Assembly: GCA_964630235.1 (NCBI GenBank)
Contig: CAZVUO010000001.1
Coordinates: 917,446-981,445 of the forward strand
Length of the DNA: 64,000 bases
From: an uncultured bacterium
GTDB taxonomy: Bacteria > Oederibacteriota > JAAXVQ01 > JAUVAV01
Reading direction: 5' to 3'
Below are positions 1 through 64,000 of the stretch, one piece after another. Within the stretch, counting starts at the first letter, position 1, and each line of letters opens with the position of its first letter. Made by a program: the position numbers and the translations under genes. The notes beneath the pieces are model-generated. The model saw only the letters and a list, made by a program, of their open reading frames with translations. It searched no databases and had not been told where the DNA came from.

Positions 1-977
1 TGGCCAAACCCCAGATCATGCAGGTGGAAGCGAGCTCCCCGGCCCAGGCAGCCGGCCTGGGGGCTGGCGATATCCTGCTGGCGTTGAATGGTGAAGCGGT
101 GGACAACTGGGAAACCTTCTCTGACCGCCTCAACGCCCTGAGCCAGGAGGGTCGGCCCGTGCGGCTGACCGTCCTGCGGCAGGGGCAGGAGAGCGTGCAG
201 GAGGTTGCGCCCATGCGGGACGAGAAGACCGGCCGTTTTCGGCTGGGCGTGACCATTGGCGCGGCCGGTTCCAACGTGATCGAACGGGTGTACGTGGGCA
301 CGCCCGCGGAGATGGCGGGCCTGAAGGAAAAAGACCGCGTGCTGGCCGTGGAAGGGCAGACGGTGTGGAGCAAGTACGATTTCCAGCAGGCGGTGTGGCC
401 GCGCGCCGGCCAGCCCACGCGGTTCACCGTGCAGCGGGGCGAGGAGCGGCTGGACATCACCTGCACGCCCATCGCGCAGCAGCTGCCCGGCGAGGGCAAG
501 GTCGGGGTCATTGGCGTGAATTTCGTGCTCTCGGACCGGACCCAGATCCTGCGCTATCCCTTCTTCCAGGCGTTCGGGCTGGGCGCGGCGCAGACCGTGG
601 GCATCACCCGCCTGATCCTTACGTCCATCTGGCAGATGCTGACCGGCCAGATCTCGGCGCGCGATTCCCTGGGCGGGCCGATCAGCATTATGCGCATGGC
701 GGGCCAGGAAGCCCGCACCGGGGTGAAGGATTTCTTTTTCTTTCTGGCCAGCATCTCCATCATGCTGGGGATCATCAACCTGCTGCCCATCCCCGTGATG
801 GACGGCGGCAATTCCTTGTTCTTCCTGATCGAGGGCATCCGGCGCAAGCCGCTCTCCCTGCGCGCGCAGGAAGTGTCTCAGCAGGTCGGCCTGGCTTTGC
901 TGGTGGCGCTGATGGTGTACGCCACCTACAATGACATCTACAAACTGGTGGCCCCGGCCCTGGGCGGCACGCCTTGA
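1..977 (+). CDS. rseP: Site-2 protease RseP (zinc metalloprotease, M50 family), C-terminal part; 5' end lies outside the window
   Basis: Reading frame is open from nt 3. PDZ-like segment, then GGPISIMRMAG...LLPIPVMDGG, which is the typical M50/RseP C-terminus. Lies directly upstream of ispG as in many bacteria. Confidence 0.8.
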   Translation, partial: AKPQIMQVEASSPAQAAGLGAGDILLALNGEAVDNWETFSDRLNALSQEGRPVRLTVLRQGQESVQEVAPMRDEKTGRFRLGVTIGAAGSNVIERVYVGTPAEMAGLKEKDRVLAVEGQTVWSKYDFQQAVWPRAGQPTRFTVQRGEERLDITCTPIAQQLPGEGKVGVIGVNFVLSDRTQILRYPFFQAFGLGAAQTVGITRLILTSIWQMLTGQISARDSLGGPISIMRMAGQEARTGVKDFFFFLASISIMLGIINLLPIPVMDGGNSLFFLIEGIRRKPLSLRAQEVSQQVGLALLVALMVYATYNDIYKLVAPALGGTP

Positions 978-2047
978 AACGCGCCCACCGGCTCACAACC
1001 CGGCTGGTACGGGTGGGGAACCGCGCCCTGGGGCACGGACAGCCCGTGCTCGTGCAGTCCATGACCAACACCCCCACCGAGGACACGGGCCGCACCCTGG
1101 CGCAGATCCGGCGCCTGGCTGGCGCGGGCTGCGAGCTGGTGCGCGTGGCCGTGCCTTCGCAGGCCGCGGTCAAAGCCCTGCCGCGGATCGTCGCCCGCTC
1201 GCCCCTGCCCGTGATCGCGGACGTGCATTTCGATCACGCGCTCGCGCTCGGGGCCATCGCGGCGGGCGTAGCCAAGGTGCGGATCAATCCCGGCAATCTG
1301 GGCCTGGCGAAGTCCCTGCTGGTGGCCCGCGCCGCGGCACGGGCCAAAACAGCGGTGCGCATCGGCGTGAACGCCGGCTCCCTGCCCGAACGCTGGCGGC
1401 AGGCGGCCCGGACGCCCGCGGCCCTGGGCCGGCTCATGGCCCGCACCGCCACGCGCTACGCGGATGCCTTGGCAAAAACCGGCTTGCGCCACATCGTCCT
1501 ATCCGTGAAATCCTCGGACATCCAGGCTTCTCTCGCCGCTTACCGTCAGTTGGCCGCGACCGCCCGGTGGCCCCTGCACCTGGGTCTGACCGAAGCCGGG
1601 GGAGAGCTGGCCGGCGGGATCAAGACCGCGGCCGGCCTTTCGCCCTTGCTGCTGGAAGGCATCGGCGACACCCTGCGCGTGTCCCTGACCGCGGACCCGG
1701 TGGCTGAGATCCGCGTGGCCAACCTGATCCTGGCGGCCACGGGCGTGCGCCGGCGCGGGCCGGACATCATCGCCTGCCCGACCTGCGGCCGCACCTCGGG
1801 CGACCTGTTCGGGATCTTGCACAAGGTCGAGCAAGCCCTGCGGACCGAAACCCGGCCCCTGACCGTGGCGGTCATGGGCTGCGTGGTCAACGGTCCGGGC
1901 GAGGCCCGGCACGCGGACGCGGGGCTGGCCGGCGCGCCGGACGGCACCTTCATGCTCTTCGCCCAGGGCAAGCCCCTGCGCCGCGTGAGCGCGGCCCAGG
2001 CCGTGCCCGCGCTGCTCGCGGAGCTGAAAAAGATCAAAATCCCCTAA
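974..2047 (+). CDS. ispG: 4-hydroxy-3-methylbut-2-enyl diphosphate synthase IspG (GcpE)
   Basis: VQSMTNTPT motif near the N-terminus, ACPTCGRT Fe-S cysteine motif and GCVVNGPGE. TTG start overlaps the rseP stop (TTGA). Confidence 0.9.
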   Translation: MKRAHRLTTRLVRVGNRALGHGQPVLVQSMTNTPTEDTGRTLAQIRRLAGAGCELVRVAVPSQAAVKALPRIVARSPLPVIADVHFDHALALGAIAAGVAKVRINPGNLGLAKSLLVARAAARAKTAVRIGVNAGSLPERWRQAARTPAALGRLMARTATRYADALAKTGLRHIVLSVKSSDIQASLAAYRQLAATARWPLHLGLTEAGGELAGGIKTAAGLSPLLLEGIGDTLRVSLTADPVAEIRVANLILAATGVRRRGPDIIACPTCGRTSGDLFGILHKVEQALRTETRPLTVAVMGCVVNGPGEARHADAGLAGAPDGTFMLFAQGKPLRRVSAAQAVPALLAELKKIKIP

Positions 2048-2079
2048 ATCCCACCACTTCGGAAGCTGGGATTACGTTT

Positions 2080-2268
2080 TTCATTCCTCTCCCCTGGGAG
2101 GCTGTGTCATAACGTTCGTTTTTGTGTTTGTTCGTCACCCCGGTGAAAACCGGGGTCCAGAAAAAGCTGTGAAATGAACACTTCCTGGATACCGGTTTCC
2201 GCCGGTATGACGGCAAAACCGCAAGCTTTTGAATTATGACACAGCCTCTGGCGAGAGAGGAATAAGGA
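2080..2268 (+). other. Long inverted repeat enclosing R copy A
   Basis: A perfect 15-bp inverted repeat GAGGCTGTGTCATAA (2098-2112) / TTATGACACAGCCTC (2234-2248) continues imperfectly outward for about 30 bp on each side, enclosing R copy A. Confidence 0.6.
2133..2213 (+). repeat. R-family structured repeat, copy A
   Basis: CGTCACCCCGG-loop-CCGGGGTCCAG ... CCTGGATACCGG-loop-CCGGTATGACG. The two arms are mutually complementary. Confidence 0.7.
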
Positions 2269-2351
2269 GAAGGGGGACATCCTGAACCTGCCCTCTCCCC
2301 TCGCCCCTCCCACCACAATACCCGGGGAGGGGGAACCATCAGGAGCGATCT

Positions 2352-3317
2352 GTGAAATTTACCTTCGTCATTGGTCATGCATTGTTGCTCGGCCTTTCCC
2401 TTGTTACCGGCTGCGGCCGCCCGGGCCGCCTGGAGACCAACGCCGATCCCACCAGCCTGGTCCTGGACGCGGGTTCGCGCACGCTCTTCGTGGCTTGCGA
2501 GGGCAGCCGGACCGTCGAGGCCTGGGACGTGTCACGGCGCACCAAGACCGCCGAGGCCGAGGCCGGCCGGGGACCCCTGCGTCTGGTCCTGGACCAGACC
2601 GGCAGCCAGCTTTACGTCCTGTGCGGCGGCGACCGCCTGGTGCTGGCCCTGCGCGTGCCGGATCTGAAGCCCCTCAAGCGGCTGCGCCTGTCCGACGCGC
2701 CCTCCGCGCTGTGGGAAGATGTTGCCGCAGGCGCGATGTGGGTGGCCTGCGCGGATTCGAACTTCCTGCGCCCCTATGCCGGGAGCAACCCCCTGCCGGC
2801 CATCGAGACCGGTCAGGAACCCGTGGACCTGGCGCGCGCCGGGGACAAGGACCTGCTGTGGGTGGCCAACCGCCAGGGTGGGGATGTGGCCGTGGTCAAG
2901 CTCAGCGAAGGCCAAGTGGTCAAGCACGTCGGGGTGTGGCCCAACCCGGTGCGCTTGCTGCTGCCGTCCGAGAGCAACCGTCTGCTCGTGCTGTGCCAGG
3001 GCCAGGACGCCCAGCCGCCGCAAAGCCGGGTGCAGATCGTGGACACGCTGTACCAGTCCGTCGGCCTGTCCTGGCCCGCGGGCGTGGATGCCCGCGATTT
3101 CGCTCTCAGCCCGGACGAACAGCGGCTGTACGTGCTCACGGCCGAGCGCTTGCTGGTGCTGTCGAGCGATATCGGCGTCCAGCTGGCCAGCCTTAAAGTG
3201 GGCAAGGAACCCCGGGCCCTGGCCCTCTCCTCGGACGAATCCACAGCTTTCATTTCCTGTCAAGACCAGCATGAGATATTGCTGGTCAAGCTCACCCCGG
3301 GCAAGTGGCTTCGGTAA
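2352..3317 (+). CDS. Lipoprotein with YVTN/YncE-like beta-propeller repeats
   Basis: Signal peptide plus lipobox (LSLVTGC). Repeated LYVL / LWVAN / LLVLCQG / LYVLTAE blades. Confidence 0.6.
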   Translation: MKFTFVIGHALLLGLSLVTGCGRPGRLETNADPTSLVLDAGSRTLFVACEGSRTVEAWDVSRRTKTAEAEAGRGPLRLVLDQTGSQLYVLCGGDRLVLALRVPDLKPLKRLRLSDAPSALWEDVAAGAMWVACADSNFLRPYAGSNPLPAIETGQEPVDLARAGDKDLLWVANRQGGDVAVVKLSEGQVVKHVGVWPNPVRLLLPSESNRLLVLCQGQDAQPPQSRVQIVDTLYQSVGLSWPAGVDARDFALSPDEQRLYVLTAERLLVLSSDIGVQLASLKVGKEPRALALSSDESTAFISCQDQHEILLVKLTPGKWLR

Positions 3318-3346
3318 ACGACGAGCAACCGTTCGTTTTCTATTAC

Positions 3347-3464
3347 CGTCACCCCGGCGTGGTTCTAGCCGGGGTCCAGGATCGAACGCCCCCTTGCGCC
3401 CCCTCTTTACCAAAGAGGGGGCGGGGGGAGTTGGATTCCGGCTCAATACATGCCGGAATGACGA
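3347..3464 (+). repeat. R-family structured repeat, copy B (with an internal CCCCCTCTTTaccAAAGAGGGGG hairpin module)
   Basis: Same arms as copy A. The internal module is shared with copy D. Confidence 0.7.
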
Positions 3465-3486
3465 ACCACGAAAGAGCCCTATTAAC

Positions 3487-4692
3487 TTGAAGAAGCTCAA
3501 GATCAAATGCCGTCCCGAGGATTTCGTGGTCGAGGAACTGGCGGACCTGCCGCTGTCCCAGCGCGGACGGTTCGCGGTCTACTGGCTGAGCAAACGCGGC
3601 TGGAACACGGTGGACGCCCTGCGGCGCATCGCCAAGACCTGCGGCGTGCCGTTCGAGCGTTTCGCGTACGGCGGCAAGAAGGACCGGCACGGCCTGACCG
3701 GCCAGTGGGTGACCGTGGAAGACGCCCGGCCGTGCCGCGTGGAGGGGCAGCCCTACCAGTTCGCGTTCCGCGGCTATTCGGACCAGCCCATGGGACCCCA
3801 GCGGATCCAGGCTAACCGCTTCGCGATCACGGTGCGGCACCTGACCAGCGGCGATATCCGGCGCGGCCTGGCCGAACTGGAGGCGGTCCGCGCCCACGGC
3901 TTCGTCAATTATTTCGACGATCAGCGCTTTGGCGGCTGGGACCGCGACCTGGGATTCCCGGCCGAGCGCCTGCTGCGGAACGAGTTTTCCGAGGCCCTGC
4001 AGATCTTCACGGCCGGCTGGTACCCCGAGGATACGAAGACCGCCAAGGAGCGCAAGCGAGGCCTGCGGGCCGCGTGGGGCGACTGGGCCGCGTGCCTGAA
4101 GCTGGCGCAGACCCGCTGGGAGCAGGAAACCTTCGGTTATTTGGCGCGCCGTCCGGACGACCTGCTGGCTGTGCTCCGGCGTCTGTCCCGGGAAACCGCC
4201 TCGCTCGCGGTGAGCGCCTTCCAGTCCTTTTTATGGAACGAGCTGGCCCGCCGTTTGCTGCTGGAAGCGGGCTGGGCCGAGCGCCGCTATACGGGCAAGG
4301 TGGGGGACTATGTTTTCTACGGCGCGCTGCCAGCCGAGACCAGCGCCAGCCTGCTGACCTTGGACGTGCCGCTCGCTGACAGTCAGGCGCGCATGCCAGG
4401 CGGGCAGCTCAGCCGCCTGTACGCGGACCTGCTGCGTGAGCGCGGGCTCGAACCCGGGGCCTTCGGCCGCTTTCCCCTCTCCCAGGCGTTCTTCGGCTCC
4501 GCGCCGAGGCCTCTGGCCGTCAGGCCGGAGGAGGTCTCCGCGGAAACGATCCCGGACGAGCTCTATCCCCGGCACAAAGCCCTGCGACTTGGATTCACCC
4601 TGGGACGCGGCAGTTACGCCACCATGCTCATCAAAAGGTTGTTCGCCGCGCCGATCCGCCAGCCTGGAACTCCCATTCAATCCCTCCGCTAA
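3487..4692 (+). CDS. truD: tRNA pseudouridine(13) synthase TruD
   Basis: PEDFVVEE near the N-terminus and FVNYFDDQRFG catalytic motif. The ORF-track frame 2719-4692 has a spurious N-terminal extension overlapping the lipoprotein gene. TTG at 3487 sits just before the conserved N-terminus, with an AAAGAG Shine-Dalgarno-like sequence 10 nt upstream. Confidence 0.8.
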   Translation: MKKLKIKCRPEDFVVEELADLPLSQRGRFAVYWLSKRGWNTVDALRRIAKTCGVPFERFAYGGKKDRHGLTGQWVTVEDARPCRVEGQPYQFAFRGYSDQPMGPQRIQANRFAITVRHLTSGDIRRGLAELEAVRAHGFVNYFDDQRFGGWDRDLGFPAERLLRNEFSEALQIFTAGWYPEDTKTAKERKRGLRAAWGDWAACLKLAQTRWEQETFGYLARRPDDLLAVLRRLSRETASLAVSAFQSFLWNELARRLLLEAGWAERRYTGKVGDYVFYGALPAETSASLLTLDVPLADSQARMPGGQLSRLYADLLRERGLEPGAFGRFPLSQAFFGSAPRPLAVRPEEVSAETIPDELYPRHKALRLGFTLGRGSYATMLIKRLFAAPIRQPGTPIQSLR

Positions 4693-4826
4693 GGGTGGGT
4701 ATCTGCCGGGAGACGGCCTCACCAGCCGCTCCGCTTTAAAAGTTATCGTTCGGATCCGGAGTGCCTCTCCGGATCCGAACGTAAGATATCGGAGGCCTTG
4801 AGGCGGCGACCGGCAGATACCCAACC
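4693..4826 (+). other. Nested palindromic element of about 134 nt downstream of truD
   Basis: Outer 13-bp stem GGGTATCTGCCGG / CCGGCAGATACCC. Inner perfect 14-bp stem GTTCGGATCCGGAG / CTCCGGATCCGAAC. Confidence 0.6.
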
Positions 4827-4934
4827 TCTTCTTCTCCCTACCCCTTGCCCAAGCCGGAGGTTTATGAGAAAATTGCCGGGTTTAAGATAACCTCGCGGCA
4901 CGATACGAGTGGTTGGTGGCGGAATAATAATTGT

Positions 4935-5041
4935 TCGTCACCCCGGCATGAATCCAGCCGGGGTCCACAAGCTGGTCTTGGGTAAAAGTGAAACACAGAA
5001 TTCAATTCCTGGATACCGGCGAAGACCATGCCGGTGTGACG
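4935..5041 (+). repeat. R-family structured repeat, copy C
   Basis: CGTCACCCCGGC...GCCGGGGTCCA...CCTGGATACCGGC...GCCGGTGTGACG. Confidence 0.7.
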
Positions 5042-5088
5042 GAAAAAGAAATACCGTGGATAAACCTGAAACGAGGAATCACAACCTT

Positions 5089-6819
5089 ATGCGTTGGAGC
5101 CAGACCCTGATTGACACCCTGAAGGAAGTGCCGGCCGAGGCCGAGGTGAAGAGCCACCAGCTCATGCTGCGGGCCGGATTCATCAAGAAGCTGGCCGCCG
5201 GGCTCTACTCCTACCTGCCGCTCGGCTGGCGGACCATCCGCAAGATCGAGCAGATCGTGCGCGAGGAGATGGACGCGGCCGGCGCGGTCGAAGTGATGCT
5301 GCCCATCCTCTCGCCCGCGGAGCTGTGGCAGGAGACCGGCCGCTGGTCCCAGTACGGCGCGGAACTGTTCCGCGTGCAGGACCGGCATGAGCGCCAGTTC
5401 GCGCTCGGCCCCACGCACGAGGAAGTGATCACGGACCTGGTCCGCCGGACCGTGAAGTCCTACCGCCAGCTGCCCCTCAACTGCTACCAGATCCATACCA
5501 AGTTCCGGGACGAGATCCGCCCGCGCTTCGGCGTGATGCGGGCGCGGGAGTTCCTCATGAAGGACGCCTATTCCTTCGATCGCGACGAGGCCGGGGCCGA
5601 GGCGGCGTACGCGAAGATGTACGAGACCTACCACCGCATCTTCCGGCGCTGCGGTCTGCGCTTCAAGGCCGTGGAGGCCGATCCCGGAGCGATCGGCGGC
5701 TCCTTTTCCTCCGAGTTCATGGTGCTGGCCGAGACCGGCGAAGAGGCCATCGCGACCTGCGGACAGTGCGCCTACGCGGCCAATGTGGAGAAGGCCCAGG
5801 GCGAGCTCCCCGACCCCTCGGCCCCCGAAGCGCCGCAGGAGCGCAAGCTGGTGTCCACGCCCGGCCAGCACACCGTGGAGGAGGTCGCGGCCTTCCTGCG
5901 GGTGCCGGTGACGCGCCTGGCCAAGACCCTGCTCTACGCGGCGGACGGGAAGCTGGTCGCGGTGGTCATTCGCGGCGACCGGGATGTGAACGAGATCAAG
6001 CTGCGCAACGCGCTGGCCGCCCAAACGCTGGCGCTGGCCTCGCCGGAGCAGATCCGGCAGGCCACGGGCGCGCCCGTGGGATTCGCCGGGCCCTTCGGGC
6101 TCAACGGCGTGGCCGAGATCATCCAGGACGACTCGCTGGAGGGCGCCGCCAATCTCGTGACCGGCGGCAACCAGGCGGACACGCACGCCACGGGCGTCAC
6201 GCCCGGCCGCGACTACCAGCCCAGCCGGGTGCTCGACCTGCGCGTGGCGCGCGCGGGCGACCACTGCCCCCGGTGCGGCGGGGAACTCGGCATCGAGCGC
6301 GGCATCGAGGTCGGCCACGTGTTCAAGCTGGGGCTGAAGTACTCGCAGGCCATGCAGGCCTCGTTCCTGGACGAGGCGGGGCAGGAACGCCTGTGCGTCA
6401 TGGGCTGCTACGGCATCGGCGTGTCCCGCATCGCGGCCGCGGCCATCGAGCAGAACCACGATGAGCAGGGCATGATCTGGCCCATGCCGCTGGCCCCGGT
6501 CCAGGTGGTGCTGCTGCCCATCGCGCCCAAGGACCCGAAGGCCGGCGCCATGGCCGAGGAGGTTTACGCGGAGCTGACGGCCGCGGGCGTGGAAGCGCTG
6601 CTCGACGACCGCGACGAGCGGGCCGGGGTCAAGTTCAAGGACGCGGACCTGCTCGGCATCCCGCTTAGGCTCACCTTCGGCAAGCACGCGGCCGAGGGCC
6701 TGGTCGAGCTGAAGCGCCGGGACACCGGCGAAACGGCGCTGGTGCCCCGCGCTGAAGTTGCGGCCCGGGTCAAGACCCTGATCGCGGAACTTCTGCAGGC
6801 CGTCCGTCCCGCCGCATGA
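5089..6819 (+). CDS. proS: Proline--tRNA ligase ProS (bacterial type with editing domain)
   Basis: N-terminus MRWSQTLIDTLKE...HQLMLRAGFI, class II motifs, about 576 aa. GAGGA RBS 11 nt upstream of the ATG. Confidence 0.92.
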   Translation: MRWSQTLIDTLKEVPAEAEVKSHQLMLRAGFIKKLAAGLYSYLPLGWRTIRKIEQIVREEMDAAGAVEVMLPILSPAELWQETGRWSQYGAELFRVQDRHERQFALGPTHEEVITDLVRRTVKSYRQLPLNCYQIHTKFRDEIRPRFGVMRAREFLMKDAYSFDRDEAGAEAAYAKMYETYHRIFRRCGLRFKAVEADPGAIGGSFSSEFMVLAETGEEAIATCGQCAYAANVEKAQGELPDPSAPEAPQERKLVSTPGQHTVEEVAAFLRVPVTRLAKTLLYAADGKLVAVVIRGDRDVNEIKLRNALAAQTLALASPEQIRQATGAPVGFAGPFGLNGVAEIIQDDSLEGAANLVTGGNQADTHATGVTPGRDYQPSRVLDLRVARAGDHCPRCGGELGIERGIEVGHVFKLGLKYSQAMQASFLDEAGQERLCVMGCYGIGVSRIAAAAIEQNHDEQGMIWPMPLAPVQVVLLPIAPKDPKAGAMAEEVYAELTAAGVEALLDDRDERAGVKFKDADLLGIPLRLTFGKHAAEGLVELKRRDTGETALVPRAEVAARVKTLIAELLQAVRPAA

Positions 6820-7982
6820 ACATCGGGCTGGCGACGGACACGTACCTGCCCCGCATCAACGGCGTGGTCCAGTCCGTCGCGACCTTCGCCCGGGAGTTCC
6901 GGCGCCTGGGGCACCGCGTGGTGATCTTCGCGCCCGCGTTCCCCGGGAACGAGCAGGAGGAAACGGACGTCTGGCGCTTTCCCAGCCGGCGCCCCCGCAA
7001 CAATCCCGAAGACCGGTTGACCAATCCCCTGCATCCGAGCTCGCTGCGCCTGATGCGCCGGCTGTCCGGCCTGGAACTGGACGTGGTCCATACCCATACG
7101 CCGTTTTCCCTGGGAGGCATGCTGTTGCGCTGGGCGCGCCGGCACCGCGTGCCCACGGTGCATACCTACCATACCTATTTTGCGCGCTATGTCGAACATT
7201 ACCTGCGCCCCGTGCCGCACCGGACCGGCCAGTGGCTGGTGCGGCGCGTCTCCAGATCCTTCTGCAACCGGCACGATCTGGTGGTGACCCCCTCCCGGGC
7301 CATGGCCAGGATCCTGCGCCGCTACCAGGTTACCGTTCCGATCCGGGTCATTCCCACGGGCGTGGACCTGGAGGAGTTCAAGCGCGGCCGGCGTGCCCAG
7401 GGGCGCGCGGCCTTCAACCTGGGGCCGGACGACCAGGTCCTGCTCAGCCTGGGGCGCATCTCCGGCGAGAAGAACCTGGAACTGCTGCTGGACGCGCTCG
7501 TGCGCCTGGCGCCGGCCCATCCACGCCTGCGCCTGGTGCTGGCCGGGTCCGGGCCGGACCTGGACAGCATGCGGCAGGAGACCAGGCGGCGCGGACTGGC
7601 GGACCGCGTGGTCTTCGCGGGTTACGTGCGGGGCCAGGGCCGGCTCGACCTCTACGCCGCGGCGGACGTGTTCGTGCTGTCGTCCAAGACCGAAACCCAG
7701 GGGCTGGTGCTGAACGAAGCCATGGCCGCGGGCAAGCCCTGCGTGGCCGTGGGCGCCATGGGTGCCCGCGAAGCGCTGAAGCACGGCGGCGGCGCGCTGG
7801 TTCCGAACCAGCCCGCGGCGTTCGCCGCGGCCGTGGAGCGTCTGTTGGCCGATCCCGCCTGGTACGCGGCCAAACAGGCCGAGGCCCACGCTCAGGTCGC
7901 GCGCTATTCCGCCGCGGCCAAAGCGGAAGAACTGCTGGCCAGCTACCAGGAGCTGGCGGCGAAGAAGAGATCAAAGGCCTGA
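6816..7982 (+). CDS. GT4 glycosyltransferase, alMGS-like (putative monoglycosyl-diacylglycerol synthase)
   Basis: N-terminus MNIGLATDTYLPRINGV, typical of GT4 glycolipid synthases. ATGA overlap with the proS stop. Confidence 0.75.
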   Translation: MNIGLATDTYLPRINGVVQSVATFAREFRRLGHRVVIFAPAFPGNEQEETDVWRFPSRRPRNNPEDRLTNPLHPSSLRLMRRLSGLELDVVHTHTPFSLGGMLLRWARRHRVPTVHTYHTYFARYVEHYLRPVPHRTGQWLVRRVSRSFCNRHDLVVTPSRAMARILRRYQVTVPIRVIPTGVDLEEFKRGRRAQGRAAFNLGPDDQVLLSLGRISGEKNLELLLDALVRLAPAHPRLRLVLAGSGPDLDSMRQETRRRGLADRVVFAGYVRGQGRLDLYAAADVFVLSSKTETQGLVLNEAMAAGKPCVAVGAMGAREALKHGGGALVPNQPAAFAAAVERLLADPAWYAAKQAEAHAQVARYSAAAKAEELLASYQELAAKKRSKA

Positions 7983-8007
7983 AAAGCCAAAAGGAGCCTT
8001 GCACATC

Positions 8008-9174
8008 ATGCACATCGGAATGGTCACGGACACGTTTCTGCCGCGCATCAACGGCGTTACCAAATCCACCCTGACCTTCGCCGAGCATTTCCGGCGGCTG
8101 GGCCACCGCGTGACTATTTTCGCCCCTCAGTATCCCAAGGCCCAGGACGAGAGCGCGGACGTCTGGCGCTTTCCCTCGTACTTTCTTTTCTTCAGTCCCG
8201 AGGACCGGCTGAGCAATCCGCTGGGTCTGGCCGCGCGCCGCTTATTTAAAAAACTTCCGGCGCTCAAGCTCGATATCCTGCACACGCAAACGCCCTTTGC
8301 CCTGGGCATGGCCATGGCCCGGTGGGCGAAGCGCCGGGGGGTGCCGTCCTTGCACACCTACCATACCCTGTTTGAAGCCTACATGCCCCACTACTTCGGC
8401 CTGCTCCCCCGGTCCCTGGACAAACCCATCGTGGCCTCCTTTTCGCGCTGGTTTTGCAATCTGCACGACCAGGTGGTGGTGCCTTCGAGCGCCATCGCCG
8501 ACGTGCTCGCCGGTTACCGCCTCGCCGTGCCCGTCAAGGTCCTGCCCACGGGCACGGACCTGTCGCCCTTCCAGAACCTGGACGGCAACCGCATGCGCGA
8601 AAAGCTGGGCTTTGGCCCGGAGGACAAGCTGCTGCTTTCCATGGGCCGGGTGGCGCACGAGAAGAACATCCCGTTTTTGTTCGACGTGCTGGAGCGCCTG
8701 AAATCCGAACAGCCGCGGGCCAGGCTGGTGGTGGCCGGGCAGGGTCCGGCGCTGGAATCCGTGAAGGCCGAAAGCGAACGGCGGAAGCTGGGCGAGCGCG
8801 TGATCTTTCTCGGCCTGCTGAACCGCCGGGACTGGGCGGACCTGTACGCCGCGGCGGACCTGCACCTGCTGGCTTCGGTCACCGAAACCCAGGGCCTGGT
8901 GCTGACCGAGTCCATGGCCGCGGGCACGCCCTGCGTGGCCGTGGCCGCCATGGGCGTGCGGGACGTTATGCAGGGCGGCGGCGGATTGGCCGTATCGCTG
9001 AACGTCGAGGAGTTCAGCCAGGCGGTCAACCGTTTGCTGGGAGATAAAACGCTCTACGCGGACAAGGTCGCGGAGTGCGGCCGCCAGGCCGTCGCGTGGT
9101 CCGCGGAAACCAAGGCCAAGGAAATGCTGGACAACTACGCCCAGCTGATCGCCGCGAAAGGAAATGTCCGCTGA
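8008..9174 (+). CDS. GT4 glycosyltransferase, paralog of the upstream gene (putative second glycolipid glycosyltransferase)
   Basis: MHIGMVTDTFLPRINGV aligns with the upstream paralog. The ATG at 8008 was chosen by paralog alignment. The ORF track instead starts at TTG 7999. Confidence 0.75.
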   Translation: MHIGMVTDTFLPRINGVTKSTLTFAEHFRRLGHRVTIFAPQYPKAQDESADVWRFPSYFLFFSPEDRLSNPLGLAARRLFKKLPALKLDILHTQTPFALGMAMARWAKRRGVPSLHTYHTLFEAYMPHYFGLLPRSLDKPIVASFSRWFCNLHDQVVVPSSAIADVLAGYRLAVPVKVLPTGTDLSPFQNLDGNRMREKLGFGPEDKLLLSMGRVAHEKNIPFLFDVLERLKSEQPRARLVVAGQGPALESVKAESERRKLGERVIFLGLLNRRDWADLYAAADLHLLASVTETQGLVLTESMAAGTPCVAVAAMGVRDVMQGGGGLAVSLNVEEFSQAVNRLLGDKTLYADKVAECGRQAVAWSAETKAKEMLDNYAQLIAAKGNVR

Positions 9175-9605
9175 TGCCGCCGCTCGCGTCCACCGCTCTC
9201 CTGGCCCTGGGTCTGGTCGCCCTGCTCACCCTGCTGGCCCTCTGGCTGAAGCGTCTGGCGGAACGCACCCTGCCGGCCTGGACCCGCGCCAGCGCGCTGC
9301 AGCAGCTCTCCCGTTCCCATCCCGGCAAATCCCTGGAAGACATCGCCGTCATCCTGGCTGACCGCGAGCGGCGCTTCAGCCGCCTGCTCCCCTGGCTGCC
9401 GTGGCAGGCCCTGGCAGGTCTCGTCGCGGTCTGGCTCGCCTGGCGGTTCCTGGCGCCGCCGCAGAGCGTGTTCTGGCGGACCCTGGCCCAGAACTTCGGC
9501 GTGTTCTTTTTCATGCTCCTGGCCATGCTCCCGCTCTTCTACATCCTCCGGGACCTTCAGCGCGCCACCCTGAAGCGCGTGCAGGAGCTGGCCGGGAAGC
9601 GGTAA
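9174..9605 (+). CDS. Small hypothetical membrane protein (3-4 TM helices)
   Basis: Hydrophobic helices. ATG overlaps the stop of the GT4 gene (TGATG), so it is probably cotranscribed with the glycosyltransferases. Confidence 0.5.
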   Translation: MPPLASTALLALGLVALLTLLALWLKRLAERTLPAWTRASALQQLSRSHPGKSLEDIAVILADRERRFSRLLPWLPWQALAGLVAVWLAWRFLAPPQSVFWRTLAQNFGVFFFMLLAMLPLFYILRDLQRATLKRVQELAGKR

Positions 9606-9697
9606 AGCCGTCCGATAAAAAGGCGTAATAAACCCCGCCCCTGCCTGGTCTAATTTGATGCGGCCCCATTGCGCTCCTGTGTAGGAGGGATCAAAAC

Positions 9698-11092
9698 ATG
9701 CTGCGAACAGGCTGGGTTCTCGCGCTGGTCTTGGCTTATCCTGCGGTAGGGATGGCGGCCTTGACCTACCAGGACCATCCCCGCGCTGACAGCGACCTGG
9801 TCGAACGCGCGGTGTTTTCCGGCGCGCAGGAGGTCGCCAGGCTCGCGCTGGACGGGAACGGGAACGTGATCCGCTCCACGGGAACGGTACCGGATGGCGT
9901 AGCCGAATACTACGATAAAGACCAACGCCTGCGCGGCCGCCTCACGTTCCAGGGCGGGGTGCTGTCAGGACCTGCCGCGACCTACTATCCGGATGGAACC
10001 CTATACCTGGAAGCGAATTACACCGGGAACCGGCTGCACGGCGCCTACCGGCTATACGACGCGCAGGGCAGGTTGAAGACCGATTACCGCTTCCAGGACG
10101 GACGGCTGGACGGGGAACAGAAAGTCTACTACGACAGCGGCCAGCTCATGAGCCGGTCCCGCTACAGTTACGGCGTCAAGGACGGTCCGCTCCTCATGTA
10201 CCACGAGAACGGACGCGTCGCGTATAAAAGCGACTATCACCAGGGACACCAGCTGCGACGTGCGGAGTTCGACGAGGACGGCCGTGAGATCGGGACCCGG
10301 CCCGGTCCCTCCGCCGGCCCTCCGGACGCGGAAGAACCGGCTGTCGAAACCGGCGCCGGCGCGGCCGTGGAACCCGAGGCGCAGCTGACTGAGACCAGGG
10401 CAGAAACCCCCGATGGGGGAGGCGGGCACCGAGCCTCAGACCGCTGGCAGGGCAGGATCGTGATCTTCGGCAGCGTGCCTTCGGCGGCTTTTTCCATGGC
10501 CCGAGTCAATGCCTACTTGAACGACTGGGATGAATTCCTGAACTATTACGGCGTGCGTTCCAGCCTGGGTCTGGCGGCGCAGTCTACCTTTACCGGCGGG
10601 GCGGGGTACTGGGTCAGCGATGCGGTCTTCGCGGGGTTTGAAGGGGAAGTACTGAGCTGTGAAACCTCATCTGGCGGCGATCAGCTGGGGGTGGATTTCC
10701 GCGCGCGGGCTCTGGAACTGGGGGCGTTTGTCCAGGTCGGCACCCATGTGCCGCCGCATGTGTTTATGGCCGGCTTGGGAGGCTACAGTGTCACTCTGAT
10801 CGATGCCTGGGAGTACCTGCATCTCAACGCGGTCGGTTATAGCGACGCCTTCCGGGTTTTTCACGGTTCGACCCTGGGTTTAAAATTCATGGCTGGGTAT
10901 CAGGTCGAGTTGGCGCCATTTTTTGGACTGGGAGTGGATCTGGGCTACCGCCTGGCCGCGATCAACGACGTGACCTTTACGGCGGATAATTACCAGGAGG
11001 AGCCGTTTATCTACGCCGGCGATCCCATCAACCTCGATTTCAGCGGCTTCTACGTCCGCGCGGGTCTCCGCCTGTATTTTCAGACCCGGTGA
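9698..11092 (+). CDS. Secreted protein: N-terminal MORN/YwqK-type repeats fused to a C-terminal outer-membrane beta-barrel-like domain
   Basis: Signal peptide. Repeats of YYxxGxLxxExxYxxGxxxG, a Pro/Glu/Ala-rich linker, then about 220 aa with an alternating hydrophobic pattern ending LRLYFQTR. AGGAGGG RBS. Confidence 0.6.
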   Translation: MLRTGWVLALVLAYPAVGMAALTYQDHPRADSDLVERAVFSGAQEVARLALDGNGNVIRSTGTVPDGVAEYYDKDQRLRGRLTFQGGVLSGPAATYYPDGTLYLEANYTGNRLHGAYRLYDAQGRLKTDYRFQDGRLDGEQKVYYDSGQLMSRSRYSYGVKDGPLLMYHENGRVAYKSDYHQGHQLRRAEFDEDGREIGTRPGPSAGPPDAEEPAVETGAGAAVEPEAQLTETRAETPDGGGGHRASDRWQGRIVIFGSVPSAAFSMARVNAYLNDWDEFLNYYGVRSSLGLAAQSTFTGGAGYWVSDAVFAGFEGEVLSCETSSGGDQLGVDFRARALELGAFVQVGTHVPPHVFMAGLGGYSVTLIDAWEYLHLNAVGYSDAFRVFHGSTLGLKFMAGYQVELAPFFGLGVDLGYRLAAINDVTFTADNYQEEPFIYAGDPINLDFSGFYVRAGLRLYFQTR

Positions 11093-11094
11093 CC

Positions 11095-11240
11095 TCCATC
11101 CCCTCCGCGGGGGGTGAATGCGGAATGGTTGCTCCGTGGATGTCGCCAAGAGGGGGTAGCGAGGGGTGCGGTTGGTATCCCGGTGGGAGCCCTTCGGTCC
11201 CCAAAGGGACTTCTTTCAGTCGCCGGGGGGCTCCATCGCT
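11095..11240 (+). repeat. F-family repeat, copy 1 (in the dnaE/polC leader)
   Basis: CCCCTCCGCGGGGGGTGAATGCGGAAT..GGATGTCGCCAAGAGGGGGTAGCGAGGGGTG...cUUCGg hairpin...GGGGGGCTCCAT. Confidence 0.7.
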
Positions 11241-11320
11241 TCCGCAGGACATTCCGGGTCCTCCAGGTAAAATATTCAAAAAAAGATTTTCTGTTCATTT
11301 GTGGATTTTTTGCTACAATG

Positions 11321-11329
11321 TTTTTGAAT
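11321..11329 (+). promoter_or_regulatory. Putative extended -10 promoter element (TGcTACAAT) in an AT-rich block upstream of polC
   Basis: The only AT-rich stretch in the intergenic region (11270-11340), about 120 nt upstream of the polC start. Confidence 0.3.
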
Positions 11330-11456
11330 TGGTGCGTGCTACCGCGGTCATTCACGACTCTCTCTCCCCAGCCAGTGACAGACCTCCTCCCCTGCGCCGA
11401 ATGCCGCGTGCCGGATATATGTCAGCGCCGCCTCAACCACTCGGCTGGAGTCGCGG

Positions 11457-14400
11457 ATGAGCCCGGAAATCATTGTCGAACCCGCTGGCCTGACACCCCG
11501 GTTGCAGACCCTGATCGAGAACCTTGACCTTTCCCCCGAACATAAAAAGACCCTCCTGGACGCCCAAATCCGTTCCATCCGCATCAGCGCCCAGCCGGCC
11601 TTGCTCATCGTCCGCCTGGACGCCGCGCAGCTCCTGCCCGCCGACGGCCTGGAACAGCTGCGCGCCCGTCTCGGCGAGATGCTGGAAACCAGCGGCGGGA
11701 CGCAGATGGTGTGGGATGTGTACTATCCCGAGGGCGCCGTGACGCCCGCCCAATACTTGGAGGCCCACTGGCACGACCTGCTTGGCATCCTGTCCCGGCA
11801 CGTGCAAATGGCCCGCGCGTATCTGTCCCTGATCCAGGTGTCCAACGGCGAGCCCAATCGCCTGCGCCTGGCTCTGCCCAATGCCATGACCCTTTCCGCC
11901 CTGCAGCGCCAGTCCGGCGACAAAATCTTGAGCCAGCTCCTTACCGAACGCCTGAGCCGGGCCGTGAGCGTGCGCTTCGAGATCGGCCACTTCGAGGAAG
12001 AGCTCAAGCGCCGCGAGGCCCTGTACCAGAAGCGCCTGCGCGAGGAACTGGAGCGCATTCAGAACGAGAGCGCTGACGCACCCGCGGCCGGAACCGCCGC
12101 CTGCGAGGGCGGTCCGGCCTCGGCCCCCGCCCCCCTGCGCGTGCTCTTGGGACGCAAAATCGCCAGCCCGCCCCGCCCCATCGCGAGCCTCACGGAAGAA
12201 GAGGACCAGGTGGTGCTGGAGGGCGAGCTCATCACTTTCGAATGCAAGACCTTGCGCACCGGCCGCCAGCTCGCCCTCATGGACGTGTACGACAAGACCG
12301 GCACCTTGAACGCGCGCCTGTTCGTGGACGCCGGCAAAACGCTCTCCCCGGAGATCAAGGTCGGCGCCTACGTGCGGATGCGGGGCACCCTGCAGTTCGA
12401 TAAATTTTCCCGCGACCTGTGCCTGCTGGTGCGGGACGTCTCCCTCGGCGCCAAACCCGAGCGGCGGGACTGCGCCGCGGAAAAGCGGATCGAGCTCCAC
12501 GCCCACTCCCATATGAGCGCCATGGACGCCCTGGTCGGCGTGACCCAGCTGGTGGCCCGGGCCGCGGCCTTTGGCCATCCGGCCGTGGCCTTGACCGACC
12601 ACGGCGTGGTGCAGGGCTTTCCCGAAGCCATGGCCGCGGGAGAGAAACACAAGATCAAGGTCATCTACGGCATGGAAGGCTACCTGGTGGAGGACGAATG
12701 GCTCGGCATCAAACCGCCGCAGAAACCGCCCCGGCCTTACCATATCTGCCTGCTGGTGGCCGAACCCCGCGGCATTCGCAACCTCTACCATCTGGTGTCG
12801 GAAGCTCACCTCGGTCACTTTTATTACCATCCGCGCATTCCCCGGTCCTTGCTGGAGAAATACCGCGAAGGACTGCTGCTGGGCTCGGCCTGCGAGCAGG
12901 GCGAGCTCTTCCGCCGCCTGCGCGAGGGCGCCGCGGGGGAAGAACTCGAAACCATCGCCCGGCGCTACGACTATTTGGAGATCATGCCGCGCGAGAACAA
13001 CCGGTTCCTCATCCGTGAGGGCCTCGTGGCCGGCGAGGACAAGCTCCTGGCCATGAACCAGCGGATCTATGAACTGGGGAAGCGGCTGGGGCTGCCCGTG
13101 GCGGCCACGGGCGATGTGCATTTTCTCGAACCCGGGGACGAAGTGTTCCGCTCGATCCTCCACGCGGGCATGGGTTATGCGGACGCGGACCTGCAGGCGC
13201 CGCTGTATTTCAAGACCACCGAAGAGATGCTCGGGGAGTTCGCCTATCTGGGCCCTGACGGCGCGTACGACGCGGTCGTGGCCGCTCCGCGCAAAATCGC
13301 GGAGCGGATCGGCGACATCCAGCCCGTGAAGAAAAAGTTCCATCCCCCCAAACTGCCCCGGGCCGAGGAGGAGCTCAAATCCACGGCCCTGGCCAGGGCC
13401 CGCGAGGTGTACGGCGGTTCCCTGCCCGAAGAGGTGGAGAAGCGCCTCCGGCGGGAGATCACGGCCATCACCAAGAACCACTTTGCCTCGCTCTTCATGA
13501 TCGCGCGGCGCCTGGTGCAGAAATCCCTGGCGGACGGCTACCTGGTCGGCTCGCGCGGCTCCGTGGGCTCCTCTCTCACGGCCACCATGCTGGGTATCAC
13601 GGAGGTCAACCCCTTGCCCGGGCATTATCTGTGCACCGCCTGCCGGCACCATGCGTTTCCGGGAGACGGCCGCATCGGGCCCGACCTGCCGGACAAGTCC
13701 TGCCCGGCTTGCGGCCAGGTCATGGAAAAGGAGGGGTTTGACATCCCCTTCGAGGTCTTTATGGGTTTCGAGGGTGATAAACTGCCGGATATTGACCTGA
13801 ATTTTTCGGGAGAGTATCAGGCCAAGGCGCACAAGGCCCTGGAGGAAATATTCGACCGCGCGCATATTTTCCGCGCGGGCACCATTTCCACGGTGGCCGA
13901 CCGCATTGCCTACGGATTTGTCAAAAAATACCTCGAGGACAACAAACTGGTGGTGCGGGAGGCCGAGGTCAACCGGCTCACCCGCGGCTGCGCCGGCGTC
14001 AAGAAAACCACGGGCCAGCACCCGGGCGGCATCATGATCGTGCCGCAGGACATGGAAATTTATGATTTCACGCCCGTGCAGCGGCCGGCCGACGACCGCA
14101 GTTCGGAGATCGTGACCACCCACCTGGACTACCACGCCATTCACGACGCGCTGCTCAAGCTGGACCTGCTCGGCCATGACGATCCCACGTCCCTCAAGCG
14201 CCTGGGCGATCTGACCGGCGTGGACGTGCGCTCCATCCCGCTCGACGATCCGGAGACTCTGGCCATTTTTTCGGGCGTCTCCAGCCTGGGGCTCGCGGCC
14301 GAGGCCATCGGCACGCCCATCGGCACCTTGGGCATTCCGGAGTTCGGCACCGAATTTGTGCGCCAGATGCTGGAAGCCACCCGGCCCAAGCTGTTTTCCG

Positions 14401-15209
14401 AGCTGGTCCGGATCTCCGGACTCTCGCACGGAACGGATGTGTGGCTGAACAACGCCGCGGACCTGATTCGCGAGAAGACCGCCACGCTGTCCACGGTCAT
14501 CTCGGCGCGCGACGACATCATGAATTACCTGATTACCCGCGGCATGGATCCGGCCCAGGCATTCAAGATCATGGAATCCGTGCGCAAGGGCAAAGGCCTG
14601 TCGCCTGAACAGGAGCAGAGCATGCGCGATGCGGCGGTGCCGTCCTGGTACATTGACTCCTGCAAGAAGATCAAGTACATCTTTCCCAAAGCCCACGCCG
14701 TGGCCTACTGCCTGATGGCCTTCCGCATCGCGTATTTCAAGGTACACCATCCCACGGCTTTCTACGCCAACTACTTCACCCTGAACGCGGAGTTCTTCGA
14801 CGCCCAGCTGGTGGCGCGCAGCGGCGCGCAGAAAGTGGCCGAGCGGATCCAGGAACTGCGCGGCCTGCAGGACGCCACGGCCAAGGACAAGCACACCCTG
14901 ACCGTGCTGGAAGTGGCGCGTGAGGCGTTCGCCCGCGGCCTGCGCTTCAAACCCGTGTCGCTGATGGAGTCGGACCCGGCGAAGTTCCTGATTGTGGCCG
15001 AAGGCGTACTGCTCCCGCCCCTGGTTTCACTCTCGGGCCTGGGCGCGACCTGCGCCCAGCGCATCGTGGAGGAACGGTCCAAAACCTCATTCCGCTCCAT
15101 CGAGGATCTCTCGCGCCGCACGGGCGCCAACAAGAACGTGGTCGAGATCCTCATCCAGCACGGCTGCCTCGGCATCCTCCCCAAGACCGACCAGACCACC
15201 CTGTTTTAA
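11457..15209 (+). CDS. polC: PolC-type DNA polymerase III alpha subunit, apparently lacking the 3'-5' exonuclease insertion
   Basis: N-terminal domain, then an OB fold, then a PHP domain (IELHAHSHMS). PolC-specific GSRGSVGSSLTATMLGITEVNPLP and the CxxC...CxxC zinc module. C-terminal tandem HhH. 1250 aa, with no FDxETTG exonuclease motif between the PHP halves. Confidence 0.85.
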   Translation: MSPEIIVEPAGLTPRLQTLIENLDLSPEHKKTLLDAQIRSIRISAQPALLIVRLDAAQLLPADGLEQLRARLGEMLETSGGTQMVWDVYYPEGAVTPAQYLEAHWHDLLGILSRHVQMARAYLSLIQVSNGEPNRLRLALPNAMTLSALQRQSGDKILSQLLTERLSRAVSVRFEIGHFEEELKRREALYQKRLREELERIQNESADAPAAGTAACEGGPASAPAPLRVLLGRKIASPPRPIASLTEEEDQVVLEGELITFECKTLRTGRQLALMDVYDKTGTLNARLFVDAGKTLSPEIKVGAYVRMRGTLQFDKFSRDLCLLVRDVSLGAKPERRDCAAEKRIELHAHSHMSAMDALVGVTQLVARAAAFGHPAVALTDHGVVQGFPEAMAAGEKHKIKVIYGMEGYLVEDEWLGIKPPQKPPRPYHICLLVAEPRGIRNLYHLVSEAHLGHFYYHPRIPRSLLEKYREGLLLGSACEQGELFRRLREGAAGEELETIARRYDYLEIMPRENNRFLIREGLVAGEDKLLAMNQRIYELGKRLGLPVAATGDVHFLEPGDEVFRSILHAGMGYADADLQAPLYFKTTEEMLGEFAYLGPDGAYDAVVAAPRKIAERIGDIQPVKKKFHPPKLPRAEEELKSTALARAREVYGGSLPEEVEKRLRREITAITKNHFASLFMIARRLVQKSLADGYLVGSRGSVGSSLTATMLGITEVNPLPGHYLCTACRHHAFPGDGRIGPDLPDKSCPACGQVMEKEGFDIPFEVFMGFEGDKLPDIDLNFSGEYQAKAHKALEEIFDRAHIFRAGTISTVADRIAYGFVKKYLEDNKLVVREAEVNRLTRGCAGVKKTTGQHPGGIMIVPQDMEIYDFTPVQRPADDRSSEIVTTHLDYHAIHDALLKLDLLGHDDPTSLKRLGDLTGVDVRSIPLDDPETLAIFSGVSSLGLAAEAIGTPIGTLGIPEFGTEFVRQMLEATRPKLFSELVRISGLSHGTDVWLNNAADLIREKTATLSTVISARDDIMNYLITRGMDPAQAFKIMESVRKGKGLSPEQEQSMRDAAVPSWYIDSCKKIKYIFPKAHAVAYCLMAFRIAYFKVHHPTAFYANYFTLNAEFFDAQLVARSGAQKVAERIQELRGLQDATAKDKHTLTVLEVAREAFARGLRFKPVSLMESDPAKFLIVAEGVLLPPLVSLSGLGATCAQRIVEERSKTSFRSIEDLSRRTGANKNVVEILIQHGCLGILPKTDQTTLF

Positions 15210-15251
15210 TTAATCCATATGCCTCCGCAGGGGCGGACCCCTGTGTCCGCC

Positions 15252-15285
15252 CAAAAAGAAAAAGGGCAGGCACATAGGCCTGCCC
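15252..15285 (-). terminator. Rho-independent terminator for the minus-strand murB-GNAT operon
   Basis: GGGCAGGC-ctatgt-GCCTGCCC hairpin on the minus strand followed by TTTTTCTTTTT. About 70 nt downstream of the GNAT stop. Confidence 0.55.
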
Positions 15286-15353
15286 CTACGAAAAATATCA
15301 GGATATTTGCAAATGGATGGTAGGGGCGGCTCTGCGTGGCCGCCCGAACATGG

Positions 15354-15863
15354 TTATATGTTTACGTTGAGTGCCAGCCAGCGCTTATCCGCCAGCACCA
15401 CCGAGGTTTCGCGGTGCGTGGGCGTGAGCTGCCAGTAGCGTTCCAGGAGCGCCCAGCCCTGTTCCCGCGGCAGGAGGGTGAAGCCGTGGCGCTGGTAAAA
15501 ACGGAGGGCCCAACCGGCCGCGGCCCAGGTGCCGACCAGCACGGGGGTCGTGCCGGCGCGGGACAGCAGGTGGCCGAGCAAGCGTCCGCCCACGCCGGAC
15601 CGCTGGCAGGCCGTGCGCACGTAGGCGTGGCGGATCAGCATCACGTCGCCTTTGTCCTGCAGGCCCATGACGCCGGTCAGCCGGCCGTTGTCCTCGTACA
15701 CCCAGAACTCCACCCCGGCCGCGATCTCGTGTTCCACCTCGGAAGGCGTGAAGTACGGCTCATGCCAGCATGCGGACGGGATCACGCCGCGGTAAGCCCG
15801 GGCCGCGTCCGCGACGATGTCCGCGATCATATAGGCTTCCTGGATATCAGCCGGCCGGATCAT
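15354..15863 (-). CDS. GNAT family N-acetyltransferase
   Basis: Acetyl-CoA binding pattern (RSGVGGRLLGHLL). Start MIRPADIQ. ATGA overlap with the murB stop. Confidence 0.7.
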   Translation of the reverse strand: MIRPADIQEAYMIADIVADAARAYRGVIPSACWHEPYFTPSEVEHEIAAGVEFWVYEDNGRLTGVMGLQDKGDVMLIRHAYVRTACQRSGVGGRLLGHLLSRAGTTPVLVGTWAAAGWALRFYQRHGFTLLPREQGWALLERYWQLTPTHRETSVVLADKRWLALNVNI

Positions 15864-16774
15864 GGCACCACCCGGACCTCGGGCTCCAGCCGGACCTGGT
15901 GCCGGTCCCACACGCTCCGGCTGATCACCTCCATCAGCGCCAGCACGTCGGCCGTGGTGCCCGTGCCCGTGTTGACGATGAAATTGGCGTGGCGCTCATA
16001 GACTTTCACGCCGCCGACCTGCCGGCCTTTCAAGCCGCAGGACTCGATCAACGAGCCGGCCGAACGGTTGGAAGCGTAGTCGTTCTTGAACACGCAGCCG
16101 GCCGAGGGCAGGAGGAACTGGCCCTTCTGTTCGCGGTCCTGCCGGTTCGCCGCGCCCTGGGCGCGGATGCGTTCCGGGTCCCCGGGCGAGAGCAGGAGCG
16201 AAGCGCGCACGATGATCCACGGCCGGGTCTGGAAGACCGAGGCCTTGTATCCGAATCCGCAGTCCGCGGGCTTGAGCGTGCGCAGTTCGCCTTGGTCGGT
16301 CAGCACTTCCACCTCGGCGATGATGTCCGCGAAGGACGCGCCGTAACAGCGGGCGTTCATGTAAACGCCACCGCCCACGCTGCCCGGCAGGCCGTTGGCC
16401 CATTCGAACCCGGTCCACCCGTGCGCTTCGGTCCAGGCGGTCACTTCCTCGTTGGCCACGCCTGCCGCAACGCTGACCCAGTTGCCTGGCACCGGGCCTA
16501 GGGACTTCAGGTTCTTGGTGGACAGCACCAGCCCCGGAAAGCCATCGTCCCGGAACAACACGTTCGAGCCGCCGCCGAGCAGGAACCAGGGCAGCCGGTG
16601 CTGCCGGCATACGGCCAGGGCCGCGGCCAGGGCCTGGACGGTAAAGGGCGCGGCGAAATACCGGGCCGGCCCGCCCAGCCGGAACGTGCACTCCTGGGAC
16701 AGGGAGTGGTCGGTCAAGACCGGGGACTGAGCGGCTTGGGAGAGCTCTTTAAATATGGATTCCTGATTCGCCAT
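15860..16774 (-). CDS. murB: UDP-N-acetylenolpyruvoylglucosamine reductase MurB
   Basis: FAD-binding N-terminal domain (LGGGSNVL) and a MurB C-terminal domain. ATG start (MANQESIF) with a GAGG RBS. Confidence 0.9.
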   Translation of the reverse strand: MANQESIFKELSQAAQSPVLTDHSLSQECTFRLGGPARYFAAPFTVQALAAALAVCRQHRLPWFLLGGGSNVLFRDDGFPGLVLSTKNLKSLGPVPGNWVSVAAGVANEEVTAWTEAHGWTGFEWANGLPGSVGGGVYMNARCYGASFADIIAEVEVLTDQGELRTLKPADCGFGYKASVFQTRPWIIVRASLLLSPGDPERIRAQGAANRQDREQKGQFLLPSAGCVFKNDYASNRSAGSLIESCGLKGRQVGGVKVYERHANFIVNTGTGTTADVLALMEVISRSVWDRHQVRLEPEVRVVP

Positions 16775-16874
16775 GCCTGACCTCGAGGACAAACCTTGCC
16801 ATCGAGGGTATCATCGCACACCTGTATGAGGATTCAAAGCGGAAAACGGTTTAAAAGCAAGCTTAAAAGTGCCA

Positions 16875-16903
16875 TTGACATTTGTGGACAAAAGGATCAA
16901 AAT
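16875..16903 (+). promoter_or_regulatory. Putative sigma-70 promoter for the regulator/Ehr-like operon (TTGACA-N17-CAAAAT)
   Basis: Perfect -35 about 50 nt upstream of the regulator ATG, in the divergent region with murB. Confidence 0.35.
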
Positions 16904-16953
16904 GACCATCTTTTAGACAGGCGGAGAAAAATGTCAGTAGCCAAGAGGATTCC

Positions 16954-17655
16954 ATGGAATTATCCGTCAGGGAAGTCGCCAAACTCCTGAAAGTATCCGA
17001 AAAGACGGTCTACCGGTGGATTGCGGAAAAAAAATTGCCGGCCTTCCGCATCCACGACCAGTACCGGTTCAACCGGGTGGAATTGCTGGAGTGGGCCACG
17101 ACCCGCCGCTTGAACGTTTCCCCGGAAATCTTCGCCGAACCTTCCTCTGAAGCGCCCTTGCCCAGCCTGGCCGAGGCCCTGCAGGCCGGCGGCGTTTATT
17201 ACCGCATCGCCGGCCAAACCCGCGATGAAGTCCTGGCCGCCGTGGTCGAGCACATGCGCCTGCCTGATGCGGTGGACCGGAAGTTCCTGCTGCAAGTGCT
17301 GCAGGCGCGCGAGGAACTGGGCTCCACGGCCATCGGCGAGGGCATCGCCATTCCGCACGTCCGCAATCCCGTGGTCCTGCACGTGGGGCAGCCGACCATC
17401 ACCCTCAGTTTCCTGGAAACGCCGGTGCCGTTCGGCGCGCTGGACGGCCAGCCCGTGCGGGCCCTGTTCACGCTGATCAGTCCCACGGTCCGCGCCCACC
17501 TGCACATGCTGTCGCGCTTGGGGTTCGCGCTGCGCGACCCGGAGCTCAAGCGGCTGGTGCGGGAGCAAAGCCTGCGCGAGAAAATCTTCTCCGCCGTGTC
17601 GGCCGTGGAACAGGCGTTGACCGAGGCCGAATCCAGGGAGGGAAGCGGTTCATGA
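16954..17655 (+). CDS. Transcriptional regulator: N-terminal excisionase/MerR-like HTH fused to a PTS EIIA(Ntr)/fructose-type domain
   Basis: AKLLKVSEKTVYRWI helix-turn-helix. C-terminal GSTAIGEGIAIPH signature with the phosphorylatable His. Stop overlaps the start of the next gene (ATGA). Confidence 0.75.
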   Translation: MELSVREVAKLLKVSEKTVYRWIAEKKLPAFRIHDQYRFNRVELLEWATTRRLNVSPEIFAEPSSEAPLPSLAEALQAGGVYYRIAGQTRDEVLAAVVEHMRLPDAVDRKFLLQVLQAREELGSTAIGEGIAIPHVRNPVVLHVGQPTITLSFLETPVPFGALDGQPVRALFTLISPTVRAHLHMLSRLGFALRDPELKRLVREQSLREKIFSAVSAVEQALTEAESREGSGS

Positions 17656-19634
17656 TCGCCGCCGGATTCGCCTTATCCCTGGGATTGCTGCTCGCGGGCG
17701 GGCTTCTGGCCTGGATGTGTTCCGGCCGTCCGGCCCTGGCCGCCATCCTGGGCAGCGCCAGCGCTTGCGCGGCCGGCGGGATCGGCTTGGCCGCGTCGCT
17801 GGCGGCCCTGCATCCGGGGAACGCCTTCAGCCTCAACTGGCCGTGGGTCATGCCCAACGCATCCTTGTCCCTGGGCGTGGATCCCCTGGCGGCGTTTTTC
17901 CTGGCAGCGCTATTCGCGGTTTCCGGCTGTGCGGCGCTCTTTGGCTGGGGGTATTTGCGGCAGGACCACGAACCAGCCCGGCAGGGCGGCCACTGGTTTT
18001 TCTTCAACCTGCTGGTGGCGAGCATGGCCGTGGTCCTGCTGGCGCGCAACGCCCTGCTGTTCCTCGTGGCCTGGGAAGTCATGACCGTGTCTTCGTATTT
18101 CTTGGTGGTGCACGATCACGAGGAAGAACGCGTCCGCAGGGCGGGATGGATTTACCTGACCGCGTCCCATATCGGCGTGCTGTTCCTTTTGGGCTTTTTC
18201 GCGCTGGCCGGCCAGCAGGCCGGCGGTTTCGAATTTTCCCGCCTCCAGAGCGCGCTCCCGGATTCCGCCGGTTGGCTGTTTTTACTCGCCTTGGCCGGCT
18301 TCGGGTTGAAGGCGGGATTCGTGCCCCTGCACGTGTGGCTGCCCGAGGCGCATCCGGCCGCGCCGAGCCACGTATCGGCGCTCCTGTCGGGCGTGATGAT
18401 CAAGCTCGGCATCTACGGCCTGTTCCGGGTCCTGACTTTTTTTGCCGAGCCGGCCGCATGGTGGGGAGGGCTCATGGTCGGCATCGGCCTGCTTTCCGGC
18501 GTTTGCGGGGTGGCTTTCGCCCTGGCGCAGCACGACCTCAAACGCCTGCTGGCCTACCACAGCGTGGAGAACATCGGCATTATCGCGCTGGGCCTGGGCC
18601 TGGCCCTGATCGGGCGCAGGCTGAACCTACCCGCGCTGGCCGCGCTCGGGGCCTTGGGCGCGCTGCTGCACGTTTGGAACCATGCATTGTTCAAAGCCCT
18701 GCTCTTTCTCGGCGCGGGCGCCGTGGTGCGTCAGACCGGACTGCGCAGCGTGGATGCCGCGGGCGGCCTGTTGAAACGCATGCCCGCCACCGGCGCGGCG
18801 TTTTTTGTGGGCGCGGCTGCCATCTGCGGCTTGCCGCCGTTCAACGGCCTGGTGAGCGAATGGCTGATCTATACGGCCGGATTCACGGGCCTGACGCAGG
18901 CGCCGGCAGCCTGGGCGCCTGCGGCCATCGCCACGGTGGCCGGCTTGGCCGCGATTGGCGGCCTGGCGCTCGCCTGCTTCGCCAAGGTTTTCGGCGCGGT
19001 CTTTCTCGGCGAACCGCGCACACCGGAGGCCGCGGCCGCCACTGAAGCCCATTGGACCCTGCTCGCGCCCATGCTCGCGCTGGCCGCCATCTGCCTGGCC
19101 ATCGGTCTGGCCGGGCCTTGGCTGTGCCTGGCTCTGAGGCCGGCCGTCTTGTCCATCCTGGGCGTCGAGGCCGCCCTCGGCGCCGGGGCCGTGGCTGTGG
19201 CCGCCGGCTGGATGCTGCGCCTGACCGGGGTCATGCTGATCCTGCTGGCCGCGACCGCGCTGATCATCTGGCTGCGGAACCGCAGACTGCGGAAGCCCGT
19301 TGCTTCCGGGCCGACGTGGGATTGCGGCTTCGCGGACCCTTCGCCCCGCATGCAGTATACGGCCGCGTCCTTCAGCCAGCCCCTGACCCGCTCCCTGGGA
19401 CTCTTGCTCAGGCCGCAAACGCAAGCCCAGCTTCCAGCCGGGCTGTTTCCCGGCCCGGCCCATTGGCGCTCCCATGTGTCCGACTTGTTCCAGCGGCTTC
19501 TGCTGGAGCCGTTGTTCCGCGGCGCGGCGGCCGGGTTGTCGTGGCTGCGCTGGCTGCAGCACGGCCGGATCCAGCTCTACGTCCTCTACATCGCCGCGGC
19601 GCTGATTCTGCTCGCCCTCTGGGGGTGGCTGTGA
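17652..19634 (+). CDS. Antiporter-like membrane subunit (NuoL/MrpA/HyfB family) of an energy-converting hydrogenase-related (Ehr-like) complex
   Basis: 660 aa, many TM helices, WLPEAHPAAPSHVSALLSGVMIKLG motif typical of the NuoL/HyfB family. Confidence 0.8.
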   Translation: MIAAGFALSLGLLLAGGLLAWMCSGRPALAAILGSASACAAGGIGLAASLAALHPGNAFSLNWPWVMPNASLSLGVDPLAAFFLAALFAVSGCAALFGWGYLRQDHEPARQGGHWFFFNLLVASMAVVLLARNALLFLVAWEVMTVSSYFLVVHDHEEERVRRAGWIYLTASHIGVLFLLGFFALAGQQAGGFEFSRLQSALPDSAGWLFLLALAGFGLKAGFVPLHVWLPEAHPAAPSHVSALLSGVMIKLGIYGLFRVLTFFAEPAAWWGGLMVGIGLLSGVCGVAFALAQHDLKRLLAYHSVENIGIIALGLGLALIGRRLNLPALAALGALGALLHVWNHALFKALLFLGAGAVVRQTGLRSVDAAGGLLKRMPATGAAFFVGAAAICGLPPFNGLVSEWLIYTAGFTGLTQAPAAWAPAAIATVAGLAAIGGLALACFAKVFGAVFLGEPRTPEAAAATEAHWTLLAPMLALAAICLAIGLAGPWLCLALRPAVLSILGVEAALGAGAVAVAAGWMLRLTGVMLILLAATALIIWLRNRRLRKPVASGPTWDCGFADPSPRMQYTAASFSQPLTRSLGLLLRPQTQAQLPAGLFPGPAHWRSHVSDLFQRLLLEPLFRGAAAGLSWLRWLQHGRIQLYVLYIAAALILLALWGWL

Positions 19635-20533
19635 TGGACCTCGCGAGCCTTCTGCTTTGGCTGGCCGCGCTGCTGCTCTCGCCACTGTGGCTGGGCCTGA
19701 TCGAGCGCGTCAAAGCGTTCTTCGCCGGCCGCCGGGGGGCGCCCCTGCTGCAGGTTTATTATGACCTGGCAAAACTCTGGGGCAAGCAGGCGGTGTACAG
19801 CCGCACGGCCACCTGGGTTTTGCGTTCCGCGCCGGCCTGGAGCCTGGCCGCGATCCTGGCAGCCACCCTGTTCGTTCCGTGGGGCGGCTGGCCGGCCCTG
19901 GCGGTTTTTCCCGGAGACATGATCGTCTTGTTCTACCTGCTGGCCCTGGCCCGCTTTGGGCTGGTGCTGGGCGCCCTGGACACGGGGTCCGCGTTCGCGG
20001 GCATGGGCGCCAGCCGCGAAGTCTGGCTCTCCGCCCTGGCCGAGCCCGTGCTGTTCCTGGGGCTGGCGGTGCTGGCGCTCCAGCACAGGCAGTGGAGCCT
20101 GACCGCGTTGCTGGGAGGCCCGGCCGGCTGGCCGGACCTCGCGGTGTGGCTGGTGGCCCTGGCGTGGGCCGTGGTGCTGGTCGTGGAAAACGCGCGCCTG
20201 CCGGTGGATGATCCGAACACGCATCTGGAACTGACCATGATCCATGAGGCCATGATTTTGGACCATAGCGGGCCGGACCTGGCGCTGGTCACGGCCGGGA
20301 GCGCCGTGAAATTTTCCATCTTCTCCGCGCTCTTGGCCGGGTTGTTCGTGCCCCAGGGGCTGGAGCCGGGCTGGCTCAAGCTCGCGGCCGCAGGGGCCGG
20401 CATGGCGGTGGCCGCCGTGGCCGTGGGGGTGACCGAGTCGGTTTTGGCCCGCTGGCGTCTGGTCAGCCTGCCGCGCCTGCTCGCGGGCGCAGCCGCTCTG
20501 GCCGTGATCGCCCTGTTGTGGGTGATGCGATGA
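19634..20533 (+). CDS. NuoH/HycD/HyfC-like membrane subunit of the Ehr-like complex
   Basis: About 299 aa polytopic protein, with HycD-like length and pattern. TGATG overlap with the upstream gene. Confidence 0.7.
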   Translation: MDLASLLLWLAALLLSPLWLGLIERVKAFFAGRRGAPLLQVYYDLAKLWGKQAVYSRTATWVLRSAPAWSLAAILAATLFVPWGGWPALAVFPGDMIVLFYLLALARFGLVLGALDTGSAFAGMGASREVWLSALAEPVLFLGLAVLALQHRQWSLTALLGGPAGWPDLAVWLVALAWAVVLVVENARLPVDDPNTHLELTMIHEAMILDHSGPDLALVTAGSAVKFSIFSALLAGLFVPQGLEPGWLKLAAAGAGMAVAAVAVGVTESVLARWRLVSLPRLLAGAAALAVIALLWVMR

Positions 20534-21219
20534 ACCTGCAACCGGATTTCATGAACGTCCTGTCGGTTTTGCTGATCCTGTGCACCCTCGCGCTGTTCGG
20601 CGCCAGCCGCCTGTCCTATTGCATCCGGGTGGCCGCGGTCCAGGGGTTTGTGCTGGGCCTGCTGCCGGTTTTCACCAGCGCGGCCGGTATGCACCCCTCG
20701 GCCTGGGTCATGTCCGGATTGGCGATAGCCCTCAAGGCGTTCGTCTTTCCCTGGCTGCTGCTGCGGGCCTTGCGCCAGGCGAATATCCGGCATGAGATCG
20801 AACCCAGCGTGGGATTCAGCTGGTCGATCTGGATCGGCATCCTGCTGCTCGCGGTCTGCGTGCTGGCCGGCCGGGGCATGGCTTCCTGGCCAGGCGCGCC
20901 CGAGGGCCTGCAGTTGCCGGCCTCCTTCTTTATGGTGCTGGCCGGATTTTTTCTGATCGCGGCCCGGCGCCAGGCCCTGACCCAGGCGGTCGGCTACCTG
21001 GTCCTCGAGAACGGCGTGTTTGTCTTCGGCAGCCTGCTGGTGCCCGAAGCGCCGCGCCTGCTGGAGTTGGCGGTGCTCCTCGACCTGTTGGCCGCGGTCT
21101 TCATCATGGGCATCGCCATCTTTCACATTCACCGGGAATTCGACCACATTGACACCAACCGGCTGAACTTTTTGCGCGATTGGCACCGGAAAGAACCCCT
21201 GCGGGAGCCGCGGCCATGA
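20530..21219 (+). CDS. HyfE-like small membrane subunit of the Ehr-like complex
   Basis: 229 aa, about 6 TM helices. ATGA overlaps on both sides. Confidence 0.6.
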   Translation: MNLQPDFMNVLSVLLILCTLALFGASRLSYCIRVAAVQGFVLGLLPVFTSAAGMHPSAWVMSGLAIALKAFVFPWLLLRALRQANIRHEIEPSVGFSWSIWIGILLLAVCVLAGRGMASWPGAPEGLQLPASFFMVLAGFFLIAARRQALTQAVGYLVLENGVFVFGSLLVPEAPRLLELAVLLDLLAAVFIMGIAIFHIHREFDHIDTNRLNFLRDWHRKEPLREPRP

Positions 21220-22655
21220 TCCTCGTCCTCGCGCTTTTGCCTCCCCTGGCCGGCGCGGCGGCCCTGCTGCTGCGCGGCCCCCGCCTGATCCGGGGCTGGC
21301 TGGTGACGGCCGCGCTCGGGCACTTTCTGCTGACCGTGGCCGCGCTGGCCGGCGCGCCAGCGCCTGCCTGGCACGGCTGGCTGGAACTGGACGCGGCCGG
21401 CAAGATTTTTTTAGGCACCACCAGCCTGTTGTTCCTGGTGGTCAGCGTGTATACGCTCGATTTCCTCCGGAGAGAAAAGCGGACGGACGCCGAGGACCGG
21501 CCCTACCCGGAGTCGGTGTTCGTGGCCTGCCTCCTGTTTTTCCTCGGCGCCATTACCTGGGTGATCCTGAGCCAGCACCTGGTCCTGCTGTGGGCGGCGG
21601 TCGAAGCCACCACGCTCTCTTCCGCGCCGCTCATTTATTTCCATCGCAACGACCGTTCCCTGGAAGCCACCTGGAAATACCTGCTCCTGTGTTCGGTCGG
21701 AATCGCCCTGGCCCTGCTCGGCACGTATTTTCTGGCCATGGCCGCGGGCGGCAGCGGCGCGGGGCTCACGCTGCGGGAACTGGCCCAGCCCGGCCAGGCC
21801 CTGCGCACGCCCTGGCTGAAAGGCGCGTGGATTTTGCTGCTGGTGGGATACGGCACCAAGATGGGCCTGGCGCCCATGCATTCCTGGCTGCCGGACGCGC
21901 ACAGCGAAGCTCCCTCGCCGGTTTCGGCCCTGCTCTCCGGCGCGCTGCTCAACGGTGCGTTCCTCGGCATCGCGCGCGTGCTCTCCGTGTGCGCGGCCTC
22001 CGGGCAGGGCGACTTTGCCCGGCAGACGCTGATCGCCCTGGGCTTGTTTTCCATGCTGGTGGCCGCGGTGTTTATCCTGGGCCAGACGGACTTCAAACGC
22101 ATGCTGGCGTTCTCTTCGGTGGAGCACATGGGCGTCCTGGCGCTCGGCTTGGGCATCGGCGGGGCGGGCGTTTACGCCTCGCTGCTGCACGCGGTCAATC
22201 ACTCCCTGGCCAAGGCCATGCTGTTTCTGCTGGCCGGCAACCTGCTGGCCGCCTTCGCGACCAAAACCATCACCGCGGTGCGGGGAGCGGGCCGCCTGCT
22301 GCCTGTCACCGGGGCCCTGTGGCTGGCAGGCTTCTTCGCCATCTCCGGCATCCCACCCTTCGGATTGTTCTGGAGCGAATGGCTGATGCTCAGGGCGGCG
22401 CTGTGGAGCGGGGCGTGGCTGGCGGGCGTGCTCTATCTGCTGTTCTTGCTGGTGGTGGTGATCGGCATGGCCTCCATCGTGGTGCGCATGGTGCAAGGCG
22501 AACTGCCGCCCGAACGGAAGCCGCTGATCGAGCGCAGCCTGGCTGTCCTTCCGCCTGCCGTACTTGCGCTCTGCGCGCTGCTGCTCGGCCTGTACCTGCC
22601 CGCGTTCCTGCGTTCGGCGCTGGAACAGGCCGCGGCCTTGTTGGGAGGCGGTTAG
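21216..22655 (+). CDS. NuoN/NuoM/HyfF-like antiporter subunit of the Ehr-like complex
   Basis: 479 aa. GTKMGLAPMHSWLPDAHSEAPSPVSALLSGALL motif. Confidence 0.75.
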   Translation: MILVLALLPPLAGAAALLLRGPRLIRGWLVTAALGHFLLTVAALAGAPAPAWHGWLELDAAGKIFLGTTSLLFLVVSVYTLDFLRREKRTDAEDRPYPESVFVACLLFFLGAITWVILSQHLVLLWAAVEATTLSSAPLIYFHRNDRSLEATWKYLLLCSVGIALALLGTYFLAMAAGGSGAGLTLRELAQPGQALRTPWLKGAWILLLVGYGTKMGLAPMHSWLPDAHSEAPSPVSALLSGALLNGAFLGIARVLSVCAASGQGDFARQTLIALGLFSMLVAAVFILGQTDFKRMLAFSSVEHMGVLALGLGIGGAGVYASLLHAVNHSLAKAMLFLLAGNLLAAFATKTITAVRGAGRLLPVTGALWLAGFFAISGIPPFGLFWSEWLMLRAALWSGAWLAGVLYLLFLLVVVIGMASIVVRMVQGELPPERKPLIERSLAVLPPAVLALCALLLGLYLPAFLRSALEQAAALLGGG

Positions 22656-24116
22656 ATGACTCCCGGGGTCCGCACCCGCAATCAGGAGGCCGTGAGCCTG
22701 AACGAGATTCCCAACCTGGACGCCGGGGCGTTTCGCGCCGCGGTGCTGGCAGCCGTGTCCAGGGGGAGCCGCTTGTCCGCCTGGTTCGCGGGGCCTGCCA
22801 TTGGGGCCGCGCGCAGGCTGTACGCGATCTTGGCCGATGACCACAGCGGCACGCTAACCTGGCTGAGCACCGGGATGGAAGATGAATGGCCAAGCCTCAC
22901 GCCGGACTGTCCCCAGGCGCACGCGTTTGAGCGGGAACTGGCGGAAGACGCGGGGCTGCATCCACAGGGGCATCCCTGGCGCAAGCCCCTCAGGCGCCTC
23001 CGCGACCACGGGGAATTCTTCCGCGTCCTCGGCGAGGAAATTCACGAGGTCGCCGTGGGGCCGGTGCACGCGGGCGTGATCGAACCCGGCCATTTCCGCT
23101 TCCAGTGCGCTGGCGAAAAAGTATTGCACCTGGAAATCGCCCTTGGATACCAGCACCGCGGCGTGGAGCAGGCGCTGCCCCAGGCCGCGCCCAGGTCGGC
23201 CATGGCCATCATCGAAACCGCGGCCGGCGATACCAGCATCGGGCATGCCCTGGCCCATGTCGGCGCGCTCGAAGCACTGTCCGCGGCCCACGTGCCGCCG
23301 CGCGGCCTGGCCGTGCGCGCCCTGGCCCTGGAACTGGAGCGCCTGGCCAACCATGCGGGCGACCTGGGCGCCCTGGCCCAGGACGTGGGCTATCTGCCCA
23401 CCGCGTCCCACTGCGGCCGCCTGCGCGGAGACCTGCTGAACCTCACGGCCGAGCTCTGCGGCAGCCGCTTCGGCCGCGGCCTGGTCCAACCCGGCGGCGC
23501 GGCTTTTGACCTGGAGCCGGAACGGGCGGCCCGCCTGGAAAACAAGCTGGTTGCCATTCTCGCGGAACTGCATTTGGCCCTGGACCTGACGTGGAACTCG
23601 CCCTCCGTGCTGGCGCGCTGGGAGCAAACCGGCCGGCTCCCGCGCAAAACCGCGCTGGACCTGGGCGTGGTGGGACCGGCGGCCCGGGCCTGCGGATTGG
23701 CTCGCGACGTCAGGCAGGATTTCGCCTCGGGCATGTACGCGCTGGCGCATATCCCCATCGCCCTGGCGCACGGCGGGGACGTTTTTTCCCGGGCCCTGGT
23801 ACGCTGGATCGAAATTCAGCGCTCGGCTGCGTTCGTGCTGGAACAGCTGGGGTCCCTGCCCGCGGGCCCGGTCCGGGACGGAATGCCGGACCTCAAGCCC
23901 CGGCTGGCCGCGGCCGCGCTGGTCGAAGGCTGGCGAGGCGAGATCTGCCACGTGGCCATGACCGGCGACGACGGCCGGCTGGCCGCGTATAAGATCGTGG
24001 ACCCGTCGTTCCACAATTGGCAGGCGTTGGCCCAGGTCATGCGCAACGGGGAGATCAGCGATTTTCCGCTGTGCAATAAAAGCTTCAACCTGTCCTACTG
24101 TGGACATGATCTATAG
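22656..24116 (+). CDS. NuoC-NuoD/HycE-like large subunit lacking all NiFe-ligating cysteines (Ehr large subunit)
   Basis: NuoC-like N-terminal part (AFERELAEDAGLHPQGHPWRKPLRR). The core GPVHAGVIEPGHFRF...LGYQHRGVEQ is hydrogenase-like. Position L1 reads ETAAGDTSIGH where a hydrogenase has ERICGICSxxH. Position L2 reads IVDPSFHNW where a hydrogenase has DPCxxCxxR. The C-terminal tail is NuoD-like (SYCGHDL). Confidence 0.8.
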   Translation: MTPGVRTRNQEAVSLNEIPNLDAGAFRAAVLAAVSRGSRLSAWFAGPAIGAARRLYAILADDHSGTLTWLSTGMEDEWPSLTPDCPQAHAFERELAEDAGLHPQGHPWRKPLRRLRDHGEFFRVLGEEIHEVAVGPVHAGVIEPGHFRFQCAGEKVLHLEIALGYQHRGVEQALPQAAPRSAMAIIETAAGDTSIGHALAHVGALEALSAAHVPPRGLAVRALALELERLANHAGDLGALAQDVGYLPTASHCGRLRGDLLNLTAELCGSRFGRGLVQPGGAAFDLEPERAARLENKLVAILAELHLALDLTWNSPSVLARWEQTGRLPRKTALDLGVVGPAARACGLARDVRQDFASGMYALAHIPIALAHGGDVFSRALVRWIEIQRSAAFVLEQLGSLPAGPVRDGMPDLKPRLAAAALVEGWRGEICHVAMTGDDGRLAAYKIVDPSFHNWQALAQVMRNGEISDFPLCNKSFNLSYCGHDL

Positions 24117-24231
24117 GCCTGCGTTTCCAGCTTCCTGATCCTTGCCGTAAACCCGGCAGACAGGGTCCGGAAGCTTCCCCCTGCGGCCCAAGAGGGGCAA
24201 GGGGAGTGGGGCACCAAACAGGAGTCACCGT

Positions 24232-24981
24232 ATGCTGAAAGCCTTGCTGGCCCGGCTGAAGACCGGATGCCGAACCCAACCTTTTCCACCCGGGTCCGCG
24301 GCGGTTTCCGACCGCTTCCGAGGCAGGCCCGAGCTATGCGCGGGCACCGGACCCGCGGACCCCGGCGCCTGCCCGACTGCCGCGTTCAGCCGGCAGGACG
24401 GGGGCTTGAACCTGGACCTGGGCCGCTGTTTGTTCTGCGGGTCCTGCCCATTTAGCCAGCCTGCGGGTCCGCTGGCGTTCAGCCGGGATTACCGGCTGGC
24501 TGCTTCCACGCGCGGAGACTTGAACCTGCGGCTCGGCGCCGAGTTCCATCCCGCCCGGCCGCTGGGCGAGAACCTGCGCCGTTTGCTGGGCCGCGCCTTG
24601 CGCCTGCGCCAGGTCAGCGCCGGCGGCTGCAACGCCTGCGAAGCCGACGCCAATGTGCTGACCACGGTCGGGTTCGACTTGGGGCGTTTCGGCATCCAAT
24701 TCGTGGCTTCGCCCAGGCACGCGGACGGGCTGCTGGTCACCGGGCCGGTCACGCTCAACATGCGGCTGGCCCTGGAAAAGACCTATGCCGCGGTGCCGGA
24801 GCCCAAGCTGGTCATCGCCTCCGGCGCGTGCGCCATTTCCGGCGGGCCGTATGCGGGGCAGAAGCAGGTCCTGAACGGCGTGGACCGGCTCCTGCCCGTG
24901 GACCTGTACGTGCCCGGCTGTCCGCCGCATCCCTTGACCCTGTTGGACGGCCTGTTGCGCCTGCTGGGCAGGATCCGCTGA
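24232..24981 (+). CDS. NuoB/HycG-like small subunit with an N-terminal ferredoxin-like (HycF-remnant) extension
   Basis: GGCNACE...ASGACAISGG...VPGCPP cluster-N2-type motifs. The N-terminal 60 aa carry CP(TAAF) and CLFCGSCP, enough for one additional [4Fe-4S] cluster. AGGAG RBS. Confidence 0.8.
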   Translation: MLKALLARLKTGCRTQPFPPGSAAVSDRFRGRPELCAGTGPADPGACPTAAFSRQDGGLNLDLGRCLFCGSCPFSQPAGPLAFSRDYRLAASTRGDLNLRLGAEFHPARPLGENLRRLLGRALRLRQVSAGGCNACEADANVLTTVGFDLGRFGIQFVASPRHADGLLVTGPVTLNMRLALEKTYAAVPEPKLVIASGACAISGGPYAGQKQVLNGVDRLLPVDLYVPGCPPHPLTLLDGLLRLLGRIR

Positions 24982-25074
24982 TCCGGCCAGCCGGAGCAGG
25001 CGCAGGGCGATTTTTAGCTTGACTTTGGCGGCCTGGGAGCCTATGCTGGCTGCCAGTCAACCACTTTTTCAGTA

Positions 25075-25110
25075 AGAGTGGGAGCAGGTCTGCCCACTCT
25101 TTTTATTTTT
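25075..25110 (+). terminator. Rho-independent terminator after the Ehr-like operon
   Basis: AGAGTGGG-agcaggtctg-CCCACTCT hairpin (8-bp stem) followed by TTTTTATTTTT. Confidence 0.65.
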
Positions 25111-25191
25111 CGGGACAGGCCGGAACGCACCCGAAAAGCCTTTTAAAATAAGCGGAAAAGTGGCGAGGCGAACCTCAAAGAGGGGCGAAAC

Positions 25192-26709
25192 ATGAGTTTG
25201 CAATTGATCGAGATCATGCGGCAGATCGAGCGGTCGCGCAAGGTGGACCGGCAGGTGGTGATCCAGGCCATTGAAGCGGCCTTGATCTCCGCTTCCCGTA
25301 AAAACCACGGTACAGCCCAGGACATCCGGGTGGCCTTCAATTCCGACACCGGTGAGCTCCTGGCGTTTTTAAAGAAGCTGGTCGTGGAGGAGGTTCACGA
25401 ACCCTGGAACGAAATCGCCCTGGAAGAGGCGCGGCGGATCAAACCGGACGCCCAACTGGGCGAAATGGTGGAAATGGGCATGATGCCCTCCGAGTTCGGC
25501 CGGATCGCGGCCCAGACCGCCAAGCAGGTCATGCTGCAGCGGGTGAGGGAGTCGGAACGCAACGCCATTTTCGAGGAATTCAAGCAGCGTCAAGGCGAAC
25601 TGCTCAACGGCGTGGTTCTGCGCGAGGAAAACCGCAACCTGATCGTGGACCTGGGCGATACGGAAGCGCTTCTGCCGGGCCGGGAACAGGTGCCGCGGGA
25701 ATTCTACAAGGCCGGCGACCGGATCAAGGTTTTTATCCTGGATGTCCGCCGCACCAGCCGGTCGCCCCAGGTCGTGGTGTCGCGCTCCCACCCGGGCCTG
25801 ATCCGCAAACTATTCGAGATGGAAGTGCCGGAAGTGGCGGACGGCGTGGTGGAGATTCGCGCCGTGTCCCGCGAAGCCGGCGCCCGCTCCAAGGTGGCCG
25901 TGGTCTCCAAGGACAAGAATGTGGACCCGGTCGGCGCCTGCGTGGGCATCAAGGGGTCCCGCATCCAGTCCATTGTCCGCGAACTGCATGGCGAAAAAAT
26001 AGACGTGATCCCCTTTGCCGAGAACGTGGAGACCCTGCTGACCTCGGCGCTGCAGCCGGCCAAGATCGCGCAGGTGGTCCTGGCGGCGGAGAACAAGCAG
26101 GCCACGGTGATCGTACAGGACGACCAGCTCGCGCTGGCCATCGGCAAGAACGGCCAGAACGTGCGCCTGGCGTCCAAACTCCTCGGCTGGAAGGTGGACA
26201 TTGTCCCGCTCTCCAAAAACCAGGAGGAGATGCGCCGCCGCGCCGAGGAAGCGTTCCTCAAAACCGCGCCGGCCCTGGACAAAATACCCGGCATTACCGC
26301 CAATCTGGCTAAAAAGCTGCAAGAGGCCGGGTACGACAGTGTGGCCAAGTTCCTGGGCAAGACCGCGGACCAGCTGACCGAGATCCAGGGTATCGGGCCC
26401 AAAACCGCCGAGAAGATCATGGAGAGCCTTAATCCCTATCTGCCCCATCCGGCCGAAAGCCGTCCGGCCGAACGCACGGCCGCCGAGCTGTTCGCCAACC
26501 TGGGCGGGCACGAGGCCGCTGCTCCCAAACCCAAAGAAATGGCGGCCGGCGACCTGTTTGCTAATTTCGACCAGGCCGCGGCCGCGACCGAGCCGCCAAC
26601 CGAAACCCCGGCCGAGGTGCAAACCGAAGCGCCGGCCGAGACGCGGGAGCGCGCGCCCCGTAAAAGCCGATCTGACGCCCCTGCAGGGGAAGGGGGTGAG
26701 GCCGTATGA
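25192..26709 (+). CDS. nusA: Transcription termination/antitermination factor NusA
   Basis: N-terminus [15 protein letters not shown]...; S1 and KH domains ([14 protein letters not shown]). AAAGAGGGG RBS. Confidence 0.92.
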
Positions 26710-28883
26710 CCCACCAAAAAGTCCGTGTTTTTGAACTGGCCAAGGAACTCAAATTGACCTCCAAGGAGCTGATGGGCGAACTGGAGAAGATGCGCATTCA
26801 GGTTAAAAGCCACATGAGCGTGCTGGAAGACGAGACCGTGGCCTATATCAAACGCCACTGGGGCGAGGATGAGATCTTCGAGGATACCGTGGTTCCCGGC
26901 ATGACCATGGCCGCGCCCCGGCCGGCCGCGGCCGATGTGGTCCAGACCACGACGGTCCAAGCACCTGTGGTGGAAGAAGAACCGGCTCCGTCCCGGCCCG
27001 AGCCCGTGTACGTGCCTGAGCCCCTGTTTGAGCCTGAGCCCGAGCCAGAGCCTGAACCCGAGCCAGAACCCAAGTCCGCCGCCATGGCGGCTCCGGTGCC
27101 GTCCGCGCCGCCGAAATCCAGGGAAACGCTCCCGCCCCTGCGCCTGCCCAGCGCGGTGTCGGTGGGCGACGTGGCCGAACGCCTGAGCGTGAAGCCGGCC
27201 GAGGTCATCAAGAAACTCATGGGCCTGGGCGTGTTCGCCACCATCAACCAGCGGCTGGATGAAGACACAATCGAGATCCTGCTTTCCGAGTACAATTTCC
27301 GGCCGGAATACGAGGAGCTGTACGGCGAGGATCTGCTGGCCCAGGAAGAGGTTGTGGACCGGCCCGAGGACCTGCAGCCGCGGCCGCCCGTGGTGACCAT
27401 CATGGGTCACGTCAACCACGGCAAGACCTCTCTCCTGGACGCGGTCCGGGAGACCAACGTCATGGACGGCGAGGCCGGCGGCATCACCCAGCATATCGGC
27501 GCGTACCAGGTCAAACTGCCCAAGGGCTACGTGACCTTCCTGGACACACCCGGCCACGAGGCCTTCACCACCCTGCGCGCCCGCGGCGCCCAGGTGACGG
27601 ACGTGGTCGTGCTGGTGGTGGCGGCCGACGACGGCGTGCAGCCGCAGACCATCGAGGCCATTGACCACGCCAAAGCGGCCAACGTGCCCATCATCGTGGC
27701 CATCAACAAAATGGACAAACCCGGCGCCGATCCCAGCCGCGTGCGCCAGGAACTCACCAAGTACAACCTGCTCTCCGAGGAGTGGGGCGGCAAAACCATT
27801 TTCGTGGAAATTTCGGCGAAGAAACGCCAGGGGCTGGAAAAACTTCTGGAAATGATCCTGCTCGAAGCCGAAATGCTGGAGCTCAAAGCCAACCGCAAAG
27901 CCCATGCCCGGGGCACGGTCATCGAGGCCAAGCTGGACCGGGGGCGCGGGCCGGTGGCCACGGTGCTCGTGCAGCGCGGCACGCTCAAGGTCGGCGATCC
28001 GGTGGTGACCGGCGTGCAGTTTGGACGCGTCCGGGCGCTCATGAACGAACGCGGGGCCATCCTCAAGACCGTGGGGCCGGGCATGCCGGCCGAGGTGCTG
28101 GGACTTTCGGGCGTGCCCCAGGCCGGCGACCTGTTCCAGGTTCTGGCCAGCGACAAGCTCGCCCGGCAGATCGCCCTGAAGCGCCAGATGATCAAGCGCG
28201 AGCAGGATTTGAGCGCCAGCCAGAAGATCAACCTCGACAACCTCAAGGACCAGATCAAAGAGGGGACCATCAAGGAACTGAAAATCATCATCAAGGCCGA
28301 CGTGCAGGGATCGGCCGAGGTGCTGGCCAATTCGCTCGAGGGTCTGTCCACCGAAAAAGTGCGCCTGACCAGCATCCACAGCGCGGTCGGCAACATCACG
28401 GAGAGCGACATTCTCCTGGCCACGGCCAGCAACGCCATCGTGCTCGGCTTCAACGTCAAGGCCGAGGCCGGCGTGGAACAGGTCGCTCAGCGGGAACAGG
28501 TGGACGTGCGCATCTACTCGGTGATCTACGACGTGGTGAACGACGTCAAGGCGGCCATGGAAGGCCTGCTGGAACCCCACTACCACGAGGTGCCGATCGG
28601 CCAGGCCGAGGTGCGCAGCGTCTTCAAACTCTCTTCGGGCGTGACGGCGGCCGGGTCCCAGGTCTCAAGCGGCAAGATCACGCGCGGCGCGCAGGCCAAA
28701 GTGGTGCGACGCGGCCAGATCCTGCACACGGGCAAGATCGAGTCCCTCAAGCGCTTCAAGGACGATGTCAAGGAAGTCCCGGCGGGGATGGAGTGCGGCC
28801 TCTCCGTGAGCGGCTTTAAAACGTACGAGCCGGGGGACGTGATCGAAGCCTTCGTGCTCGAAGCCGTGGCGCAGAAGCTCTGA
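26706..28883 (+). CDS. infB: Translation initiation factor IF-2
   Basis: GTPase motifs ([18 protein letters not shown]) and an (EP)9 linker. ATGA overlap with nusA. Confidence 0.95.
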
Positions 28884-28920
28884 GGCGCGCGCTCCTTCTC
28901 CCGCACCGTGGACACCGGAC

Positions 28921-29001
28921 GCTTGCTTGCGAGCGGGATCGCCCGGCGCAGGGGATGTCGCCTTGCCCCGAAGAAATACGTGCCGAGAAAAGGGGGGCTC
29001 C
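28921..29001 (+). repeat. F-family repeat, short copy 5 (its 3' module contains the DUF503 RBS and ATG)
   Basis: CAGGGGATGTCGCC...AAAAGGGGGGCTCCATGG. Confidence 0.55.
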
Positions 29002-29283
29002 ATGGTCGTCGGCCTGTTGAGCGGGGACCTGTTCTTCCCCGAGAACCACAGCCTGAAGAACAAGCGGATGCTGTTGAGAAAATTGATGGAGCGGCTCAAG
29101 CGCGACCTCAACGTCTCCGTGGCCGAGGTCGAGCACCAGGACCTCTGGCAGCGCTCGCGGATCGCGGTGGCGTGCGTGAACACCAGCAGCCGCGAGGCGA
29201 ACGCCACCCTGAACGAAGCGCTGAAACTGATTGACCAATTCCCCGAAGCCGAGCTCGTGGACCACGTCTTTGAGCAGCGCTGA
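29002..29283 (+). CDS. DUF503 (YlxP-like) protein
   Basis: MVVGLLSGDLFFPENHSLKNKR...; conserved position between infB and rbfA. Its ATG lies inside the GGGGGCTCCATG 3' module of an F-family repeat. Confidence 0.7.
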   Translation: MVVGLLSGDLFFPENHSLKNKRMLLRKLMERLKRDLNVSVAEVEHQDLWQRSRIAVACVNTSSREANATLNEALKLIDQFPEAELVDHVFEQR

Positions 29284-29440
29284 CACCGAACCCCATCCCC
29301 TTCGCAGGATCGACAGTCCAGCCGCTTCGCACCCAGGGATGGACTGCGGCGGGGAGGTCGCCTGGCTCTGAGAGTGTCCTGGAAACGGAAGGGGGAGGCT
29401 CCATTCCCTATGCCGTGGACAACAGCCTCTGCTCGATAAA

Positions 29441-29530
29441 AAAAATCGCCCGGTCTGGGGGATGTCGCCCCGACAGGAATAACCTATATGGGCGCCGTGG
29501 GCGCAGAGGGACTTCCCCTAAAGGGGTCGC
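29441..29530 (+). repeat. F-family repeat, short copy 6 (in the rbfA leader)
   Basis: ATCGCCCGGTCTGGGGGATGTCGCCCCGACAGG, which parallels copy 5. The rbfA start reuses GGGAGGCTCCATG. Confidence 0.5.
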
Positions 29531-29594
29531 CCTGCCACTAGCGATTATTTGCATTGAAAGGGGGGTATCCCGGCCAAGACCGCCGGGAGGCTCC

Positions 29595-29954
29595 ATGAAA
29601 CCCAAACGCGTTGACCGCCTGGCCTCGCAGCTGGTGCGGGAAATATCGGACATCCTCCTGCGCAAACTCTCGGACCCCCGGCTCTCCTGGGTCACGATCA
29701 CGCGCGCCGCGATCACGCCGGACCTGCGGGAGGCCAAAGTCTATATCCTGACCCTGGCGGGCGGCGACCAGCGGGCGCAAACCCTGGAGGGCCTGGCGCA
29801 TGCCGCCGGCTTCATCCGGCACGAGCTCGGCCGCCGGGTGGAGTGGCGCGTGCTGCCGGAATTGCATTTTCTGGTTGACGAGGAAGCCGAGCGCACGGAG
29901 CAGCTGCTTCGGAAACTCTCTCCGCCTCCACCGGCAGAAAAAACCGAGGAGTGA
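29595..29954 (+). CDS. rbfA: Ribosome-binding factor A
   Basis: MKPKRVDRLASQLVREISDIL...; GGGAGGCTCCATG initiation region. Confidence 0.85.
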   Translation: MKPKRVDRLASQLVREISDILLRKLSDPRLSWVTITRAAITPDLREAKVYILTLAGGDQRAQTLEGLAHAAGFIRHELGRRVEWRVLPELHFLVDEEAERTEQLLRKLSPPPPAEKTEE

Positions 29955-29959
29955 CTGGC

Positions 29960-30967
29960 ATGGTTGAGCAGAAGCTGGAGCGCGACCCGAATTACGAGGT
30001 GGAACTCGAGCGGGCGCTGGAAATCATCGCGAAAGGCCGGGATTTCGTGCTGACCACGCACGTCAACCCGGACGGCGACGGGCTGGGCTGCGAATCCGCC
30101 CTCTATCTGGCCTTGGCCAGCATGGGCAAGCAGGTGACCGTGGTGAACGCGGATCCGGTGCCGGACCTGTACCATTTCCTCCCGGCCGGAGAAGACTTCC
30201 TCACGGCGGCCAAGTACGACCGCCGGCACGAAGTGGCGATTCTGCTGGAATGCCCGGACGTGCAGCGGTCCGGCGGCGTTTTGCGGCTGCCCGGGGGCGC
30301 GGAGCACGTCATTAACATTGACCACCACGTGTTCAACACGCGCTACGGCACCATCAACCTGGTGGATCCCACCGCGGCCGCGGCCGGGGAGCAGATCTGG
30401 GATTTGGTGTCCGCCCTCGATTGCCCGCGCGACCAGCGCATGGCCATCGGCATCTACACCGCCATCGCCACGGACACCGGGCACTTCAAATACGCCGGCG
30501 TCACCCCCCGGACCCACCGCGTGATCGCGGAACTGCTGGAGCTGGGCGTGCAGCCCGGTTACATGAACGAACAGCTGTACGAACGCGTGCCGGCCGAAGG
30601 CCTGCACCTGCTGGCCCTGGGCCTGTGCGGGGTCCGCTACAACGCGCGCCGCGACGTCGGCTGGTTCAGCATCACGCAAACCATGCTGGCCCAGACCCAT
30701 GGCCGGGCGAACCAGACCGAAAATTTCGTCAACTACGTGCGCGCCGTGGACGGCGTGGAAGTCGCCGTCTTCTTCCTGGAGACCGAAACCGGCAAGATCA
30801 AGGTCTCGTTCCGGTCCCGGGGCAACGTGGATGTCTCCACCATCGCGGTCCAATTCGGCGGCGGGGGCCACCAGCGCGCCGCGGGCGCGCTCCTGGCCGG
30901 GCCGCTGGCCGCGGCCCAGGAACAGGTCCTGGCCGCGGTGGAAGCGCGGATCCATCCCCAGGGCTGA
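29960..30967 (+). CDS. nrnA: DHH/DHHA1 phosphoesterase NrnA (oligoribonuclease / pAp phosphatase)
   Basis: DHH motifs (HVNPDGDGLG, IDHH). GAGGA RBS 10 nt upstream of the ATG at 29960. Confidence 0.8.
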   Translation: MVEQKLERDPNYEVELERALEIIAKGRDFVLTTHVNPDGDGLGCESALYLALASMGKQVTVVNADPVPDLYHFLPAGEDFLTAAKYDRRHEVAILLECPDVQRSGGVLRLPGGAEHVINIDHHVFNTRYGTINLVDPTAAAAGEQIWDLVSALDCPRDQRMAIGIYTAIATDTGHFKYAGVTPRTHRVIAELLELGVQPGYMNEQLYERVPAEGLHLLALGLCGVRYNARRDVGWFSITQTMLAQTHGRANQTENFVNYVRAVDGVEVAVFFLETETGKIKVSFRSRGNVDVSTIAVQFGGGGHQRAAGALLAGPLAAAQEQVLAAVEARIHPQG

Positions 30968-30971
30968 TCCC

Positions 30972-31859
30972 GTGTCCGCGGGCCTGCTCGCGCTGCGCAA
31001 GCCGGGAGGGCCGACCTCGGCCGCCTTGGTGGGGCGCGTGCGGCGGCTGACCGGCGCGGCGCGCGCCGGTCACAGCGGCACCCTAGACCCGGCCGCGGAC
31101 GGCGTGCTGATCGTCGCGTTGGGCCAGTCCACCAGCCTTTTCCCCTACCTTCCCTCGGATAAAACCTACCGCGCCGTGATCCGGCTGGGCGCGACTACCG
31201 CGACGGACGATGCGCAGGGCGAGATCCTGACCAGGGCCAGCGTGCCGCCTTTCAGCCGGGAGCAGGTGGCGGCCACCCTGGAGCGCTGGGTCGGCCCTCA
31301 ACTGCAAATCCCCCCCATGGTCTCCGCCCGCCGCCACCGCGGCGAACGGCTGTATCAGATCGCCCGGCGCGGGGAAACCGTACTGCGGGCGCCTCGCCGG
31401 GTGCTGGTGCACGCTCTGCGCCTTTTGGACTGGCAGCCGCCGGACGTGAGCCTTGAAGCCCACTGTTCCAGCGGAACGTACATCCGTTCACTGGCTGCGG
31501 ACCTCGGCCGGGTCTGGGGCTGCGGGGCTCATTTGCTCCGCTTGACCCGCACGCGGTGCAACGGGTTCGGCTGGGAAGAGGCCGTGGCTTGGGAAACCTT
31601 CGAAGCCTCGACTGCGAACGGTTCCAGCGCGTGGCGGCGCTTCCTGGTGGACCCGAGCCGGGCTCTGGCCCACTTGCCGGGCGTGGCGGTGGATGAAGCA
31701 GGGCGCCAGGATGTGTCGCACGGGCGGCCGCTGGCTGGCCTGCAGGCCCCTCCCGGATTGGTGCGGGTGCTGGACGCGGAAGGGCGGCTGCTGGCCGTGG
31801 CGCGGGCTGAGCAGAACAAGTTGGTGATGGAGCGGGTGCTGGTATCACCTCGGCAGTAA
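30972..31859 (+). CDS. truB: tRNA pseudouridine(55) synthase TruB
   Basis: GHSGTLDPAADGVL catalytic Asp motif. GTG start inferred in-frame just after the nrnA stop. Confidence 0.82.
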   Translation: MSAGLLALRKPGGPTSAALVGRVRRLTGAARAGHSGTLDPAADGVLIVALGQSTSLFPYLPSDKTYRAVIRLGATTATDDAQGEILTRASVPPFSREQVAATLERWVGPQLQIPPMVSARRHRGERLYQIARRGETVLRAPRRVLVHALRLLDWQPPDVSLEAHCSSGTYIRSLAADLGRVWGCGAHLLRLTRTRCNGFGWEEAVAWETFEASTANGSSAWRRFLVDPSRALAHLPGVAVDEAGRQDVSHGRPLAGLQAPPGLVRVLDAEGRLLAVARAEQNKLVMERVLVSPRQ

Positions 31860-31936
31860 TCTTAGCCGGGATTCGAAAAGAGATTGCCACGCGCTCCCTA
31901 CGGGATCGCTCGTCATGACTGCATTGGAAAGTTGTC

Positions 31937-31962
31937 TGTCATTGCGAGGACCGGAGGGACTT
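31937..31962 (+). repeat. Partial MITE-like end (GTCATTGCGAGGACCGGAGGGAC)
   Basis: Matches the left end of the 49096 element. No right terminal repeat was found. Confidence 0.4.
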
Positions 31963-32000
31963 TCTAAGTAATAGATGCCATACAGCCTCCGGGAGGCGGC

Positions 32001-32942
32001 ATGAAAGTCTTTTACGGCTGGCCCAAACGACCCGGCCGGGGGCGCGCGGTCACGCTGGGCGTTTTCGACGGCGTGCACCGCGGCCATGTCCGCCTGCTGC
32101 AGGCGCTCCTGCGGCGCAGCCGCGGGCTGGGAGTGCCGGCCGCGGTGGTTACCTTCGACGAACATCCGCACGGTACGCTTTCGCCCAGCCGGCGGCCGCC
32201 CCGCCTGGCCACTCCCCGGCAGTGTCTCGAACGTTTCCGGCGCTTGGGCGTGGACGAAGTGTGTTTGATCCCTTTCACCACCCGCTTGGCGGCAACCCCG
32301 GCTGCATCCTTCGTCCGCCGCGTGCTGGCCGGCCGCATGGGCGTCCGGCAGGTGGTGGTCGGGCAGGATTTCGTGTTCGGACGCGGCGGGCGCGGGAACA
32401 CGGCCCTGCTCCGGCGCCTGGGTCCGGCGCTTGGCTTCGGGGTCACGGTTGTGCCGCCGCTCAAGCACAGAGGCCGCGTGATCAGCTCCAGCGGCCTGCG
32501 CGAACTCGTGTCGCGGGGGCGGATGCGCCTGGCCTGGCAGTGGCTGGGCTGGCCTTATACCCTGCACGGCCGCGTGGTGCGCGGCGAGGGCCGCGGCCGG
32601 ACCATCGGCCTGCCCACGGCCAATCTGCGTTCTCTGCACGAGCTGGTGCCGCCTCCTGGCATTTATTTGACAGGCGTGCAGGTGGGCGGCCGCCTGCGTC
32701 TGAGTCTGTGCTACATCGGGCGCCGGCCGACCTTCCATCCCTGGGGCCCGCAGACCATCGAGGTCCACATCCCCGGTTGGAACCGGTCTCTGTATGGACG
32801 CCAGCTCGCACTGCGCTTCTACCACCGCCTCCGGCAGGACCGGCGCTTTTCGAGCGCCGAAGCGCTGGTGCGCCAGGTGGAGCGGGACGGGCGGCAGGCG
32901 CGGCATTTGTGGACAAAATGGGCAAAACTCATTAAAATGTAA
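32001..32942 (+). CDS. ribF: Bifunctional riboflavin kinase / FMN adenylyltransferase RibF
   Basis: GVFDGVHRGH N-terminal adenylyltransferase motif. C-terminal riboflavin kinase (GRTIGLPTANL). GGGAGG RBS. Confidence 0.9.
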   Translation: MKVFYGWPKRPGRGRAVTLGVFDGVHRGHVRLLQALLRRSRGLGVPAAVVTFDEHPHGTLSPSRRPPRLATPRQCLERFRRLGVDEVCLIPFTTRLAATPAASFVRRVLAGRMGVRQVVVGQDFVFGRGGRGNTALLRRLGPALGFGVTVVPPLKHRGRVISSSGLRELVSRGRMRLAWQWLGWPYTLHGRVVRGEGRGRTIGLPTANLRSLHELVPPPGIYLTGVQVGGRLRLSLCYIGRRPTFHPWGPQTIEVHIPGWNRSLYGRQLALRFYHRLRQDRRFSSAEALVRQVERDGRQARHLWTKWAKLIKM

Positions 32943-32995
32943 CCGTTATAGATTTATCCCCTCCCATCGCGGGGGAGATGATTTTTTAGTCAGAG

Positions 32996-33136
32996 GTTGC
33001 CCATCCCCTCCGCGGGGGGGGGGCGAATGCGGAATCGCTGTTCTGGGGATGTCGCCCAGAGGGGTAGCGAGGGGTGAAGTTGGTACTCCGGGTTTTGTCC
33101 CTAAAGGGACTTCTTGCAGTCGCCCGGGGGCTCCAT
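32996..33136 (+). repeat. F-family repeat, copy 2 (upstream of hup)
   Basis: About 85% identical to copy 1. Confidence 0.7.
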
Positions 33137-33176
33137 GCAAGTAACGGTGACAAAGTCCACCTCGAGGTAAGCACGC

Positions 33177-33467
33177 GTGAACAAGAACACCTTGGCCAAA
33201 CAGCTGTCCCGACAGTTCGGGTTTACCCAGCGGGAATCCCAGATCCTGGTGGACCACATCCTGAACGCTTTAGCCGCTGAATTGGTGAAAGGCCGGCGCG
33301 CGGAGATCCGGGGCCTGGGCACGTTCGGCACCCGCAAGCGCAAAGCCAGCGTGGGGCGCGTGGTCAGGACGGGAAAATCCGTGACCGTGCCGGCCCTGCG
33401 GCGCGTTTTTTTCCGGCCGGGCCGCGAGTTGAAGGAAATCTCCCGCGAGGCGGAAAAAAACGCGTGA
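33177..33467 (+). CDS. hup: HU/IHF family DNA-binding protein
   Basis: 96 aa. RGLGTFGTRKRKA...GKSVTVPALRRVFF beta-arm. GTG start with a GAGGT RBS. Confidence 0.85.
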   Translation: MNKNTLAKQLSRQFGFTQRESQILVDHILNALAAELVKGRRAEIRGLGTFGTRKRKASVGRVVRTGKSVTVPALRRVFFRPGRELKEISREAEKNA

Positions 33468-35704
33468 AGCCCGGAACGGTATTTACCGCGGAACTGAACC
33501 CGCCGCAGCTGGAAGCGGTCACGCACGGCGACGGGCCGCTCCTGGTGCTGGCCGGCGCCGGTTCGGGCAAGACCCGCGTGATCACCTGCCGGATCGCCCA
33601 CCTCATCGGGCAGACCCGCGTTCCTCCCGGCGCCATCCTGGCTGTCACCTTCACCAACAAAGCCGCGGGTGAGATGCGCGAACGCATCGAACGCCTGCTG
33701 GGGAAAGAGACCGCGTCCAAGCTGTGGATCGGCACTTTTCACGCCCTGTGCCTGCGGATCCTCAAACGCGAACTGCCCGAGACGTTCTCGATCTACGACG
33801 ACGAGGAGAGCAAGCGCCTGCTCAAGGAATGCCTGCGCGAGCTCAACCTGGACCAGCAGACCGTTAAGCTGGAGCAGGCGGCTTTCCGGATCGAAAGCGC
33901 CAAACACGAGCTGATCGCCCCGGCGGAATTCGCGAGCCTGGCCCTTGATTTCATCAGCCGCCAGGTCGCCAAGGTGTACGAACTCTACCAGCGCAAGCTG
34001 GCCCGCAACCGCGCCCTGGATTTCGGCGACCTTATTTTGCGCGCCGTACAGCTTTTTCAGGAACAGCCGGACCTGCTGGCCAAGTACCGCGAACGGATCC
34101 AGCACCTCTTGGTGGACGAATACCAGGACATCAATCACGCCCAGTACCGCTGGATCCGCCTGCTGGCCGGAGAGCAGGGCAACCTGACCGTGGTGGGCGA
34201 CGACGACCAGAGCATCTACCAGTTCCGCGGGGCGGACCTGCGCAACATCCTGGAATTCGAACGGGATTTTCCCTCGGCCAAGGTGATCAAACTGGAGCAG
34301 AATTACCGCTCCACCCAGAACATCCTGGCCGCGGCCGGCGCCGTGGTGGCGAATAACCGCGGGCGCAAGGAAAAAACCCTGTGGACCGAGAACCCCGAAG
34401 GCGAAACGCTGACCTATTTCCGGGGGCAGGACGAGGCGGACGAGGCGGCCTTCGTGGTGCGATCGTTCGTCGCGGAAACCGTCCGGGGCCGCCGGCTTTC
34501 GGAACTGGCCGTGCTCTACCGCACCAACGCCCAGTCGCGCCCCCTGGAAGACGCGCTGCGGCGCGAGCGCATGCCGTACCGGCTCATCGGCGGCATGCGG
34601 TTCTACGACCGCATGGAGATCAAGGACGCGCTGGCTTATCTCAAGATACTGGTCAACCCGGCGGACGAAATTTCCCTGGAGCGGGTCATCAACCTGCCTT
34701 CACGCGGCCTGGGCGAGGGCACGCTCGCCAAGCTGCGCGCGGCCGCTTCGCAGCGGGGGCTGACCCTGCTCGAAACCATGGCCTTGGAGGATATCCCGGC
34801 GCTGGGGCTGAACGACCGCGCCACGGCCGCGGTCCGGGCCTTTGTCCGCCTGCAGCAGGATATGCAGGCGCGGCGCGATCAGCAGCCCCTGCCGCTCTTG
34901 CTCGCCGACCTCTTGCGCGAAAGCGGCTACCTGGCCATGTGGGAAAAAGACGAAGAGAACGGCACCGCGCGCATCGAGAACCTCAACGAACTGGTCGTGG
35001 CCGCGGAGGAGTTCAGCCGCACCGGCGAGGGCACGCTGGAGGGCTTTTTGGACCAGGTTGCCCTGGTCTCGAGCCTGGACGAGCAGGATGACAGCAGCGA
35101 ACAGGTGACCCTGATGACCCTGCACGCGGCCAAAGGCCTGGAATTCCCGGTGGTCTGCCTGGTGGGGATGGAAGAAGGCTTGTTCCCGCATGCCAACGCC
35201 CTGCAGGAAGCTTCCGGGCTGGAGGAAGAGCGCCGGTTGTGCTACGTGGGGTTGACCCGCGCGCGCGAACGGCTGATCTTGACCGGCGCGGCCACCCGCA
35301 GTTCATTCGGCAACCGGATCTACAATTCCGAGTCCCGGTTTTTGCACGAAATCCCGGGGCGGTTGTTCACGGGGCACAAACCCCTGGCCCACCTCAAGGC
35401 GGAGCAGACCGAAACGGCCCGCGGCCTGTGGCGCGGCCGGCCCGCGGCCGGCGACGGGGAGATCACCCGCGAACCCCTGGCCGAAGGCACGGAACCGGAC
35501 GAGGACGCGTTCCCCGGCCTGAGGATCGGCCAGCGCGTGCGGCACGCCCGCTACGGCACGGGCACGATCGTGGGCAGGCACGGCGAAGGCCAGGACGCCA
35601 AGCTGGAAGTGGCTTTTACCCACTATGGCCGTAAAAAACTCATGGCGCGGTACGCCGCCCTGCAGCCCGCGGGCGCGGCGGAGCCGGCCAGGCGGAGGCC
35701 GTGA
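33464..35704 (+). CDS. pcrA: ATP-dependent DNA helicase PcrA/UvrD
   Basis: Walker A AGAGSGKT, UvrD motifs and a C-terminal Tudor-like tail. GTGA overlap with the hup stop. Confidence 0.9.
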   Translation: MKPGTVFTAELNPPQLEAVTHGDGPLLVLAGAGSGKTRVITCRIAHLIGQTRVPPGAILAVTFTNKAAGEMRERIERLLGKETASKLWIGTFHALCLRILKRELPETFSIYDDEESKRLLKECLRELNLDQQTVKLEQAAFRIESAKHELIAPAEFASLALDFISRQVAKVYELYQRKLARNRALDFGDLILRAVQLFQEQPDLLAKYRERIQHLLVDEYQDINHAQYRWIRLLAGEQGNLTVVGDDDQSIYQFRGADLRNILEFERDFPSAKVIKLEQNYRSTQNILAAAGAVVANNRGRKEKTLWTENPEGETLTYFRGQDEADEAAFVVRSFVAETVRGRRLSELAVLYRTNAQSRPLEDALRRERMPYRLIGGMRFYDRMEIKDALAYLKILVNPADEISLERVINLPSRGLGEGTLAKLRAAASQRGLTLLETMALEDIPALGLNDRATAAVRAFVRLQQDMQARRDQQPLPLLLADLLRESGYLAMWEKDEENGTARIENLNELVVAAEEFSRTGEGTLEGFLDQVALVSSLDEQDDSSEQVTLMTLHAAKGLEFPVVCLVGMEEGLFPHANALQEASGLEEERRLCYVGLTRARERLILTGAATRSSFGNRIYNSESRFLHEIPGRLFTGHKPLAHLKAEQTETARGLWRGRPAAGDGEITREPLAEGTEPDEDAFPGLRIGQRVRHARYGTGTIVGRHGEGQDAKLEVAFTHYGRKKLMARYAALQPAGAAEPARRRP

Positions 35705-36198
35705 TGATCTCCCCCGCGGTGGATTACACCGCCCTGCGAAAACAGTCGGTCCGGGCGATGAAGCTCAAGCTGGAGCCCGGCAAGGAGCTGCGCATCGATC
35801 TGCCCAGCACCTTGCCCAAACTGGCGCAGGTCCGGCAGGCCATCCGCCGGTTCACCAAGACCTGCAAGCTCCCGGCGCTGATCGTGGACAAGATCGAGCT
35901 GGCCGTGGACGAGGCGGTGGCGAACGCGGTCGAGCACGCCTACCCCGAGCGCGAGGACGGCCTGGTGCAGGTCCGGGCTTGGCGGGAACGGCGCCGCTTC
36001 TCCGTGGCCATCCGCGATTACGGGAAAGGGTACGACCCCAAGCCCGTCTCCTTCTCCGCCATCCGCAAGGTCATGCGCAACCATCTGCGGCGCGGCATGG
36101 GCCGCTACCTCATGCGCCAGTGCATGGACATCGTGAAATACGTTTCGGTCCCCCAGCAGTACAACGAGACCTTCATGGTCAAACGGTTGCTGCGGTAA
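35704..36198 (+). CDS. Anti-sigma regulatory factor-like HATPase (RsbW/SpoIIAB family Ser kinase)
   Basis: ELAVDEAVANAVEHAY N-box and a DYGKGYD G-box-like segment. TGATG overlap with pcrA. Confidence 0.6.
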   Translation: MISPAVDYTALRKQSVRAMKLKLEPGKELRIDLPSTLPKLAQVRQAIRRFTKTCKLPALIVDKIELAVDEAVANAVEHAYPEREDGLVQVRAWRERRRFSVAIRDYGKGYDPKPVSFSAIRKVMRNHLRRGMGRYLMRQCMDIVKYVSVPQQYNETFMVKRLLR

Positions 36199-36277
36199 GC
36201 AGCATCCTTCTCCTTACCACCCTCTCCCGCACCCTCAATGTCTGTGTCATAATTTTCTTTAGAGACTTTTTATCTAT

Positions 36278-36395
36278 TGTCACCCCGGCATGCCTATAGC
36301 CGGGGTCCAGATGCGAACTCCCCCTTTTCCCCCTCTTTACCAAAGAGGGGGCAGGGGGGAGTTGGATTCCGGCTAAAACCATGCCGGAATGACGA
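36278..36395 (+). repeat. R-family structured repeat, copy D (with the hairpin module)
   Basis: Near-identical to copy B over the internal module. Confidence 0.7.
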
Positions 36396-36456
36396 TCAAC
36401 TTAAAACAGCGCAGCGACACAATCTCAAGGGGAAGAGACGAAGGGGAGGGTGAAGA

Positions 36457-38178
36457 TTATTTCCGCTTGAACAGCTTGCGCAGTTCGGTAACGGACCGTG
36501 TGTTGAGCACGTCCGCCGGCTCCAGCCACCCGCGCCGCGCCTGATTGATCCCGTAGCGCAGGGTGCGCAGGCCGACCGGGCTGTGCGCGTCCGAGGAAAC
36601 AGCCACCCGCACGCCTGCTTCCTTGGCCTGGCGGCAGGCCGTGTCCGTGGCGTCCAGACGCTCGGGATGGGAGTTGAGCTCGAGAAAACAGCCGCGTTCC
36701 TTCGCGCCGGCGATCACGCGTTCCAGCTCCAGCGGGTAGGGGGGGCGGGAGTTCAGCAGGCGGCCGGTGGGGTGGCCGAGAATGCTGAAATAGGGATTGT
36801 CCATGGCGCGCAGAATGCGCTCGGTTTGCTTGCCCGCGGGCAGGTTAAATTTGTAGTGGATGGACCCCACGGCGTAATCCAGGCGCGCCAGCACCTCATC
36901 CGGCATATCCAGCCGGCCGTCCTCCAAAATGTCGGCTTCCAGTCCTTTTAGCAGCGTGAAATTCTTAAGCCGCGCGTTGGCCGCGTCAATGGCGTCGAGC
37001 TGTTTGAGCAGGCGTTTGGCGTCCAGGCCGTGGGCCACGGTCACATGCTGGGAATGGTCGGTAATGCCCAGGTACGCATAACCGAGGGCGCGGGCGGCCT
37101 CGGCCATTTCCAGCAGGCCGGCTGTGCCGTCCGATTCCTCGGTATGGCAGTGGAGGTCTCCGCGCAGGTCCGGCAGGCTTACCAGGCGCGGCAGGAGCCC
37201 CTGGGCCGCCCGCTCCAGTTCGTCCCCCGCTTCCCGCAGTTCGGGCTCGATGTAAGCCAGGCCGAGGCGGCGGTAGATTTCCTCCTCGGTTTTGCCTGCC
37301 ACGGACCGTGTTCCCTTGAACAGCCCATACTCATTGAGTTTGTAGCGCTTTTTTTGCGCCAGCTTGCGCACCGCGATGTTATGCGCCTGAGAGCCGGTGA
37401 AATAGTGCAGGGCCGCGCCGAAACTCTCCTGCGGCACGGCGCGCACGTCCACCTGCAGGTCCGAGCGCAAAACGACCGTGGCGCGGGTCGGACCCAAGGC
37501 CTGCACGCGCGCGATGTCCGGGTAGCGGCTGAAAAATTCCAGGGTCTTGTCAGGCAGGCGGCTGGCGACCAGGATATCCACATCGCCGATGGTTTCCTTG
37601 CGGCGGCGGAAGCTGCCGGCCGCGGCCGTGGACTCCACGCCCGGGGCGGCCCGCAAATAGACCAGGAGCGCTTCCACGGCCGGCTCGGCGCTGGCCCACA
37701 GCGTGCGCTCGGGATTGGCCATGCGGTGCGCGGCGCCGGACAGGATCTGCTCCTCCAGCTTGGGGCCGAAGCCGGGGAGCGCCCGCACCTTGCCGGCTTG
37801 GGCCGCGCGTTTAAGGTCGTCCAGCGTTCGCGGACGCAGGCTCGCGGCCAGCTGTCTGACCCGCTTGGGTCCCAGCCCCGGCAGTTTCAGCATCGCGAGC
37901 TGCACAGGCGGGATCTTGGCCTCCAGCTCCGAAAGCATTGTCAGCGCACCGGTGGCCAGGAGTTCCTGGATCTTTTCGGCCAGGTCCGGGCCGATGCCCG
38001 GCAGACCGGTCAGGCCGTTCTTGCGGGCGGCGAGTTCGGACAGGCTGCGGGGCAGGTTGGCAATGGTTTGGGCCGCAGTATGATACGCGCGGATGCGGAA
38101 GGGATTGGCGCCTTCCAGCTCCAGCAATACGGCCACCCGCTCGAAGCGTTCCGCGATTTCCTGGTTTGTGAGGGGCAT
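36457..38178 (-). CDS. polX: DNA polymerase X family protein with a C-terminal PHP (3'-5' exonuclease/phosphoesterase) domain
   Basis: HhH motifs (GLPGIGPDLAEKI) and a Pol beta-like nucleotidyltransferase (GSFRRRKETIGDVDIL). PHP with HCHTEESDG. Confidence 0.88.
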   Translation of the reverse strand: MPLTNQEIAERFERVAVLLELEGANPFRIRAYHTAAQTIANLPRSLSELAARKNGLTGLPGIGPDLAEKIQELLATGALTMLSELEAKIPPVQLAMLKLPGLGPKRVRQLAASLRPRTLDDLKRAAQAGKVRALPGFGPKLEEQILSGAAHRMANPERTLWASAEPAVEALLVYLRAAPGVESTAAAGSFRRRKETIGDVDILVASRLPDKTLEFFSRYPDIARVQALGPTRATVVLRSDLQVDVRAVPQESFGAALHYFTGSQAHNIAVRKLAQKKRYKLNEYGLFKGTRSVAGKTEEEIYRRLGLAYIEPELREAGDELERAAQGLLPRLVSLPDLRGDLHCHTEESDGTAGLLEMAEAARALGYAYLGITDHSQHVTVAHGLDAKRLLKQLDAIDAANARLKNFTLLKGLEADILEDGRLDMPDEVLARLDYAVGSIHYKFNLPAGKQTERILRAMDNPYFSILGHPTGRLLNSRPPYPLELERVIAGAKERGCFLELNSHPERLDATDTACRQAKEAGVRVAVSSDAHSPVGLRTLRYGINQARRGWLEPADVLNTRSVTELRKLFKRK

Positions 38179-38304
38179 GGGTACTTATAATAAACCACCT
38201 CAAACCACGTTGCACGGAAAAATCAAAAGGGTCGCGGCGCTTTCTGCCTGATCACCCGTTCGTTGAGCGATTGCCGAGCCTGTCGAGGCAGTCGAAACGA
38301 ACGT

Positions 38305-38435
38305 CCCCTCCCCTCCGCAGGGCACCCCGAGCTTGCTCGGGGGTGAATGCGGAATCGTTGCTCCGGGGATGTCGCCAAGCAGGGGTAGCGAGGATTGAAG
38401 TGGGTACCCCGGGCCCTTCGGCCGGGGGGCTCCCT
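38305..38435 (+). repeat. F-family repeat, copy 3 (upstream of rtcB)
   Basis: Same core GGGTGAATGCGGAATCGTTGCTCCGGGGATGTCGCCAAG, ending GGGGGGCTCCC. Confidence 0.7.
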
Positions 38436-38506
38436 CGACAGGCTCGGGGACCTAGAAAGATGTTTCCCGCATTGAACCTCTGCGGTCTTGGCGTTATACT
38501 CCTGCC

Positions 38507-39964
38507 ATGAAGACTTCCGCCGAACCCCCGAAACTCGAACCCCTTGCCCCAAACCTGTGGCGCATTCCCCGGGACCAGCATCCCGGCATGCGCGTGGACG
38601 GCCTGGTCTTCGCTTCTTCCGAACTGCTTCAAGACGTGTTCCGTGACCAGGCGCTCAGCCAGGTCATCAACGTGGCCCATTTGCCCGGCATCGTCAACGC
38701 TTCCTTGGCCATGCCGGACATCCACTGGGGATACGGTTTTCCCATCGGCGGCGTGGCGGCCTTTGACGCGGAGACCGGCGTGGTCTCGCCCGGCGGGGTG
38801 GGATATGACATCAACTGCGGCGTGCGCCTGCTCGCCTCCTCGCTGGAGCAGGATGAAGTGGCGCCCAAGGTAAAGGACCTGCTCGCCGTCCTTTACCGGA
38901 ACGTGCCGGCTGGCGTGGGCAGCGAAGGCCGGATCACGCTCAAGCCCGCGGAGCTCAAGCGCGTGCTGGAGCTGGGGTCGCGCTGGGCGGTCCAGCAGGG
39001 CTACGGCTGGCAGGAGGACCTCGCGCGCACGGAAAACGAGGGGCGCCTGGCGGCGGACAGCGAGCTGCTCAGCGCCAGGGCCAGGGAACGCGGCCTGGGA
39101 CAGCTGGGCACGCTCGGGTCAGGCAACCATTTTTTGGAAGTCCAGGCTGTGGACGAGATCTTCGACCAGGCAGGGGCCGAAGCCTACGGCTTGCGCACGG
39201 GGCAGGTGACGGTCATGATCCACTGCGGTTCGCGCGGCCTTGGGTATCAGGTGTGCGAGGATTTCCTGGCGGTCCTGCGGCGCGCCACGCGCACGTATGG
39301 TTTCGATTTACCTGACCCCCAGCTGGCCTGCGCGCCGGTCAGCTCGCCAGAGGGGCGGGAATATTTGGCGGCCATGGCCGCGGCCGCGAATTACGCCTGG
39401 GCCAACCGCCAGTGCATCACCCACTGGGTGCGGGAGGCTTTTCAGGAAGTGCTGGGGAAGCCGGCCGAACGGTTGGGCCTGCACCTGGTGTACGACGTGG
39501 CGCACAACATCGCCAAACTGGAAACGCACCGCGTGAAGGGAAAAGAACGGCTCGTGTGCGTGCACCGCAAGGGCGCGACCCGCGCGTTTCCGGCCGGGCA
39601 TCCCGAGGTGACCGCGCGCTACCGCCGGGTCGGCCAGCCGGTGCTCATTCCCGGCAGCATGGGCACGGCTTCTTACGTCTGCGCGGGCGCGGCCGGAGCC
39701 ATGGAACAGAGCTTCGGCTCCACGGCGCACGGCGCGGGCCGCGTGCTCTCGCGCCACGCGGCCATCCGGCAGGCCCAGGGCCGCTCCATCGGACAGGAGC
39801 TGGCTGCCCAGGGCATCCAGGTCATGGCCCGGGGCCGGGAGACTTTGGCCGAAGAGGCGCCGGCCGCGTACAAGGACATTGACGAGGTGGTGGCGACCGT
39901 GGATGAGGTTGGGCTGTCTAAAAAAGTCGCCCGGTTGAGGCCGTTGGGGGTCGTAAAAGGCTGA
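38507..39964 (+). CDS. rtcB: RNA-splicing ligase RtcB
   Basis: IHWGYGFPIGGV, YDINCGVR and GSGNHF motifs. Confidence 0.92.
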   Translation: MKTSAEPPKLEPLAPNLWRIPRDQHPGMRVDGLVFASSELLQDVFRDQALSQVINVAHLPGIVNASLAMPDIHWGYGFPIGGVAAFDAETGVVSPGGVGYDINCGVRLLASSLEQDEVAPKVKDLLAVLYRNVPAGVGSEGRITLKPAELKRVLELGSRWAVQQGYGWQEDLARTENEGRLAADSELLSARARERGLGQLGTLGSGNHFLEVQAVDEIFDQAGAEAYGLRTGQVTVMIHCGSRGLGYQVCEDFLAVLRRATRTYGFDLPDPQLACAPVSSPEGREYLAAMAAAANYAWANRQCITHWVREAFQEVLGKPAERLGLHLVYDVAHNIAKLETHRVKGKERLVCVHRKGATRAFPAGHPEVTARYRRVGQPVLIPGSMGTASYVCAGAAGAMEQSFGSTAHGAGRVLSRHAAIRQAQGRSIGQELAAQGIQVMARGRETLAEEAPAAYKDIDEVVATVDEVGLSKKVARLRPLGVVKG

Positions 39965-39983
39965 ATGTACCCCTGTCCCCACA

Positions 39984-40019
39984 CCCCTCTTTGCTAAAGA
40001 GGGGCAGGGGGAGATTACT
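39984..40019 (+). repeat. Hairpin repeat module (CCCCTCTTTgctaAAGAGGGGCAGGGGGAGATTACT)
   Basis: Perfect 9-bp stem. The same module is found at 59878-59913 (reverse) and, diverged, at 40053-40088, 59806-59840 and inside R copies B and D. Confidence 0.6.
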
Positions 40020-40121
40020 TATCATCCGTCCAGTCGGCAGTTGAGGTTTATGAGTAATCCCCCTTCGCCCCCTTTAGAAAAGGGGGCAGTCAACAGCAAG
40101 TGGGGAATAAAAGGTATACAC

Positions 40122-40535
40122 ATGATTCCTTTTGAGATCCTAGAGCATACGGCGGACGTGGGGCTTAGGGTCCAGGGCCGGACGCTGGAGGAACTGTTCG
40201 AGAACGCGGCCCAGGGCCTGTACGCGCTGGCCTTGGCGGCGCCTCCGGCCGGGGCGGTGACCGAGAAGGTCACTCTGCACCTGGCCGCTGACGGCCCGGA
40301 ATCCCTGCTGGTCGCGTTCCTGGAGGAACTGGTATTCCGCCTCTACAGCCGGTGCCAGATGGCGATCAGCGCGCGCCTGTCCTTTCCCACGCCCAATCGC
40401 TTGAGTGCCGAGGCGGCGTTCGTTCCCGTCGCGGCCGAATCCTATGCGGTGGAAGTGAAAAGCCCCACGTACCACCGGCTGAAGATCGAGCAGGGGCCTG
40501 AAGCCTGGCTCGCGGAGGTCTATTTTGACCTGTGA
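40122..40535 (+). CDS. Archease (RtcB activator)
   Basis: MIPFEILEHTADVGLRV N-terminus. Confidence 0.85.
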   Translation: MIPFEILEHTADVGLRVQGRTLEELFENAAQGLYALALAAPPAGAVTEKVTLHLAADGPESLLVAFLEELVFRLYSRCQMAISARLSFPTPNRLSAEAAFVPVAAESYAVEVKSPTYHRLKIEQGPEAWLAEVYFDL

Positions 40536-40556
40536 GGGCGGGGAGAACTGAACGTC

Positions 40557-40991
40557 GTGGCCATACGCAAGCTCAAGCGGAAAAAGGGAAGTCTTTATCC
40601 CCACCGATATTTTCTGGGCACGGGGTTCGGGACCGAGGACCTGGACAATAAACCCGTGGAGGATAAATACCGAGCCCAGGTGCCGAGATCAGAGGCCCTG
40701 ATCAAGATCGGGACCGTGGAAAAACTTCCACACGGCACCCTGAAGTGCTTTCTGCGACGGGGGATCGCGGTCGTCGGCTTATACCAGGCCGGGAAACCCG
40801 TGGGGTACGAGCTGTTGTATAAACCGACACCCGAGGAACGCCAGCGCGGCATCCCGGAGTGGAAGTTCGACCTCCAGAACACCTCGGTCTTGGGCACGGA
40901 TTGGGATTACCAGGACATCACCACATTCTTTTGGACCGTGCGCGGTTTGCGCAAGAACGGCAAGGCAGAAAAGACCATCAATCAAAGCTAG
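40557..40991 (+). CDS. Hypothetical protein
   Basis: 144-aa ORF at the edge of the low-GC island with no recognisable motif. Putative GTG start. Confidence 0.4.
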   Translation: MAIRKLKRKKGSLYPHRYFLGTGFGTEDLDNKPVEDKYRAQVPRSEALIKIGTVEKLPHGTLKCFLRRGIAVVGLYQAGKPVGYELLYKPTPEERQRGIPEWKFDLQNTSVLGTDWDYQDITTFFWTVRGLRKNGKAEKTINQS

Positions 40992-41116
40992 CGGACCGGA
41001 CAGGGCCGAGGTTCTGCGCGGCATGGCGAAGGGTCCGTGGCAGGTGTGGTGATTGACCAGCGGGATTTCGGTTTCGTGTAGACAAACGCTTTTAATGCTG
41101 TTGCGGAGGAAAAATC

Positions 41117-41908
41117 GTGAAAATATTGAAATATCTCATAAAGCATATTTTACGCATGGCAGGAGTCGGAACGTATAGCATAAAAAATGTTCATCGCCAT
41201 TATATGTTTGAAGTCCTCGAGCATCTCAAAAAGATGTCTTTTTACCCCAGCACGGTTATTGATGTGGGCGTAGCGTACGGGACAAATGATCTCTATGAGA
41301 AATTTCCGCGAGCCCATCATTTATTAGTTGAACCACTCGAAGAGTACAAAAGCGTTTTGGATAAAATAGCCAAGAAATATAACGCGGAATATGAATTGGC
41401 GGCCGCGGGGGCCAAGGAAGGAGTTCTCGAGATCAACGTTCATCCGGATCTGTCCGGATCATCATTATTAAAAGAGGTCGAAGACAGTGACGTCAATGGC
41501 GTTCCCCGCAAAGTCAAAATAATAACGCTTGATCATTTGTGCCTTCGAAAAAAAACGACCGGCCCTTATTTAATCAAGATTGATGCGCAAGGAGCTGAGC
41601 TTGAGGTGCTGGAAGGCGCGCAAAACATATTAAAAGAAACCGAAGCGATTGTTTTGGAGGTGTCTTTTTTTCAGTTTTACCAGAATGGCCCGCTGATGTA
41701 TGACGTGGTCAAGTGGATGAAGGATCATGGGTTTGCTGCCTACGATTTGTATGGAGGTCAAAACCGTCCCCTCGACGGCGCCTTGGCTCAAATTGACATG
41801 GTTTTTGTTAAAGAACATGGAATTTTCAGGAAAAATCATTATTACGCCACCCGCGAACAACGAAAGAAGCATACGAAGTTGGTGAGTACAGAAAATCCGA
41901 AAAACTAA
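41117..41908 (+). CDS. FkbM family SAM-dependent methyltransferase
   Basis: VIDVGVAYGTND SAM motif and IDAQGAELEVLEGA. About 41% GC against 65% in the surrounding sequence. GTG start with a GGAGGA RBS. Confidence 0.75.
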   Translation: MKILKYLIKHILRMAGVGTYSIKNVHRHYMFEVLEHLKKMSFYPSTVIDVGVAYGTNDLYEKFPRAHHLLVEPLEEYKSVLDKIAKKYNAEYELAAAGAKEGVLEINVHPDLSGSSLLKEVEDSDVNGVPRKVKIITLDHLCLRKKTTGPYLIKIDAQGAELEVLEGAQNILKETEAIVLEVSFFQFYQNGPLMYDVVKWMKDHGFAAYDLYGGQNRPLDGALAQIDMVFVKEHGIFRKNHYYATREQRKKHTKLVSTENPKN

Positions 41909-42064
41909 TATAGGTCTTGAATTAATCGGTGCGATTTATTTTAGCGGAACAGAAAAGTGGTTTCGATTTGCTGCGCGGGTTTCATCCCCGGTTGTACAGT
42001 GATGGTATTCACTTGACAGTGTCCGCGAATGGCCTATCATTGTAAGGAGTAGGTTTTTACTTCT

Positions 42065-42181
42065 CGTCACCCCGGCCCAGTCCTGTCTGATCTGGGCCAG
42101 GGCGAAAGCCGGGGTCCAGTATCAGGCATTAATCAAATCAAATTCCCTGGATTCCGGCTAACTACATGCCGGAAAGACGAG
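42065..42181 (+). repeat. R-family structured repeat, copy E
   Basis: CGTCACCCCGGC...GCCGGGGTCCAG...CCTGGATTCCGGC...GCCGGAAAGACG. Confidence 0.7.
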
Positions 42182-42276
42182 CGGACGGGATTTCCGTGGC
42201 AGGATTATTTACCTGCGATATCAGGTGAATACTATCACTACACATGCCGGTAGCAGCGGTATTTCCGAGGGGTCGC

Positions 42277-42600
42277 ATGTCTAAAATCCTAGTGGGTATC
42301 ATGGCCGGAACTGTCGCCGGCGTCCTTGACCTCGTTCCCATGCTCGCACAGAAGTTAACCTGGGACGCCAACCTGAGCGCGTTCCTCTTGTGGGTCATTT
42401 CCGGGTTCCTGATCTCCACCACCAACCTGAAGCTGCCGCCTGTGTTGAAAGGCGTGGTCATATCCTTTTTAGTTCTAACGCCCTCGGCTGTTCTCATTGG
42501 CTGGAAGGAACCGTTCAGCCTGCTGCCCATTGGGTGCATGACCCTGGTCCTGGGCGGCCTGCTGGGGTATGGGATTGAAAAGTGGGGAACAGCGGGATGA
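42277..42600 (+). CDS. Small hypothetical membrane protein
   Basis: 108 aa, 3-4 TM helices. Confidence 0.45.
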   Translation: MSKILVGIMAGTVAGVLDLVPMLAQKLTWDANLSAFLLWVISGFLISTTNLKLPPVLKGVVISFLVLTPSAVLIGWKEPFSLLPIGCMTLVLGGLLGYGIEKWGTAG

Positions 42601-43232
42601 GGAAGCCGTTAGCTCTGATCCGGTGTATTGCACACGGATGTATCGGCCTGATATTGGTTCTGGCTAGCCTGCGTTTGACCTGGGCAAGCGACCTGCCAAT
42701 CGAATTCACTCTCGGGGCCGGCCTGCTGCTGCCGGGCGAAGTGAATCTGGACATCTCGCCGCCCAGCATTCCAGTCAACATCCAGCCCGCTTTTATCTGG
42801 AAGGCTGGCGTGGATGTGCCGGTGATCCCCCACTGGTATGTGAGCACACGCCTGCTGCAGGCTTCGGTGGCTGTCCAGGAACTGGAAGAGGTCAGGAGCC
42901 TGCTGCCTCTGGCCCTGACGAACCAGGTGCCTAGCCGCGTGTCCGGTTTCCAGGTCAGTGCAGGCCCCAAAGCCAGTGTGACTCTCAATGATTCCCTCAC
43001 TTTGACTTTCGCGCTATACGGCGGCTACCGGAGCATCAGCGGTGACACGGATTATGCCAATTCCAAAGGCTTTGCACTAGACGGTGCCACAGAGCTGCAG
43101 GTCCAGCTTGGCGGCGGGTGGAGGCAGTTCTGGGAGGTTGGGTTCTTGACCCAGCCGGTGGGCGGCCGGGAAGGGGATTACTACCTCACCTTCGGCCCGC
43201 TGGTGTATGTGCTGGCAGGGGTGGCGTACTGA
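42597..43232 (+). CDS. Putative secreted / outer-membrane beta-barrel protein
   Basis: Signal peptide, alternating hydrophobic strands and a C-terminal aromatic residue. ATGA coupling with the upstream ORF. Confidence 0.5.
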   Translation: MRKPLALIRCIAHGCIGLILVLASLRLTWASDLPIEFTLGAGLLLPGEVNLDISPPSIPVNIQPAFIWKAGVDVPVIPHWYVSTRLLQASVAVQELEEVRSLLPLALTNQVPSRVSGFQVSAGPKASVTLNDSLTLTFALYGGYRSISGDTDYANSKGFALDGATELQVQLGGGWRQFWEVGFLTQPVGGREGDYYLTFGPLVYVLAGVAY

Positions 43233-43318
43233 GCGCAAAGCGTCGGGTGACTTGCGGCGCGTGAACCAGGAGCAGGAAGGAATTATCGGCAGAACGGAGA
43301 TTTGTTGCGTCCTGCAGC

Positions 43319-43726
43319 TTATTTCACGCCTTTGGAAGCGAGGAAACCAGCGTATTTCAGGTCCGAACTTTTGAGATGGCTGGTCACCCAGCCGTAGAGA
43401 TACTGCATGAGCGTGATGGAGAGGCTGAGCTGGCGGGTTTCGAACGCGGTCCTAAATTCGGACATTTTGTCCATGAACGCCTTGTGCTCCAGTTTGTGGC
43501 CCGGGGCGTCCGGATAGCCGTAGCGGTCAAAGAGCCTTTCTTCGGTGATGAAATGCTTTCCCGCGTAGGTTAACAGGTCGGTGATGGTTTTTCCCATGGT
43601 TTCGCGGGCCGTGCCCTGAAGCATGGCTTGGTGCAGGGCGTTGATCATGGTGACCAGTTGCTGGCGCTGATGGTCCAGCTCGGTGATGTTGACGCGGTAA
43701 CTGTCCGTCCATTGAATCAGGGCCAT
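43319..43726 (-). CDS. Bacteriohemerythrin
   Basis: MALIQWTDSYRVNITELDHQ...HFITEERLF...GHKLEHKAF, matching the hemerythrin H-HxxxE-HxxxH-HxxxxD spacing. Confidence 0.8.
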   Translation of the reverse strand: MALIQWTDSYRVNITELDHQRQQLVTMINALHQAMLQGTARETMGKTITDLLTYAGKHFITEERLFDRYGYPDAPGHKLEHKAFMDKMSEFRTAFETRQLSLSITLMQYLYGWVTSHLKSSDLKYAGFLASKGVK

Positions 43727-43945
43727 GGCCAGGCTCCGGTGCGTGATCCAGTGCAATAATTATACACTTACATACCCCAAACTTCCAACTTTGTAAATGA
43801 TTCTTGCGGGGGAAAATCAGGGACTGTCCTTCGGCACGGTCTGGGAATGGGTTTGAAAGCACGGTATTTTCTTTCTGTATTCCTTGCCAGCCCGCGAGCC
43901 TCTATGCTATCATGAAGCGCATTTGAAGTTTTGGAGGAATGCGTT

Positions 43946-44236
43946 GTGCCGGAAATCACCGCGGAAACAGTCGAAAAGATCGCCCGCTTGGCCAATCTGA
44001 AGCTTACCGCGGATGAGGTCGGTCTGTTTGCCCGCCAGCTGGAGCAGATTCTGGAATACATCCATAAATTAAACCAGCTCAACACGGCGGAAGTGGCGCC
44101 GACCACGCACGCCCTGCCCATGCAAAACGTGTGGCGGCCGGATGCGGTGCGGCCGGGATTGGCGCGGGAAGAAGCCCTGGCCGCGGCGCCGGATGCGCAG
44201 GAAAATTGCTTCCGGGTGCCCCGGATCATCGCGTGA
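43946..44236 (+). CDS. gatC: Glu/Asp-tRNA amidotransferase subunit C
   Basis: ITAETVEKIARLANLKLTADE. GTG start with a GGAGGA RBS 7 nt upstream. Confidence 0.85.
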   Translation: MPEITAETVEKIARLANLKLTADEVGLFARQLEQILEYIHKLNQLNTAEVAPTTHALPMQNVWRPDAVRPGLAREEALAAAPDAQENCFRVPRIIA

Positions 44237-45705
44237 ACCCGGCCGTGGACTGGACAGCGCTGACCGCCAGGGAACTGCGCGACCGGATCAGCCGGGGCGA
44301 GATCAAGGCCAGTGAAGCGTGCGAAGCCAGCCTGGCGCGCGTTCGCGAGCTGGACCCGAAGCTGAAGATCTTCCTGTCCGTGGACGAGGCCGGCGCCCGC
44401 GGCGCGGCCCAAGCCGTGGACCGGGCCGTGGCGGAAGGCCGTGCCGCGGGCCCCTTGGCCGGCGTACCCGTGGTCCTTAAGGATAATTTGTGCACCAGCG
44501 GCCTGCCCACGACCTGCGCCTCGCGCATCCTGGAAGGCTGGAAACCGCCCTACGACGCGGCCGTGGTGGAGCGGGTCAAAGCCGCGGGCGGCGTGGTGCT
44601 GGGCAAGGTCAACCTGGACGAGTTCGCCATGGGGTCGTCCTGCGAGAACTCCGGTTTTTTTCCCACGCGCAACCCGTGGGACCCGGAGCGCGTGCCCGGC
44701 GGATCCTCGGGCGGCTCGGCCGCGGCCGTGGCCGCGGGATTCGCGCCGCTGGCGCTCGGTTCGGATACCGGCGGGTCGATCCGGCAGCCGGCGGCGCTCT
44801 GCGGCGTGGTGGGGCTCAAACCGACCTACGGCCGGGTCTCGCGTTTTGGATTGATCGCGTTCGCCAGCTCGCTGGACCAGATCGGGCCGCTGACGCGCAC
44901 GGTCGAGGACGCGGCGCTCCTGCTCAACGTGATCGCGGGGCAGGACCCGCGTGACGCGACCAGCGCCCAGGTGTCGGTGCCGGATTTCACGGCCGGCCTG
45001 GACCCGCTGCCGCGAGGGTTGCGTCTGGGACTGCCGCGTGAATATTTCGCCGCGGGGCTCAATCCCGAGATCCAGGCCAGTCTCGAGCAGGCGCAAACAA
45101 TTTTCGGGGATCTCGGTCTGAAGATCACCGAGGTCTCGCTGCCGCACACGGAGTACTGCCTGGCGGTGTATTACCTCGTGGCCACGGCCGAGGCATCGAG
45201 CAACCTGGCCCGCTACGACGGCGTGCAGTACGGCCTGCGGGCCGAGGCTGATTCCCTCCTGGCCATGTACCGGGAGACCCGCGCGCGGGGATTCGGCCCG
45301 GAGGTCAAGCGGCGCATCATGCTCGGCACCTACGCGCTGTCCGCCGGGTATTACGACGCCTACTACCTGAAGGCGCTGAAGGTCCGGACCCTGATCCAGC
45401 AGGATTTTGCCCGGGCCTGGGAAAAGTGCGATGCGATCCTCACGCCCACCTCGCCGACCGCGGCGTTTCGGATGGGCGACAAAACGGAAGATCCGCTGAG
45501 CATGTACCTCTCCGATGTCTACACCATCTCGGCGAATCTGGCGGGCCTGCCCGCCGTGTCCGTACCCAGCGGGTTTACCTCTCGGGGCCTGCCGATCGGC
45601 CTGCAGCTGATCGGCCGCGCTTTTGACGAGCAGACCATACTCAGCGTGGCGCATGCCTACCAGTCGAGGACTGACTGGCACCGGCGCCGCCCCGCTGAAC
45701 TTTGA
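44233..45705 (+). CDS. gatA: Glu/Asp-tRNA amidotransferase subunit A
   Basis: Amidase signature GGSSGGSAAAVAAG. GTGA overlap with gatC. Confidence 0.92.
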   Translation: MNPAVDWTALTARELRDRISRGEIKASEACEASLARVRELDPKLKIFLSVDEAGARGAAQAVDRAVAEGRAAGPLAGVPVVLKDNLCTSGLPTTCASRILEGWKPPYDAAVVERVKAAGGVVLGKVNLDEFAMGSSCENSGFFPTRNPWDPERVPGGSSGGSAAAVAAGFAPLALGSDTGGSIRQPAALCGVVGLKPTYGRVSRFGLIAFASSLDQIGPLTRTVEDAALLLNVIAGQDPRDATSAQVSVPDFTAGLDPLPRGLRLGLPREYFAAGLNPEIQASLEQAQTIFGDLGLKITEVSLPHTEYCLAVYYLVATAEASSNLARYDGVQYGLRAEADSLLAMYRETRARGFGPEVKRRIMLGTYALSAGYYDAYYLKALKVRTLIQQDFARAWEKCDAILTPTSPTAAFRMGDKTEDPLSMYLSDVYTISANLAGLPAVSVPSGFTSRGLPIGLQLIGRAFDEQTILSVAHAYQSRTDWHRRRPAEL

Positions 45706-45719
45706 CAGGGAGGCTGAAC

Positions 45720-46004
45720 ATGATCTGTAAAAATTGCGGCAACCGGAAGAGTTTTCAAGCGCTCGTGACCTACTACGAACCCGTGGAGCTGTGGGAGTTC
45801 GACGACAAGGGCCAGCTCGAGCGGTACAACCAGCCCGAGACCGGGGACCTGGACATCAAGCTGTCCTGCCCCGTGTGCAACCACGAGGACATTGACCCCG
45901 AGGGGTACGAGGTGCAGACCTTTGTGGAACGCCCGCTGCACCGCCTCTCCGGCGACAAGTGGGAAGAGAAGGTTAAAACCTCGGTGGAGAACAGTAAGGT
46001 CTAA
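45720..46004 (+). CDS. Small zinc-ribbon protein inserted between gatA and gatB
   Basis: CKNCG...CPVCN, four Cys. GGAGG RBS. 94 aa. Confidence 0.55.
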   Translation: MICKNCGNRKSFQALVTYYEPVELWEFDDKGQLERYNQPETGDLDIKLSCPVCNHEDIDPEGYEVQTFVERPLHRLSGDKWEEKVKTSVENSKV

Positions 46005-46019
46005 AGGCAGGTCGCCGGC

Positions 46020-47510
46020 ATGGGGCATGACTACGAAGTGGTGATCGGGCTGGAGGTGCACGCCGAACTGGCCACTGCCTCCAAAATTTTCTGCGGCTGT
46101 CCCACGGCCTTCGGGGCGCCGCCCAACACCCAGACCTGCCCGGTCTGCCTGGGCCTGCCGGGGTCCCTGCCGGTGTTCAACCGGCGGGTGCTGGAGCTGG
46201 CCGTCCGCGCCGCCCTGGCGCTCGCGTGCGAGATCGCGCCTCAGACCAAGTTCGACCGCAAGAATTATTTCTATCCTGACCTGCCCAAAGCCTACCAGAT
46301 CTCCCAGTACGACCTGCCCCTGGCCCTGCACGGCCGTCTGACCATTGACACACCCGAAGGGGCCCGGACGATCGGCATCACCCGCGTGCACATGGAAGAG
46401 GACGCGGGCAAACTCCTGCACCAGACCGCTGGCGGCCAGATCGGCCGGGCCGCGAGCTCCCTGGTGGATTACAACCGCGCGGGCGTGCCGCTCATCGAGA
46501 TCGTCAGCGAACCGGACCTGCGCTCGCCCGAAGAAGCCTACGCCTATCTCGCCGAACTCAAGGCCATCCTGCGCTATACGGACGTGTCGGACTGCAACAT
46601 GGAGGAGGGCAGCCTGCGCTGCGACGCCAACATTTCAGTCCGTCCCCGGGGCCAGCAGGCCTTGGGCGCCAAGATCGAAGTCAAGAACATGAACTCCTTC
46701 AAGAACGTGCGGGATGCCCTGGCCTATGAAGCTGAGCGTCAGATCCGGGCGGTGTCCGAGGGCGCGGTGCTGACCCAGGAAACCCGGCTGTGGGACGCGG
46801 AGCAGGGCAAGACCCTGCCCATGCGCGGCAAGGAAGAGGCGCATGACTACCGCTATTTCCCCGAGCCGGATCTGCCGCGCCTGGCGCCGGAAGCGGGATG
46901 GATCGAGGACATCAGGAAGAATCTGCCTGAGCTGCCGCGCGCGAAGCGGGGACGGTTTCAGGCCCAGCACCGCCTGAGCGCCTACGACGCAGGCGTCCTG
47001 ACCACGACGCGCCTTCTGGCCGATTTTTTCGAGGCGGCGGTCGGGTCCGCGCCAGTCCCGGTTCCCGAAACCTTGCCCAAAGCGGTCAGCAATTGGCTGA
47101 CCGGCGACTATCTTGGACGCCTCAACGCCGAAGGCAAGGACCTGGAGCGCGAGACCCCGGCCACCCTGCCGATCAAGCCGGAACAACTGGGACGGTTGGC
47201 CGCGCTCACCAGCTCCGGCGAGATCTCCTCGAAGATCGGGAAACAGGTTTTCGACGAGATGTTCACCACCGGCAAGGACCCCGACGACATCATCAAAGCC
47301 GAGGGCTTATCCCAGATCTCCGACCCCGAGGCCTTGGGCCGCCTGGTGGAGCAGGCGATTGCGGCGAATCCCGGGCCAGCGGCGGAATATCGCAAGGGCA
47401 AGCAGCAGGCCCTGGGTTTTCTGGTCGGGCAGATCATGAAAGCGTCGCGGGGCAAGGCCAATCCGCAGATGATCAACCAGTTGCTGCGGGAGAAGTTATT
47501 GGGCTCATAA
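46020..47510 (+). CDS. gatB: Glu/Asp-tRNA amidotransferase subunit B
   Basis: N-terminus [17 protein letters not shown]...CGCPT...CPVCLGLPG. Confidence 0.92.
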
Positions 47511-47530
47511 CAAAGTGACCGTCAGTGCGA

Positions 47531-47624
47531 GCAACAAAGAGAGCGCGGCAATCTGATTTTGCTCGAATAATACGAGATTGCTTCGTCGCCCCGAAGGGAA
47601 CTCCTCGCAATGACGAGGCGAAGG
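47531..47624 (+). mobile_element. MITE-like element with 11-bp terminal inverted repeats GTCAGTGCGAG / CTCGCAATGAC
   Basis: Terminal inverted repeats plus internal GCGGCAATC / GATTGCTTCG complementary segments. Non-coding and intergenic. Confidence 0.55.
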
Positions 47625-47669
47625 TTTTGATAACACTCTGCTAATTCAGCACCGGGAGGAGACAACCTT

Positions 47670-49070
47670 TTGTCCACCGCCTCAACCACGCCGGCCGCGG
47701 TCCGGGTGGGCGAAGAACTTGAACTGGCGGTCACGAGCCTGGCCTACGGCGGCGAGGGCATCGGCCGCCACGGCGGGCTGGTGGTGTTCGTGGCCGGCGC
47801 CCTGCCCGGCGACCGCGTCACCTGCCGCGTGCAGCAGGTCAAATCCCATTTCGCGCGCGCGGACCTGATCGCGGTTCTCGAGGCCTCGCCGGACCGGGTC
47901 GAACCTTTCTGCCCCCTGGCCCGCGAATGCGGCGGCTGCACCTGGCAGCATCTCGCCTACCCGGCCCAGGTCCAGGCCAAGCAGCTGTTCGTGCAGAACG
48001 CCCTCCAGCACGTGGGCCGGATTCGAAACGCCGCGGTGCCGGGCGTCATCAAGGCGGTTCCGCAAACCGGGTACCGGCACAAGATCCAGATCCCCCTGCA
48101 GTCCCAGAACGGAGCCCTGGCCGCCGGTTTTTACGCGGCCAAGACCCATCGCGTCATCCCGATGGACGAATGTCCGGTCCAACCGCCTTTGGGCAACCGC
48201 CTCCTCCGGGCGGTGCGCGATTTGGCCGCGGATTTCAATTACCACGGATACGATGAGACCGAACGGCAAGGCGACTTACGGCACCTCGTGATCCGGCTGG
48301 GACTGCATACCAAGGAAGCCCTGGCCATCCTGGTGACGCCTCAGTCCGCGGTTCCGCGCCTTGAAGAATTCGCCGGCCACCTGATGCAGCGGGTTCCCGA
48401 GCTGGTGGGTGTGGTCCAGAACGTGAACCCCGAGGCCACGAATGTCATTTTGGGCCGCACCTTCAAGCCGCTGGCAGGCCATCCGTATATATATGAAGAG
48501 ATCGAAGGCCTCCGGTTCAGGATCTCCGCCGGCTCGTTCTTCCAGGTCAATCCGTTTCAGGTGCCGCTCCTGCTGGCCGCGGTCAGCCAGGCCGCGGACC
48601 TGACCGGCCGGGAAAGCGTGGTGGACCTTTACTGCGGCGTGGGGCTCCTGACCCTGGCCCTGGCGCGGCAGGCGCGCCTGGTGGTGGGGGTGGAGGACGT
48701 GCCCGGCGCCGTGGAGGACGCCCAGGCCAACAAACATCTGAACGGCTTCTCCCACGTCGAATTCCTGGCTGCGGACGCGGCCGCCGGGTTCAAGCAGCTG
48801 GCGGCCAAGGGCTTGCAGCCGGACGTGGTGCTGCTCGATCCGCCGCGCAAAGGCGCGGACCCGAAAGTCCTGGCTCAGTTGGACCAGCACAAACCCAAGC
48901 GCGTGGTCATGGTCTCCTGCAATCCGGTCACCCTGGCCCGCGACCTGGCGCGCCTGGCCGCTTCCGGGTACCGGGTCCTGCAAGCCCAGCCGCTGGATTT
49001 TTTTCCGCACACCTATCATGTGGAGACCGTGGCCACGCTGGTCAGGAAAAACAACCAAGGGAAGCGTTGA
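47670..49070 (+). CDS. rlmD: 23S rRNA (uracil-C5)-methyltransferase RlmD/RumA
   Basis: TRAM domain, 4Cys Fe-S motif (CPLARECGGCTWQ), SAM MTase (DLYCGVG) and NPPR. TTG start with a GGGAGGA RBS. Confidence 0.88.
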   Translation: MSTASTTPAAVRVGEELELAVTSLAYGGEGIGRHGGLVVFVAGALPGDRVTCRVQQVKSHFARADLIAVLEASPDRVEPFCPLARECGGCTWQHLAYPAQVQAKQLFVQNALQHVGRIRNAAVPGVIKAVPQTGYRHKIQIPLQSQNGALAAGFYAAKTHRVIPMDECPVQPPLGNRLLRAVRDLAADFNYHGYDETERQGDLRHLVIRLGLHTKEALAILVTPQSAVPRLEEFAGHLMQRVPELVGVVQNVNPEATNVILGRTFKPLAGHPYIYEEIEGLRFRISAGSFFQVNPFQVPLLLAAVSQAADLTGRESVVDLYCGVGLLTLALARQARLVVGVEDVPGAVEDAQANKHLNGFSHVEFLAADAAAGFKQLAAKGLQPDVVLLDPPRKGADPKVLAQLDQHKPKRVVMVSCNPVTLARDLARLAASGYRVLQAQPLDFFPHTYHVETVATLVRKNNQGKR

Positions 49071-49095
49071 CCGGCGGCGGAAGCCAATCCTCTTT

Positions 49096-49334
49096 GTCAT
49101 TGCGAGCGACCGGAGGAAGTCCCATAGCTATCCGGTCGGGGCGACCGGAGGAAGTCCCATAGCTATCCGGTCGGGGCGACCGGAGGAAGTCCCATAGCTA
49201 TCCGGTCGGGGCGACCGGAGGAAGTCCCATAGCTATCCGGTCGGGGCGACCGGAGGAAGCGAAGCAATCGCGCTTTTCTCAAAGTCGAGATTGCCGCGTC
49301 GCCCTTCGGCAAGCCCGGGGCTTCTCGCCATGAC
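49096..49334 (+). mobile_element. MITE-like element (terminal repeats GTCATTGCGAG / CTCGCCATGAC) carrying an internal tandem expansion
   Basis: Flanks match the reverse complement of the 58561-58659 copy. The interior has 4.4 perfect 35-bp repeats. Confidence 0.6.
49107..49259 (+). repeat. Perfect tandem repeat, 35-bp unit x 4.4 (CGACCGGAGGAAGTCCCATAGCTATCCGGTCGGGG)
   Basis: Four identical units plus a 13-bp partial unit. No spacers, so this is not a CRISPR array. Confidence 0.9.
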
Positions 49335-49368
49335 CCCTATGGCAGCGAAAAGTTGAGGACCAAGAAGC

Positions 49369-51951
49369 ATGAAGAAAAAACTCCTGCTCATTGACGGCAC
49401 GGCCCAGCTGTACCGCGCGTTCTACGCCATTAAGGAGCTGACCGATCCCAAGGGCCGGCCCGTGAACGCGGTGTACGGTTTTGCCCAAACCCTGCTCAAC
49501 CTGCTTGCGACGTTTTCTCCCACGCATGCGGCGTCGGTTTTCGACCGGCCGGAACCCACCCACCGGCACGCGCAATTTCCGGCTTACAAAGCCCAGCGCG
49601 AAACCGTGCCCGAAGGGCTGGTGGCGCAGATTCCGCTGGTGCGCAGCCTGACCGAGGCGTTCAGCGTCCGCCCCATCGAACAGCCGGGCTGGGAGGCGGA
49701 CGACCTCATTGCCACTCTGGCCCGGCGGGCGCGGCGGGAAGGCTTCGAAGTCCTGATCTTCAGCAACGACAAAGACCTCCTGCAGCTGGTGGGCGACGGC
49801 GTCCGCCTGGTCCGGCCCCAGCGTCCGGGACATAAAGACTACGAGGTGCTGGACCCTGCCGGCGTGGAACAGGCCTTTGGCGTCCCCCCGGACCAGGTGG
49901 CGGAGGTGCTGGCGCTCATGGGCGACAGTTCGGACAATATTCCCGGCGTGCCGGGCGTAGGTCCGAAAACCGCGGTGGAACTGATCCGCGTTCACGGGTC
50001 GCTGCAAAATCTCTATGCCGATCTCTCCCGCGTGCCGCAGCCAAAGCTGCGCGAAAAACTGGCCGCGCACCGCGCCGAGGCCGAACAGGCCCGCGGGCTG
50101 GTGCTCCTGCGCGGCGATGCCTCACTGGCTGTTTCCTGGGAGGAGCTTGCCCTTCCGGGTAAAACACCGGACGCGGCCTATGCGCTGCTGGCCGAGCTGG
50201 GTTTCAAACGCCTCCTCCTGCGGCAGGGAGCGGCCGGCCCGGCCCAGGCCGGGACCTGGGCTCAGGACCTTCGCGCCGACGCGGATCCGGCGGCCGTGCT
50301 GGCCGAGGCCCGGGCCTCCAAACTGCTGGCCGTGGAACGCCTGCCCGGGGGTGTGGCCTTGGCCGCATCGGCCCGTTCCGCGGCCTGGCTGCCTTTCGCG
50401 GACCCGGATGCGGGTTCGGCGCTGGAGGACTGGTTTGGCCTCCACCCCGAGGTGGTCGAGATTCTCGCTGATCCCGCGGTCGGCAAGATCGGCTATGACC
50501 TCAAAGCCCTGGCCACGGCCCTGTGCCGCCTGGGGCGCGCGCTGCAGGGTCCTCTCGAGGACCTCCACCTGATCGCGCACCTCCTGGACCTGCCGAGCAA
50601 CCGGCCGGCGGATTTCGCGGCCCGGCTTCTGGGCGGGCCGCCGCCCGAGGACAAACTCGCCGTGCTGGCCTGCGCCTGGCTGCTGGTCGGGCGCACGCTC
50701 CGGGCCCAGCTCGCCGAAAAGGAATCGGAGCGGTTGTACCGCGACGTCGAACTGCCGCTCCTGCCGGTTTTGGCGGACATGGAAGCGCGGGGCGTGGCCG
50801 TGGACAGCCAGGCCCTGTCCGACATGGCCGAGGACCTGGGGCGGGAGATGTCCGGCCTGGAGGCGGAGATCCGCCACCTGGCCGGCGGGGAATTCAACCT
50901 GCGCTCGACCCAGCAGCTCGCGGAGGTGCTGTTCGACCGGCTGGGGCTGGCCTCCGGAAAAAAAACCAAGACCGGCCGATCGACCAGCGTGGACGTGCTT
51001 GAGCAACTGGCCGCTCAGCACCCCCTGCCGCAGAAAATTCTGGACTACCGGCAGGCGCAGAAACTGAAATCCACCTACCTCGACGTGCTGCCCCAGCTGG
51101 TGGACCCCCGCGACGGCCGCGTGCATACCACTTTCCACCAAGTGGGCGCGGCCACGGGCCGGCTCTCGTCCTCGGACCCGAACCTCCAGAACATCCCGGT
51201 GCGGACCGAGCGCGGCCGCGAGCTGCGCAGAATGTTCGTGCCCGGCTCGCCGGGGGTTCGCCTGCTCTCGGCGGATTATTCCCAGATCGAGCTGCGCCTG
51301 CTGGCGCATTTTTCGGAGGACCCGCGCATGATCGCGGATTTCCAGGAGGGCCTGGACATCCACCAGGCGACAGCCGCCGAGATCTTCAACGTGCCCAGGG
51401 AGCAGGTTACGCCGGACATGCGGCGCCAGGCGAAAACCTGTAATTTCGGCATCGCCTACGGCGTCAGTCCTTTCGGACTGGCGCGCCAGCTCAGGATTTC
51501 GAACCAGCGGGCCAAGGCGTTCATAGACGGTTTTTACGCCCGCTATCCCCGCGTGCGTCGCTACCTGGACCACCTGCTGACCACGGCGCGGCGCCAGGGC
51601 TATGTCAGCACGTTTCTCGGCCGGCGCCGGCCCACGCCCGACGTGTCGTCGGCCAACCGCGCGGTCCGCGAGGCGGGAGAACGCATGGCCATCAATATGC
51701 CGATCCAGGGTTCGGCCGCGGATCTGATCAAGCTGGCCATGGTCGCGGTCGCCAAGGACCTGGCCGAACGGAAGCTGCGGTCACGCATGATTCTGCAGGT
51801 GCACGACGAGCTGCTGTTCGAGGGTCCGGAATCGGAAATGCCCGAACTGGGCGAACGGGTCCGCGACCGCATGAGCGGGATCCATCCTTTGAAAGTTCCC
51901 CTGGTCGTGGACGTAGCCTGGGGGAACAACTGGATGGAAGCGCACGGATAG
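49369..51951 (+). CDS. polA: DNA polymerase I (5' nuclease plus a vestigial 3'-5' exo domain plus polymerase)
   Basis: 5'-3' exonuclease N-terminus and polymerase motifs A/B/C (DYSQIELR, RRQAKTCNFGIAYG, QVHDEL). Confidence 0.92.
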   Translation: MKKKLLLIDGTAQLYRAFYAIKELTDPKGRPVNAVYGFAQTLLNLLATFSPTHAASVFDRPEPTHRHAQFPAYKAQRETVPEGLVAQIPLVRSLTEAFSVRPIEQPGWEADDLIATLARRARREGFEVLIFSNDKDLLQLVGDGVRLVRPQRPGHKDYEVLDPAGVEQAFGVPPDQVAEVLALMGDSSDNIPGVPGVGPKTAVELIRVHGSLQNLYADLSRVPQPKLREKLAAHRAEAEQARGLVLLRGDASLAVSWEELALPGKTPDAAYALLAELGFKRLLLRQGAAGPAQAGTWAQDLRADADPAAVLAEARASKLLAVERLPGGVALAASARSAAWLPFADPDAGSALEDWFGLHPEVVEILADPAVGKIGYDLKALATALCRLGRALQGPLEDLHLIAHLLDLPSNRPADFAARLLGGPPPEDKLAVLACAWLLVGRTLRAQLAEKESERLYRDVELPLLPVLADMEARGVAVDSQALSDMAEDLGREMSGLEAEIRHLAGGEFNLRSTQQLAEVLFDRLGLASGKKTKTGRSTSVDVLEQLAAQHPLPQKILDYRQAQKLKSTYLDVLPQLVDPRDGRVHTTFHQVGAATGRLSSSDPNLQNIPVRTERGRELRRMFVPGSPGVRLLSADYSQIELRLLAHFSEDPRMIADFQEGLDIHQATAAEIFNVPREQVTPDMRRQAKTCNFGIAYGVSPFGLARQLRISNQRAKAFIDGFYARYPRVRRYLDHLLTTARRQGYVSTFLGRRRPTPDVSSANRAVREAGERMAINMPIQGSAADLIKLAMVAVAKDLAERKLRSRMILQVHDELLFEGPESEMPELGERVRDRMSGIHPLKVPLVVDVAWGNNWMEAHG

Positions 51952-51957
51952 AAAGAC

Positions 51958-52058
51958 GCGAGCCTGAGGCGGAAACTTTTTTTGCTGCGGAACTCGCCCT
52001 TCGACAGGCTCAGGGCTCAGACAGTCCTCGCTTCAAAAAGTCTCCGCCTCAGGCTCGC
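51958..52058 (+). other. 24-bp inverted repeat with a 50-nt loop between polA and coaE
   Basis: GCGAGCCTGAGGCGGAAACTTTTT ... AAAAAGTCTCCGCCTCAGGCTCGC. Confidence 0.55.
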
Positions 52059-52149
52059 TAATGGGGTGAAGAAAAAGGAAAAGCGATTTCCCAATACGGC
52101 TCAGGGCGCGTCTGGGTATAATAAGCGATAAGAAAGCCAAGGGGGGGCA

Positions 52150-52881
52150 GTGGGCAAAACCCGATCCACCAGCAAGGTCCCGGTTCTGGTCGTTACCGGC
52201 GGCAGCGGTTCGGGCAAGAGCACGGTTGCCGCGGTGTTCGGCCGGCTCGGCGCGCGCGTCCTGGACGTGGACCGCCTTGCCCACAAGTTGTTGTTGCCCG
52301 GAACCCCGGCCTGGCACGCGGTCGTGAAGGAATTTTGCGGAGCCCGCTGGCGCGGCTCAGGGCCGCTCCGGCCGCCCTTGGCGCCGGGCAAATTCAGCGA
52401 CCGGCAGGGCCGGCCCCTGCCGGAGCTGCCCTGGGTGCTGGCGCCGAGCGGCGCCATCCGGCGCGACCGGCTGGGCGCGACGGTTTTCGCCAACCCTGCC
52501 GCGTTGCGCGCGCTGAACCGGATCACCCATCCGCGCCTGCGCCGGTTGCTGGAGCAGGAGATCCGCCGCCACCGCCGCCGCGCCCGTCCCTTGGTGCTGG
52601 ATATGGCTGTATATCCCGAAAAGGTTTTTCGCGGTCTCGGCGACCGGGTGTTGTGGGTGCGCTCGTCCGCCGGCCAGCGGGCCCGGCGCCTGATCCGGCG
52701 TTTGGGGCTCTCCCCGGCCGCGGCCAGCGCCCGCATCCGGCGACAGCGTCCGGACCAGGACTACCGCCGGCTGGCGGACCTGGTGCTGTCCAACCAGGGC
52801 TCGCTGGTCCGCCTCCGGCAGGCCGCCCGCAAAGCCTGGCCGCGCCTCTTGACCCGGCCTAAACGAAAAAGGAGCGCCTGA
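52150..52881 (+). CDS. coaE: Dephospho-CoA kinase
   Basis: GGSGSGKST P-loop, conserved position after polA. GTG start. Confidence 0.82.
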   Translation: MGKTRSTSKVPVLVVTGGSGSGKSTVAAVFGRLGARVLDVDRLAHKLLLPGTPAWHAVVKEFCGARWRGSGPLRPPLAPGKFSDRQGRPLPELPWVLAPSGAIRRDRLGATVFANPAALRALNRITHPRLRRLLEQEIRRHRRRARPLVLDMAVYPEKVFRGLGDRVLWVRSSAGQRARRLIRRLGLSPAAASARIRRQRPDQDYRRLADLVLSNQGSLVRLRQAARKAWPRLLTRPKRKRSA

Positions 52882-54302
52882 TGCTGTTTTGGTTCCAACA
52901 CCATCCGGCCTATCGCTGGCTGTGGCTGCTGGGGTTGCTGCTGGCGTATCCCGTGATTGTGGTCATGGTCCAGACCAGCGGCGAGCCGGGATGGTTGTCC
53001 GCGGCCGTGCTGATCCCAGCCGCGGGGCTGTGGTGCGTGGGGCTGGCGGCCGGCAACGGTCTCGCGGTTTTCACCATGCTGCTGTACTGGTTTTTGGCCT
53101 TGCGGGAAACGGACCCGGCCGCCCGTTCGGCTCTCCTGGTTCATCTGCCGGTCACCCTGCTGACCTGGGGCGCGGCCCTGTTTTTCCACGTCCGGTCCGC
53201 GGCCGAACAGCGGGAGCACGCGCGCCACCTGGAACGGCTGCGCGAGCGGCTGGCCCTGGCGCGCGAACAATACAAGACCGACATCGTGGTCAACGTTTCC
53301 AACCAGAGAAAATTCAAAAAATACTCCGACTTGAACCGCGCCTCGCGCATCTTCGGGCTGCAACTGGCCTTGGACAAACTGGCGGACCGCGTGCTGAACG
53401 AAGTGCGCCAGATCATCGGGGCGGAACGCGGGCGCTACCTGGTTTCCTTCGAATTTCCCGAACGCACGGAGATCGTCTTCCAGTGCCTGCCGACGGACGC
53501 GGAACAGCACCAGCAGCCCGATGACGCCTACACCCGCTGGACCCTGCAGCACCGCACGCCGCTTCTGGTCAGCGATACCCTGCATGATTTCCGTTTCCAG
53601 GCGCCCGAACCCGGCGCCTTGGTCCGGAGCCTCATGCTGGTGCCCATGCTTTCGGGCGCCCACGTGTTCGGGATGCTCCGGGCCGAGAGCCCGTGGCCGG
53701 ACATTTTTTCCAAGGATGATCTGCGCCTCTTCACCCTGCTGGGGGACCTGGCCGGCGTGGCCGCGGAGAACGCCCACCTCTACCAGTGCGCCCAGGAGCT
53801 GGCCATCACCGACGGGCTGACCGGCCTGTACCTGAGGCGGTTCTTCAACCAGCGTTTTGCCGAGGAACTGGAGCGCCACCAGGAGCACGGCGAGATCTTC
53901 TCCCTCATCATTCTCGACATTGACCATTTCAAGCGCATCAATGACCGCTTGGGGCATCTGGCCGGCGACCAGATCCTAGCCCAGTTCGGGGAAGCCCTGA
54001 AGGCCGAGGCCCGCGTCATGGACTTGGTCTGCCGGTTCGGCGGCGAGGAGTTCGCCCTGATCCTGCCCCACACGCCCGTGGAAGGGGCGCTGGTCATGGC
54101 CGAGCGCATCCGCGTCCATATCAGCCAGCGCGAATTCCAGGCCGGCGTCGAACGCCTGCGCCTCACGGTCAGCGGCGGCGTGGGGGAATGTCCGCGGCAC
54201 GGCCGGCAGATGGTCGAAATCATCCGGCAGACCGACTCGGCGCTGTACGAGGCCAAACGGCAGGGGCGCAACCGCGTGTTCGCCGCCGGAGGCGCGTCAT
54301 GA
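52881..54302 (+). CDS. Membrane-anchored GAF-GGDEF diguanylate cyclase
   Basis: N-terminal TM helices, a GAF-like middle, and a GGDEF domain with RFGGEEF. TGATG overlap with coaE. Confidence 0.8.
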   Translation: MLFWFQHHPAYRWLWLLGLLLAYPVIVVMVQTSGEPGWLSAAVLIPAAGLWCVGLAAGNGLAVFTMLLYWFLALRETDPAARSALLVHLPVTLLTWGAALFFHVRSAAEQREHARHLERLRERLALAREQYKTDIVVNVSNQRKFKKYSDLNRASRIFGLQLALDKLADRVLNEVRQIIGAERGRYLVSFEFPERTEIVFQCLPTDAEQHQQPDDAYTRWTLQHRTPLLVSDTLHDFRFQAPEPGALVRSLMLVPMLSGAHVFGMLRAESPWPDIFSKDDLRLFTLLGDLAGVAAENAHLYQCAQELAITDGLTGLYLRRFFNQRFAEELERHQEHGEIFSLIILDIDHFKRINDRLGHLAGDQILAQFGEALKAEARVMDLVCRFGGEEFALILPHTPVEGALVMAERIRVHISQREFQAGVERLRLTVSGGVGECPRHGRQMVEIIRQTDSALYEAKRQGRNRVFAAGGAS

Positions 54303-55750
54303 ACCGGACCGTCAAGCATTACAGCCTGCTGACGCTCGGCTGGCTCCTGGTCGCCAGCCTCATGCTGCTCGGTCAGGATCCTGAAGTCCCCAACGGCTTC
54401 GCGCTGCTGCTGCTCCCGCTCGTCATCCTGGGCGGCGCCCTGGAGATTACCGCCGGCATCGTGGTCACCAGCGCGATGGCGGCCGCTTCTCTGGTGGCCG
54501 GTTTCGGGCTGCACTGGCTGCCGCAGCCGGCCGCGGTGACCACGCTGGTGGCGGTCAGCCTGGCCGCGGGGCTGGCGGCCCTGGCGGCACAGGACCGGGA
54601 GGGGCGGCTCAAGGCCGAGACGCGCGAGCGCGAGCCTCTGGAGCACGAACTTCTCCGCGTGGAACGGAAAGGGTACCAGATCCGCCGCCAGATCGAGGGA
54701 TACAAGGAAAAGCTGGACCACCTGATCAGCTTGTACGCAGTGGCCAAAAAGCTTTCGGGCACCATCAAGTTGGACAGCATGCTGGACGAGGCGCGCCTGG
54801 AAGTGGCCCGGCTCTTTCCCCAGCACTTCTCCAGCCAGAGTGAGGAGGACGCCCGCCTGGTCTTCTATGTGCCGGACGAGGAGTCCGGTGATTTCCAGCG
54901 CATGGGATTGCGCGGCCACGAGGTGTCGGACGAAGGCTTCCCGGACCAGGTCCCGGCCGCGGAAATTCTCGACTGGCTGGGCGAATCCTACAGCGCCATC
55001 CGGATCAAGGACATGCGCCAGGACCCGCGTTTCCGCTACCTGACCCAGCAGAGCCAGTTCCGGTCCCTGTTGGCCATTCCGCTGATCATGCACGACATTG
55101 TCATTGGCCTGATGCTGCTCGCCACGTCCCAGCCCGGGAGTTTCACACCCACGGATTTCACCCAGGCCGAGACCCTGGGCAAACAGATCGTCTTCGCCCT
55201 GCGGAAATCCCTGCTCTACCGCAAGGTTCAGACGCTCTCTTTCACGGACAGCCAGACCGGCCTGTACGTGCACCGCTATTTCCACGAGCGGCTGCGCGAG
55301 GAGATCCACCGCGCGGAACGCTACCGCCAGCACCTGTCCCTGATCATGCTCGACCTGGACCATTTCAAGCGCGTCAACGACCAGCACGGGCACCAGGTCG
55401 GGGATGCCGTCCTGGCGGAGGCCGCGAGCCGGATCCAGGAAATGGCCGGTCCCACGTCCCTGGTGGCGCGCTATGGCGGCGAGGAATTCGCGGTGCTCCT
55501 GCCCAATACCCCGCTGGCCAGGGCCGCGGTCATCGCGCAGAGCATCAATACCTATCTCAAGGCCACGCCCATTGACGCCGGGGAGCTGAAACTGACCTTG
55601 ACCATCTCCGCCGGGGTTAGTTCGTATCCCGAACACGCGCTGTCCCGGGAGGCGTTGATCGGCGCCGCCGACATGGCCCTCTACCAGGCCAAGAATGACG
55701 GCCGGGACCTGGTCCGGTTCTTTCAGGAAGGATATCCAAAAAAAAGTTGA
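54299..55750 (+). CDS. Membrane-anchored GAF-GGDEF diguanylate cyclase (tandem paralog)
   Basis: Same architecture, RYGGEEF. ATGA overlap with the upstream paralog. Confidence 0.8.
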   Translation: MNRTVKHYSLLTLGWLLVASLMLLGQDPEVPNGFALLLLPLVILGGALEITAGIVVTSAMAAASLVAGFGLHWLPQPAAVTTLVAVSLAAGLAALAAQDREGRLKAETREREPLEHELLRVERKGYQIRRQIEGYKEKLDHLISLYAVAKKLSGTIKLDSMLDEARLEVARLFPQHFSSQSEEDARLVFYVPDEESGDFQRMGLRGHEVSDEGFPDQVPAAEILDWLGESYSAIRIKDMRQDPRFRYLTQQSQFRSLLAIPLIMHDIVIGLMLLATSQPGSFTPTDFTQAETLGKQIVFALRKSLLYRKVQTLSFTDSQTGLYVHRYFHERLREEIHRAERYRQHLSLIMLDLDHFKRVNDQHGHQVGDAVLAEAASRIQEMAGPTSLVARYGGEEFAVLLPNTPLARAAVIAQSINTYLKATPIDAGELKLTLTISAGVSSYPEHALSREALIGAADMALYQAKNDGRDLVRFFQEGYPKKS

Positions 55751-55774
55751 CAGGGTGCGGGTCCTTGGCTATAC
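55746..55774 (+). promoter_or_regulatory. Putative sigma-70 promoter of rho (TTGACA-N17-TATACT), followed by a leader of about 240 nt
   Basis: Perfect -35 with a 5/6 -10 at canonical spacing. The long leader is typical for autoregulated rho. Confidence 0.5.
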
Positions 55775-56011
55775 TTCAGGCACCTACCCAAATGGCGCGA
55801 TCGGATGCCTAATCATCACGGCACACTAATCCCATAGGATCCATTCCCCAGGGGTTTCATGAGGGGTTCCGCATCTTGCACGCTCAATTCATTCCGAGGA
55901 TGAACCGATACGGGTGGTCAATCTCCAATCCAGCAGGTGTTTCCGCTTGAATTGTGTCCAATGGACAAATGCGCCGACGGCCGATAACCGTCCACGCAGG
56001 AGGGAAAGGGC

Positions 56012-57259
<1,248 letters not shown>

Positions 57260-57397
57260 TACGCTCTCCATGCATGCAGAACTCCCCCCGTCCCCCTGGG
57301 GGGAGTTGGCGCAAAAACCCTTGTAAAACCCCGGAGGCTATGTTAGGATTTGCCCCTTCCAGCCTGCCAGGCTGGGATAATGTAGGAGGATGGTCCC

Positions 57398-57607
57398 ATG
57401 AAAGAAAAGTTGCACCCCAAATACGAGCCCACGAAATTCGTGTGCGCCTGCGGCAATGTGATCGAAACCCGGTCCACGGTTCCGCCCACCGTGCGCGTGG
57501 AAATCTGCTCCCAGTGCCATCCGTTCTTCACCGGCACGCAGAAGCTGGTGGATACGGCCGGCCGCGTGGAGAAATTCCGGCGCCGTTACAACGCCAAGAC
57601 CACTTAG
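57398..57607 (+). CDS. rpmE: 50S ribosomal protein L31
   Basis: MKEKLHPKY...CxCG...[10 protein letters not shown]. Confidence 0.92.
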
Positions 57608-57650
57608 CCCTCGCCTGAGCCCAGTCTGAGCCAAATATTTCGGTGGCCCC

Positions 57651-58337
57651 ATGCAGGTCGTATTGCTCAAATCCCCTCAGGACCCGGAGCATATGGTGGC
57701 GCAAGCCGCGCGCCTGTGCTATTCCGCCGCGGATCTCGAGGCCATCGCCGAGAAACTGACCCCGGAGAAAACCTCCTCGTTCATCCGTCACCTGGTGAAG
57801 CTCGGTCATCATTCGGCACTGGAGCACGCCGTGTTCACCTTCGGTGTGGAGGGCGTGTCCCGGGCTTTGACGCACCAATTGGTGCGCCACCGCCTGGCCT
57901 CCTATTCCCAGCAAAGCCAGCGTTATGTCACCCTGCGGGATTTCCCCTATGTGGTGCCGCCCACCGTGGCGGCGCGGCCGGACCTGGCCAAGCGGTTCGA
58001 CGGGGCCCTGGCCGCGGTGGGCGAGGCCTACGCGGCCCTGCTGGCCGCCGGGGTGCCGGCCGAGGACGCCCGCTATCTTCTGCCCAACGCCTGCGAGACC
58101 AAGATCGTGGTCACGATGAACAGCCGGGAGCTTCTCCATTTTTTCCGCCTGCGCTGCTGCAACCGGGCGCAGTGGGAGATCCACGGCCTGGCGGACCGCA
58201 TGCTGGGCCTGGTCAAGCCGCTTGCCCCGAATATCTTTCACCAGGCCGGGCCCGGTTGCCTGCAGGGTCCCTGTCCGGAAGGGGAAATGACCTGCGGAAA
58301 AACGGCCGAAGTCCGGGCCACCTATCAGGCGCTGTAG
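57651..58337 (+). CDS. thyX: FAD-dependent thymidylate synthase ThyX
   Basis: RHRxxSxxxxSxRY motif (LVRHRLASYSQQSQRY). Confidence 0.92.
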   Translation: MQVVLLKSPQDPEHMVAQAARLCYSAADLEAIAEKLTPEKTSSFIRHLVKLGHHSALEHAVFTFGVEGVSRALTHQLVRHRLASYSQQSQRYVTLRDFPYVVPPTVAARPDLAKRFDGALAAVGEAYAALLAAGVPAEDARYLLPNACETKIVVTMNSRELLHFFRLRCCNRAQWEIHGLADRMLGLVKPLAPNIFHQAGPGCLQGPCPEGEMTCGKTAEVRATYQAL

Positions 58338-58439
58338 CTCAAACCACAGGTTCCAGGCGCGGAGGGGCCAACCGCCCGCGCCGAGGACTTGTGGTTTTTT
58401 TATAGGATGATTGAGTCTTCCTTTAGCCCTGCAACGCCG

Positions 58440-58558
58440 AAAGCCCCGGGCTTGCTCGGGGATGAAGGCCACGACGGCGTTGCAGGATGTCGCCTGCCGA
58501 ACTGGCCGGAGACGCAGGGTTGTTTCGGGGTGCCCCGGCCTTCGGCCGGGGGGCTCCA
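58440..58558 (+). repeat. F-family repeat, copy 4 (diverged; upstream of prfA, abutting a MITE-like element)
   Basis: GCAGGATGTCGCC...CCCCGGCCTTCGGCCGGGGGGCTCCA. Confidence 0.55.
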
Positions 58559-58560
58559 CA

Positions 58561-58659
58561 GTCATTGCGAGGCTCCCCGAGCATGTCGAGGGGAGACGCG
58601 GCAATCTTGACTTTGAGAAAAGCGCGATTGCTTCGCTTCCTCCGGTCGCTCGCAACGAC
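58561..58659 (-). mobile_element. MITE-like element, unexpanded copy in inverse orientation
   Basis: GTCATTGCGAG...CTCGCAACGAC terminal repeats. The internal GACTTTGAGAAAAGCGCGATTGCTTCGCTTCCTCCGGTCGCTCGCAA is the exact reverse complement of the 49096-49334 element flanks. Confidence 0.6.
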
Positions 58660-58697
58660 CCGCCAGAGGGATTTTTATTCAGATCAGGAGCGTACGC

Positions 58698-59756
58698 ATG
58701 TGGGATAAACTCGCCCAGGTAGAGGACAAGTTCAATAAGCTGGAACAGGAGCTCTCCAACCCGGACTTGGTCGCCGACCAGAAACGCTTCCGCGAAGTGG
58801 TCAAAGCCCACGCCGAATTGCGGGACGTGGTGGAGGAATTGCGCCGCCACCGGAAGCTCAAACAACACCGTCAAGAGGCGGAGGAGATGGCCGGGAGCGG
58901 CGAATTGGCCGAGCTGGCCCAGGAGGAGCTCGTGCGCCTTGACAGAGCAATGGCCGCCTCCGAAGCCAAACTCAAGCAGCTGCTGATTCCGCCGGACCCG
59001 CACGATGGCAAGAACGTGTTCCTGGAAATCCGCGCGGGCACGGGCGGCGAGGAAGCGGCCCTGTTCGCGGCCGACCTGTTCCGCATGTACGGCCGCTACG
59101 CGGAAAAGCAGGGGTGGAAGGTCTCGCTGTACGACAGCAACGCCACCCAGCTGGGCGGGTACAAGGAGATCATCTTCCAGATCACCGGCCGGGAGGTGTA
59201 CCGGGCCCTGAAATTCGAGGCTGGCGTGCACCGCGTGCAGCGGGTGCCCGCCACCGAGGCTTCGGGCCGGATCCACACCTCGGCCGTGACCGTGGCCGTG
59301 CTGCCCGAAGCGGACGAAGTGGAAGTCACGATCAACCCGGCTGACCTGCGCATAGACATTTTCTGCTCCTCCGGGCCAGGCGGCCAGAGCGTGAACACCA
59401 CCTATTCCGCCGTGCGCATCACCCACCTGCCCACGGGCCTGGTGGTGTCGTGCCAGGACGAGCGCTCGCAGACCAAGAACAAGCAGAAGGCCATGAAGGT
59501 GCTGCAGGCCCGCCTGCAGCAGCTTAAGGAGGAGGAACAGCAGCAGGAGCAGGCTGCGGACCGCAAATCCCAGGTGGGGTCGGGCGACCGCAGCGAGAAG
59601 ATCCGTACCTATAACTATCCGCAGAACCGGGTCACGGATCACCGCATCGGGGTGTCGCTGTATAACCTGGAAACGTTCATGAACGGGGACATTGGGGAAA
59701 TGATCGGCAAACTGCAGGAGGCGGACCACGCGGAGAAGCTGGCCGCTGAGCAATAA
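58698..59756 (+). CDS. prfA: Peptide chain release factor 1
   Basis: PAT tripeptide motif context (VPATEASGRIHTS) and SSGPGGQSVNTT. Confidence 0.95.
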   Translation: MWDKLAQVEDKFNKLEQELSNPDLVADQKRFREVVKAHAELRDVVEELRRHRKLKQHRQEAEEMAGSGELAELAQEELVRLDRAMAASEAKLKQLLIPPDPHDGKNVFLEIRAGTGGEEAALFAADLFRMYGRYAEKQGWKVSLYDSNATQLGGYKEIIFQITGREVYRALKFEAGVHRVQRVPATEASGRIHTSAVTVAVLPEADEVEVTINPADLRIDIFCSSGPGGQSVNTTYSAVRITHLPTGLVVSCQDERSQTKNKQKAMKVLQARLQQLKEEEQQQEQAADRKSQVGSGDRSEKIRTYNYPQNRVTDHRIGVSLYNLETFMNGDIGEMIGKLQEADHAEKLAAEQ

Positions 59757-59805
59757 GAATCCCCTCTCTTGAGGGGATTCATCCAAGATTCATTGGATGT
59801 TGATT

Positions 59806-59840
59806 GCCCCCTTTTCTAAAGGGGGCGAAGGGGGATTACT
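59806..59840 (+). repeat. Hairpin repeat module (GCCCCCTTTTctaAAGGGGGCGAAGGGGGATTACT)
   Basis: Related to 39984-40019. The reverse-complement version is at 40053-40088. Confidence 0.5.
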
Positions 59841-59877
59841 CACAATCCTCAAGTGCCGATTTGATGGTTTATTAATA

Positions 59878-59913
59878 ATCTCCCCCTGCCCCTCTTTAGG
59901 AAAGAGGGGTGGA
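59878..59913 (-). repeat. Hairpin repeat module, reverse orientation
   Basis: AATCTCCCCCTGCCCCTCTTTaggAAAGAGGGGTGG is the reverse complement of the 39984 module. Confidence 0.55.
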
Positions 59914-59966
59914 AATGCTCTGAGATCCATCCGGATGCTTGCCCTTTCAGGGGAGGGGAGCATTTT

Positions 59967-60395
59967 TTAAGGTTCGAGGTGCAGGCGCTGGCGGAGAGCG
60001 GCGTGCGCCTGGCCGCAGATCCCAAGAGACTGCCACTCGCAGCCCTGGCAGACCGCGCGGAACTCCTCGGCGGTGAGTCGCGCAATCCTTTCGTCTATTT
60101 CCGGCAGGGGGTAGGGGTGACCGGGTTTCAACTTTAAAGTACGCAGGGTCCGGTGGTCCAATTCGGCCATGGCCCGGCCCCGGATACCGAGTTTTTCCGG
60201 CGCGCATTCATACTCGTGGTGCGGGCAGCTGCGGCAGATATGGTCCAAGCCGGGTTTGGCAATGACGGTCTTGACCCGGCCGGAACGGAACAACCGGACG
60301 ATCCGGCTGGTCTCCGCCAGGTATTCAGGAGAGTACCCATAACCGATGAACCCCAAGCGGCAGAGCAGATGGTGAGGTCTCAAAATCAGAGTCAT
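59967..60395 (-). CDS. DUF1284 family protein
   Basis: ILRPHHLLCRLGFIGYGYS N-terminal signature and conserved Cys. Confidence 0.6.
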   Translation of the reverse strand: MTLILRPHHLLCRLGFIGYGYSPEYLAETSRIVRLFRSGRVKTVIAKPGLDHICRSCPHHEYECAPEKLGIRGRAMAELDHRTLRTLKLKPGHPYPLPEIDERIARLTAEEFRAVCQGCEWQSLGICGQAHAALRQRLHLEP

Positions 60396-60506
60396 GCCAG
60401 CACCGCTTTCAAGCCGGAGAAAAAGACTTGAATTTACTGAGTTTGCGCAAGCTATGTTAAATTATGCAGCACTCCAAGTCAATCTCAAATCCCCGTCCGC
60501 TTCAAA

Positions 60507-61361
60507 ATGAAAAACTACCAAGAGTGGATCAACTGGAGTATTACTAAATTCAAGGCCGCGGGCGTCGAGGCGCCAAGCCAGACAGCGGTTGAATTACTGG
60601 CGCATGCCGGCCGCTATTCCAAGGCCAGGGTGCTGGCCAACCTGCGTGAGTTTCTGCGTCCGGAGGCTGGCAAGAGGTTTCGAAAGCTGGTACAGGCCCG
60701 CTGCCGCCGGGTTCCTCTGCAATATTTGCTGGGGACTGAAAATTTCGGCGGCCTGACCCTCAAAGTCGGGAAAGGGGTCCTGATTCCGAGGCCTGAGACC
60801 GAATTGATTTTGGAGGAAGCAAAAGCACGGGCCAAGGCCGAACCGCGTCTGATCGCTGATCTGGGAACTGGATCAGGGAATCTGGCTTTGGCCTTAGCCA
60901 CCCACTATCCCGGGGCACGCGTCTGGGGCCTTGACCGTTCGAGCCGGGCTTTGATGTGGGCGCGCAAAAACCTCCGTGCCCAGCGATTAGGCCGGCGGGT
61001 GCGTTTTGTTCAAGGCGCGGGCTCCGCCTTTCTGCCGCGGCCGGTGCAGGGCCGCTTTGATCTGGTGGTTTCCAATCCCCCCTATATTCCCAGCGCGGTC
61101 CTGGACTCCCTTCAGCCGGAAGTCCGTTTTGAGCCTAAGCTGGCCTTGGACGGCGGCCCGGATGGTCTGCTGGCCATCCGCCGCATGCTCGCCGCCGCGC
61201 ATCGGCTGTTGCGGTCCGGGGGAACTTTCATTTGTGAAATAGGTGTTTTCCAGAAGACGGCGGTTTGGAAACTGTTTACGGCCGCGGGCTTCTCGGATTT
61301 AAACTGCCGCCTGGACTGGCAGGGGATTCCGCGGGTTATTTCCGGATCGAAGCGTCCGTGA
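60507..61361 (+). CDS. prmC: Release factor glutamine N5-methyltransferase PrmC (HemK)
   Basis: DLGTGSGN SAM motif and NPPY. Confidence 0.88.
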   Translation: MKNYQEWINWSITKFKAAGVEAPSQTAVELLAHAGRYSKARVLANLREFLRPEAGKRFRKLVQARCRRVPLQYLLGTENFGGLTLKVGKGVLIPRPETELILEEAKARAKAEPRLIADLGTGSGNLALALATHYPGARVWGLDRSSRALMWARKNLRAQRLGRRVRFVQGAGSAFLPRPVQGRFDLVVSNPPYIPSAVLDSLQPEVRFEPKLALDGGPDGLLAIRRMLAAAHRLLRSGGTFICEIGVFQKTAVWKLFTAAGFSDLNCRLDWQGIPRVISGSKRP

Positions 61362-61465
61362 TCTTTATTGCGGGTTTCTGCGTTCCCTTCAACGGCAAAA
61401 TATATTATACTTAATCTTACGTGCGCCAGACTTGCTTCCGACACTATCAACACGAGGAAACCGCG

Positions 61466-61969
61466 ATGCATTCGACGCAAAGGTCGTTCGTGATTCTGGT
61501 ATTGCTGGCCGGCTGCCTTCTGGTTGGCGGACCGACCGCGGGAGCCCCACCCGATACGTTCGAAGTGCCTGAAGCCGAAGAAGGTCCGGAAGCGAACGCG
61601 GCCGAAACGGATACGAACCAGGGCGGTCAGGCGGCGGAAAATCCGGCTGCGTTCAAGCTGTTGCGCACCGCCGGCCATGCCTGGATCTCCATCGTGCGCC
61701 AAGTTGAGGATCATCAGCTCATCACCCTCGGCGATCTCGTTTACCTTGCCGCTTCCCGTCAGTCCGTTTTGCGGGACGGGGAAATTTATCCGATTTATCA
61801 ATCCCTGGACCGCGCGATCGGCCAGCCCGCGGCCGGGAGCACGGGCTGGCTGAAGCAGGTGGGGAAACTGGAAATCCTCGGAGGCCAAGAGGGATTAACC
61901 ATTGGACGGGTCGTCGCGGCGCGTGATATTATTCAGGCTGGCGACCAGATTTTACTGCCGGCCGAATGA
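61466..61969 (+). CDS. Hypothetical lipoprotein
   Basis: Signal peptide with LAGC lipobox and an acidic low-complexity linker. GAGGA RBS. Confidence 0.5.
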   Translation: MHSTQRSFVILVLLAGCLLVGGPTAGAPPDTFEVPEAEEGPEANAAETDTNQGGQAAENPAAFKLLRTAGHAWISIVRQVEDHQLITLGDLVYLAASRQSVLRDGEIYPIYQSLDRAIGQPAAGSTGWLKQVGKLEILGGQEGLTIGRVVAARDIIQAGDQILLPAE

Positions 61970-62772
61970 TCGCCGAACCCGAGGACCGGCAGTTTCATTA
62001 CCTGCTCCAGGCCATTTTGCGCCGGGCGGGGCTCGACGCCAGCCAATATAAGATCAGTTATTTAAAACGCCGGCTGGCCGTGCGCATGCGCGCGACCCAG
62101 AAAACCAACTATGCCGACTACCGCCGGCTGCTCGAAACCGATCCGCAGGAATACGCCTACCTGCTCGACCGGTTGACGATCAATGTTTCCAATTTTTTCC
62201 GGGACCCGGGGGTATACGGCCAGATCAAGCGCAAAGTGCTGTCCCAGTGGCAGCACCAGCCCAAGATCAGGATCTGGAGCGCGGGGTGCGCCCACGGCCA
62301 GGAACCGTATTCGCTGGCGATCCTTCTCGGCGAGGGGCTGCCGGCTATCTGCCACTGGTCGATCCTGGCCACGGATATTGATCCCACGGTGTTGGAGCAC
62401 GCCCGGACGGGCCGCTACAGCGCGGACAGCATCCAGCCCGTCCTGCCGGACCTGCGGCAAAAATATTTCGAGGCCGACGGCGAGGAGCGGGTGGTCAAGA
62501 TGCTCCTCAAGCGGCGGATCGAGTTCCGGCAGCACGATCTGACCGGCGCACTGCCGGACGAGAAGTTCGACCTGATCGTGTGCCGGAACGTGCTGATCTA
62601 TTTTGTCGGCGGTTTGCAGGAACGGCTGTTTGGCGGGTTTCACGCCCGGTTGAATCCCGGCGGGTTTCTGGTGCTCGGGAAGACCGAGACCCTCCTGGGT
62701 GAAATGCGGCGCTGGTTCGAAGTGGTCGATATCCGGGAGCGGATCTACAGGCGGCGGGAAGAGCCGACCTAG
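61966..62772 (+). CDS. cheR: CheR-type protein-glutamate O-methyltransferase
   Basis: CheR N-terminal helix domain plus SAM MTase (IWSAGCAHGQEPYSLAILL). ATGA overlap with the upstream gene. Confidence 0.85.
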   Translation: MIAEPEDRQFHYLLQAILRRAGLDASQYKISYLKRRLAVRMRATQKTNYADYRRLLETDPQEYAYLLDRLTINVSNFFRDPGVYGQIKRKVLSQWQHQPKIRIWSAGCAHGQEPYSLAILLGEGLPAICHWSILATDIDPTVLEHARTGRYSADSIQPVLPDLRQKYFEADGEERVVKMLLKRRIEFRQHDLTGALPDEKFDLIVCRNVLIYFVGGLQERLFGGFHARLNPGGFLVLGKTETLLGEMRRWFEVVDIRERIYRRREEPT

Positions 62773-62837
62773 GAGACGGAAGAGAGCAAGAGAGCAACAG
62801 GCGGAATCCATTGCGGTCTATTTCCCATTGCTCGGTT

Positions 62838-62865
62838 GTTCGGAATCCGAACATCGGATTTTTGC
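62838..62865 (+). terminator. Possible intrinsic terminator after cheR
   Basis: GTTCGGAATCCGAAC / TCCGAacaTCGGA hairpins followed by TTTTT. Confidence 0.4.
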
Positions 62866-62897
62866 TCGGATACCTTTGGACTTGACTAGGAGCGAGC

Positions 62898-64000
62898 GTG
62901 GAAAAAATCCAGGATCACATTAATCTGGGCGTGGCATTTTCCCTAAGCCGCCGCTATCAGGACGCCATCCGGGAATTTCAGAAAGCGCTGGCGCTGAACC
63001 CCAAGGATGCGGAGGTTCATTTCCAGCTGGGGATCCTCTACTCCAACGTCGGGGAATACGACCGCGCGGTCACGGCGTACAAGCAGGTGCTGTCCACCAA
63101 CCCCATGCACCTGAACGCCCACTGCAAGCTGGGGCTGATCTACGCCAATACGGGCAAGACCGACGAGGCGATCAGCGAGTTCCGCAAGGCACTGGAGATC
63201 AACACCGAGGACTCGGGTCTGCACAACAACCTGGGGGACGCCTACTATAAAAAAGGCAGTTGGGAAGAGGCGCGGCGCGAATACGAGGCCGCCTTGAAAA
63301 TCAATCCCAACCTGTCCGAAGTTCATTTCAAGCTGGGGTTCATTCACGAGAGCCAGGGGCGCTATGCCGAAGGCGTGGCGGAATACGAAGCCGCCCTGAA
63401 AATCAACCCCAAGCACGCCGGCATTTACAACATCATCGGCGGTCTGAAGACCAAAATGGGAAAACTGGCCGACGCCGAAGTCGCCTTCCGGCAGGCGCTG
63501 GAGCTCAATCCGGACGACGTGGTGAGCCTCCAGAACATCGGACAGCTCCTGGTGCGCGCGAACAAGCCGCGGGACGCCCTGTCCTTCATCCAGCACGCGC
63601 TAAAAATCAATCCCAAGAATCTGGACGCCTTCACCCTGCTGGGCCAGATTTACGCGCTGATGGGGAAGAAGGACGAGGCCATCGCCGCCTACAAGAAAGT
63701 GCTGGAGATGAATCCCGCGGACGCCAACCTGCATAAAATCCTGGCCTTCATCTACGACCAGCAGGACCAGGCGGCCAACGCGCTCAAGGAATATGAGGCC
63801 GCGCTCAAGCTCAATGCCGCCGACGTTACGGTGCAGCTGGGGCTGGCCAACCTGTTCTACCGTCTGGGCGAATACACCAAGGCCATGTCGGCGTTCAAGG
63901 GCGTGATCAAGCTGGAGCCGAACCTGGCCGAGGCCTATCTCAAGCTGGGCAACATCTATTACCGCCAGAACGAACACGACAAAGCCCTGAAAGTGTGGGA
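62898..64000 (+). CDS. TPR-repeat protein, 3' end outside the window
   Basis: Open frame from GTG 62898 to the end of the window. Repeated AxxxYxxALxxNP TPR units. Not listed in the ORF track because no stop codon falls within the window. Confidence 0.7.
   Translation, partial: MEKIQDHINLGVAFSLSRRYQDAIREFQKALALNPKDAEVHFQLGILYSNVGEYDRAVTAYKQVLSTNPMHLNAHCKLGLIYANTGKTDEAISEFRKALEINTEDSGLHNNLGDAYYKKGSWEEARREYEAALKINPNLSEVHFKLGFIHESQGRYAEGVAEYEAALKINPKHAGIYNIIGGLKTKMGKLADAEVAFRQALELNPDDVVSLQNIGQLLVRANKPRDALSFIQHALKINPKNLDAFTLLGQIYALMGKKDEAIAAYKKVLEMNPADANLHKILAFIYDQQDQAANALKEYEAALKLNAADVTVQLGLANLFYRLGEYTKAMSAFKGVIKLEPNLAEAYLKLGNIYYRQNEHDKALKVW

Follow-up and report, generated by a model that had tools for sequence, protein, structure and literature searches.

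The Ehr (Ech/energy-converting hydrogenase-related) complex of Geobacter sulfurreducens was reportedly described by Coppi in 2005, and the Ehr family is said to have been surveyed by Marreiros et al. in 2013. In G. sulfurreducens the complex is encoded by GSU0739-0745, designated ehrA-1/A-2/B/C/D/L/S (PMC7894505, PMC13194489, PMC6728331), and Ehr function is still described as unknown (PMC10284858, PMC10432482, PMC7894505). Here we analysed a 64,000-nucleotide stretch of DNA from an uncultured bacterium (hereafter, the window) which, as judged from its sequence, almost certainly carries an Ehr-family operon, the canonical ehrABCDLS with a family-specific regulator gene in front. The names 'Ehr' and ehrABCDLS have been applied to exactly this gene cluster (PMC6688271, PMC7894505).

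ORF and domain searches identified seven genes on one strand (16954-24981; Table 1), one for the regulator and six for subunits, which comprise four membrane subunits of HyfB-, HycD/HyfC-, HyfE- and HyfF-like type followed by a HycE-like large subunit and a NuoB/HycG-like small subunit. The set of a regulator plus a six-subunit hydrogenase-like complex proposed in the initial annotation was reproduced by Pfam/NCBIfam matches for each gene, with Hyf/Hyc proteins as the best matches subunit by subunit. Because EhrL carries a NuoC-like domain and EhrS is a HycF(NuoI)-HycG(NuoB) fusion, eight complex-I-type modules are contained in six polypeptides. ATGA overlaps are found at the Reg/A, B/C and C/D junctions, and A and B overlap by 1 nt. 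The earlier description of all six genes as joined by overlaps therefore holds for four junctions only, Reg/A included, whereas D and L abut and L and S are 115 nt apart. The L/S spacer of relatives is usually 10-35 nt long, and a hairpin predicted in the 115-nt spacer was no better than those of shuffled sequences (z = -1.46). The operon is flanked by murB and nusA, and the cluster so bounded does not constitute the single operon of 11-14 subunits that defines complex I. As previously noted, NuoEFG, formate dehydrogenase (FDH) and maturation (hyp, endopeptidase) genes were absent from the ~40 of 51 candidate window ORFs that were scanned, the matches of which were all housekeeping.

Table 1 Features of the ehr locus in the window.
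Feature	Position	Strand	Evidence or remark
Sigma-70-like promoter, TTGACA - 17 nt - CAAAAT	16875..16903	+	10/12 match; AT-rich region 5' of regulator gene
Candidate operator half-sites	16886..16919	+	GGACA 16886, TGACC 16903, AGACA 16915; overlap promoter
Regulator, 233 aa	16954..17655	+	N-terminal excisionase/MerR-type HTH_17, C-terminal PTS EIIA type 2 (PtsN-like)
EhrA, 660 aa, HyfB/NuoL-like antiporter-type membrane subunit	17652..19634	+	HyfB 37% identity, 1e-110
EhrB, 299 aa, NuoH/HycD/HyfC-like	19634..20533	+	Pfam NADHdh 2.6e-29; HycD 7e-31
EhrC, 229 aa, HyfE-like, NuoK-like C-terminal half	20530..21219	+	NCBIfam hydrogenase 4 membrane subunit 8.8e-25
EhrD, 479 aa, HyfF/NuoN-like antiporter-type	21216..22655	+	HyfF 39% identity, 6e-83
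EhrL, 486 aa, NuoC-like N-terminal domain then NuoD/HycE-like domain	22656..24116	+	Complex1_49kDa
ehrL-ehrS spacer, 115 nt	24117..24231	+	AGGAG 8 nt before ehrS ATG
EhrS, 249 aa, HycF-HycG fusion	24232..24981	+	Oxidored_q6
Hairpin + T-run	25074..25110	+	First intrinsic terminator after ehrS

Homologues number more than 8000 and span at least a dozen phyla, including culturable Geobacter. A survey of orthologous clusters, as the initial annotation had suggested, showed the A-B-C-D-L-S order to be identical in 80 related loci, among them Geobacter argillaceus (L069) and Trichlorobacter thiogenes (L050), and revealed no conserved partner gene for ehr within 10 kb on either side of the 80 loci. 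EhrL, which shares 51-54% identity with the Geobacteraceae loci, grouped with the EhrL proteins of Geobacter/Trichlorobacter (Geobacteraceae) and away from HycE/HyfG/NuoCD in a crude neighbour-joining tree of 105 sequences, drawn without support values and with the G. sulfurreducens EhrL left out. The Ehr identity is borne out by this grouping together with the Hyf-like subunit set, the gene order, the loss of the CxxC pairs and the retention of the EhrS [4Fe-4S] cysteines. The locus is an ordinary Ehr copy, neither novel nor special.

The EIIA domain of the regulator matched PTS_EIIA_2 (Pfam PF00359, 1.2e-21) and, below the cutoff of that model, TIGR01419 (5e-16). Its phospho-histidine motif, GIAIPH, provides H135, which is kept in at least 95% of 52 regulator homologues, and H182 is a second conserved histidine. 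The EIIA fold and GIAIPH are shared with PtsN, from which the regulator differs by its fusion to HTH_17. Of 53 related loci for which sufficient upstream sequence was available, 49 contained a regulator homologue, and in a reverse check three of three independently chosen homologues were located directly upstream of ehr; the HTH + EIIA(Ntr)-type regulator is a regular companion of ehr. In the region 5' of the regulator gene, TTGACA recurs in 23 of 41 related loci (~1 expected), TGTCC/GGACA in 27 of 41 upstream regions (~10 expected) and tandem TGTCY-N4-7-TGTCY in 14 of 41 (0.2 expected). The half-sites in the window represent a weak version of the TGTCC/GGACA repeats of relatives, and we infer that the regulator binds at such repeats. 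The HTH-EIIA(Ntr) protein would probably set ehr expression by binding TGTCC repeats over its own promoter, under the control of H135 phosphorylation. At the other end of the operon, the hairpin and T-run that had been described as a clean terminator are real, but the hairpin (25074-25110) probably belongs to a nusA leader attenuator, since a conserved promoter-like site (25019-25047) precedes it and an alternative upstream pairing is available to it.

In EhrL, the Ni-Fe ligand positions are occupied by A190, T193, S480 and G483, so that all four cysteines are replaced, as originally claimed. Three independent alignments placed the ligands identically: a phmmer comparison with HycE, a MAFFT alignment that included HycE/HyfG and four Cys-bearing relatives, and an alignment of 100 representatives. 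Compared with E. coli HycE/HyfG and the closest Cys-bearing relatives, RxCGxCxxxH is changed to TAAGDTSIGH and LCYSCTDR to LSYCGHDL, and both the L1 (RxCGxCxxxH) and L2 (DPCxxCxxR/H) cysteine pairs of group 4 [NiFe]-hydrogenases are absent. A conserved Asp between the first ligand pair, D192, has been gained in the former metal pocket. The AF2 model of EhrL (pLDDT 84.3, pTM 0.88) found its best structural match in HycE (7z0s_E, TM 0.85); the most conserved segments (residues 135-144 and 471-486) are of low confidence in this monomer model.

Two cysteines, C473 and C482, lie near the EhrL C-terminus; neither coincides with a ligand, and in the wider family both are variable. These two residues and the overall similarity to HycE/HyfG and NuoCD are the points that speak for a true [NiFe] hydrogenase with misaligned cysteines or for a fragment of a larger complex I or Hyf operon. 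Both readings were rejected, the first because the three alignments agree and the second because murB and nusA flank the operon and the six genes recur as a closed, self-contained cassette beside unrelated flanking genes in related loci; even taken jointly their probability is negligible.

The loss of the catalytic NiFe site could also mark a non-functional hydrogenase relic that drifts under relaxed selection. This has been stated for G. sulfurreducens KN400, and missense mutations in ehrA-2 and ehrB accumulated over 17 years' electrode growth (PMC13194489). Such a relic is difficult to reconcile with dN/dS values of 0.12-0.24 in all seven genes (relative to an FCPU426 relative), which indicate that all Ehr subunits are under purifying selection; the complex therefore does not appear to be a relic. 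In addition, 146 of 486 EhrL residues (30%) are near-invariant across phyla (shared by 95% or more of 80 loci), the positions of the replaced ligands are conserved in turn, as GD[TS] and SYxG signatures, intact ehr copies number in the thousands, and Ehr proteins are expressed (PMC7894505, PMC8691401). The relic reading is already contradicted by this conservation, and we regard it as very improbable.

EhrS is predicted to keep two [4Fe-4S] sites, a NuoB/HycG proximal cluster and a second, HycF/NuoI cluster. In its C-terminal HycG/NuoB-like domain, C133, C136, C200 and C230 are kept and align with the HycG/HyfI/MbhJ ligands of the proximal [4Fe-4S] cluster, while C47, C66, C69 and C72 are kept in the N-terminal HycF/NuoI-like half-ferredoxin; each of the eight is found in 95% or more of 79 relatives. 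Of the HycF-type motifs, C4 and C5-C7 alone are retained. From the complex I cysteine assignment, we take the cluster kept in the HycF half to be N6b-like and the lost one to be N6a-like, and the cluster whose ligands are lost is presumably the one facing HycB. The predicted electron wire of Ehr is short, with reduced HycF motifs and no HycB/HyfA-like subunit.

This arrangement bears on the possibility that an FDH encoded elsewhere docks on EhrS and couples formate oxidation to acceptor reduction and ion translocation, in a complex that would resemble a formate hydrogenlyase making no H2. The closest solved relative of EhrL is the large subunit of E. coli formate hydrogenlyase, and G. sulfurreducens grown on formate was found to contain every Ehr subunit, at raised abundance (PMC7894505). 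For Margulisbacteria and Saganbacteria, an FDH-Ehr complex has been suggested on the basis of fdhA co-occurrence (PMC6349859), and seven 'group 4f' genes were co-induced with two FDHs at pH 5 in Methylocystis (bioRxiv 10.1101/2025.08.29.672306). However, the scanned window ORFs included neither an FDH nor a HycB/HyfA-like connector, no such gene is conserved in the 10-kb flanks of the 80 related loci, and the HycF cluster believed to face HycB is without its ligands in EhrS. Docking of an FDH on EhrS is thus unlikely.

The membrane arm, EhrA-EhrD, is predicted to keep the conserved Glu/Lys/His residues of proton-translocating channels. EhrA, which also matched NCBIfam hydrogenase 4 subunit B (6e-179), contains E142, K220, K251, H340, H344, K348 and E403, all but K251 being kept in at least 95% of relatives, and EhrD contains E130, K215, H325, H329, K333 and E388. 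Acidic residues are conserved in EhrB and EhrC, those of EhrC being E160 and E179; EhrC also gave a weak Pfam Oxidored_q2 match and matched HyfE (2e-9). The EhrB TM5-6 loop motif PVDDPNTHLELTMIHE..LDHSGP is conserved and is common to the sister NiFe hydrogenase.

Two antiporter-type subunits with NuoH/NuoK-like modules would also suit an Mrp-like cation/proton antiporter, either redox-gated or redox-independent, that serves pH or K+/Na+ homeostasis and uses its Fe-S clusters as sensors or structural elements. The EIIA(Ntr) domain of the regulator is in keeping with this function, as PtsN controls K+ transport in E. coli. Ehr has been listed among pH-homeostasis candidates in Methylacidiphilum (PMC6688271), and acid induces the related 4f cluster in Methylocystis (bioRxiv 10.1101/2025.08.29.672306). 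On the other hand, each of the eight Fe-S cysteines is retained by 95% or more of relatives, and the coupling elements, E143-P-G-H-F-R of EhrL and the EhrB TM5-6 loop, are conserved as in the sister NiFe enzyme. Because both the cysteines and these hydrogenase-type elements are conserved, a working electron path fits better than a sensor, and an antiporter of this kind is improbable.

The best explanation, which we consider reasonably likely, is that the ehr operon encodes a Hyf-type redox-driven ion pump with an acceptor other than H+, under HTH-EIIA(Ntr) control; to a similar degree, Ehr is likely to be a functional redox-coupled ion translocator. A soluble low-potential carrier, in that case probably ferredoxin, would deliver electrons to the HycF-like cluster of EhrS, from which they would pass through the proximal cluster to a non-H+ acceptor bound at the EhrL/EhrS/EhrB junction, and the reaction would be reversibly coupled to H+/cation translocation. 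Ferredoxin is a plausible, if tentative, electron donor. A membrane quinone, our leading guess for the acceptor, is more doubtful. Tyr87 and His38, which we take to be the complex-I quinone ligands of NuoD in T. thermophilus Nqo4 numbering, correspond to G191 and I142 in EhrL, and their absence speaks against a quinone. Some Ehr-bearing lineages are reportedly without quinone biosynthesis (PMC6349859), which weakens the quinone as a universal Ehr acceptor.

Complex I (NuoA-N) resembles Ehr in its NuoB, C, D, H, I, K and L/M/N modules, its antiporter channel residues and the lack of a NiFe site. It differs in that Ehr is without NuoEFG, NuoA and NuoJ were not detected, the quinone-binding Tyr and His are absent from EhrL, and EhrS has the hydrogenase-type CxxC rather than the CC motif; EhrL is nearer HycE (2e-50) than NuoCD (7e-18). 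Pyrococcus furiosus MBS/Mbx (6u8y) and MBH (6cfw) are likewise group-4-derived respiratory complexes, and MBS is, to our knowledge, the only complex of hydrogenase-like type that has been characterised as reducing something other than H+. Their relationship to Ehr is much more distant (phmmer: MbsL 5e-19 and MbhL 6e-31 vs HycE 1e-43), and their Mrp-type multi-subunit module is absent from the Ehr locus. E. coli hydrogenase 4 (Hyf) and hydrogenase 3 (Hyc) supply the best characterised homologues for every subunit (HyfB, HyfC/HycD, HyfE, HyfF, HycE/HyfG, HycF/HyfH and HycG/HyfI), and the large subunit of Hyc (formate hydrogenlyase, PDB 7z0s), the best structural match of EhrL, is likewise a NuoC-NuoD fusion. 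In contrast to these enzymes, with which identity is only 27-39%, Ehr has no HyfA/HycB, HyfD, HyfJ/HycH, HycI, FdhF partner or NiFe site, and its HycF has kept a single cluster and is joined to HycG.

Sister [NiFe] hydrogenases (for instance, the second cluster of L034 and the representatives P0217, P0227 and P0247) share with Ehr the six-gene A-B-C-D-L-S order, a small subunit in which HycF and HycG are fused and one HycF-type cluster remains, and the motifs IEPGHFRF, ELERLxNHxGD, DFPLxNKSFxL and, in the EhrB loop, PVDxPxTHLELTMxHE. They keep the four NiFe cysteines and a C-terminal Arg, where Ehr has A/S, T/S, S, G and Leu, plus D192. At L034, ehr lies next to a paralogous cluster of six genes in which all four NiFe cysteines are present and the small subunit is fused in the same way, which suggests that Ehr derived from a hydrogenase of the same architecture. 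The sister clade is probably HydDB group 4f ('Ehf'), an assignment taken from PMC10284858.

The Ehr of G. sulfurreducens matches that of the window in subunit set and order, in a large subunit without the NiFe cysteines and in a small subunit with the Fe-S cysteines. The same HTH-EIIA regulator is found near ehr in Geobacteraceae, but there the regulator gene, ehrA-1 and a MazF-like gene are divergent, whereas in the window the regulator gene is co-directional and translationally coupled to ehrA; Geobacteraceae also have two ehrA genes where the window has one. The compact six-gene form and dedicated regulator, initially given as reasons to study the locus, are both the family norm rather than peculiar to it. 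The proposal that the locus is an especially good candidate for study is not supported: this copy is ordinary and its lineage uncultured, and the operon also occurs in G. sulfurreducens, which, unlike the FCPU426-like host of the window, is culturable. Culturable Geobacter is the better model for Ehr.

The ehr locus is a seven-gene operon of high third-position GC in which a regulator gene precedes six genes for complex-I/hydrogenase-like subunits, and the Pfam and NCBIfam assignments of the products bear out the initial annotation on this point. The overlapping stops and starts it described hold for Regulator/EhrA, EhrB/EhrC and EhrC/EhrD (ATGA overlaps) and for EhrA/EhrB (one base), but not further downstream, where ehrD and ehrL abut and a 115-nt spacer carrying an AGGAG ribosome-binding site precedes ehrS. 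The spacer folded no better than shuffled sequences, and a structured element in it was rejected. The operon is flanked at its 5' end by murB and a GNAT gene on the other strand, and at its 3' end by nusA, infB, DUF503, rbfA, an nrnA-like gene, truB, ribF, HU and uvrD. The matches among the ~40 of 51 candidate window ORFs scanned were housekeeping throughout (rseP, ispG, proS, glycosyltransferases, a DNA polymerase III alpha subunit, polX, rtcB, archease, gatA/B, polA, rho, thyX and prfA). As had been proposed, no NuoEFG, formate dehydrogenase (FDH) or hyp maturation genes were found among these scanned ORFs. An Rfam scan of the whole window gave zero matches.

Features of the ehr operon and its surroundings in the window
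Feature	Position	Strand	Length	Assignment or description
DNA polymerase III alpha subunit	11457-15209		1250 aa	OB fold before PHP domain, PolC-like order
Promoter region of regulator	16875-16919	+		TTGACA at 16875; GGACA, TGACC and AGACA close by
ehr operon	16954-24981	+		seven genes
Regulator	16954-17655	+	233 aa	HTH_17 + PTS_EIIA_2 (Pfam/NCBIfam)
EhrA	17652-19634	+	660 aa	hydrogenase 4 subunit B model, 6e-179
EhrB	19634-20533	+	299 aa	NADHdh (NuoH/HycD)
EhrC	20530-21219	+	229 aa	hydrogenase 4 membrane subunit HyfE, 9e-25
EhrD	21216-22655	+	479 aa	hydrogenase 4 subunit F, 3e-102
EhrL	22656-24116	+	486 aa	Complex1_49kDa; weak Complex1_30kDa match at N-terminus
EhrS	24232-24981	+	249 aa	Oxidored_q6; N-terminus HycF/NuoI-like
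ehrS-nusA intergenic region	24982-25191			conserved in FCPU426 relative (L005, ~12180-12423)
Promoter-like site	25019-25047	+		TTGACT-17-TATGCT
Hairpin and T-run	25074-25110	+		looks like nusA leader attenuator element
Low-GC stretch	~40500-44000			GC 0.52-0.56 vs ~0.65 elsewhere
Hemerythrin-domain gene	43319-43756	-		within low-GC stretch

A clean terminator had also been proposed for the operon. The ehrS-nusA intergenic region does contain a hairpin with a T-run, which was missed by the automatic terminator scan and found by folding. A promoter-like site lies 5' of this hairpin and an upstream ACCACUUUU is able to pair alternatively with its 5' arm, so that the element looks like a terminator/antiterminator attenuator of the nusA leader and not a dedicated ehr terminator. 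Elsewhere in the window, the low-GC stretch between archease and gatA holds short ORFs without a Pfam match and may be a foreign insert.

Alignment of EhrL with HycE, HyfG, NuoCD and the four closest Cys-bearing relatives from a 50%-identity library confirmed the loss of all four Ni-Fe ligand cysteines. At L1, ETAAGDTSIGH stands in place of ER(V/I)CGxCxxxH, with the cysteines replaced by A190 and T193, the Arg by T188 and the residue between the cysteines by D192; at the C-terminus, LSYCGHDL stands in place of LCYSCTDR, with S480 and G483 for the cysteines and L486 for the Arg. The absence of the CxxC pairs is not an alignment error, and the cysteines that EhrL has at 473 and 482 are not at ligand positions. 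The complex-I quinone ligands are also absent, the residues aligned with those of Nqo4 being G191 and I142. The tail SDFPLCNKSFNLSYCGHDL is near-invariant in 120 close homologues. C473 and C482 were considered as replacement metal ligands and rejected: both positions vary across the wider family, with C/I/V/N at 473 and C/S/A at 482 in ~100 more distant representatives. The GD[T/S] and NKSFxLSYxG.DL signatures persist across these representatives. Separately, C151, C268, C473 and C482 tend to occur together in 101 representatives, with all four present in 29 and none in 19. This co-occurrence may be explained by shared ancestry, or the four residues may form a new metal/redox (or disulfide) site in the window/Geobacter subfamily; judged from helix geometry, C268 is probably far from the pocket.

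The best PDB match of EhrL in phmmer searches was E. coli HycE (7z0s_E, 1.3e-43); T. thermophilus Nqo4 and P. furiosus MbhL scored lower. An AlphaFold2 model of EhrL based on 52 input sequences was confident overall (pLDDT 84.3, pTM 0.88), with the exception of residues 117–125, the β1-β2 loop (135–144) and the C-terminal tail (471–486), segments that would line the pocket and touch the partner subunits. The top structural match was again HycE, matched from end to end with the NuoC-like domain included (TM 0.85), followed by the fused NuoCD of E. coli, and the structural comparison found no solved structure closer to EhrL than HycE.

BLASTP against E. coli references paired EhrA with HyfB (37%, 1e-110), EhrB with HycD/HyfC, EhrC with HyfE, EhrD with HyfF (39%, 6e-83), EhrL with HycE/HyfG (~28%, 2e-50, compared to 7e-18 for NuoCD) and, for EhrS, one half with HycF/HyfH and the other with HyfI/HycG. 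This makes the complex Hyf-like, differing from E. coli Hyf in having no HyfA, HyfD or HyfJ. The HycG-type cysteines of EhrS are intact (C133, C136, C200 and C230), and the HycF-type CxxCxxCxxxCP motifs are reduced to the fourth cysteine of motif 1 (C47) and the first three of motif 2 (C66, C69 and C72); 95% or more of 79 relatives keep each of these eight cysteines. Wired as is usual for 2x[4Fe-4S] ferredoxins, C47, C66, C69 and C72 would bind one [4Fe-4S] cluster, presumably, by the complex I assignments, the one adjoining N2 (the N6b equivalent). EhrA and EhrD keep the antiporter-like TM5 Glu, TM7 Lys, TM8-11 His/His/Lys and TM12 Glu, and conserved acidic residues are kept in EhrB and EhrC.

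The EhrL family is large, with more than 8000 homologues at E <1e-10 in a 5.8-billion-protein set (NC10, Planctomycetota, Gemmatimonadota, Binatia, Elusimicrobiota and FCPU426 are among the source-given names of the matches listed) and 780 clusters at 50% identity and E <1e-30. GTDB species representatives returned 359 relatives, and the locus comparisons rest on the best 80 of these. They include Fibrobacteria, Acidobacteriota, Planctomycetota, Verrucomicrobiota, Lentisphaerae, Zixibacteria, Spirochaetes, Myxococcota, Gemmatimonadaceae, Elusimicrobia, Desulfobacterota and Geobacteraceae, among the last Geobacter argillaceus and Trichlorobacter thiogenes, and the order A(-A2)-B-C-D-L-S is common to all 80. 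A 105-sequence distance tree placed the window EhrL far from HycE/HyfG/NuoCD and beside FCPU426 and Geobacter/Trichlorobacter sequences, which likewise carry A-T-S-G in place of the four ligands together with Asp at 192. An FCPU426 MAG is the closest genome (EhrL 75% and NusA 91% identical) and shares the murB...ehr...nusA synteny. When flanking ORFs within 10 kb on each side of the 80 loci were clustered, no conserved partner genes emerged beyond Geobacteraceae-specific neighbours. These lineage-specific neighbours are an ORF adjoining the divergent regulator gene (e.g. loci L069 and L077, ~4166–4531) and, in some Geobacteraceae (L043, L058, L068 and L069, ~11550–12340), a gene between ehrL and ehrS; from our own reading of the ORF sequences, we take the former to be MazF/PemK-like and the latter IclR-type.

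The gene order in the 80 loci, the tree placement and the published use of ehrABCDLS together support the original identification as Ehr. The definition of Ehr used here comes from papers that cite the founding work (Marreiros 2013 and Coppi 2005); the family was reportedly described by Coppi in 2005, about 20 years ago. The literature names G. sulfurreducens GSU0739-0745 as Ehr, with EhrA-1, EhrC, EhrL and EhrS (PMC7894505, PMC8691401), and reports Ehr in Methylacidiphilum (PMC6688271), in comammox Nitrospira, where it is close to group 4f without CxxC (PMC10284858), in ammonia-oxidising archaea (PMC10432482), in Margulisbacteria and relatives (PMC6349859) and as the M. tuberculosis Rv0081-87 cluster (PMC6728331). 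All of these papers give its function as unknown, and our literature searches turned up no study of function for either Ehr or the mycobacterial Rv0082-87 cluster.

Ehr has been said to be non-functional and drifting (PMC13194489). This statement is contradicted by the conservation of EhrL (146 of 486 residues conserved in at least 95% of the 80 loci), by dN/dS values of 0.12–0.24 for all seven genes against the FCPU426 relative (0.08 for nusA) and by proteomic detection in Geobacter; the evidence for strong purifying selection is clear and argues against a dead hydrogenase. In one MAG (locus L034, 12738–20350), a paralogous six-gene cluster lies directly 3' of the Ehr cluster. Its large subunit keeps the four NiFe cysteines (ERMCGVCSLSH ... 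LCYSCTDR), its small subunit is the same HycF-HycG fusion with just one HycF-type cluster, and the loop of its NuoH-like subunit, PVDxPxTHLELTMxHE, is the unusual one seen in EhrB. The His-rich TM5-6 loop of EhrB was accordingly discarded as an Ehr-specific feature. Four Cys-bearing representatives group with this second cluster inside the wider Ehr clade in the distance tree. Ehr descends from a hydrogenase of the same build; by comparison with the sister cluster, the Ehr-specific changes are essentially confined to the metal pocket, and the donor side, Fe-S relay, coupling loops and channels were inherited unchanged.

The HTH-EIIA regulator belongs to the ehr cassette. An HTH_17 + EIIA homologue is present in 49 of the 53 loci having at least 1.2 kb upstream of ehrA, directly 5' on the same strand in 40 and divergent in nine, all of them Geobacteraceae-type with the regulator paired with a second ehrA. 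Its identity of 46–69% across phyla equals the conservation of the structural subunits, and the GIAIPH histidine H135 and H182 are kept in at least 95% of homologues. A regulator-seeded search returned thousands of proteins of identical two-domain architecture, and in the reverse test all three homologues picked only for their long contigs lay directly 5' of ehrA(A)BCDLS. Two tandem HTH-EIIA genes were seen upstream of ehr in some loci (L090, 5128–6684; L066, 3541–4955). Upstream of the regulator gene in 41 non-Geobacter loci, TTGACA occurred in 23 (~1 expected), TGTCC/GGACA in 27 (~10 expected) and tandem TGTCY-N4-7-TGTCY in 14 (0.2 expected). The TGTCC/GGACA repeats, often a tandem TGTCC-N5-TGTCC, follow TTGACA in loci from different phyla and are centred 40–70 nt before the start codon; they are a candidate operator for the HTH-EIIA protein. 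We read the regulator promoter as probably autoregulated through this operator and controlled by phosphorylation of the EIIA domain.

Ehr combines a Hyf-type membrane arm that is intact, the ligands for two [4Fe-4S] clusters and a conserved EhrL pocket that is free of metal ligands, bears a new Asp (D192) and has the signatures GD[T/S] and SYxG.DL. Electrons would enter at the HycF-like cluster, donated by a soluble carrier of low potential, and move via the proximal cluster to an acceptor, not H+, located at the EhrL/EhrS/EhrB junction, with the redox reaction coupled, reversibly, to ion translocation. Our leading guess for the acceptor is a membrane quinone, because the pocket sits where complex I binds its quinone, with D192 next to the residue aligned with the Tyr ligand. 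It is a weak guess: Ehr lacks the canonical Tyr and His, and quinone synthesis is reportedly missing from some Ehr-bearing lineages (PMC6349859). Two alternatives, a complex fed by FDH and an antiporter gated by redox state and serving pH or ion homeostasis, each seem quite improbable. Expression data are drawn on for both: in Methylocystis at pH 5, a related seven-gene "group 4f" cluster is induced together with FDHs (bioRxiv 10.1101/2025.08.29.672306), and induction of Ehr on formate in Geobacter (PMC7894505) favours the former. FDH, ferredoxin, hyp and quinone-related genes were absent from the conserved flanking ORFs of the 80 ehr loci. A bolder reading, unlikely to hold in full, is that Ehr is a working respiratory/ion-homeostasis machine in which the metal-free D192 pocket replaces the Ni-Fe centre and a PTS(Ntr)-phosphorylated HTH-EIIA protein switches the cassette.

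The window ehr locus is a routine member of a known family; the initial observation and its interpretation were correct, with the exception of the view that this copy is a good candidate for defining function, as the family is known in culturable bacteria. It represents no new kind of system and offers no special route to the function of Ehr. The useful output is comparative, comprising the regulator linkage, candidate operator, two-cluster wire, pocket signature, purifying selection and sister hydrogenase, and it supplies experimental handles for a tractable host in the phospho-His-motif regulator, the candidate operator, the two-cluster electron wire and the Asp-centred pocket signature. Reported across Geobacter, Nitrospira, ammonia-oxidising archaea, methanotrophs and mycobacteria (PMC7894505, PMC10284858, PMC10432482, PMC6688271, PMC6728331), Ehr is among the most widespread complex-I relatives lacking an assigned function; establishing its role would close a gap both in microbial bioenergetics and in the account of how complex I arose from hydrogenases. 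If the bolder reading is true, switching by HTH-EIIA through TGTCC repeats would tie a complex-I relative to the signalling of carbon, nitrogen and K+ status, and the D192-pocket Ehr would represent a second path by which a hydrogenase became a complex-I-like machine, independent of the one that yielded complex I.

Follow-up and report, generated by a model that had tools for sequence, protein, structure and literature searches.

The gene for R, as we designate a 233-aa protein that joins an excisionase-type DNA-binding domain to an EIIA(Ntr)-like domain, heads the Ehr operon as a conserved feature of loci that span more than 15 phyla. Regulation of the Ehr operon by R is well supported by comparative sequence evidence, because this synteny is accompanied by a conserved candidate operator on the predicted promoter, and the preliminary description's proposal that R regulates the adjoining Ehr-like complex is strengthened accordingly. 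We consider it probable, from sequence comparisons, that R acts as an autoregulatory repressor of the ehr operon that is gated by phosphorylation of its EIIA domain.

Domain architecture and active site of R

In the window, the whole 64-kb stretch of DNA analysed here, the R gene is a stop-free reading frame on the plus strand (16954 to 17655) whose product was classified by Pfam, NCBIfam and PtsN alignment as an HTH_17 + EIIA(Ntr)-like one-component regulator. Pfam places HTH_17 (PF12728) at residues 3-51 (nt 16960-17106; 60.6 bits against a cutoff of 27) and PTS_EIIA_2 (PF00359) at residues 82-215 (nt 17197-17598; 77.7 bits against a cutoff of 27), with a conserved linker, VSPEIF..EP, between the two. 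The protein also exceeds the threshold of the NCBIfam model 'excise' (TIGR01764, 51.6; cutoff 28.8). Earlier, the HTH had been called excisionase/MerR-type; the excisionase/BldC part of that assignment stands, while membership of the MerR family was rejected (PF00376 at 19.9 bits, below 28.2; coiled coil absent; promoter spacers of 17 bp). The current annotation of R-type proteins, "PTS sugar transporter subunit IIA", is misleading.

Alignment with E. coli PtsN (PDB 1A6J) equates R His135 (codon 17356-17358, within the GIAIPH motif) with His73, Arg119 with Arg57 and His182 of the HLH motif probably with His120, so the proposed fusion of an HTH to a type-2 EIIA domain that retains the GIAIPH histidine is confirmed. 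Among 116 diverse R-family representatives, which are 36-59% identical to the query R, His135 is kept in 108 and lost in eight, Arg119 is kept in 107 and His182 in 113 (about 93-97%), a retention across very divergent sequences that would be difficult to account for if the residues had no catalytic function. From these near-invariant active-site residues we infer that R may be under the control of a PTS phosphorelay. An AF2 model of R (pLDDT 87.6) has an EIIA fold after a winged HTH and shows no long coiled coil; its top PDB matches are the PtsN structures 3URR and 1A6J, and its other matches include AE2, band 3 and the NDCBE regulatory domain, structures that share the fold but have no PTS role.

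PtsN is thus the best sequence and fold match for R residues from about 72 to 220; the two have in common GxGIAIPH with its phospho-His, the counterpart of Arg57 and the HLH-motif His, and each has a regulatory role, not one in transport. PtsN stands alone, with a length of about 150-165 aa and an rpoN-hpf-ptsN context, and acts via protein-protein contacts. R, unlike PtsN, has an N-terminal DNA-binding domain and leads an operon that is apparently under its own control. An assignment of R as a PtsN orthologue was rejected on score (TIGR01419, 58.7 against 138.7; NF008145, 56 against 221), and its size and context are also wrong for PtsN.

A DNA-binding domain and a PTS_EIIA_2-type domain also share one polypeptide in the MtlR, LicR and ManR regulators of Firmicutes, which are about 650-700 aa long, combine Mga-type HTHs with two PRDs and an EIIB-like domain, and serve sugar catabolic operons whose transcription is tuned by PTS-dependent phosphorylation. 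R differs in length, in its excisionase-type HTH and in its proposed target, a respiratory-type membrane complex. A Pfam domain search of R returned HTH_17 and PTS_EIIA_2 only, and 233 aa leave no space for further domains of this kind; a PRD-type PTS regulator (MtlR/LicR type) was therefore rejected, PRD and EIIB-like domains being absent between HTH and EIIA. A mobile-element excisionase or recombination directionality factor was likewise rejected, as R has housekeeping neighbours, lacks an integrase nearby and keeps its context across phyla. The anti-phage protein MAD1 of MADS was also set aside: R scores 55 bits against a cutoff of 80 and matches in the HTH only, the PADLOC mad1 match covers residues 1-47 only, and a neighbourhood check for MADS found no defence genes near R.

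No EI, HPr, NPr, HprK or other PTS gene was found within the 64-kb window, and E. coli HPr, NPr, EI, PtsP, RapZ, RpoN and Hpf, used as tblastn queries on the window and on 83 loci, returned only the HPr of one Planctomycetia locus (L006) and extra R paralogues. In L006, the gene immediately upstream of R encodes an HPr-family protein (PF00381, E = 4e-19), the single case of an adjoining HPr gene in about 165 R loci and the only direct pointer to a PTS link. PTS(Ntr) genes have been reported from Planctomycetales besides proteobacteria (PMC13104625).

The absence of PTS donor genes from the window, the fold matches to proteins without a PTS role, the eight family members that lack His135 and the scores far under the PtsN equivalog thresholds would all suit a reading in which R autoregulates ehr, with its EIIA-like domain serving as a dimerisation or a ligand- or protein-sensing module that answers to a signal other than PTS phosphorylation. 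SLC4 anion exchangers, whose cytoplasmic domains have the homologous fold, offer a precedent for such a role. We nevertheless regard this alternative as unlikely, in view of the retention of the three active-site residues across the family and of the HPr gene that abuts R in L006.

The Ehr operon and its synteny with R

Coppi 2005 is cited for the Ehr complex in PMC6688271 and PMC7894505. Ehr denotes an Ech-hydrogenase-related complex encoded by ehrABCDLS, and the same six-subunit set lies downstream of R in the window. The published accounts examined give it six or seven structural genes, call its function unknown and name no HTH-EIIA gene (PMC4378227, PMC10284858, PMC6349859), whereas R leads the Ehr cluster here.

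All six genes are on the plus strand. The first, ehrA (17652 to 19634), encodes a HyfB/NuoL/MrpA-like antiporter-type membrane subunit of 660 aa, and its ATG (17652-17654) overlaps the TGA of R (17653-17655), confirming the ATGA junction with a HyfB-like gene noted in the preliminary description. It is followed by ehrB (19634 to 20533), a NuoH/HyfC-like membrane subunit identified by PF00146 and by the gene call of an identical public contig, by ehrC (20530 to 21219), a HyfE-like membrane subunit that matches NF008556 (hydrogenase 4 membrane subunit; E = 8.8e-25), and by ehrD (21216 to 22655), a HyfF/NuoN-like antiporter-type subunit identified by PF00361 and HyfF models. The product of ehrL (22656 to 24116; PF00346) resembles NuoC/D and the hydrogenase large subunit, and that of ehrS (24232 to 24981) combines a ferredoxin-like (HyfH/NuoI-like) N-terminal segment, with weak NuoI/HyfH matches, and a NuoB-like small subunit (PF01058) in which the cluster cysteines are present (motifs CNAC, GACA and GCPP).

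Sequence inspection of EhrL found neither RxCGxCxxxH nor DPCxxCxxH, the NiFe-binding CxxC motifs as defined in PMC4378227; AGDTSIGHALAH stands where RxCGxCxxxH is expected, and DPCxxC is absent at the C terminus. Since these NiFe cysteine motifs are missing from the large subunit, 'Ehr-like' is a fair label, and the earlier recognition of an Ehr-like cluster is borne out. The 4-bp overlap of the R stop with the ehrA start recurs in 33 of 74 loci, the gap is at most 31 bp in 64 of the 74, and R is apparently co-transcribed with and translationally coupled to ehrA. Within the window, the module lies between murB and nusA, with dnaE and infB as other housekeeping neighbours.

A comparison of other genomes, proposed earlier as a check on whether HTH-EIIA genes are syntenic with Ehr, found R immediately upstream in nearly every testable locus. 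Of 76 testable genome loci, 74 have an Ehr cluster directly downstream of R, and in the divergent metagenome set R is upstream of Ehr in 46 of 47 testable loci (42 adjacent, four with one extra paralogue between). About 72 of 80 genome loci keep the order R-A-B-C-D-L-S, four of the apparent exceptions being contig ends, and one locus (L004) has two R-Ehr operons. An R gene also lies within 3014098-3034790 of the complete genome of the isolate Fontivita pretiosa B-254 (NZ_CP191258.1). Starting in reverse from EhrL, R was present in three of three informative loci. Beyond the seven-gene module, no general conserved neighbour was found among the loci compared; a Rex and a zinc-ribbon gene occur downstream of the cluster in Verrucomicrobiota only, and NtrC-type regulators occur upstream of R-Ehr in five loci.

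The ranking of R as the most conserved gene of the operon, drawn from loci that had been picked by similarity to R, was dropped as biased by that choice. In independent searches, the best cross-phylum matches were 62-70% identical for R and 55-62% for EhrL. In two loci, R is upstream of a SulP transporter in place of Ehr, and in a further two a YidE-type transporter adjoins it, so ion transport is a recurring theme.

Because PtsN works by protein-protein contacts, with docking precedents in YcgO, TrkA and KdpD, the EIIA domain of R could have a non-transcriptional partner. On this view, R may act mainly on the Ehr complex, its EIIA(Ntr) domain docking on antiporter-like subunits and gating ion translocation or assembly, with DNA binding secondary or mere parking; in a mixed form, the complex would sequester R and so derepress the operon. 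The tight, apparently translational, coupling of R to ehrA in most loci is compatible with such a role, as are the SulP and YidE-type neighbours, a level of R conservation that is unusual for a transcription factor, and the binding and inhibition of the K+/H+ antiporter YcgO by unphosphorylated PtsN (PMC11808508). We judge this reading to be distinctly improbable, because the promoter repeat, which co-varies with the recognition helix as described below, points to selection for DNA recognition by the HTH; proteomics of G. sulfurreducens, which recorded Ehr subunits only (PMC7894505), would also count against it, being informative only if that cluster has R.

The promoter and its candidate operator

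The R-ehr operon is preceded by a predicted sigma-70-type promoter on the plus strand (16875 to 16903), which consists of a -35 hexamer TTGACA (16875-16880), a 17-bp spacer and a -10 hexamer CAAAAT (16898-16903). Transcription is predicted to start near 16910. With 10 of 12 consensus matches, the promoter is the top sigma-70-like site in 16600-25300, so the TTGACA promoter put forward at 16875 is upheld as the best consensus match. The promoter block ATTGACATTTnnGGACAAAAG shows no change in the two closest relatives (R 92% and 78% identical), and 48 of 80 orthologous upstream regions have an exact TTGACA.

On this TTGACA sits a candidate operator (16876 to 16890, minus strand), a 10-bp direct repeat TGTCC-acaaa-TGTCA over the -35 hexamer and the spacer. 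Its plus-strand half-sites are TGACA (16876-16880) and GGACA (16886-16890), and it matches TGTCC-N5-TGTCC at 9 of 10 positions. An inverted partner half-site, AAATGTCAgtagc (16929 to 16941, plus strand), lies in the predicted 5' leader and forms an inverted repeat with 16871-16883 (13-nt arms, 85% complementary in a repeat search); its AAATGTCAGT is present in the 92% relative and absent in the FCPU426 relative. A degenerate downstream pair, TGACC...AGACA (16903 to 16919, plus strand), occupies the place where most relatives carry ATGTCCAAAGATGTCC; here the FCPU426 relative has AATGTCCgggtTTGAGA and the window AATGACCatcttTTAGACA. The window thus keeps only the -35-overlapping repeat and one inverted half-site. 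The suggested search for a palindromic operator near 16875 gave a strongly positive result: a conserved candidate operator is there, in the form of a 10-bp-phased direct repeat with inverted partners rather than a simple palindrome.

These observations extend to the orthologous loci, where TGTCC-N5-TGTCC is matched at 9 of 10 positions or better in 62 of 80 R upstream regions and is missing in the other 18, whereas no more than 1.3% of background windows match. The strict form TGTCY-N5-TGTCY occurs in 42 of the 80; the 1.39 Mb examined hold 53 matches in all, these 42 among them. Its position is constant, -49 relative to the ATG and 28 bp beyond the first base of TTGACA. By locus, the repeat overlaps the -35, the spacer, the -10 or +1, and in most loci it covers -7 to about +8. 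It also accompanies R where a SulP transporter replaces Ehr (L024, L110).

Of 35 loci in which R carries the helix SEK[TS]xYRW, 26 have the motif, against 4 of 41 without that helix (Fisher p = 6e-9, in a sample not chosen on the HTH; the value includes any effect of shared ancestry), and the motif is absent throughout an R subclade with the helix D[ED]ATVRRWI. The conserved repeat at the R promoter thus co-varies with the recognition helix, which argues for selection on the HTH to recognise specific DNA at the promoter of its own gene. BldC, lambda Xis and phage 186 Apl share the HTH family of R (PF12728, TIGR01764), and binding to direct repeats one helical turn apart, head-to-tail, has been described for BldC (PMC5859096) and, in the same direct-repeat manner, for Apl and other recombination directionality factors (PMC7498355). 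The TGTCC-N5-TGTCC repeat appears compatible with this mode and with the direct-repeat site type of HTH_17 proteins. These relatives are single-domain proteins of 55-70 aa with no sensor, whereas R has an additional EIIA domain of 150 aa, and inverted partners occur among its sites.

A leader RNA or riboswitch in place of an operator was rejected, as the predicted folding of the 5'UTR in the window is not better than that of shuffled sequences (z = +0.97), and no Rfam match was found in the window leader. The direct repeats and the conservation at sequence level favour protein-DNA recognition over leader RNA. One miRNA-like hairpin match in L029 is spurious.

The position of the repeat also bears on the sign of regulation. 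R could be an activator, either a MerR-like promoter remodeller or class II, that is switched on by phosphorylation: HTH_17 falls in the MerR-like superfamily, the repeat lies within the -35/-10 spacer at L026 and L069, the classic MerR position, and BldC activates as well as represses (PMC5859096, PMC6428758). We think this very improbable, as the 17-bp spacers differ from the 19-20 bp of MerR targets, R lacks both the MerR coiled coil and a PF00376 score above threshold, the -35 hexamers are at consensus, and the repeat in most loci would occlude RNA polymerase. Near-consensus promoters with 17-bp spacers do not need an activator, in keeping with repression.

A proposed regulatory circuit and its meaning

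For the autoregulatory repressor that we favour, the seven-gene module R-ehrABCDLS would encode its own operon-specific transcription factor. The excisionase/BldC-type winged HTH of R would bind GGACA/TGTCC half-sites one helical turn apart, which overlap the core sigma-70 promoter at the -35 and spacer in the window and at the -10/+1 or the spacer in most relatives, and bound R would most likely block RNA polymerase. A phosphoryl group would pass from HPr/NPr~P (via enzyme I and PEP) to the EIIA domain and shift the oligomerisation or DNA affinity of R, so that synthesis of the Ehr complex would track the state of the regulatory PTS. Binding of R to the repeat, repression over activation, phosphorylation of His135 and the physiological signal that R reads are the parts that we infer.

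By analogy with PtsN-YcgO/Trk and PtsG-Mlc, R might further be a bifunctional switch that ties synthesis of the Ehr complex to the state of that complex, one phospho-form docking on the antiporter-like Ehr subunits, gating ion translocation and leaving the GGACA repeats, a speculative extension to which we assign a low probability. In the Mlc-PtsG system, a PTS component sequesters a repressor at the membrane and sets its activity, which provides a precedent for the sequestration variant; Mlc, however, is a ROK-family protein without a PTS domain and is unrelated to R in sequence.

A literature search, with Coppi 2005 and Marreiros 2013 outside its scope, found nothing that links HTH-EIIA proteins to Ehr, in agreement with the initial view that the circuit is not an established one, and a 2026 review of PTS(Ntr) leaves DNA-binding fusions unmentioned (PMC13104625). 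R would be a variant of PTS-controlled transcription factors.

Ehr complexes are relatives of complex I and hydrogenases in many phyla, described in the published accounts examined as of unknown function, and a near-universal co-encoded regulator with a recognisable operator and an input domain makes the question of when and why Ehr is made experimentally testable. If the proposed circuit is true, an EIIA(Ntr) domain would be wired directly to DNA binding, in place of protein-protein contacts, and PTS(Ntr)-type signalling would extend to Verrucomicrobiota, Planctomycetota, Fibrobacterota, Elusimicrobiota, Gemmatimonadota, Binatia, NC10 and others. If the bifunctional reading were also true, a regulatory PTS would, far beyond proteobacteria, set how much of a widespread respiratory-type ion pump is made and how active it is, and the SulP anion transporters of a few lineages would likewise come under its control.

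Domain architecture and phosphorylation site of R

The 233-residue protein R, encoded by the ORF at 16954-17655 (+), contains two Pfam domains, HTH_17 (residues 3-51, 60.6 bits against a cutoff of 27) and PTS_EIIA_2 (residues 82-215, 77.7 bits against a cutoff of 27). E. coli PtsN (1A6J, E = 3e-14) is its closest solved relative, and in this alignment GEGIAIPH135 of R is paired with GNGIAIPH73 of PtsN and Arg119 with Arg57, which bears out the preliminary description of an HTH-EIIA fusion with a GIAIPH histidine. Its HTH type, given there as excisionase/MerR, held for excisionase/BldC and not for MerR proper. In NCBIfam, the 'excise' DNA-binding domain model matches R above cutoff, and the PtsN and FruA IIA models match far under their equivalog cutoffs. 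A confident AlphaFold2 model from 119 homologues (pLDDT 87.6, pTM 0.73) begins with a winged HTH, which a linker joins to an EIIA fold, and its top-ranked Foldseek matches are PtsN structures.

Among 116 R-family representatives, which share only 36-59% identity with the query, all have Pro134, and His135, Arg119 and His182 are conserved in 108, 107 and 113, respectively. As the residues of the PtsN phosphorylation site are retained, this conservation argues that the EIIA domain would still be phosphorylated. Control of R by PTS phosphorylation is, in our estimate, slightly better than an even chance, and we consider it unlikely that the domain senses something else. Within the 64-kb window, tblastn with E. 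coli PTS proteins returned no match, and among approximately 45 of its ORFs scanned with Pfam only housekeeping and signalling genes were recognised. Of the fetched loci, only L006 from Planctomycetia places an HPr-family gene (PF00381, E = 4e-19) next to R, lying with an NtrC-type regulator gene immediately 5' of it; the active-site region of this HPr-family gene reads GLHVLAA, without the usual Arg after the His. According to a 2026 review, PTS(Ntr) ranges over proteobacteria, Chlamydiales, Spirochaetales and Planctomycetales; the review describes PtsN action as protein-protein contacts only and mentions no DNA-binding fusions (PMC13104625). Separately, the R-family representative P0359 (836 aa) aligns through its first 171 residues with residues 1-170 of R and may be an R-EhrA fusion, natural or artefactual.

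The R-ehr gene module

Gene calls on identical public contigs provided the layout of the window, in which dnaE, a GNAT gene and murB (the latter two on the minus strand) lie 5' of R. The R stop codon (TGA, 17653-17655) overlaps the start codon (ATG, 17652-17654) of the HyfB-like gene ehrA (17652-19634, 660 aa), as previously noted, and ehrB (19634-20533), ehrC (20530-21219), ehrD (21216-22655), ehrL (22656-24116) and ehrS (24232-24981) follow, with nusA, infB and rbfA 3' of ehrS. EhrL has AGDTSIGHALAH at the position of the hydrogenase RxCGxCxxxH and lacks the C-terminal DPCxxC, and EhrS retains the NuoB cluster cysteines and has a ferredoxin-like N-terminal segment. The cluster is the published Ehr ('Ech-hydrogenase-related') gene set ehrABCDLS (PMC6688271, PMC7894505, PMC4378227), whose function has repeatedly been called unknown (PMC4378227, PMC6349859, PMC10284858, PMC7894505). 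Elsewhere in the window are two adjacent GAF-GGDEF diguanylate cyclase genes (52881-55750), whose chosen ORF starts overlap (52881-54302, 54188-55750), so that the second start is probably further downstream; a 752-aa ORF without a Pfam match (57528-59786, minus strand, GC3 0.66), the longest in that stretch and overlapped by plus-strand ORFs at 57651-58337 and 58698-59756, so that either strand may be the coding one; and a PHP-domain DNA polymerase of the PolX type (-) adjoining an RtcB RNA ligase-archease pair (36457-40535), a repair-gene cluster unrelated to the R-Ehr finding.

A word-indexed search found more than 6000 proteins sharing the two domains and the length of R; its best matches, 62-70% identical, are from Lentisphaeria, Planctomycetota, Thermodesulfobacteriota, Tepidisphaeraceae and others. 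The nearest named relative belongs to candidate division FCPU426 (78%). When representatives of clusters formed at 50% identity were searched exhaustively, 390 clusters matched at E ≤ 1e-30, and at least 594 species proved to have a relative when each was scanned through one genome. Using tblastn with the seven window proteins, the order R-A-B-C-D-L-S on one strand was recovered in about 72 of 80 genome loci, which are the top-scoring 80 from a larger pool. Contig ends account for four apparent exceptions, and L004, L039 and L024, described below, are others. The R stop and the ehrA start overlap by 4 bp in 33 of 74 loci, and no more than 31 bp separates them in 64 of 74, with ehrA starts outside the window picked heuristically. 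To avoid selection on R, four matches from other phyla were examined in an EhrL-seeded search; R lies directly 5' of ehrA in three (Elusimicrobiota, Gemmatimonadota and one further contig, where R is frameshifted), and the fourth contig is incomplete.

These observations were extended to metagenomes, which were scanned with divergent members of the family as seeds; among the loci kept, likewise the 80 best, 47 had sufficient downstream DNA. With R only 43-65% identical to the window protein, ehrA follows directly in 42 of the 47, after one extra paralogue in four and is replaced by a SulP gene in one (L110), so that the proposed proximity of HTH-EIIA genes to Ehr holds in 46 of 47 metagenome loci as in the genome set. 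Since no further neighbour is conserved above phylum level, R and ehrABCDLS form a seven-gene module. Lineage-specific duplication of this module is common, as L004 (Fibrobacteria, 4204-12687) has two divergent R-ehr operons, each with a 4-bp R/ehrA overlap, and in L039 (9035-14796), from another bacterium, a tandem pair of R paralogues precedes a pair of EhrA paralogues. The apparent translational coupling of R to ehrA, and a conservation of R that equals or exceeds that of EhrL when each is searched independently, also lend some support to a reading in which R mainly controls the Ehr complex by direct contact, in the manner of PtsN on the YcgO antiporter (PMC11808508), and possibly through repressor sequestration as well; we regard this as quite improbable.

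Other neighbours were more restricted. A C4 zinc-ribbon gene 3' of the ehr cluster and a nearby gene for the redox-sensing repressor Rex (Put_DNA-bind_N + CoA_binding) were seen in about 10-12 Verrucomicrobiota loci (for example L029, 18633-19265 (-), and L021, 13020-13418 (+)), a synteny that may be limited to that phylum. A YidE/YbjL-type transporter gene (Asp-Al_Ex + TrkA_C) lies just 5' of R in two unrelated loci (L090, 2118-4196; L039, 7217-8887), and an ArsR-type HTH gene overlaps the R start in the Elusimicrobiota locus. About five loci carry an NtrC-type sigma-54-dependent response regulator beside R (including L006, 4212-6082; L024, 3846-5234; L093, 683-2035), a possible second regulatory layer.

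A direct repeat at the predicted R promoter

Compared across the 80 genome loci, the 130 bp 5' of R contain a recurrent pattern, cTTGACAtTtgtgggCa-N12-ATGTCCAAAGATGTCCAAAg. Counting related genomes as independent, 42 of 80 upstream regions have the strict form TGTCY-N5-TGTCY, compared with 0.28% of 150-bp background windows, and 62 of 80 have the repeat when one mismatch and either orientation are allowed, compared with at most 1.3% (a background tiling that contains true sites). Over 1.39 Mb (both strands) there are 53 strict matches, 42 in R upstream regions and 11 elsewhere, with about 11 expected by chance from pattern degeneracy. The strict repeat mostly starts at -49 from the ATG, 28 bp past the TTGACA start, which makes its first T the last -10 base and its span roughly -7 to +8. 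Several loci of Binatia, delta-proteobacterial and NC10 type (L026, L069) have the repeat inside the -35/-10 spacer, and in Fibrobacteria, Tepidisphaeraceae and the window the repeat is reversed and over the -35.

The metagenome set, being collected with an EIIA-domain pattern, is unbiased for the HTH. There, the repeat occurs in 26 of 35 loci with the recognition helix SEK[TS]xYRW versus 4 of 41 with other helices (Fisher p = 6e-9, loci treated as independent of phylogeny), and those four are one-residue variants of SEK[TS]xYRW. Such co-occurrence is what recognition of the repeat by R would predict. BldC, Xis and Apl, whose HTHs are relatives of that of R, multimerise head to tail on direct repeats that lie one helical turn apart (PMC5859096, PMC7498355). 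In the same set, the repeat was never found in the subclade that has D[ED]ATVRRWI as its helix and ERL[HY]LNA as its wing (D[ED]ATVRRWI/ERLHLNA; for example L146, L152, L156 and L159, within L094-L173). Its members are 43-48% identical to the window R, Ehr is still downstream, and coding sequence often reaches the R start, so that this subclade probably has another operator and R may not be its operon's first gene.

In the window, the best promoter-like site in 16600-25300 is TTGACA (16875-16880) with a 17-bp spacer and CAAAAT (16898-16903). The operator sought near this TTGACA has a candidate in a 10-bp direct repeat (TGACA 16876-16880, GGACA 16886-16890; 9/10 match) with an inverted partner, AAATGTCA, at 16929-16936. 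ATTGACATTTnnGGACAAAAG is invariant among the window and its 92% and 78% relatives, where the surrounding intergenic DNA has diverged. The candidate is weaker than the family consensus, and AATGACC after the -10, for AATGTCC in the FCPU426 relative, marks it as a partly degenerate family version. A leader-RNA explanation found no support, with no Rfam match and a fold no more stable than shuffled sequence. An inverted half-site pair, TGTCCtactgTGGACA, at 24091-24106, about 125 bp before ehrS, falls in the last ehrL codons and encodes the EhrL C-terminus (...LSYCGH), and so may reflect coding constraint, not a second operator. In the 92% relative (L088, ~2870-3000), an insertion of about 130 bp with inverted ends (CCCCTGCGCAGG...CCTGCTCAGGGG), absent from the window and the FCPU426 relative, separates the conserved promoter block from the R start and may represent either a small mobile element or a hairpin element.

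Proposed control of the ehr operon

On this comparative analysis, R is quite probably the operon's DNA-binding regulator. The most economical reading is that R represses its own operon, binding core promoter elements and thereby blocking RNA polymerase; such occlusion would be expected of sites that lie over core elements of near-consensus promoters with 17-bp spacers. Activation by R appears very unlikely to us. In the autoregulated repressor model, HPr/NPr~P would phosphorylate His135 and so modulate the cooperative binding of R, and we judge this chain as a whole reasonably likely.

PTS-domain transcription factors of the PRD-type MtlR/LicR class are already known, so the HTH-EIIA/Ehr link is not a new category. 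The literature searched returned nothing for the two Pfam names together and no mention of an HTH-EIIA gene with Ehr, a scope outside which the two founding Ehr papers fall and may hold one; to that extent the link is, as first proposed, not an established circuit. The reach of R may extend beyond Ehr. In a Fibrobacteres MAG (L024, 6272-8673) and an unrelated low-GC metagenome contig (L110, 8001-10466), a SulP anion transporter gene (Sulfate_transp + STAS) replaces Ehr after R, and GGACA/TGTCC repeats are again found upstream of R. The repeat thus travels with R and not with Ehr, and these R-SulP loci suggest an R regulon centred on ion/anion transport.

Follow-up and report, generated by a model that had tools for sequence, protein, structure and literature searches.

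We conclude with good confidence that the open reading frame at 22656-24116 (+) of the window, as we call the whole 64,000-nucleotide stretch of DNA that was analyzed, encodes EhrL of a six-subunit Ehr complex, which would act as a redox-driven ion translocator on a substrate other than H+/H2 and descend as an offshoot of the Hyf/FHL-2 type. The reading frame is uninterrupted. It is the fifth of six structural genes whose order, ehrA-B-C-D-L-S, matches that of hyf. The genes for the complex span 17652-24981, with a gene for an HTH-EIIA protein in front of them, as follows.

16875..16903 (+): candidate sigma-70-like promoter upstream of the operon, in an AT-rich gap: TTGACA-17-CAAAAT, a consensus match only
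16954..17655 (+): HTH_17 plus PTS EIIA(Ntr)-type protein, 233 aa, with phospho-His motif GIAIPH (His135), ATGA-coupled to ehrA
17652..19634 (+): ehrA, 660 aa, HyfB/NuoL-like subunit of the antiporter type, whose C-terminus is extended by an ND3-like segment that carries a TWDCG loop
19631..20533 (+): ehrB, HyfC/HycD/NuoH-like membrane anchor, about 300 aa, from a Pfam NADHdh match (2.6e-29) and alignment with HyfC/HycD/NuoH
20530..21219 (+): ehrC, HyfE-like with a NuoK-like C-terminal half, from a match to NF008556, hydrogenase 4 membrane subunit (8.8e-25), and alignment; ATGA overlap
21216..22655 (+): ehrD, HyfF/NuoN-like antiporter-type subunit, 479 aa according to the gene caller, from a match to NF005044, hydrogenase 4 subunit F (3e-102)
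22656..24116 (+): ehrL, large subunit with a NuoC-like domain and a NuoD/HycE-like domain, 486 aa
24232..24981 (+): ehrS, small subunit, 249 aa, with a HycF/HyfH/NuoI-like domain (residues 1-100) and a NuoB/HycG-like domain (residues 126-249)

The system is the already described Ehr (energy-converting, or Ech-hydrogenase-related) complex and no new kind of system. Geobacter sulfurreducens reportedly encodes EhrA-D, EhrL and EhrS (GSU0739-45), a description credited to Coppi in 2005 and to Marreiros and colleagues in 2013. Ehr is defined in the literature by a group-4-related large subunit without the L1 and L2 cysteines, together with the same set of subunits. The window has all of these: a large subunit homologous to group 4 and NuoD, no cysteine in L1 or L2, and partners of the EhrA-D and EhrS types. 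Because Ehr had been named in Geobacter and the "missing link" idea proposed in 2013, both the observation made of this gene in the first-pass annotation and its interpretation restate published work. Published accounts also report Ehr in comammox Nitrospira and other groups, describe its subunits as expressed and regulated in Geobacter, with induction on formate (PMC7894505), and give its function as unknown and its physiological role as "never investigated"; our literature search found no structure or activity of any Ehr complex.

Relatives of EhrL span many phyla and at least 600 genomes in a collection that represents each species once (all 600 listed were confirmed), and more than 8000 protein clusters match it. 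Hosts include Geobacter, NC10, Planctomycetota, Verrucomicrobiota, and Gemmatimonadota, and the same gene order recurs at 80 loci in many phyla, Geobacter, Geomonas, and Pelobacter among them. The nearest named relative, from a candidate division FCPU426 MAG, is 74% identical. Orthologues with 51-53% identity, the same motifs, and the same gene order are found in Geobacter spp., G. pickeringii, G. grbiciae, Geomonas, and Pelobacter; orthology to the GSU0739-45 genes was compared by way of other Geobacter and Geobacteraceae genomes. Few members of the complex I superfamily that still lack a known function are as widespread as Ehr, and discovery of its substrate would add to the few reactions known to power ion pumps of the complex I type.

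The first-pass annotation described the large subunit as a NuoC-NuoD fusion, and that architecture holds, since a Foldseek search ranks HycE first and the NuoCD fusions next. The AF2 model searched was built from a 20-sequence alignment, has a mean pLDDT of 66, and served for this ranking only; pLDDT drops under 50 in three stretches (114-166, 188-192, and 453-486), which cover the beta1-beta2 loop, L1, and the C-terminus, exactly the pocket. Among proteins of solved structure, E. coli HycE (7z0s_E) also comes first by sequence, at E=1e-43 when EhrL alone is the query and at 3e-63 when the family profile is used. Searches against HMM libraries give Complex1_49kDa (PF00346, E=2.7e-32), a weak match to NiFeSe_Hases, and NuoD of NCBIfam (2e-45). 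Complex1_30kDa is recorded in many relatives and is sub-threshold in EhrL itself, but the family profile aligns the N-terminal domain with that of HycE and with the NuoC portion of NuoCD from Aquifex and from E. coli. The linker between the NuoC and NuoD parts is shorter than in relatives of 507 residues. Parts of EhrL referred to below are these.

22656..23000 (+): NuoC/HycE-N-terminal-like domain, residues 1-115, from profile alignment, AF2 pLDDT 80-94
23058..23102 (+): beta1-beta2 loop, GPVHAGVIEPGHFRF, with H138, E143 (equivalent to the proton donor E193 of HycE), and H146
23214..23246 (+): L1 equivalent, ETAAGDTSIGH, aligned with HycE DRVCGICGFAH
23925..23951 (+): EGWRGEICH, with the hydrogenase-type canopy Arg R427 (equivalent to HycE R478), then the family-specific C431
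23994..24020 (+): IVDPSFHNW, a motif conserved in the superfamily, aligned with HycE RAATYANW and NuoCD RTPSFAHL
24081..24113 (+): SFNLSYCGHDL, true L2 equivalent and C-terminus, aligned with HycE SLDPCYSCTDR

In alignment, the nickel-iron ligands C241, C244, C531, and C534 of HycE correspond to A190, T193, S480, and G483 of EhrL. Across 241 relatives these positions hold Ala (99%), Thr (97%), Ser (100%), and Gly (100%), with Cys at none. With all four ligand positions so occupied, EhrL cannot carry a [NiFe] center. L1 had been placed correctly in the first-pass annotation, and its statement that all four ligands are replaced stands, but only after L2 has been moved: IVDPSFHNW, offered as L2, aligns about 30 residues upstream of it. 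The reported retention of flanking residues is accordingly real for the Gly and His of L1, while the Asp-Pro of IVDPSFHNW is a coincidence. SFNLSYCGHDL, described as a NuoD-like, non-cleavable tail, is itself the L2 equivalent, with N478 in place of the canopy Asp and an off-register Cys, C482, between S480 and G483; the absence of a HycI-processed extension was seen rightly, because the last residue of EhrL aligns exactly with R537 of HycE, where HycI cleaves, and with the final residue of NuoCD. No homologue of HycI, HypA, HypB, any other hyp product, hycB, or hyfA lies within the 64-kb window. The motifs ETxAGDT..GH and FPLCNKSFNLSYCGHDL are strongly conserved across relatives, and these remodelled segments are under strong purifying selection.

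Outside the ligand positions, the elements for electron transfer, proton transfer, and coupling have been kept. Nine residues of EhrL (H138, E143, H146, H197, H233, R344, E386, R427, and D485) are 100% conserved in the 241 relatives; the roles of the proton-path and canopy residues, including the equivalence of Glu and His on the beta1-beta2 loop, are assigned from PMC9474812. The small subunit EhrS keeps one set of [4Fe-4S] ligands in residues 1-100 (in 70 sequences, C47 at 90%, C66 at 97%, C69 at 90%, and C72 at 89%) and all four cysteines of the proximal cluster in residues 126-249 (C133, C136, C200, and C230, conserved at 94-97% in the same number). Its GGCNACE motif has a CxxC, aligned to HycG without gaps, rather than the tandem CC of cluster N2 in complex I.

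EhrA, EhrB, EhrC, and EhrD lie in the membrane, whereas EhrL and EhrS are peripheral. EhrA scores 597 bits against NF005086 (hydrogenase 4 subunit B), under that model's cut-off of 667 bits, and the best NCBIfam matches of the ehr genes, like their order, are those of HyfB/C/E/F. In alignment, EhrA keeps E142/K220/K251/H340/H344/K348/E403, and EhrD keeps E142/K227/H337/H341/K345/E400, with N258 matching N263 of HyfF (EhrD numbering counts a 491-aa protein from the TTG at 21180; in the 479-aa protein each position is lower by 12). The two thereby retain the TM5 Glu, TM7 Lys, TM8 Lys, TM11 His/Lys, and TM12 Glu/Lys of the ion-pump pattern. The Cys of the ND3-like TWDCG loop of EhrA aligns with C537 of HycC, and the ND3-like, beta1-beta2, and ND1 coupling loops are all kept in the complex. 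Judged by these residues, the energy-converting machinery (Fe-S ligand sets, proton path, coupling loops, and antiporter charges) appears intact apart from the NiFe site.

The operon is translationally coupled, and the conserved HTH-EIIA gene stands first in it. Of 51 Ehr loci that could be evaluated, 42 have a homologue of that gene, 29 of them directly upstream, and the phospho-His is kept in 50 of 52. The gene is a conserved seventh member of the ehr cassette. All-against-all clustering of ORFs around the 80 loci found no conserved partner oxidoreductase (FdhA, NuoEFG, or HycB/HyfA). Beyond the six ehr genes and HTH-EIIA, the recurrent clusters consist only of antisense and alternative-frame ORFs overlapping the operon, which we take to be spurious. 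Sigma-70-like consensus sites in the region number four, against 0.6 expected. The spacer between ehrL and ehrS, 115 nt long, gave no significant signal as a structured RNA (z = -1.5), and no Rfam families or tRNAs were found in the 64-kb window.

The most likely function for Ehr, to judge from these conserved parts, is a redox-coupled ion translocator with a substrate other than H2. A soluble donor of low potential, most likely ferredoxin, would pass electrons to the EhrS clusters, and the two clusters would deliver them into the former NiFe pocket. That pocket is probably remodelled, being lined by small or polar residues (A190, G191, D192, T193, N232, G235, D236, N478, S480, C482, and G483) around a putative cavity gauged by residue sizes only. 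There a substrate other than H+/H2 would be reduced, or oxidized in the reverse direction, and the reaction would be coupled through the conserved loops to translocation of H+ or Na+ by EhrA and EhrD. Data from the whole family focus experiments on five things: a redox wire and proton and ion machinery under strong selection, one invariant remodelling of the pocket, family signatures in six new cysteines and an Asn at the canopy Asp position, the conserved HTH-EIIA gene, and the lack of canonical quinone ligands.

The last of these bears on the best-surviving alternative, in which Ehr is a ferredoxin:(mena)quinone oxidoreductase that binds the quinone head group in the remodelled pocket, in the manner of complex I, NDH-1, and Fpo. 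All other superfamily members that lack NiFe, MBS excepted, offer an analogy that recommends this idea, as do the NuoH-like subunit, the full complement of coupling loops, and the many respiratory phyla among the hosts. The quinone-pocket His and Tyr of complex I, singled out for checking in the first-pass annotation, are absent, however: H38 of Nqo4 (H95 of NDUFS2) aligns with I142/E143, and Y87 of Nqo4 (Y144 of NDUFS2) with the invariant G191. Most replacements at the former ligand and canopy positions are small, polar residues, and the small subunit is without the CC pair of complex I. Riflemargulisbacteria that bear Ehr are reported to lack quinone biosynthesis, although theirs may belong to another subclade. 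On this balance we consider quinone reduction unlikely, if still the most probable of the alternatives.

A second alternative concerns ancestry rather than substrate. The first-pass annotation saw in EhrL an intermediate between group-4 hydrogenases and NuoD, an evolutionary "missing link" to complex I that Marreiros et al. 2013, as cited in PMC4758237, had already advanced. Some of what prompted that reading is secure, namely the HycE-like fusion, the loss of [NiFe], and the lack of an extension. The loss of the four cysteines and the C-terminal end point are common to EhrL and NuoD, and N232/H233 match N185/H186 of NDUFS2 (PMC9474812). The intermediate status itself fares poorly. The family profile scores 217 bits against HycE but 161 against Nqo4 (and 159 against MbhL), the gene order and subunit set are of the hyf type, and an insertion of about 27 residues specific to NuoCD is absent from EhrL. 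The beta1-beta2 loop has hydrogenase length and bears Glu, the proton donor in hydrogenases, where complex I has His; the canopy residue is the Arg of hydrogenases, not the Lys of complex I (PMC9474812); and the small subunit has CxxC, not CC (PMC7684303). To these add the missing quinone His/Tyr and the uniquely derived invariants, N478 and the six cysteines described below. Published trees make Ehr a subclade inside or adjoining group 4, and PMC4758237 disputes the idea, favoring Ech-type precursors of NuoD. We therefore hold the missing-link hypothesis improbable. Placed by bit scores, indels, and published trees, EhrL looks like a specialized, derived side-branch of Hyf/FHL-2-type group-4 hydrogenases and not like an ancestor of NuoD.

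Six cysteines and the change of the canopy Asp to Asn are signatures of the EhrL family. In the 241 relatives C151 and C268 are conserved at 100%, C253, C431, and C482 at 98-99%, and C473 at 95%, and HycE, HyfG, and NuoCD have none of the six; N478 is invariant in the family at a position where Asp is elsewhere strictly conserved. As to location, C482 sits inside the old L2 between two former ligand positions and C431 beside the canopy Arg, in a protein that keeps the hydrogenase proton path and whose site would be fed by a two-cluster wire. It is conceivable, though we give it little weight, that the six cysteines with D192, T193, N478, and S480 form a new catalytic site, and that Ehr is a ferredoxin-driven, ion-pumping reductase whose substrate is neither protons nor quinone and whose expression is under a dedicated regulator, the PTS(Ntr)-type HTH-EIIA protein. 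That substrate might then be a disulfide, a persulfide, or another small polar molecule.

A narrower form, slightly less probable again, has the six cysteines build a site beside the proximal cluster. This site would serve thiol/disulfide or sulfane-sulfur chemistry or would hold a new metal or cluster, in the manner of MBS or ferredoxin:thioredoxin reductase. The conservation just described and the position of C482 speak for it, and MBS is a precedent for sulfur reduction that is based on Fe-S and not on NiFe (PMC7684303). Unlike MBS, however, EhrS has four proximal-cluster cysteines at hydrogenase spacing, C473 and C482 are both missing from two relatives (P0077 and P0118), and the cysteines remaining in the large subunit of MBS are dispensable (PMC7684303).

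It is very unlikely that Ehr is a decayed hydrogenase or pseudo-enzyme, a complex with a redox-inactive relic for a peripheral arm and with either no activity left or just that of an Mrp-like cation/proton antiporter. Its catalytic metal site is indeed gone, the conserved neighborhood includes no partner oxidoreductase, and the window has no hyp or hycI genes. Decay is nevertheless hard to square with very strong conservation of Fe-S ligands, pocket motifs, and proton-path residues over the 600 or more species-level genomes and many phyla, or with expression and regulation of the subunits in Geobacter. The idea that a frameshift or sequencing error conceals cysteines is rejected: the uninterrupted frame, an identical protein on at least 24 independent public contigs, and the same four replacements in 241 relatives leave it virtually no probability.

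Set beside known systems, Ehr shares with E. coli Hyf and Hyc (FHL-2 and FHL-1) the NuoC-NuoD fusion, the gene order B-C-E-F-G-(H)I, the CxxC of the small subunit, Glu in the beta1-beta2 loop, Arg at the canopy, and an ND3-like loop at the C-terminus of HyfB/HycC. It differs in having no NiFe ligands, no C-terminal extension, and, in the window, no HycI, in the Asn at the canopy Asp position, and in the absence of genes for HyfA/HycB, HyfD, or a formate dehydrogenase partner from both the window and the conserved neighborhood; of HyfH, no more than a one-cluster domain remains, as a fusion with the small subunit. Among features of group 4 [NiFe]-hydrogenases in general, Ehr thus has the proximal cluster, the Glu (E143), and the Arg (R427), and has neither the four NiFe cysteines nor the extension, nor, within the window, the genes for maturation.

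With the Q-module of complex I (NuoCD/Nqo4, NuoB/Nqo6, and NuoH), Ehr shares the fold, the loss of four cysteines, the C-terminal end point, the Asn-His pair, and antiporter-like subunits with the same charged residues. It lacks equivalents of His38 and Tyr87 and the NuoD insertion, has Arg for Lys at the canopy and CxxC for CC, and is built on a Hyf-like set of subunits, without NuoE/F/G and without NuoA, NuoJ, or NuoI as separate proteins. The MBS (Mbx) complex of Pyrococcus furiosus, a membrane-bound sulfane-sulfur reductase of the superfamily, is likewise derived from a hydrogenase and has abandoned H2 chemistry while keeping an Fe-S wire and an ion-translocating arm (PMC7684303). MbsL, however, retains two of the four NiFe cysteines, whereas EhrL retains none, and the proximal cluster of MBS has three cysteines because of a shortened loop, where EhrS has four at hydrogenase spacing (PMC7684303). 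Its Mrp-type, 13-subunit architecture is unlike the six subunits of Ehr, and its family-profile score is much lower, at 91 bits. From the Ehr of Geobacter, finally, the complex in the window differs in no defining feature; some Geobacter loci have two EhrA where the window has a single one, and the copy in the window comes from an uncultured lineage.

The open reading frame at 22656-24116 of the forward strand is real and encodes a protein of 486 residues, designated EhrL here as the large subunit of its complex. In Pfam it matches Complex1_49kDa (2.7e-32), with NiFeSe_Hases and Complex1_30kDa below threshold, and its NCBIfam matches are NuoD-type models, every one far under the equivalog cut-off. 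The best match among all PDB sequences is Escherichia coli HycE (7z0s_E), at E = 1.3e-43 for the single sequence and E = 2.8e-63 (217 bits) for a family profile built from 20 sequences; the profile next finds T. thermophilus Nqo4 (161 bits), P. furiosus MbhL (159) and MbsL (91). An AF2 model of EhrL (mean pLDDT 66) is confident in the N-terminal domain and poor in the catalytic region. Foldseek matches this model to HycE first, and then to the NuoCD fusions of E. coli and Aquifex, across both domains; the description in the first-pass annotation of a NuoC-NuoD fusion is therefore correct, in the sense in which it applies to HycE.

That annotation also held that all four [NiFe] ligands are replaced. 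We aligned EhrL and 240 relatives with E. coli HycE, HyfG and NuoCD. The N-terminal ligand motif, L1, lies where it had been placed, with ETAAGDTSIGH against HycE DRVCGICGFAH, so that C241 becomes A190 and C244 becomes T193 while the Gly and His are kept. The C-terminal motif, L2, had been misassigned: IVDPSFHNW pairs with HycE RAATYANW and NuoCD RTPSFAHL, and is a conserved motif that precedes L2 by about 30 residues. The stretch SFNLSYCGHDL, previously read as a NuoD-like tail, is itself the L2 equivalent, aligning with HycE SLDPCYSCTDR (D529 to N478, C531 to S480, C534 to G483) and bearing a single off-register cysteine, C482. EhrL ends level with the HycI cleavage site of HycE (R537) and with the final residue of NuoCD; a processed extension is therefore lacking, in line with the first-pass annotation. 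With L2 correctly placed, the loss of all four ligands still holds (A190, T193, S480, G483), and across 241 family members these positions are Ala in 99%, Thr in 97%, Ser in 100% and Gly in 100%. Sequencing error is ruled out as its source by these shared replacements and by at least 24 independent public contigs that encode an identical EhrL protein.

The ehrL gene is the fifth of six structural genes, assigned through Pfam/NCBIfam and preceded by a gene for a protein with a helix-turn-helix and a PTS EIIA domain (HTH-EIIA):

16954-17655, forward strand, HTH-EIIA gene, 233 residues, preceding ehrA and ATGA-coupled to it
17652-19634, ehrA, HyfB/NuoL-like
19631-20533, ehrB, HyfC/NuoH-like
20530-21219, ehrC, HyfE-like
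21216-22655, ehrD, HyfF-like
22656-24116, forward strand, ehrL, HycE/NuoCD-like
24232-24981, ehrS, HyfH remnant fused to a NuoB/HyfI domain

All junctions from the HTH-EIIA gene to ehrD are ATGA or GTGATG overlaps, ehrD and ehrL abut, and a candidate sigma-70-like site lies at 16875-16903. At 115 nt, the spacer between ehrL and ehrS (24117-24231) is longer than in most related loci, where it measures about 10-25 nt; the RNA structure predicted for it shows no gain over shuffled sequence (z = -1.5). Homologues of hyp, hycI, hycB and hyfA were found nowhere within the 64-kb window. The flanking genes, by similarity PolC, MurB, NusA and IF-2, are presumably housekeeping genes.

More than 8000 protein clusters match EhrL. 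Among the 120 matches listed, identity is 55-86% (apart from P0001, which is the query, at 100%), and the nearest named relative among them, at 74%, comes from a MAG of candidate division FCPU426. In a collection with one genome per species, at least 600 stretches were picked out by the scan, and all 600 encode a relative. The 80 loci retained from these span Verrucomicrobiota, Planctomycetota, Thermoanaerobaculia, Gemmatimonadota, Spirochaetota, Elusimicrobiota, Omnitrophota, Chlamydiota, Fibrobacterota and Geobacterales (Geomonas limicola, Geobacter, Pelobacter), with the order ehrA-B-C-D-L-S conserved. A second search, seeded with a Geobacter locus, found proteins of G. pickeringii, G. grbiciae and further Geobacter, inconsistently named in databases as "hydrogenase large subunit", "NADH-quinone oxidoreductase subunit C" or "CO-induced hydrogenase". 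Some loci (L025, L045, L049, L017, L018 and others, those of Geobacter and Geomonas included) have two EhrA-like genes upstream of ehrB, in agreement with the name "EhrA-1" used in Geobacter; in some of these, one of the ehrA copies runs divergently on the opposite strand, together with the HTH-EIIA gene.

When the ORFs of the 80 loci were clustered all against all, no conserved neighbour emerged besides the HTH-EIIA gene. Its product joins an N-terminal HTH_17 (excisionase/MerR-like) domain to a PTS EIIA-2/PtsN-like domain with the phospho-His motif GIAIPH (His135). Homologues occur across phyla in 42 of 51 evaluable loci, directly upstream in 29; adjacent copies share 29-65% identity (median 55%), and the motif His is retained in 50 of 52. 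The gene looks like a conserved seventh member of the cassette, and hints that a phosphorelay of the PTS(Ntr) type controls Ehr. The Ehr literature cited here makes no mention of it.

Judged by its ligand residues, the predicted electron wire is retained. EhrS has all four proximal-cluster ligands (C133, C136, C200, C230; 94-97% conserved), with the CxxC spacing of hydrogenases rather than the CC pair of complex I. Its residues 1-100 (24232-24531 in the window) are what is left of the HyfH/HycF/NuoI ferredoxin subunit, fused to the small subunit and still bearing the N-terminal amphipathic helix. Here the "CP" cysteine of motif 1 and three motif 2 cysteines (C47, C66, C69, C72; about 90%) form one complete [4Fe-4S] ligand set; the second set is lost, and C36 is an orphan conserved cysteine (90%). 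From the usual wiring of 2x[4Fe-4S] ferredoxins, we take the retained cluster to be the one adjoining the proximal cluster.

The residues of the hydrogenase proton machinery are likewise retained in EhrL, namely E143 (HycE E193), R427 (HycE canopy R478), H138, H146, H197, H233, R344, E386 and D485, each with 100% conservation across the family; roles of the equivalent residues are taken from PMC9474812. Among the coupling elements, the EhrL beta1-beta2 loop is present, the EhrA C-terminus bears an ND3-like loop with a cysteine (TWDCG, equivalent to HycC C537), and the antiporter-like subunits EhrA and EhrD keep the Glu/Lys/His set, residue for residue as in HyfB and HyfF. The quinone ligands of complex I are missing (Nqo4 H38 corresponds to I142/E143, and Y87 to an invariant G191). 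Remodelling of the pocket follows a single invariant pattern, with small or polar residues at the old ligand and canopy positions (A190, G191, D192, T193, N232, G235, D236, S480, G483) and N478 (99%) in place of a canopy Asp otherwise "strictly conserved" across the superfamily. Six cysteines without counterpart in HycE, HyfG or NuoCD are near-invariant (C151 and C268, 100%; C482, 99%; C253 and C431, 98%; C473, 95%); of these, C473 and C482 are both missing in two relatives, P0077 and P0118. On the simplest reading, Ehr would be a redox-coupled ion translocator, taking electrons off a soluble low-potential donor and delivering them to a substrate other than H+ or a canonically bound quinone.

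Elsewhere in the window, GC content drops from about 0.65 to 0.52-0.56 at about 40000-44000. Features in and near this region are:

36457-38178, reverse strand, PolX-family polymerase with PHP domain
38507-39964, RtcB
40041-40535, archease
41117-41908, FkbM-type methyltransferase, followed by ORFs without a Pfam match

The low-GC region with RtcB, archease and FkbM may be an acquired segment, with no relation to the Ehr finding. The forward-strand gene at 11457-15209 looks, by similarity, like a PolC-type DNA polymerase III alpha subunit. Such a polymerase would be unusual in a 65% GC non-Firmicute genome, and is consistent with a deep-branching candidate phylum, the nearest relative among the matches listed being the FCPU426 MAG.

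The complex in the window is an Ehr (energy-converting hydrogenase-related) complex. In the literature, Ehr complexes are defined as group-4 hydrogenase relatives with no Ni/Fe-binding cysteines in the large subunit, which are encoded together with Mrp-like antiporter subunits and have no known function (PMC6349859, PMC10284858, PMC10432482, PMC4378227, PMC7304191). In Geobacter sulfurreducens, GSU0739-45 are annotated as EhrA, EhrC, EhrL, EhrS and so on; their role "has never been investigated", and the subunits reach higher abundance during growth on formate (PMC7894505). Our literature search for structure or biochemistry of any Ehr complex found no study. As the family and its puzzle are already known, the interest of the locus is modest; the family-wide signatures are concrete leads to Ehr function. 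They comprise a pocket remodelled invariantly, six cysteines and a canopy Asn in EhrL, a ferredoxin domain with one cluster joined to the small subunit, and a conserved HTH-EIIA gene.

The first-pass annotation saw in EhrL an evolutionary intermediate between group-4 hydrogenases and NuoD. The thesis that Ehr is an intermediate between hydrogenase and complex I was, according to PMC4758237, put forward by Marreiros et al. 2013; PMC4758237 itself disputes it, preferring Ech-type precursors of NuoD. Since both family and thesis had been published, the finding is a rediscovery of a described family and of a published interpretation, and that interpretation is partly supported. The characters of EhrL are mixed: it is NuoD-like in its absence of Cys ligands, its C-terminal end point and its N-H pair, but hydrogenase-like in its Glu donor, Arg canopy, loop length and absence of the NuoD insertion, as is the complex in its small-subunit CxxC, HycE-type fusion and hyf gene order. 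Because EhrL is nearer to HycE than to Nqo4 and has derived invariants of its own, and because Ehr falls inside or beside group 4, close to 4f, in published trees, we rate a specialised offshoot of Hyf-type hydrogenases above an intermediate toward NuoD.
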